From positions 1-16,545 of the forward strand of contig JASLZZ010000088.1 in assembly GCA_030754595.1 (NCBI GenBank): 16,545 nucleotides of DNA. Direction: 5' to 3'. The notes below the pieces were generated by a model that ran no database searches, was not told the origin of the DNA, and saw only the letters and a program-made list of their open reading frames with translations. Position 1 is the stretch's first letter. Each line of letters starts with the position of its first letter. Made by a program: the position numbers and the translations under genes. Source of the DNA: Nitrospinota bacterium (GTDB lineage: Bacteria > UBA8248). Positions 1 to 16,545 of this stretch are shown here, piece by piece.

Positions 1-108
1 AACACTAAGCGGCCACATCAGGGATACAGGAACATGGGGAAGCGGCCCATTGACACCGTGGAGAGGTTCGTTAAATCGTCACGGAAGAAGGCTAGCTGTA
101 CACTTTAG
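1..108 (+). mobile_element. 3' end of IS481-family insertion sequence (transposase C-terminus, right end ...GCTGTACA at 102)
   Basis: Frame +1 from base 1 reads NTKRPHQGYRNMGKRPIDTVERFVKSSRKKASCTL*, matching the (Y)NxxRPHQG...GxxP C-terminal signature of IS481-type DDE transposases. TGTACA at 97-102 fits the TGT...ACA termini of the family. The left end is outside the window. Confidence 0.72.
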
Positions 109-1047
109 GGGAGAGACGCCCGGCTCGTTCGGTGTGATGAGGCCGTAAACCATCGTTGTGAACATGCCTCTGTGCGGGCGGCTGCATAAAGAGGCGTTGA
201 GTGAGGCGAATACGGTTTCGGGCCGTGGATCAATTCCGATGAAATGATGAACGTCGCTGAACAACCTCGCCATGTAAGCGGCGGGAAATCCTTTCCCTGA
301 AACGTCGCCAAGGAATATCGCGGCCCTTCCTCCTTCGATTTCGACGACATCGTACAAATCCCCGCCCACGGCCCGGGCGGCGGAATTGAGCCCCGAAAAA
401 ATATAGTCCTCCTTTTCAATGTGAATTTCCGGTGCGATGAAACTTTCCTGGATGGATTGAGCGGTTTCGAGTTGCTGCTCGATTCGCTCTTTTTCAAGGA
501 GCGATCTGTGCAATTCCGAATGAGCGATGGCGACCGCGGCCTGGTTGGAGAGCGCTACGAGAAGAGGGAGTGAATTGTGGTTGAAGGGAAGTTTTCCCGA
601 AGGGTGACTGAGATTCATGACTCCCAACGTCCGGCCGTGGTAGTTCAAAGGCAGGCTTGCAAATGAACGGGAACGCTCGGGGCTGGAGCGCCGCTCGTTG
701 AATCTGGGGTCGTTGTCGATATCTTCCACGAGGATGGGTTCGCCGGATTCGGCCACCTTCCCAGCGATTCCTTCGCCGGGGACGACCTTGGAGTCTCGGA
801 TTGTTTCTTCTTTGAGTCCGATGGAGTAGGCGATAGCCATGTGCGTGAGTGTATTGTTGTATAAAAGAATCGATCCGTGCTCCGCGCCTATCGTGTCCCG
901 CGCCGTGGAAAGGATGATGTTGAGTGTTTCATCGAAATCGAGAGAAGAGATAAGGGAAGCCGTGCATTCCTGGATTTTGTAAAGATGATCAACCTCGCGT
1001 TCCAAGGCGTTGATTCACTGCTCGAGATGTTTTGTGGAGTCTTCCAT
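103..1047 (-). pseudogene. GAF + PP2C/SpoIIE (RsbU-like) serine phosphatase, disrupted
   Basis: GAF domain (GEGIAGKVAESGEP, SLPL...LGVMNL), coiled linker (QQLETAQSIQ) and PP2C motifs VGGDLYD, LGDVSGKG and MFTTMVYG. The C-terminal PP2C part (AGH and the later DG/DD motifs) is missing and is replaced by the IS end. The probable ATG at 1047 is followed by an in-frame TGA at 1017-1015. The ORF-track call 79..1005 runs into the IS. Confidence 0.8.
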
Positions 1048-1173
1048 GATCAGGTTTAATCTGAAGTCATAGGGCCGTTGGAAATTGGAGGCCTCTTGTC
1101 CGAGCGACGCATTTAACAGCGGGAATCATATCGTGCATTTAAGGCAGCTGGCGGAGCCAGCGGAGGTCCTGGA

Positions 1174-1195
1174 ATTATAATGTTGCTATAGTAAC
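1174..1195. promoter_or_regulatory. Possible divergent promoter elements
   Basis: ATTATAAT (1174-1181) gives TATAAT on both strands. TGCTATAGT (1184-1192) resembles an extended -10 and lies within the near-palindrome GTTGCTATAGTAAC, between divergent genes. Confidence 0.35.
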
Positions 1196-1254
1196 GGGCA
1201 GCGGGATTGTTCGATACGCTCCGGATTTTGGCCGATTTCCCGAGAGAAAAAACG

Positions 1255-2694
1255 ATGATCGAAGCTTTGGCCGATCGATTTCGGAAGATAGCGCCGGATG
1301 TCGATTTTTGGTCCGTTCGGTTTGTCCGGGGGCAAGAGGAGTCGCTTTCCGCCCGGCAGGGAATCATTCATCCGCCGCTAAAATCCGAAAACGAAGGGGC
1401 GATGGTCACAATCCATGACCGGGGCGGGATGGGCTACGGCGCATCGAGCGACCTGACCGAGGAGGGATTGAGGCGGTCTCTCGATGAAGCCCTTCTTTGG
1501 GCCCGGAGGCCCGCTGGCCGGATGGTTCGGGATATTCCTGCGCCTCAACCGGTTGGCCATGTGGGCGAACACAGTAGTCCCGTGGGAACTCCGTGGGGGG
1601 AGGTTCTCTTAAAAGAGAAAATCTGGTTTTTGAAGGAGCTTAACGAGAGGCTCAATCTCGGAGAGAAAATTGTCGAGCGCTTTGCTTCTCTTTTTTATGT
1701 GGAAGAAGAGGTCTGCTACATAAACTCAGTTGGCGCGCGGGTTCGGCAGCGTTTTTCCAACGTGATTCCGTATATGGGGGCGGTTGCGAGCGTCGGCTCC
1801 GAATCGCAGCGGAGAACTAATGGCGGAAGAGGATTCGCCCGTCAGGGGGGATGGGACGCTGCTCACCCGGAGAAGATGCTGGAGGCGGCTCCCGTCATCT
1901 CCGAGGAAGCCGAGCAGCTCCTTTCGGCCCCGAATTGCCCCGATGGGCGAATCGACCTGATTCTGGCTCCCGATCAAATGATTCTTCAAATCCACGAATC
2001 CATCGGTCATCCCCTTGAAATCGATCGGATTCTGGGGGACGAGCGGAATTACGCGGGGACGAGTTTTGTCACGCTCGATGATTTTGGAAAGTATCGATAC
2101 GGATCGAATCTCTTGAATGTCGTTTTCGATCCCGGAGAAACCGGACAGCTTGCGAGCTACTCGTTTGATGACGATGGAACCCCCGCCGCGCGGGAGCATC
2201 TGATCCGAGATGGGATTTTGCTGCGGGGGTTGGGCGGCGCGGTCTCCCAGATGCGGTCCGGTGTGCCGGGGGTTGCTTGCTCGCGGGCAGTGGGCTGGAA
2301 CCGTCCGCCGATTGATCGAATGGCGAATATCAATATCGAGCCGGGCGATTCCGGTCTGGATGAGATGATTGCCTCTGTTGAACGCGGGGTATTTATGAAG
2401 ACCAACTGCTCATGGTCGATAGACGACTCCCGGCTGAAATTTCAATTTGGTTGCGAGTGGGCCCGTTTGATTGAAAATGGAGAGCTGACGGGGGTGGTGA
2501 AAAATCCGAACTACCGCGGGATGACGCCCGAATTTTGGCGAAACCTGAAGGCGGTGGGAAACCTCGCCACTTATGAAATATTGGGGACTCCCAACTGCGG
2601 AAAAGGAGAGCCCAACCAGATGATTCGAGTGGGTCATGCAACTCCAGTGTGTTTGTTCGGCGGTATCGAAGTCTTTGGCGGCGAATCGGCATGA
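1255..2694 (+). CDS. tldD: TldD-family metalloprotease (catalytic subunit)
   Basis: HExxGH motif (HESIGHPLE), FDDDG, PIDRMAN and C-terminal CGKGEPNQ. ATG at 1255 is preferred over the TTG at 1207. Confidence 0.92.
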   Translation: MIEALADRFRKIAPDVDFWSVRFVRGQEESLSARQGIIHPPLKSENEGAMVTIHDRGGMGYGASSDLTEEGLRRSLDEALLWARRPAGRMVRDIPAPQPVGHVGEHSSPVGTPWGEVLLKEKIWFLKELNERLNLGEKIVERFASLFYVEEEVCYINSVGARVRQRFSNVIPYMGAVASVGSESQRRTNGGRGFARQGGWDAAHPEKMLEAAPVISEEAEQLLSAPNCPDGRIDLILAPDQMILQIHESIGHPLEIDRILGDERNYAGTSFVTLDDFGKYRYGSNLLNVVFDPGETGQLASYSFDDDGTPAAREHLIRDGILLRGLGGAVSQMRSGVPGVACSRAVGWNRPPIDRMANINIEPGDSGLDEMIASVERGVFMKTNCSWSIDDSRLKFQFGCEWARLIENGELTGVVKNPNYRGMTPEFWRNLKAVGNLATYEILGTPNCGKGEPNQMIRVGHATPVCLFGGIEVFGGESA

Positions 2695-4013
2695 GGGAGA
2701 TATTCGACCGGATTGCCGATCATTCGATCGGTCTCTCGCGGGGCGAGGAGGTCCTTGCCTGCGGGTTCTCGGGCGAGGAATCCGGGTTTGTGCGCCTGAG
2801 CCGGAGCGCCGTTCGCCAGGCGGGGTCGGTTCGTCAAATGTTTTTGCAATTGGAGTTGATATCGGGCCTTCGCCACGCCCAGGCCAGCGTCTCTCTGTCG
2901 GGTCGTTGGGGGGAAGATCGTTCCCGGGTGGAGAGAGTTGTCGTTGAATTAAGGGAGATGTTGCCCGATTTGCCCGAGGACCCCCATCTGATATTTGCTT
3001 CGGATAATGGTTCGAGCGAGCAAGCGGGAGAAGATAATCTTCCTCCTCAAGGCGAAGCGCTCGACGTTGTTCTGGAGGCCGGCCGGGGGAAGGACCTGGT
3101 CGGGATTTTTTCGTCGGGATGTATTTGCGCGGGATTCGCCAATTCGTTCGGACAGCGAAACTGGTATTCTTCGTTCAGTTTCAACCTGGATTGGACTTTT
3201 TATCACCGGGGCGATAAAGCCGTAAAAAGTCAGTACGCCGGTAATTCATGGGAGCCCTCGGTATTTCAAACGAAAATTCAAATCGCCGAGGCTCATCTCG
3301 ATGCCCTCAAGCGCCCGCCGAAATCCATTCCTCGGGGCAGGTACAGGGTGTACCTGTCGCCCGCCGCGCTGACGGAATTCGTGGGGATGGTTGCCCGGAG
3401 CGGTTTCGGGCTGCGGGCTCGCCGGACAAAACAAACCTCTTTGCTCAAGATGATCGAAGATGGCAGATGTCTCAATCCGATTGTCCATTTGAAGGAGAAT
3501 ACGCGGGAAGGTTTCGGTCCGGGGTTTCAGTACCAAGGATTCCCGAAACCTCCCGAAGTTCCCCTGATTGAAGCGGGAGCCCCTGGCGGCAGCCTGGTTT
3601 CTCCGCGTTCGGAGAAAGAGTGGGGGGTTTCGTCGAACGGCGCTTCCGACCGGGAGTTTCCCGAGGCGGTGGATATGGCGGCCGGCGAAATACCATCGTC
3701 GAGCGTACTCGGGCGATTGGAGCGGGGAATATACATTGGCGATCTTTGGTACCTGAATTATTCCGACCTGGTGTCGTGCCGGATGACCGGTCTTACACGT
3801 TTCGCCACCTTTTGGGTGGAAGGCGGGGAGATTCAGGCGCCGATCAACGTAATGCGCTTTGACGAAACGGTCTACCGTGTGTTGGGGGAAAACCTGATTG
3901 GTCTGACCCAGGAGCGCGATCTCTTTCTCGATACGGGGACCTATCAATCGCGGTCAACCCGAAGCAGCCGGATGCCGGGAGCGCTTGTCGAGGACTTCTC
4001 CTTCACGCTCTAA
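2691..4013 (+). CDS. TldE/PmbA-family protein (non-catalytic partner of TldD)
   Basis: ATGA overlap with the tldD stop (2691-2694). It lacks HExxH and carries LWYLNY..., MTGLTRFATFWVEGGEI..P..MRFDE and the C-terminal F.FT typical of the second TldD/PmbA gene. Confidence 0.88.
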   Translation: MREIFDRIADHSIGLSRGEEVLACGFSGEESGFVRLSRSAVRQAGSVRQMFLQLELISGLRHAQASVSLSGRWGEDRSRVERVVVELREMLPDLPEDPHLIFASDNGSSEQAGEDNLPPQGEALDVVLEAGRGKDLVGIFSSGCICAGFANSFGQRNWYSSFSFNLDWTFYHRGDKAVKSQYAGNSWEPSVFQTKIQIAEAHLDALKRPPKSIPRGRYRVYLSPAALTEFVGMVARSGFGLRARRTKQTSLLKMIEDGRCLNPIVHLKENTREGFGPGFQYQGFPKPPEVPLIEAGAPGGSLVSPRSEKEWGVSSNGASDREFPEAVDMAAGEIPSSSVLGRLERGIYIGDLWYLNYSDLVSCRMTGLTRFATFWVEGGEIQAPINVMRFDETVYRVLGENLIGLTQERDLFLDTGTYQSRSTRSSRMPGALVEDFSFTL

Positions 4014-4035
4014 AGCTGGATAATATTCCAACGTG

Positions 4036-4869
4036 TTATTTGGATTTGAATTGTTTTATCAGGCGGGCCTTTTGCGTTTTCGTCAACCCCTTGAATGCGC
4101 CGGATTGTTTGAGTTTTCTCTTGGCCGATTCGGACATGTTCTTCATGGACCTCAGATTTCCACCCGTTATCATTCCGCCCGAAGTCCCGAATTTGTCTTT
4201 AACCCCGAGATGTTTCATTCCGAACGCTTTGATGTCGTTCCGCATGACCGTCATAAAAATGTATTCGACATAGGATGACGGTTTGTCCGCCATGAATAAA
4301 AAAAGGCCAAAGGCGGTAATTGTGCAGATGACTAAGGCCGCGCCCATCTGAACGGCGGTTTTCCAGACCTTTGAAAGCCTCGCGTAGAGAATGAAAAGCG
4401 ACGTCCGGGATTTTCGCCTCTTTTTCCGAGAGCGGTGCTTGGAGTCGCGATCGGCCGCGGGCGCCGGGCTCTCACCGGATTGCTTGGCTTTAAGAGAGGC
4501 CTCATCGGCCATGCTCTGGAATTTTTCTTGAAAGAGGGAGCACTCCGGGAAGGAACCGAGGCAAAGATCAGCCTGTCTGCTTCGCGGCATGGCGGTGTAT
4601 GGAACTCTTATCCGGCGGAGCTTCTTGAATTTCGTGCGCTCTTTTGCGTAGCAGACATTTTCCCTCGAAGGGCGGTCGAAGGGTGTGCTCTGCCCCTTCC
4701 GGGAGCCCAGATACGGACATGGGCGGGAGGGAGATGCGGAAGGAGAAGACAAGGACGCCCCGGCTGCGAGGGTTGCCGTGTCGCCGGAAATCTCCCCTGT
4801 CTTGGAAACTGAATTGGACAACCCGGTGCCTTTTCCCGATTGTTCGCATTCCCCAAGCCGAAGCCGCAC
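4036..4869 (-). CDS. Hypothetical membrane-anchored protein with a 4-Cys motif
   Basis: 277-aa ORF fills the gap. It has CPYLG...NVC...LCLG..PEC, a basic stretch KHRSRKKRRKSR and one hydrophobic segment (GAALVICTITAFGLFLFM). The start is uncertain (TTG at 4821 is an alternative). Confidence 0.65.
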   Translation of the reverse strand: MRLRLGECEQSGKGTGLSNSVSKTGEISGDTATLAAGASLSSPSASPSRPCPYLGSRKGQSTPFDRPSRENVCYAKERTKFKKLRRIRVPYTAMPRSRQADLCLGSFPECSLFQEKFQSMADEASLKAKQSGESPAPAADRDSKHRSRKKRRKSRTSLFILYARLSKVWKTAVQMGAALVICTITAFGLFLFMADKPSSYVEYIFMTVMRNDIKAFGMKHLGVKDKFGTSGGMITGGNLRSMKNMSESAKRKLKQSGAFKGLTKTQKARLIKQFKSK

Positions 4870-4989
4870 GGCGGTCCGATCCGCCGAAACTAAATATAAT
4901 ACTAATTGGAATTCATATCATCCCGGTTGCCGGAGCGGCGTTTTTACCCTTTAGGGGAGGTCATTCCGGGGTTGCGGCGGCGGACGCGA

Positions 4990-5751
4990 TTATTGGCGAA
5001 ATAAGTCGTCCTCCTTTTTGCGGAAGAGCCGCGAGGCGGGTTCTTCCCCCTTTTTATAGGAAATTCCCCGCAATATCGCCGCGGGAATCCCCTCGGCGCC
5101 CTGACCCATGACGATGCTCGCCGCCGCGGCCAGCTCGTCGGCCTGGGCCAGTAGGGTGATCTCGAGCGGGCGCCCCGACCGATCGGCCTCGCCTCTCAGA
5201 TCGACGAGGGGCTCGAGGCCCGCGCAACCGATCGAAACCCCGACGACGCCGCTCCTGAAGGCGCGCCCCTGGGTGTCAACGATCAAAACTGCGGGCCGGA
5301 CCCCATCAATCCTCTCCAGCCCCGCGCGGATTTTTCGCGCCGAGGCGTCGGCGTCCTCGGGCAGGAGCAGAACCGTATCCCCGTCCTCCCGCAGGTTCGA
5401 GCGGTCAACCCCTCCGTGCGCGCACACCGCCCCCGAGCGGTGCTCGACGATCAGCGCCCGCTCTGAGGCGACGACGACCTCGTTCGATTCACGCAGGACC
5501 GTCTCGACGAGCCGAGCGTCCCTTCCGTTCCGGCGGGCGATTGTGAGCGCCTCCTTCGAGGGCTCGACATCCGAGAGCCGGACAAACCGGCCCTCGGTCT
5601 TGCTGACGATTTTTTGAGCGAGGGCGATTACGTCACCGTCGATGAGTCCGAGGCCGCCGGCCTCCATCGCCGCCCATAGGATCGCGGCCAGATCATCTCC
5701 GGGCCGTATTTCGGGAATTCCCGGAACCGGGATCAGTTCGGCCATAGTCAT
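4990..5751 (-). CDS. cofE: Coenzyme F420-0:L-glutamate ligase
   Basis: PEIRPGDDL, QKIVSKTEGR, GVDRSN, LLPEDADASA, DTQGRAFR.G and ADELAAAAS..MGQ..EG.P. The start is ATG 5751 (or 5745), just after cofC. The longer ORF-track N-terminus overlaps cofC. Confidence 0.95.
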   Translation of the reverse strand: MTMAELIPVPGIPEIRPGDDLAAILWAAMEAGGLGLIDGDVIALAQKIVSKTEGRFVRLSDVEPSKEALTIARRNGRDARLVETVLRESNEVVVASERALIVEHRSGAVCAHGGVDRSNLREDGDTVLLLPEDADASARKIRAGLERIDGVRPAVLIVDTQGRAFRSGVVGVSIGCAGLEPLVDLRGEADRSGRPLEITLLAQADELAAAASIVMGQGAEGIPAAILRGISYKKGEEPASRLFRKKEDDLFRQ

Positions 5752-5761
5752 GAGGTTGTGA

Positions 5762-6415
5762 TCATGCGGTAGTGATCGCGGACAGCCATTCCGGGATCGG
5801 CACGCCTTTTTCGGCGAGGAGCGCCAGATCCGACGGCGTGTCCACGTCGAGGGAGAAACCGGGATTTTCGAACCGGAAAAAATCCAACCCTTCCGCCAAC
5901 GCCGCTTCGCAGTGGCGCTCGAAACTGCTCTGCCCAAATGAAAAGGAAAGGCCATCGGGCGGCTCGAGCAGGAGTCCGTTCGTCCCCCCGTCGGGTGAGG
6001 GGACGAGGACGGCGCGGCCGCCGGGGGGATTTCTTCTCTCGCCCTCGGCGAGCATCGCCTCTACGTCGGGAGGCTCGAGCGCGGGAAGATCGGCGGGAAC
6101 GATTAGAATCGTCCGGGCGTTTCTTTCGAGCGCCCACCCACGCCCCGTCTCCAGGTCGTCGTTCAAGTCCCGCGCCGGACACCGGATGCCCGCCGCGCCG
6201 TTCGAAAGTGAGAGAGAGAGGACGGAGGCGCCGTCGCTGAGGACGGCGATTTCATCGATCCCCCTCGCCGCCTTGAGGGCGTGCAAAACGCGCTCGAGCA
6301 TCCACCTGCCCAGACCGGCGCGGGCTTCGTTGCTCAGGGCGCTGGCCAGGCGGGACTTTCCCGTTTCGAAATCCCGGGCGGGGACGAGCGCGACGCATGG
6401 GTGTCCAGCGGCCAT
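5762..6415 (-). CDS. cofC: 2-phospho-L-lactate/PEP guanylyltransferase (CofC/FbiD)
   Basis: KSRLA, PADLP, DGGTN, FG..SF..H and DVDTPSDL motifs, plus cof gene context. Confidence 0.93.
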   Translation of the reverse strand: MAAGHPCVALVPARDFETGKSRLASALSNEARAGLGRWMLERVLHALKAARGIDEIAVLSDGASVLSLSLSNGAAGIRCPARDLNDDLETGRGWALERNARTILIVPADLPALEPPDVEAMLAEGERRNPPGGRAVLVPSPDGGTNGLLLEPPDGLSFSFGQSSFERHCEAALAEGLDFFRFENPGFSLDVDTPSDLALLAEKGVPIPEWLSAITTA

Positions 6416-6462
6416 GTGGTGTTCTCCCGGTTCAGGGCTGGTGCAGAATCTTTATCATAACA

Positions 6463-7428
6463 TCAACCGGCTGGAGACTGGTTCCTGATTTCCTCGGCGA
6501 AACCCAATACTTCGATCGCAAGGCGTTTCTTGGACGGCGTGTCGGTCATCACGCTCGGCGCCGTTCGCGCCGTGATGCCCCGCTCCCCGAAGGCGGGCAA
6601 CAGGGTCGCGTCCTCATCGTCGAAAACGAATCCATCGATGAAATCGCGCAGTATCTCCGCCACCCCCAGGGCGGACACCTCATGCCCCAGGCTTTTCATC
6701 ATATCGGCGGCCGGGCCCCTGAGGGCGGAGCTGCCGATGATGGGGCTCACCCCGATTCGGGGAATCTCAGGGCGCCGCAATCTCTCCTCGATTTCCCCGA
6801 TGGCGAGAATCGGCCCCAGACTGACGATGGGGTTCGAGGGGCAATACACGATGGTTCCCGCCGAGTCGATGGCCTCGGCGGCCTCGGGGGTGGCCTTCGC
6901 GGTCTCCGCTCCCTGAAACCGGACTCCCGTCACGCGCGGGCGCGTCCCCCGGGCCACGAAATAATCCTGAAATTCGAGCTCTCCCTCGGGAGTTTGAACG
7001 CGGGTGGCGACGGGGGAGTCCGTCATCGGGAGGACCCGTGACCGGACGCCCAGCGCACCGCACAGCTCGGCGGTCGCCTCGGTGAGGCGCGCTCCCTCGG
7101 ATAGGCGCTGGGTCCGGCGAATGTGGGTGGCCATGTCCTTGTCCCCCAGACGGAACCAGGTGGGCCCCCCGTAGCGCCCGAGGAGGTCGAGGGCGCCGGT
7201 GGTGTCGCCCTTGATCCCCCAACCTTGGGCGGGGTCCGAGAGCCCGGCGAGGTTGTACATCACGGTGTCGAGGTCGGGGCTGATATGAAGCCCGTGGAGA
7301 GTGAGGTCGTCCGCCGTGTTGACGATGACGGTGAGGGCGCCGGGCGGAAGGGCCGCGGCGAGCCCGACGGCGAGTTTCGCGCCGCCCACTCCGCCGGCGA
7401 GGGCGACGACGGGGGCAGAGGGATTCAT
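6463..7428 (-). CDS. cofD: LPPG/EPPG:FO 2-phospho-L-lactate transferase (CofD/FbiA)
   Basis: LAGGVGGAK, NTADD, ISPDLDTVMY, WFRLGDKDMATH, FQDYFV, PSNPIVS and GPAADMM. The ATG at 7428 overlaps the upstream TGA (ATGA). Confidence 0.96.
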   Translation of the reverse strand: MNPSAPVVALAGGVGGAKLAVGLAAALPPGALTVIVNTADDLTLHGLHISPDLDTVMYNLAGLSDPAQGWGIKGDTTGALDLLGRYGGPTWFRLGDKDMATHIRRTQRLSEGARLTEATAELCGALGVRSRVLPMTDSPVATRVQTPEGELEFQDYFVARGTRPRVTGVRFQGAETAKATPEAAEAIDSAGTIVYCPSNPIVSLGPILAIGEIEERLRRPEIPRIGVSPIIGSSALRGPAADMMKSLGHEVSALGVAEILRDFIDGFVFDDEDATLLPAFGERGITARTAPSVMTDTPSKKRLAIEVLGFAEEIRNQSPAG

Positions 7429-8078
7429 CGGCGGATGATCTCGGGACGCGGCGGCTCCTTGGGCGGCGGCGGCGCGGCCGGGTGACCGGCGAGAATCAGC
7501 GCGCGCGGCATCCAGTCGGCCGGAAGATCGAGGGCCTCCCGCGCCGTCTCGGGGCAAAACAGGGGAGCGCACCGCCACACCGATCCGACCCCTCCGGCGG
7601 TGAGGGAGAGCATCAGGTTTTGGAGCGCCCCGCCGAGGCTGTGCTCCGCCATCAAGTGCTCTCTCGTCTGTTTTTCGGGGTCGCCGTATTCGTCGAGCTC
7701 ACCGTAGGAGAGCGCGGCGAGGATGAGGACGGGCGCTCCGGTCAAAAGACGGATGCTCCCCTCGTGCCGGCGGCGGCGCTCGGCCTCGGGCACGCCCTCG
7801 GCCGCCATGTCGCGCAGAAAATCCCGCCCCATCTCCCCGGCGAGTTTTCTCCTCGAGGCCTCGGAGGAGAGAACGCAAAACCTCCACGGGGCGCTCCCGT
7901 GCGGGCTGGGGGCAAGGCAGGCCGCCGCGATGGCGCCCTCGACGAGGGTGGGATCGACGGGCTCGTCCGAGAAGCGCCGGACGGAGCGACGGCCGGCGAG
8001 GGCGTCCGCGAGCGATATCGCATCGAGCGCGGGAGAAAGCGCCGTCTCGCTTATTCCGGTGTTCGGTCTGGCGTCCAT
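7425..8078 (-). CDS. Stand-alone nitroreductase resembling the FbiB C-terminal domain (FbiE-like dehydro-F420-0 reductase)
   Basis: RRSVRRFSDEPV, APSPH..PWRF, D...EGVP, GGALQNLML, GVGSVW...LF and LDLPADW.P parallel the FbiB C-terminal domain. It is translationally coupled to cofD. The start at ATG 8078 is approximate. Confidence 0.85.
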   Translation of the reverse strand: MDARPNTGISETALSPALDAISLADALAGRRSVRRFSDEPVDPTLVEGAIAAACLAPSPHGSAPWRFCVLSSEASRRKLAGEMGRDFLRDMAAEGVPEAERRRRHEGSIRLLTGAPVLILAALSYGELDEYGDPEKQTREHLMAEHSLGGALQNLMLSLTAGGVGSVWRCAPLFCPETAREALDLPADWMPRALILAGHPAAPPPPKEPPRPEIIRR

Positions 8079-9496
8079 CCTGGAGGCGCTCCCCCTTGCT
8101 CCGGTGCGGGCGGGGGCGGAAGCTTTCGCTTCTCCCCGGGAGGCGGGTCCCCCGGATCGCCCGGTATGGGATTTCCCGCCATGTAGCCCGCCACCTGCAC
8201 GGGCCGGTCTTCTTCCTGGTAGGCGGCGGCGAGGCACTCTTCCAACTCGGCGGAGGTTTTGGGGCTGTCCGCCATTCCCGCCGCCGCGCAGGAGGCCTCC
8301 TTCCAGGGTTGATACTGGAGAAGACCGGGAGCCGTTCCGCTGCGGCGGCCGCCCTCGGGAACGCGCCTCCGCTGCCGCCGCGCGAGTATCTGAAGAATGT
8401 TCCAGGCGCGTTTGTTCTCCCGGATCGGCATCGTTTCGATCTGACCGCTCCCCTCGAACTCCCGCCATATTTCCTCGGCCTTCCGGGTTCGAAGAACCAC
8501 GATGGTCCAGCCCCGCGTGCCCGCCCCGCCGCAGGAGATGTCGGCGAGTTCGGCCGAAAAATCGCCGCAGTGGCTGCACTCGGGCCGCTGGTAGTTCTCC
8601 ATCGCTTCCTGGAGTGGGAGGGTCTCCATCTCACCGTCTTTTTTATAGATGAGGACATCGCCCTTTACGTTGAACTTGGTCACCTCGGTGAGAGGAATCC
8701 CCATTTCCTTTTCGATCTTTTCGGTCATCAACTCGGGCCTGAACACCTCGGTGCAGAAAAGACCGATCTGGAGCGCCACCCTGTCCTGATAGCCGCGCAG
8801 AAACCCTCGTTGTTTCTCGATATGCTGGGGCCGTTTTTTGTGACTGAGCAGAAACGAGGGGTCGATCAGCTCCATTTTGCGGAGCGGGGTGATCTGACAG
8901 GGAACGCCGACGAAGGCGACTTTGCCGAGGTCTTTCTCCTCGGCTTCCCAGAGCGCGAGGTTGTTCGGGCAGTAGGTGTACCAGCTTCCGGCGCTCCCAC
9001 TGGTTTCCGACTCGGTGGTGGCCAGCTTCGGGCTCGGGAAGCAGGGCGGGTCGTCCTCGCCGACCGCCGAGACGGCGGCGCCGTCGATTCGCCCGCTCTC
9101 CAGCGCCCACGAGAGGAGGGCGGTGACGATTCCCCCGTCCTGCGCCCGCTCCATGATGTCCTCGCGCCGGGTTCGCGCAACGAAAACGTGCCGGTAAACT
9201 CCGAAAATCCCCTCCCAGGGGCGCTGGTCCCCGAAATGGGCGTCCCGCAGATGAATCTCCCGCGGCCACAACCTCGGGCAAGCCGAGGCGCAGACATCGC
9301 AGCCGATCCCCTCGCTGATTCCGCAAAAATCGAACGCGGCGGTCTTCTTGGCCGTCTGCTTCGGGTAGCCGTCCACGTATTCGATGACGTTGTGAGGGCA
9401 CACCAGAACGCAGATGCCGCATTGGCAGCAACTTCCCGCCTCGACCACATCGTTCATCATGTCCTTGAACAGGGGATGAAAAAAAATGTCGCTCAC
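8051..9496 (-). CDS. FrhB/FdhB-family F420-dependent oxidoreductase subunit with N-terminal 2x[4Fe-4S] ferredoxin domain (FpoF/FqoF-like)
   Basis: CCQCGICVLVCP and C-x7-CDVCASACP cluster motifs. FrhB motifs AQDGGIVTALL, GSWYT, VGVPCQ, IGLFC and CSHCGDFSAELADISCG. GTG start preceded by GAGGT. Confidence 0.9.
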   Translation of the reverse strand: MSDIFFHPLFKDMMNDVVEAGSCCQCGICVLVCPHNVIEYVDGYPKQTAKKTAAFDFCGISEGIGCDVCASACPRLWPREIHLRDAHFGDQRPWEGIFGVYRHVFVARTRREDIMERAQDGGIVTALLSWALESGRIDGAAVSAVGEDDPPCFPSPKLATTESETSGSAGSWYTYCPNNLALWEAEEKDLGKVAFVGVPCQITPLRKMELIDPSFLLSHKKRPQHIEKQRGFLRGYQDRVALQIGLFCTEVFRPELMTEKIEKEMGIPLTEVTKFNVKGDVLIYKKDGEMETLPLQEAMENYQRPECSHCGDFSAELADISCGGAGTRGWTIVVLRTRKAEEIWREFEGSGQIETMPIRENKRAWNILQILARRQRRRVPEGGRRSGTAPGLLQYQPWKEASCAAAGMADSPKTSAELEECLAAAYQEEDRPVQVAGYMAGNPIPGDPGDPPPGEKRKLPPPPAPEQGGAPPGWTPDRTPE

Positions 9497-9516
9497 CGCT
9501 ACCTCGGGCAGGAAAA

Positions 9517-10740
9517 TCAGATTTTCGAGGGAAGGCCCAGGGAGAGCAGCTTCTCGCCTCCGGAGGCGCCGTCCCCGAGCATCGCATCGTCTCCGGGCCG
9601 GGGGGGGCGGTAGCGCGGATCGTCCTCGGGGATGCGCTCGTAGGTCGTCGAACGCTGCACCGGAACGCGGCCGGCGGCGGCGATGGCTTCCCGGAATTGC
9701 CCGACGGTCAGGGCCTGGCCGTACTCGCCCCCAGACTCCCGCGTGATGTTCTCCTCGATCAAGGTGCCGCCCATGTCGTTGACGCCGAGCGACAGCGCTT
9801 TTTTCGCGGCGGCGATTCCGATTTTGGGCCAGGCCACCTGGATGTTCTTGATGTGGTCCTTGAAAAAGAGGCGCCCCACGGCGTGGATGCGGAAGATATA
9901 GTCGAGGTCCGCCACATCCGAGATGTCGAATTCGGCGCCCATCTCATTGTCGTAGGGAATGAACGGCAGGGGGACGAACTCGGTGATGCGCCCGCCGCTG
10001 TCGGGCGGGGCCTCCTCCTGGATGGCGCGGAGGATTCCCATGTGTTCGGCCACGTCGGCCGGCGACTCGATGTGTCCGTACATGATGGTCGAGGTAGTGG
10101 GGATTCCGACCGCGTGCGCCGTGCGGATGATCTCGCACCAGCGCTCCACCGGGATGCGCATCGGGCTGATCATTTTCTTCACGCGCTCGACGAGGATTTC
10201 GGCGGCTGTTCCGGGTATCGAGCCCAGGCCCGCCTCCTTGAGCCTCTTGAGAATCACCTCGAGGGGAAGGCGGGTCTTGCGCTGGATATGATCGATCTCG
10301 GCCGGCGAGTAAGCGTGCATATGGACGCCGGGGATTTCCTCCCGCGCCAGCCGCAGGACTTCCTCGTAGCGGTCGAGCGATATGGCGGGGTTGAGGCCCC
10401 CCTGCATGCAGATTTCGGTGACTCCGAATTCCCTGGCGCGGGCGAATTTCCCGCGCAGGACATCGTCGTCGTGCGTGTAGGCGTCCGGGTCCTTGGGCCG
10501 GCGGTAGAAGCCGCAATACTTACAGTCCGTGTAGCAGACGTTCGTGAAGTTGACGTTGGCGTTGACGATGTAGCTCACCTCGTCGCCGACGGCGGTTTTC
10601 CGCTCGGCGTCGGCGAGGGCGTTGAGCCGATCGTTGGCTCCGGTGGAGGGATCTTCGATCAGCGCACCGGCGCTGGAAACCGAAAGGGGCTCCCCGGCTT
10701 CGAGGGCGTCGAGGATTTCTGCCGTGGAGGGAGAGGTCAT
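9517..10740 (-). CDS. cofH: FO synthase subunit CofH (radical SAM, tyrosine lyase)
   Basis: NVNFTNVCYTDCKYCGF (CX3CX2C), MQGGLNP, HAYSPAE, SIPGTAAEIL, TSTIMYGHIE, EFVPLPF and NDMGGTLIEENITR. ATG 10740 has a GGAG RBS and overlaps the cofG stop. Confidence 0.9.
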   Translation of the reverse strand: MTSPSTAEILDALEAGEPLSVSSAGALIEDPSTGANDRLNALADAERKTAVGDEVSYIVNANVNFTNVCYTDCKYCGFYRRPKDPDAYTHDDDVLRGKFARAREFGVTEICMQGGLNPAISLDRYEEVLRLAREEIPGVHMHAYSPAEIDHIQRKTRLPLEVILKRLKEAGLGSIPGTAAEILVERVKKMISPMRIPVERWCEIIRTAHAVGIPTTSTIMYGHIESPADVAEHMGILRAIQEEAPPDSGGRITEFVPLPFIPYDNEMGAEFDISDVADLDYIFRIHAVGRLFFKDHIKNIQVAWPKIGIAAAKKALSLGVNDMGGTLIEENITRESGGEYGQALTVGQFREAIAAAGRVPVQRSTTYERIPEDDPRYRPPRPGDDAMLGDGASGGEKLLSLGLPSKI

Positions 10741-11738
10741 GTCGTCTCCAGCGCGCCGGCGCAGGCTTCGGCGCGGCGGGCGAGTTGAGCGTCGAGCGCG
10801 GCGGCGGCCGGGCCGGGACACCAGTCCGCCTCGATGAATTCGTCGTAGATCGGCATGCGCGGCCGGAGCGTCATTTCGCTCTGGGCCAGCCGCTCGCCGA
10901 GTGCGCCCAGTTTCGGCCACGGCCGGTCGGGGTTGATGTAGTCGGGCTCGTGGGCGACGCCGCCGATATCGTCCGCCCCGGCGGCGAGAAGCGCGGGAAG
11001 GTCGTCCACCAGATTCGGCGGCACCTGGACGTGGACGCCGGGCATGAGACGGCGGACCTCGGGAATGAGCTCGGCGATCTCCTCGTCCCCGGGCCTCGTC
11101 CACCGGGCCATCGGGGTTTCCTCCTGGGGATTGAGCGGCTGGAGGATGATCTCCTGGACATGGCCGTGGCGGGCGTGGCTCTCGGCGATGGCCTCGAGCG
11201 CCCGGACACGCTCGCCGGGGCTCTCGCCGATGCCGATGAGGATTCCCGTCGTGAAGGCGATGCCGATGCGGCCGGCGGCCTCGAGGCTGGCGAGGCGGAG
11301 TTCGGGGGTTTTTGTCGGCGCCGAGCGGTGGGCGATGCGGGTGGCCTCTGGGCTGACGGTCTCGACCATCATGCCCATGCTCACGTTATAGGGTTTGAGG
11401 AGTTCGAGTTCCCACTCCTCGAGGGTGCCGATGTTGGTGTGGGGGAGGAGGCCCATATCGAGGTAGCGGCGGCAGATCTCGGCGATGTAGGCGGCGTAGG
11501 AGCCGAAGCCCCAGCCGGCGAGCTGGTCGCGGAGACCGCGGTGGCGATCGATTCCCTCACCGGTCATGATCAGGGCCTCGACGGCGCCCTCCTCGAGGGC
11601 CGCCCGGCCGATCCGCTCGCACTCATCGAGGGACGCCATGATCGGCGCGTCGCTCCTGAAGCTGCAGTAGCCGCACCGGTTCACGCACCACAGTGTCGTC
11701 GCCAGCGTGAAGTTCGCGGTATAGGTAATGGTTCGCAG
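10737..11738 (-). CDS. cofG: FO synthase subunit CofG (radical SAM)
   Basis: The in-frame extension upstream of the ORF-track start gives ITYTANFTLATTLWCVNRCGYCSF (CX3CX2C), followed by LPHTNIG, NVSMGMMVET, FTTGILIGIGE, HVQEIILQ, QVPPNL, DDIGGV and DYINPDRPWP. The start codon is uncertain; CTG at 11738 is proposed. Confidence 0.9.
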   Translation of the reverse strand: MRTITYTANFTLATTLWCVNRCGYCSFRSDAPIMASLDECERIGRAALEEGAVEALIMTGEGIDRHRGLRDQLAGWGFGSYAAYIAEICRRYLDMGLLPHTNIGTLEEWELELLKPYNVSMGMMVETVSPEATRIAHRSAPTKTPELRLASLEAAGRIGIAFTTGILIGIGESPGERVRALEAIAESHARHGHVQEIILQPLNPQEETPMARWTRPGDEEIAELIPEVRRLMPGVHVQVPPNLVDDLPALLAAGADDIGGVAHEPDYINPDRPWPKLGALGERLAQSEMTLRPRMPIYDEFIEADWCPGPAAAALDAQLARRAEACAGALETT

Positions 11739-11826
11739 GGCCCCGCCCTTTCCCCCGAAATTTTTGATGACGATAGGTCTTTTTCCGCTCTCATCCTATC
11801 CGGTTATCATCCGGGACGGAAGCCGC

Positions 11827-13017
11827 CTAGATCACGCCGCTCTCCCTCAGGGCGGCGATCCGCTCTCCCGGCTCGCCCAGGAGGTCTCCCAAGATCTCTC
11901 CGGTGTGCTCGCCGAGTATCGGCGGGGGCAGCTTCACTTCCCCCGGCGTGTCCGAGAGCTTGACCGGGATTCCCATCATCCGGAGCGTGCCCGTCTTGGC
12001 GTGCTCCATTTCGATGACCATCTCCCGGTGGAGGACCTGTGGGTCCGAGGCGACCTCGCCGATGTTCTTTACCGGCCCGCAGGGGACCCCCGCCCCGGAA
12101 ACGATTTCCCCCCATTCTGCGCGGGTCTTTTCCGCGAGGATTTTGTCGATCTCCGCCTCGAGTTCTTCGCGCCCCTTCACCCGGTCGTCGTTCGTCTTCC
12201 ACCTCGGGTCGTCGGCCAGATCCGCCCGTCCGATGGCGCGGGCGAAGCGGTCCCACAGGCTGTCGTTGGCCGCCGCGACGATGAGCGCGCCGTCCGAGCA
12301 GGTGAAATCCCGGTAGGGGCAGATGCTCGGATGGCGGTTTCCCATCCGGCCCGGCGGGACTCCGGTCCCGAAGAAATTCCCGGCGGCGTGGCTCATGAGG
12401 GCGGCCTGGCCGTCCTGGATGGCCATGTCGATGAACTGGCCCCGCCCGGTTTTCTCCCGCGCGATCACGGCGAGGAGGATCCCCTGGATGGCGAACAGGG
12501 CCGTCGTCAGATCGGCGAGTGCGATCCCGGTCTTGCAGGAAATCCCGTCGGCCTCCCCGGTGATGCTCATCAGCCCGCCCTCGGCCTGGAGGAGAATGTC
12601 GTAGGCGGGGCGCTCCCGGTTCGGGCCCGTCTGGCCGTAGCCCGACACCGAGGCGTAGATCAGGCGTGGGTTGAGGGCGCTCATCTCCTCGTAGCCCAGG
12701 CCGAGGCGCTCGATAGCGCCGGGCCGGAAGTTTTGAAGGAAGATGTCGGATTTCTCCACGAGCTTGCGAAGGATTCGCTTCCCTTCCTCGGCCTTGAGGT
12801 CGAGCGTCAGGCTTTTTTTGTTTCGGTTGACCGACTGGAAGTAGGTGCTCTCGCCTCCATCGTAGAAGGGCGGCCAGCTCCGGGTGTCGTCCCCCCCCTT
12901 GGGATGTTCCACCTTAATAACCTCGGCGCCCATGTCGCCGAGCATCATCGTGCAAAAGGGCCCGGCCAGGATTCGCGAAAGGTCCAAAACTCTCAGGCCG
13001 TCGAGTGGTGCGGTCAT
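11827..13017 (-). CDS. Class III CoA transferase (CaiB/BaiF family)
   Basis: PLDGLRVLDLSRILAGP, GAEVIKVE, GDDTR, NRNKKS, NFRPG, SGYGQTGP, catalytic Asp region IALADL and PP.LGEHT. ATG 13017 follows a GAGG RBS. Confidence 0.94.
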   Translation of the reverse strand: MTAPLDGLRVLDLSRILAGPFCTMMLGDMGAEVIKVEHPKGGDDTRSWPPFYDGGESTYFQSVNRNKKSLTLDLKAEEGKRILRKLVEKSDIFLQNFRPGAIERLGLGYEEMSALNPRLIYASVSGYGQTGPNRERPAYDILLQAEGGLMSITGEADGISCKTGIALADLTTALFAIQGILLAVIAREKTGRGQFIDMAIQDGQAALMSHAAGNFFGTGVPPGRMGNRHPSICPYRDFTCSDGALIVAAANDSLWDRFARAIGRADLADDPRWKTNDDRVKGREELEAEIDKILAEKTRAEWGEIVSGAGVPCGPVKNIGEVASDPQVLHREMVIEMEHAKTGTLRMMGIPVKLSDTPGEVKLPPPILGEHTGEILGDLLGEPGERIAALRESGVI

Positions 13018-13074
13018 GCTTTCGTTCCTCATCGTGTGCGGTGGTTGCGGGGCCAGGGCGAAACTCTCCGGCTG

Positions 13075-13938
13075 CTAAGCGGCGCCGAGCACCTCGAGAA
13101 CTTTTCTTCGGACCAGCTCCGTGGGCATGTCGGTGCCGGTCCATAATTTCCAGGCGGACGCGCCCTGGTTGACGAACCAACCGATGCCGGTCACCGTCCG
13201 GGCCCCCCGGCGCTTCGCCGCCAGGAGAAACGCCGTGTCCACCGGGTTGTAAACGGCGTCGGTGCAGATGGCCCCCTCGGGGATGGCTTCCTCGGGAAGG
13301 GGGGTGGCCGCCTCGCGCTCGGGGTCGCCCCTCATTCCCTGGCTCGTGGTGTTGACTATGATCTCGCGGTCCGCTGCCGCTCCGGCCAGATCGCCGAGTC
13401 CGCCGCCCGAGACTTTCGCGCCGGGGATGTTCGTCTCGATGAATCGGGCGAGCGCCACGGCTTTTTCGGACGTCCGGTTTCGAATCTCGATGTGGGCGGC
13501 TCCGCTCTGGGCGAGTTTCACGCCCACCGCCCGGGCGGCCCCGCCGGCCCCGATCAGGAGGCACCGCTTCCCCTCGGGGGTTTCGCCGGTTTCCTCCTCG
13601 AGCGCGCGCGCACAGCCGATGCCGTCGGTGTTGTGGCCCGTCGTTTTTCCGCCCTCCCCGAAGGTGACCACGTTGACCGCTCCCATGACGCGGGCGTCCT
13701 CGCTCAACTCGTCCACGAGACCGTGGATGGCGATCTTGTGGGGGATCGTGATGCAGATTCCCCCAAACCCCATCGCCAGGGAGCCCCGGAAGGCCGCCTC
13801 GAAGTTTTCGGGGCGGACCTCGTAGGCCAGAAATCGGTAAGGCTCCCCCAGCGCCTCGGCCGCGGCATTGTGCATGACCGGAGACATGGTATGGCCCAGC
13901 GGATAGCCGAATATGGCGAGCGTCTTCTCGAGAGCCAA
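13075..13938 (-). CDS. aroE: Shikimate dehydrogenase (AroE family)
   Basis: GYPLGHTMSPVMHN, TIPHK, GAVN, GHNTDG.G, GAGGAARA, NRT, NTTS.GM and D.VYNP. TTG start at 13938 follows GAGGAGG. Confidence 0.9.
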   Translation of the reverse strand: MALEKTLAIFGYPLGHTMSPVMHNAAAEALGEPYRFLAYEVRPENFEAAFRGSLAMGFGGICITIPHKIAIHGLVDELSEDARVMGAVNVVTFGEGGKTTGHNTDGIGCARALEEETGETPEGKRCLLIGAGGAARAVGVKLAQSGAAHIEIRNRTSEKAVALARFIETNIPGAKVSGGGLGDLAGAAADREIIVNTTSQGMRGDPEREAATPLPEEAIPEGAICTDAVYNPVDTAFLLAAKRRGARTVTGIGWFVNQGASAWKLWTGTDMPTELVRRKVLEVLGAA

Positions 13939-14060
13939 GGGCGCCTCCTCTATCTGTCGTGGCGATTGCTCCGGGCGGCGCGGCTTTTGCGCACCGGGGA
14001 GATGCGTTAGATTACGGCTGTGAACCTGCTTCTGCAACACAACCAACGAATTTTTTATTG

Positions 14061-14094
14061 TCTCAACGGTCCTTTTATCTCAATAGTCCTTTTA
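14061..14094. repeat. 17-bp tandem direct repeat in a divergent intergenic region
   Basis: TCTCAACGGTCCTTTTA followed immediately by TCTCAATAGTCCTTTTA (15/17 identical), just upstream of the AGGAG RBS of the dehydrogenase. Confidence 0.8.
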
Positions 14095-14111
14095 TTTAGG
14101 AGAGCCTTCCG

Positions 14112-15239
14112 ATGTCTACAGTCCAGGCCGCCACGATGACCCAGCCCGGTGAAATCGCCCTGCGCGAGTACCCCAAACCCGAAGTGGGCGAGGACGCGCT
14201 TCTGTTAAAAGTATCGGCGGTCGGGGTATGCGGTTCGGACAAGCATATGTTCAACGGGAAAATGAATCTCTCATGGCCGGTGATACCGGGCCACGAGTTC
14301 AGCGGAGTCATCGAGTCCATCGGCCCCGAAGCGAACCGGTCGATGAAGGTGGTGGGCGGCCCGCTCAGAGAGGGGGACGCCATCACCGTCGTGCCGGGGA
14401 CCCAGGCGTGCGGAAAGTGCTGGTACTGCATCCACGTTCCCCACCGGCCCCAACTCTGTCCGAACCGCAGCGTGTTCGGTTTCAGGACCTCGGCCGAGGC
14501 GCCTCATCTCTTTGGGGCCTTCTCGGAGTATGTCTACGTACCGGGCGACGCCTTCGTCCTCAAGGTCCCCGAGGGCCTCTCGATGGAACGCGCGGCCATG
14601 ACCGAGCCGCTCGCGGTGGCCCAGCGCGCGGTCAGCCGCGCCCTCTCGCCGGGGGTGCCCTACGCGGGCGAGGGGTTTGGCGCGGGCTCCCGGTGCGCGG
14701 TGATGGGGGTGGGGCCGATCGGACTGTTCGTGGTGGCCTCGCTCCGGAACATGGGGGCGGGGGAGATCATCGCCGTCGATTTGTCGGAGGAGCGGCTCGT
14801 GTTTTCCCAAAAATTCGGGGCGACAAAAACGGTGAATCCCTCGGCGCTCTCCCGCGAGGAGCGAAAGGAGCGGGTGCTCTCGTGGACGGACGGGGTGGGT
14901 CCCGATGTCGTGGTCGAGGCGGCGGGCGTTCCTGCGCCCTTCGAGGAGGGGCTGGACCTGGTCCGCCGGGGGGGCAAGCTCATCGAGGTGGGCCACTACG
15001 GAGACCCGGGCGGGGTCGAGATCCGGCCCCACCAGGTCTGCAATAAGGATGTGGACATCCTCGGCTCCTGGGCCTATCCCCAGGTGCAATTCGAGGCAGC
15101 GCTGGACATGCTCTCGAGAACCGCGCTACCCATCGACGACATCATCACCCACCGGATGCCGCTCTCCCAGGTCCAGGCGGGCCTCGAGATTACCGGCACG
15201 GGGGACTGTCTGAAGGTCATCCTGGCCCCGGACGAGTAG
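14112..15239 (+). CDS. Zinc-dependent alcohol/polyol dehydrogenase (MDR superfamily)
   Basis: GVCGSD, GHE, structural Zn motif CGKCWYC...C, Rossmann GVGPIG with downstream Asp (VDL, suggesting NAD preference), and an AGGAG RBS. Confidence 0.93.
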   Translation: MSTVQAATMTQPGEIALREYPKPEVGEDALLLKVSAVGVCGSDKHMFNGKMNLSWPVIPGHEFSGVIESIGPEANRSMKVVGGPLREGDAITVVPGTQACGKCWYCIHVPHRPQLCPNRSVFGFRTSAEAPHLFGAFSEYVYVPGDAFVLKVPEGLSMERAAMTEPLAVAQRAVSRALSPGVPYAGEGFGAGSRCAVMGVGPIGLFVVASLRNMGAGEIIAVDLSEERLVFSQKFGATKTVNPSALSREERKERVLSWTDGVGPDVVVEAAGVPAPFEEGLDLVRRGGKLIEVGHYGDPGGVEIRPHQVCNKDVDILGSWAYPQVQFEAALDMLSRTALPIDDIITHRMPLSQVQAGLEITGTGDCLKVILAPDE

Positions 15240-15346
15240 CCGCCGCCCCCTTCGTTTTTCCCTTCCGGGCACCGAATCCGGCACGGGAAATGCGTATTTA
15301 ACCAGTATCCGTGTGGGCCCTCCCTTCTTGAACGGAGGGTGGTTCC

Positions 15347-15811
15347 ATGACGCGATTCAGTCCCAAAAAAATTATAGCGCCTGTCGATTTCTCCAAATTC
15401 AGCATCGATGCCCTCAGGGCCGCCCTGGATATCTCCGAGATCCGGGGGGCCAAAGTGACGGCTCTCCATGTCACCGAGGAGCCCTCGATGCCCGACACCT
15501 ATGGGCATTCCACTATGCTCCACGCGAACTGGCAGTTGATCCGCGAGCGGGTTTTCGAGGAGTCGAGGGCCGAACTGGAAGCCCTTACCCTCGAGGCGGG
15601 CGACAGCCAGGAGGTCAAATGCGAATCCATCATGGGCGATCCGACGAACGAAATCCTTCGAATGGCCAAGGATGGGAATTTCGATCTGATCGTGATGTCC
15701 ACCCACGGCCGGACGGAGCTCAACTGTCTTTTGATGGGCAGCGTGGCCGAACGCGTCATTCGTCACGCCCAGTGCCCGGTTTTGGTTGTTCGCGGAAACG
15801 GGAAAAGCTAA
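15347..15811 (+). CDS. Universal stress protein (UspA family)
   Basis: KIIAPVDFS, LHV, GDP..EI, DLIVMSTHGRT, GSVAERVIRHAQCPVLVV, and a GGAGG RBS. Confidence 0.94.
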   Translation: MTRFSPKKIIAPVDFSKFSIDALRAALDISEIRGAKVTALHVTEEPSMPDTYGHSTMLHANWQLIRERVFEESRAELEALTLEAGDSQEVKCESIMGDPTNEILRMAKDGNFDLIVMSTHGRTELNCLLMGSVAERVIRHAQCPVLVVRGNGKS

Positions 15812-16007
15812 AAAAATTGGCCGGGGAATCTTATGGGGGGAAGAGCGATTGGGACATTGTGGCCGATTCCTGCGGCCTTTTTGAGACAGGGTGGCGCCGT
15901 CCCAAAATACTCATTTGAAGGGCTACTATAAGCCGTTGATTAGTTAGGAGTTATATATCGGAAAATCTGGATGATTCGCCCGAAACCGTGGCGTAATCCT
16001 TGCACTT

Positions 16008-16046
16008 AGTTTGGGCATGAAGTTTGGGCATGAAGTTTGAGCAGAT
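16008..16046. repeat. 13-bp tandem repeat (2 perfect copies plus 1 degenerate)
   Basis: AGTTTGGGCATGA AGTTTGGGCATGA AGTTTGAGCAGAT. Confidence 0.85.
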
Positions 16047-16169
16047 TGAAAAGCAGTACCCGGAAATTGACGGATTCAGGATTTGGCGGGCGACACGTTG
16101 AGCGGGCTGCTGTAGACGGTGCCTGAGGGAGGGCCGACCCAACTTGATGTGCTGTCCGCCAATTAATTT

Positions 16170-16481
16170 TGAATCCCCCGAATTCGCAAACCGCATGGCG
16201 GGAGTGAGACCATGGAGACCCGTCCCCTCGTCCTGGCCGTTTCGCTGGAGCCGTTCATCGATCTGACGCCCGTGGCGCTACGCCTCCGGGCAGAAGCGGT
16301 TGGCTTGTCCAGCGAACTTTCGGCGGGGATCGATGTGATTACGGTCAAGAGTCCCGGGTTCGAGGTCACCGGATTCGAAACTGCCGAGGAGAAGCTGATC
16401 TTCTCCCTCAAAACCGGTCCATGCTGAATGGGAGTATTTTCGGTATTCTTTCGGTGTGACCGCCCAATCCGGGGGGATTCA
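16170..16481. mobile_element. Possible 312-bp MITE-like or internally deleted IS segment bounded by inverted repeats
   Basis: TGAATCCCCC (16170-16179) and GGGGGATTCA (16472-16481) are perfect 10-bp inverted repeats with weaker similarity further in. The ends are TG...CA, as in IS3-family elements. No target duplication is evident. Confidence 0.45.
16212..16427 (+). CDS. Small hypothetical protein (71 aa)
   Basis: ATG preceded by GGGAG, with protein-like composition. No family recognised. Confidence 0.35.
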   Translation: METRPLVLAVSLEPFIDLTPVALRLRAEAVGLSSELSAGIDVITVKSPGFEVTGFETAEEKLIFSLKTGPC

Positions 16482-16482
16482 G

Positions 16483-16545
16483 ATGAGCAAGAAGCGTCAT
16501 ACACCTGAGCAGATCATATCCAAGCTGAGAGAAGCAGAAGTTCTT
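16483..16545 (+). mobile_element. IS3-family transposase OrfA, N-terminus (truncated by the window edge)
   Basis: Translates MSKKRHTPEQIISKLREAEVL, the typical start of IS3-family (IS407-like) OrfA HTH proteins. Confidence 0.85.

Follow-up and report, generated by a model that had tools for sequence, protein, structure and literature searches.

The window, a stretch of 16,545 nucleotides from a marine Nitrospinota bacterium, analysed over the full length, carries an frhB-like gene, frhBL (8051..9496, minus strand), inside an F420 biosynthesis (cof) operon. The best reading of its product, FrhBL, is a putative stand-alone F420-reductase-type iron-sulfur flavoprotein. With moderate confidence, we propose that FrhBL is a stand-alone oxidoreductase that links F420 to a one-electron carrier and is used in F420 regeneration. 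The question that it addresses is why and how bacteria outside the Actinobacteria use F420. A 2021 review (PMC8498797) assigns the FrhB-type family to Euryarchaeota alone and states that the role of F420 outside Actinobacteria has not been addressed by experiment. Moreover, as stated in part of Braga et al. 2019 (bioRxiv 10.1101/670455), there are F420 producers with neither Fno nor Fgd, and new regeneration systems are to be expected. Here, a widespread, highly conserved bacterial protein of the F420-reductase type that is tied to cof genes provides a concrete candidate, and it might offer biocatalysis a single-gene route to ferredoxin-driven F420H2 regeneration. Full-text searches brought up archaeal or unrelated work and nothing that places a bacterial protein of the FrhB type in a cof operon; the operon figures of Ney et al. 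2017 and Braga et al. 2020 lay outside their scope.

The frhBL reading frame has a GTG start with a GAGG 9 nt upstream, and its translation is 481 aa long. It belongs to the FrhB/FdhB/FpoF superfamily (PF04422 and PF04432), with both domains above the Pfam gathering thresholds: FrhB_FdhB_N (residues 104-181; 8954-9187, minus strand) matches at 2.7e-20, with 72.7 bits versus a cut-off of 22, and FrhB_FdhB_C (residues 192-360; 8417-8923, minus strand) matches at 7e-36, with 123.8 bits versus 23.3. Both lie within an F420-reductase (FrhB) core, residues 96-380 (8357..9211, minus strand), delimited by Pfam and by the FrhB alignment. In the same chain, the core is preceded by an N-terminal 2x[4Fe-4S] ferredoxin domain, residues 18-75 (9272..9445, minus strand), and alignments to relatives start from residues 12-13 and extend over 381-384 columns in Foldseek. 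The Fer4 and 4Fe-4S dicluster models match residues 18-75 weakly, below their gathering scores, and the two [4Fe-4S] motifs were read in the translation as CxxCxxCxxxCP (C23, C26, C29, and C33) and Cx7CxxCxxxCP (C58, C66, C69, and C73). None of these eight cysteines varies among the 34 family members aligned. The original prediction had described two ferredoxin-type cysteine motifs and an FrhB domain in one protein, and the reading frame, the Pfam matches, and the motifs agree with it, with the ferredoxin models weak and below threshold.

The core contains four further cysteines, C200 (PCQ), C248 (FC.E), C307, and C310 (C..C), which align with cysteines of 3ZFS_C, 9R51_B, and 6QGR_B and are invariant in all 34 family sequences. 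By alignment rather than structure, they are putative counterparts of the FrhB [4Fe-4S] ligands. The motifs QDGGIVT, PCQ, FC.E.F, and C..C.D..AELAD are conserved between FrhBL and the FrhB of three methanogens. We take QDGGIVT to be the putative FAD site, and from motif conservation and fold similarity FrhBL would be expected to bind both FAD and F420. A C-terminal extension, residues 378-481 (8054..8365, minus strand), was delimited by the family alignment and occurs in the long-form clade only, where its end, PIPGDPG..P..GEKRKLPPPP.P..GGAPPGW, is conserved. The AF2 pLDDT of this tail is 85-91 at residues 401-430 and 91 at residues 461-470. Among the proteins of the source genome (96.9% complete), FrhBL is the sole carrier of the tail motif and the single FrhB_C match. 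The midpoint-rooted family tree splits into a long-form and a short-form clade and no others, both supported at 100/100, and identity across phyla is 54-89%.

To place FrhBL in its superfamily, we used HMM, phmmer, and Foldseek rankings. The closest solved relatives by sequence are 8RIU_B (E 4e-44) and 8RJA_E (7.5e-43), both aligned from residue 12, and the FrhBL model matches them with a TM of 0.78-0.79 normalised to the target. They are followed by FrhB and Fsr, and then by much weaker matches to HCAR and FdhB. The test for FrhB proper was negative (TIGR03289, 186.6 versus a cut-off of 331.5 bits; NF006807, 209.7 versus 269), as was that for FpoF/FqoF (NF040616, 109 versus 475 bits; NF006808, 109.8 versus 444). 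Because neither the FrhB nor the FpoF equivalog cut-offs are reached, FrhBL represents a subfamily of its own and may act on a different substrate. One alternative is that FrhBL is a member of the fold that does not use F420, either a tetrapyrrole reductase like HCAR or BciB or an FrhB-like protein of polysaccharide loci. The fold is indeed common to these proteins, and HCAR (5DQR) gives a sequence match at 1.7e-6 and a Foldseek match at 1.7e-15. However, the sequence match covers residues 96-209 only, versus 1e-39 to 1e-44 for the F420 enzymes, which score at least 30 orders of magnitude better, and the Foldseek TM for HCAR is 0.42-0.49. Moreover, FrhBL co-occurs almost completely with cofH and cofD, and chlorophyll or polysaccharide genes were not seen nearby. 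Placement in the F420-binding branch of the FrhB family, rather than the HCAR or polysaccharide-locus branch, is supported by these comparisons, in which HCAR, and no BciB reference, stood for the non-F420 members; we regard the alternative as highly improbable.

The operon around frhBL lies on the minus strand in the order cofG-cofH-frhBL-nitroreductase-cofD-cofC-cofE. The FO synthase subunit genes cofG (10737..11738; NCBIfam NF004884, 317.6 bits) and cofH (9517..10740; TIGR03551, 393 bits) both score above cut-off, and the cofH ATG overlaps the cofG stop (ATGA). The cofG start is probably the CTG at 11738, because the first cysteine of its CxxxCxxC motif lies upstream of the first ATG, GTG, or TTG. 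The cofH stop at 9517 is followed after 20 nt by frhBL, the 3' end of which overlaps by 28 nt the nitroreductase gene (7425..8078) that starts at ATG 8078, in agreement with the position originally predicted for frhBL between these two genes. This stand-alone nitroreductase is of the FbiB-C-terminal type (TIGR03553, 3.9e-43, below the equivalog cut-off; Pfam Nitroreductase, 4e-23) and is a candidate dehydro-F420-0 reductase. Its stop shares an ATGA overlap with cofD (6463..7428; TIGR01819, 311 bits), and cofC (5762..6415; TIGR03552, 141.7 bits) and cofE (4990..5751; TIGR01916, 270 bits) follow, all three above cut-off and cofE without a fused nitroreductase domain. As had been predicted, no frhA, frhG, fdhA, fpo, or nuo gene was found among the large reading frames of the window with a family match; four reading frames (4036-4869, 15074-15766, 15313-15918, and 16163-16504) have none.

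The GC content shows a step at about 5 kb in the window, and the GC of the operon, 0.66, is at about the 97th percentile of the range of the source genome. A recent transfer of the operon as an island is not claimed, as its GC falls within the genome range and conservation of the block extends through the phylum. A near-identical operon occurs in marine metagenome runs from 11 studies, some of which possibly represent the source sample. Of two RNA runs, X24 gave no contigs for the operon and X20 gave seven small, low-depth contigs, one of which (9473-9621) spans the cofH/frhBL junction; most of frhBL is uncovered, and this coverage is too thin for a claim of transcription, and DNA carry-over is possible.

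Of 51 genomes from the window's phylum, 48 have FrhBL; it also occurs in some members of the Pseudomonadota, Binatia, and Myxococcota, and Tectomicrobia are among its carriers. Carriers include abundant marine nitrite oxidisers. Many of the surveyed genomes are fragmented MAGs, and related genomes are not independent. Linkage to cof genes, which the original prediction had proposed to survey, was present at 29 of 80 frhBL loci, 22 with the window's arrangement and seven with other linkages, and neighbour clusters were counted only where Pfam-confirmed. The remaining 51 loci have no cof gene within the available sequence; these copies have housekeeping genes of differing kinds around them and share no conserved neighbour or partner. 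In the genomes with unlinked frhBL (n=30), cofH scored above cut-off in 27 and cofD was likewise present in 27. Both the linkage to cof genes and the co-occurrence with them are conserved. A dependence on F420 also fits an even sample of 300 Gammaproteobacteria, in which cofH was found in 12 of 299 genomes and FrhBL in none of the 300.

The position of frhBL, tightly packed between cofH and the nitroreductase in an order kept at those 22 loci, is what would be expected of a biosynthetic helper, which would supply electrons either to CofG and CofH, at their radical-SAM clusters, or to the adjacent nitroreductase, at its FMN, for the reduction of dehydro-F420-0. The RNA-library contig across the cofH/frhBL junction points weakly the same way. 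However, all 12 sampled gammaproteobacteria with cofH and cofD are without any FrhB_C domain, so F420 synthesis needs no FrhBL. In addition, an FbiB-C-type nitroreductase was found at E <= 1e-15 in none of five FrhBL-positive gammaproteobacteria, two Burkholderiales loci (L052 and L055) have the order cofE-D-C-G-H-frhBL without a nitroreductase, and the 51 loci without a cof gene also argue against a helper. We consider this role quite unlikely.

The preferred reading, a role in F420 regeneration, bears on how FrhBL relates to the known regeneration enzymes. In the source genome, searches found no Fno, no Fgd above cut-off, and no [NiFe]-hydrogenase large subunit (NiFeSe_Hases; FrhA), the three absences on which the original prediction would have its genome checked. 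Of the 12 gammaproteobacteria with cofH and cofD and no FrhB_C domain, 10 have Fno above cut-off, nine of these fno genes lying within 1.6 kb of cofD or fbiC, and two have neither FrhBL nor Fno. In contrast, Fno was found in none of 14 FrhBL-positive Pseudomonadota (10/12 versus 0/14; Fisher p ~1e-5, uncorrected for kinship). Both cofH-positive genomes of the window's phylum that have no FrhBL carry Fno (2/2). Fno above cut-off also occurs beside FrhBL in 8 of the 48 genomes of that phylum and in 6 of a further 16 from Binatia, Myxococcota, and other groups, so that the two coexist in 14 of the 78 FrhBL-positive genomes examined overall. The association is negative and not strict.

The original prediction had offered two functions, a stand-alone F420:ferredoxin-type oxidoreductase co-expressed with cofactor synthesis, which fits the present results, and an F420 input module for complex I, which fails as a general explanation. 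In the latter, FrhBL would act like FpoF or FqoF on a complex I without NuoEFG and pass electrons from F420H2 to the quinone pool, or work in reverse and make F420H2. The source genome does have two NuoD loci on contig C13 with only one NuoF, so a second NuoD locus without NuoF exists there; the same second NuoD type, seen as a split match, also occurs in Tectomicrobia, Binatia, and Myxococcota carriers, and the FpoF models match FrhBL at 1e-31. However, the FpoF equivalog score is far below its cut-off, and the best match is confined to residues 235-349. Among FrhBL-positive Pseudomonadota, NuoD is single in 10 of 13 genomes and missing in two of 13, and NuoF lies 0.6-0.7 kb from the single NuoD in all five tested. 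Furthermore, frhBL never adjoins nuo genes in the 80 loci. A complex I module is very unlikely in our judgment.

A further possibility is that FrhBL belongs, as an obligate subunit, to an enzyme whose genes lie elsewhere, docking onto it through the ferredoxin domain and making it F420-reducing; candidate hosts would be pyruvate or 2-oxoglutarate:ferredoxin oxidoreductase, a molybdo-hydroxylase, or CO dehydrogenase. The archaeal zeta and FwdI subunits behave in this way, and the solved relatives with the FrhBL layout are, as described in part of PMC11493965, all subunits anchored by their ferredoxin domain. Archaeal FrhB paralogs cluster with PFOR, CODH, HdrA, and GltS, according to parts of PMC9012536. 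Moreover, the gene directly upstream of frhBL at loci L035, L037, and L038 encodes a Fer2-Fer2_2-MoCoBD hydroxylase that lacks an FAD domain, and the conserved C-terminal motif could serve docking. However, such a hydroxylase adjoins frhBL at only these three of the 80 loci, and different lineages share no conserved neighbour. Genes for a partner dehydrogenase (CODH or Fwd) were not encountered in the window, nor as conserved neighbours in the 80 loci, and frhBL has no adjacent partner subunit. Longer fused forms of FrhBL were not found at E <= 1e-20, which is weak evidence, and the tail is predicted by AF2 to be largely ordered on FrhBL itself. Weighing these points, we judge an obligate subunit to be rather unlikely.

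Our preferred explanation is that FrhBL, a member of the F420-reductase (FrhB/FDRC) family, would act alone as a soluble protein. The stand-alone mode is suggested because conserved neighbours are missing, although the characterised relatives with the same layout are all subunits of larger complexes. F420 or F420H2 would bind at the FrhB core and exchange a hydride with the bound FAD, which would split the electron pair into single electrons. These would travel by way of the core [4Fe-4S] cluster and the pair of [4Fe-4S] clusters in the ferredoxin domain, with a one-electron partner accepting or donating them. The likeliest partners are a ferredoxin or flavodoxin of low potential and an enzyme docked by the ferredoxin domain. 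FrhBL would in this manner connect the F420 pool with the iron-sulfur electron carriers of the cell. The most likely direction is F420 reduction, because electron flow from reduced ferredoxin to F420 is downhill, and FrhBL would then provide a route of F420 regeneration in Gram-negative F420 producers, most of which are without Fno. More tentatively, and at less than even likelihood, FrhBL may be the missing F420-regeneration enzyme of these producers, a free ferredoxin/flavodoxin:F420 oxidoreductase that replaced Fno; F420 in Nitrospinota might then be coupled directly to the low-potential ferredoxin pool of the reverse TCA cycle, and the clade-specific, ordered, Pro-rich tail might be a new regulatory or docking element.

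Among known systems, the best sequence and fold matches to FrhBL are two F420-reductase subunits of Ca. Ethanoperedens thermophilum with the same layout, the ACDS zeta subunit (8RIU_B) and a subunit of the Fwd complex (8RJA_E). According to part of Lemaire et al. 2024 (PMC11493965), these F420-reductase subunits of the CO dehydrogenase and of the formylmethanofuran dehydrogenase are biochemically proven. They are archaeal proteins, permanently bound in CODH or Fwd and encoded alongside these partners, whereas FrhBL comes from bacteria and no partner gene is conserved for it. In addition, their chains measure 359-370 aa and end in a tail of 20 aa, whereas the long form of FrhBL has a 100-aa tail with the Pro-rich motif; FrhBL differs further in that about 18 aa are inserted behind the RKM motif, and identity is about 29%.

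The FrhBL core aligns end to end with FrhB (3ZFS/4OMF, 6QGR, and 9R51; residues 97-379 versus 2-265, E ~1e-40), with the cysteines and QDGG(I/V)VT conserved and a Foldseek TM of 0.80-0.83 normalised to the target. However, FrhB has no N-terminal ferredoxin domain, the clusters of that domain being supplied by FrhG, whereas FrhBL has its own; FrhB also needs FrhA and FrhG, both of which are missing from the FrhBL source genome. The N-terminal half of Fsr (the F420H2 oxidase domain, 7NP8/7NPA) likewise combines a ferredoxin domain and an FrhB core in one chain and aligns from FrhBL residue 13, but it is fused to a sulfite reductase half, and no such fusion was found for FrhBL. With Fno (TIGR01915), the likeness is a functional analogy only: Fno regenerates F420 and lies in the cof clusters of FrhBL-less gammaproteobacteria (9/10), as FrhBL does in the cof operon, whereas its fold is unrelated and it passes a hydride directly to NADP without Fe-S clusters. 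Finally, FpoF serves chiefly in the Fpo complex, as one of its subunits, and its models score far below cut-off on FrhBL; nevertheless, soluble Methanosarcina FpoF, in work of Welte and Deppenmeier from 2011 that the tables of PMC8498797 list, reportedly acts as a ferredoxin:F420 oxidoreductase, which is the precedent for a lone FrhB-family protein between ferredoxin and F420.

The feature at window positions 8051–9496 (minus strand) is real, and it lies in a tightly packed seven-gene minus-strand operon ordered cofG-cofH-frhB-like-nitroreductase-cofD-cofC-cofE. The operon opens with cofG (10737–11738, −), whose stop codon is overlapped in an ATGA by cofH (9517–10740, −). After a 20-nt gap, the frhB-like gene, whose product we call FrhBL, begins at a GTG codon with a GAGG ribosome-binding site. 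The FbiB C-terminal-type nitroreductase gene (7425–8078, −) has its ATG 28 nt inside the FrhBL gene, cofD (6463–7428, −) follows with an ATGA overlap, and cofC (5762–6415, −) and cofE (4990–5751, −) complete the operon. The spacing from cofH and the overlap with the nitroreductase gene are thus as originally predicted, and the window likewise contains no frhA, frhG, fdhA, fpo or nuo gene. Additionally, cofG seems to use a non-standard start codon (11684–11738, −): the radical-SAM CxxxCxxC motif (WCVNRCGYC) has its first Cys two codons upstream of the first ATG, GTG or TTG of the frame, and the likeliest start is CTG at 11738, which follows a G-rich stretch.

The window is one entire 16.5-kb contig (C88) of a 3.55-Mb genome that is 96.9% complete; its nearest relatives bear the labels Nitrospinota or marine nitrite-oxidiser MAG. 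Comparison of positions 4990–15300 with the flanks (1–4900 and 15300–16545) revealed a GC step, with 0.663 in the cof operon and 0.651 in the CoA-transferase/aroE/ADH block versus 0.552 in both flanks. Against a genome mean of 0.601, the cof operon is near the 97th percentile among 5-kb windows. The gene order of the ADH-aroE-CoA-transferase-cof block is kept in many Nitrospinota loci. The left flank (79–1005, −; 1207–2694, +; 2649–4013, +) holds a fragment of a GAF-SpoIIE (PP2C-type phosphatase) regulator and a TldD/PmbA-type metalloprotease pair, and the ORFs at 4036–4869 (−), 15074–15766 (−) and 15313–15918 (+) have no Pfam or NCBIfam family match.

Based on Pfam, the 481-aa FrhBL carries FrhB_FdhB_N (2.7e-20) and FrhB_FdhB_C (7e-36) domains. 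Two ferredoxin-type motifs precede them, CxxCxxCxxxCP (residues 23–33) and Cx7CxxCxxxCP (residues 58–73); Fer4 scores for this N-terminus are under the gathering scores, but this stretch can be aligned to the ferredoxin domain of relatives with solved structures. All eight motif cysteines are invariant in the 34 family members of our alignment, and the predicted joining of two ferredoxin motifs to an FrhB domain in one protein is confirmed. By sequence, the top solved relatives are 8RIU chain B (E 4.3e-44 over query residues 12–372) and 8RJA chain E (7.5e-43), F420-reductase subunits of Ca. Ethanoperedens described as reducing F420 (PMC11493965). FrhB of three methanogens matches at about 1e-39 and Fsr at 1e-33, starting at residue 13; FdhB (4e-7) and HCAR (1.7e-6, residues 96–209 only) are far behind these F420 enzymes. 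Foldseek with an AlphaFold2 model (mean pLDDT 81.7, pTM 0.85) ranked the relatives in the same way, with target-normalised TM-scores of 0.78–0.79 over 381–384 columns for 8RIU_B and 8RJA_E, 0.80–0.83 over the core for FrhB, and 0.42–0.53 for FdhB and HCAR. Moreover, the FrhBL core and FrhB can be aligned over their full length, with QDGGIVT, PCQ, FC.E.F and C..C.D..AELAD conserved. Since FrhBL scores below the NCBIfam equivalog cut-offs of both FrhB and FpoF, its sequence places it in a subfamily of its own within the F420-binding branch, distinct from FrhB or FpoF proper.

To describe this family, we searched 5.8 billion proteins; 8000 candidates were scored, with 988 matches among them, and the best 120 of these have 453–508 aa, 66–100% identity and 93–100% query coverage. 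The relatives in the one-genome-per-species set described below carry the labels Nitrospinota, Tectomicrobia, Gammaproteobacteria, Burkholderiales, Binatia, Myxococcota/Deltaproteobacteria and Thermodesulfobacteriota. A midpoint-rooted tree of 34 members splits into two clades (100/100 support for both): a long form of about 470–500 aa (Nitrospinota, Tectomicrobia, Pseudomonadota) and a short form of about 390 aa (Binatia, Myxococcota). The long form has a tail of ~100 aa (window 8054–8365, −; alignment columns about 400–500), absent from the short-form clade, that ends in a strongly conserved Pro-rich motif, PIPGDPG..P..GEKRKLPPPP.P..GGAPPGW. Much of this tail is predicted by AlphaFold2 to be ordered (pLDDT 85–91 for residues 401–430 and 91 for 461–470), the Pro-rich motif being placed confidently and not as a disordered end, and the window's own genome has no second ORF with the motif. 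Three FrhBL matches in other genomes each contain one in-frame stop (G006:C1:1936032-1937453, TGA; G075:C45:6705-8120, TAA; G077:C231:34015-35187, TGA), which could reflect assembly errors, pseudogenes or a match overrunning the true stop.

Taking a single genome for each species, we found 181 relatives and retained 80 loci for comparison. The complete window order recurs in 22/80 loci, mostly with ADH, aroE and CoA-transferase ahead, and other cof linkage occurs in 7/80: two Burkholderiales loci read cofE-D-C-G-H-FrhBL without nitroreductase, four have FrhBL convergent with cofE-D-H-G, and one has it near cofH and cofG. The available DNA of the other 51, several of them short contigs, contains no cof gene, and the neighbours are housekeeping or unrelated genes that vary by lineage (serA and DUF2333; GST, autotransporter and a luciferase-like gene; a hydantoinase and a rubrerythrin operon; pheT and IHF; uvrC, comEC and a PAS response regulator). 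In three Pseudomonadota loci (L035, 1–2445; L037, 3989–6913; L038, 4912–7857), a 980-aa xanthine-dehydrogenase-family protein is encoded directly upstream on the same strand. Its matched domains are Fer2, Fer2_2, the hammerhead and two MoCoBD, with no match to an FAD-binding domain, and it is possibly an electron donor without its own flavoprotein.

No conserved partner subunit adjoins FrhBL among the 80 loci, and a search for longer fused forms returned none, which is weak evidence. Every characterised protein of this layout is a subunit, and archaeal FrhB paralogs are described as clustering with PFOR, CODH, HdrA and others (PMC9012536); FrhBL could be a docking subunit of a dehydrogenase encoded elsewhere, a rival reading that we consider unlikely. 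The second proposal of the original prediction, an F420 input module for a complex-I-like enzyme, is improbable. The own genome has two NuoD loci, both on contig C13, but only one NuoF. Its second NuoD (C13, 42610–43347), about 15 kb from canonical nuoD-nuoF, is matched in two pieces, model positions 1–172 and 196–271; with a single NuoF in the genome, this second locus is a complex-I-like operon lacking the NADH module. Binatia, Myxococcota and Tectomicrobia carriers have a second NuoD of similar, split-match type. However, FrhBL-bearing Pseudomonadota have a single NuoD in 10/13 genomes and none in 2/13, and NuoF stands beside the single NuoD in all five tested, so a headless complex I is not the conserved partner.

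FrhBL follows F420 synthesis even where the genes are unlinked. Among 30 genomes with unlinked FrhBL, cofH is over its curated cut-off in 27, with a 28th having cofH split by a contig end, and cofD is over cut-off in 27. In the window's phylum (51 genomes), 48 have FrhBL and 49 have cofH over cut-off; the exceptions are one genome with neither, two with cofH only and one, a fragmented assembly, with FrhBL only. In an even comparison sample of 300 Gammaproteobacteria, FrhBL was found in none and cofH in 12/299; all 12 have cofD (11 over cut-off), and none has an FrhB_C domain. FrhBL thus depends on F420, whereas F420 synthesis is independent of FrhBL. A role as a helper in F420 biosynthesis is accordingly quite improbable: those 12 F420-capable genomes do without it, the FbiB-C-type nitroreductase is absent from 5/5 FrhBL-bearing gammaproteobacteria (and present in 0/5 lacking FrhBL), and the Burkholderiales operons have FrhBL but no nitroreductase.

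The genome check proposed with the original prediction found no Fno (F420:NADPH oxidoreductase), no Fgd over cut-off and no [NiFe] hydrogenase in the own genome. The Fgd model matches 22 luciferase-like (LLM family) places there, all far under cut-off; these are candidate F420-dependent oxidoreductases that would consume F420H2 made here. Among the 12 F420-capable gammaproteobacteria without FrhBL, Fno (TIGR01915) is over cut-off in 10, its gene lying no more than 1.6 kb from cofD or fbiC in 9/10, and two have neither protein. In contrast, Fno occurs in 0/14 FrhBL-bearing Pseudomonadota, mostly labelled Gammaproteobacteria (Fisher's exact p about 1e-5, overstated because related genomes are not independent). 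Similarly, both cofH-positive genomes of the window's phylum that lack FrhBL carry Fno. FrhBL and Fno (over cut-off) coexist in 8/48 genomes of this phylum and in 6/16 of Burkholderiales, Binatia, Myxococcota and Tectomicrobia, where each would link F420 to a different pool. Overall, 14/78 FrhBL-bearing genomes have Fno versus 12/14 cofH-positive genomes without FrhBL, a negative but non-strict association. In most carriers, FrhBL can be read as the sole recognisable means of F420 reduction.

We propose that F420 or F420H2 would bind at the FrhB core and exchange a hydride with FAD in either direction. Single electrons would pass from the core cluster through both N-terminal clusters and on to a one-electron carrier of low potential, the putative partner, or in reverse. 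The analysis itself establishes the order of domains, the conservation of the ligands, the placement in the family, the coupling of the operon and the phyletic patterns, whereas cofactor binding, the direction of electron flow and the partner are inferred. The standard potential of F420 is about −340 mV and those of bacterial 2×[4Fe-4S] ferredoxins are lower; therefore, reduced ferredoxin to F420 is the downhill direction.

Near-identical copies of the operon (at least 87% of sampled words) occur in 19 DNA runs of marine or seawater origin, which belong to 11 studies; nine of the 19 runs may themselves have supplied the window sequence. In one metatranscriptome library, seven small contigs fall on the operon, including one across the cofH/FrhBL junction (9473–9621), which is only a hint of transcription at low depth with possible DNA carry-over. 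In a full-text literature search, we found no account of a bacterial partner-less FrhBL clade, its cof-operon location, the negative association with Fno or the clade-specific tail, although papers and supplements beyond those searched may mention bacterial homologues; a 2021 review gives the FrhB-type family in Euryarchaeota only (PMC8498797).

Collectively, these results make FrhBL a good candidate for an F420-regeneration system of Gram-negative bacteria. Its fold, layout and chemistry are already known from archaea, and its order of parts is identical to that of the Ca. Ethanoperedens subunits, and we read it as filling, in the cof operon, the place held by the F420-regenerating Fno in other Gram-negative cof clusters.
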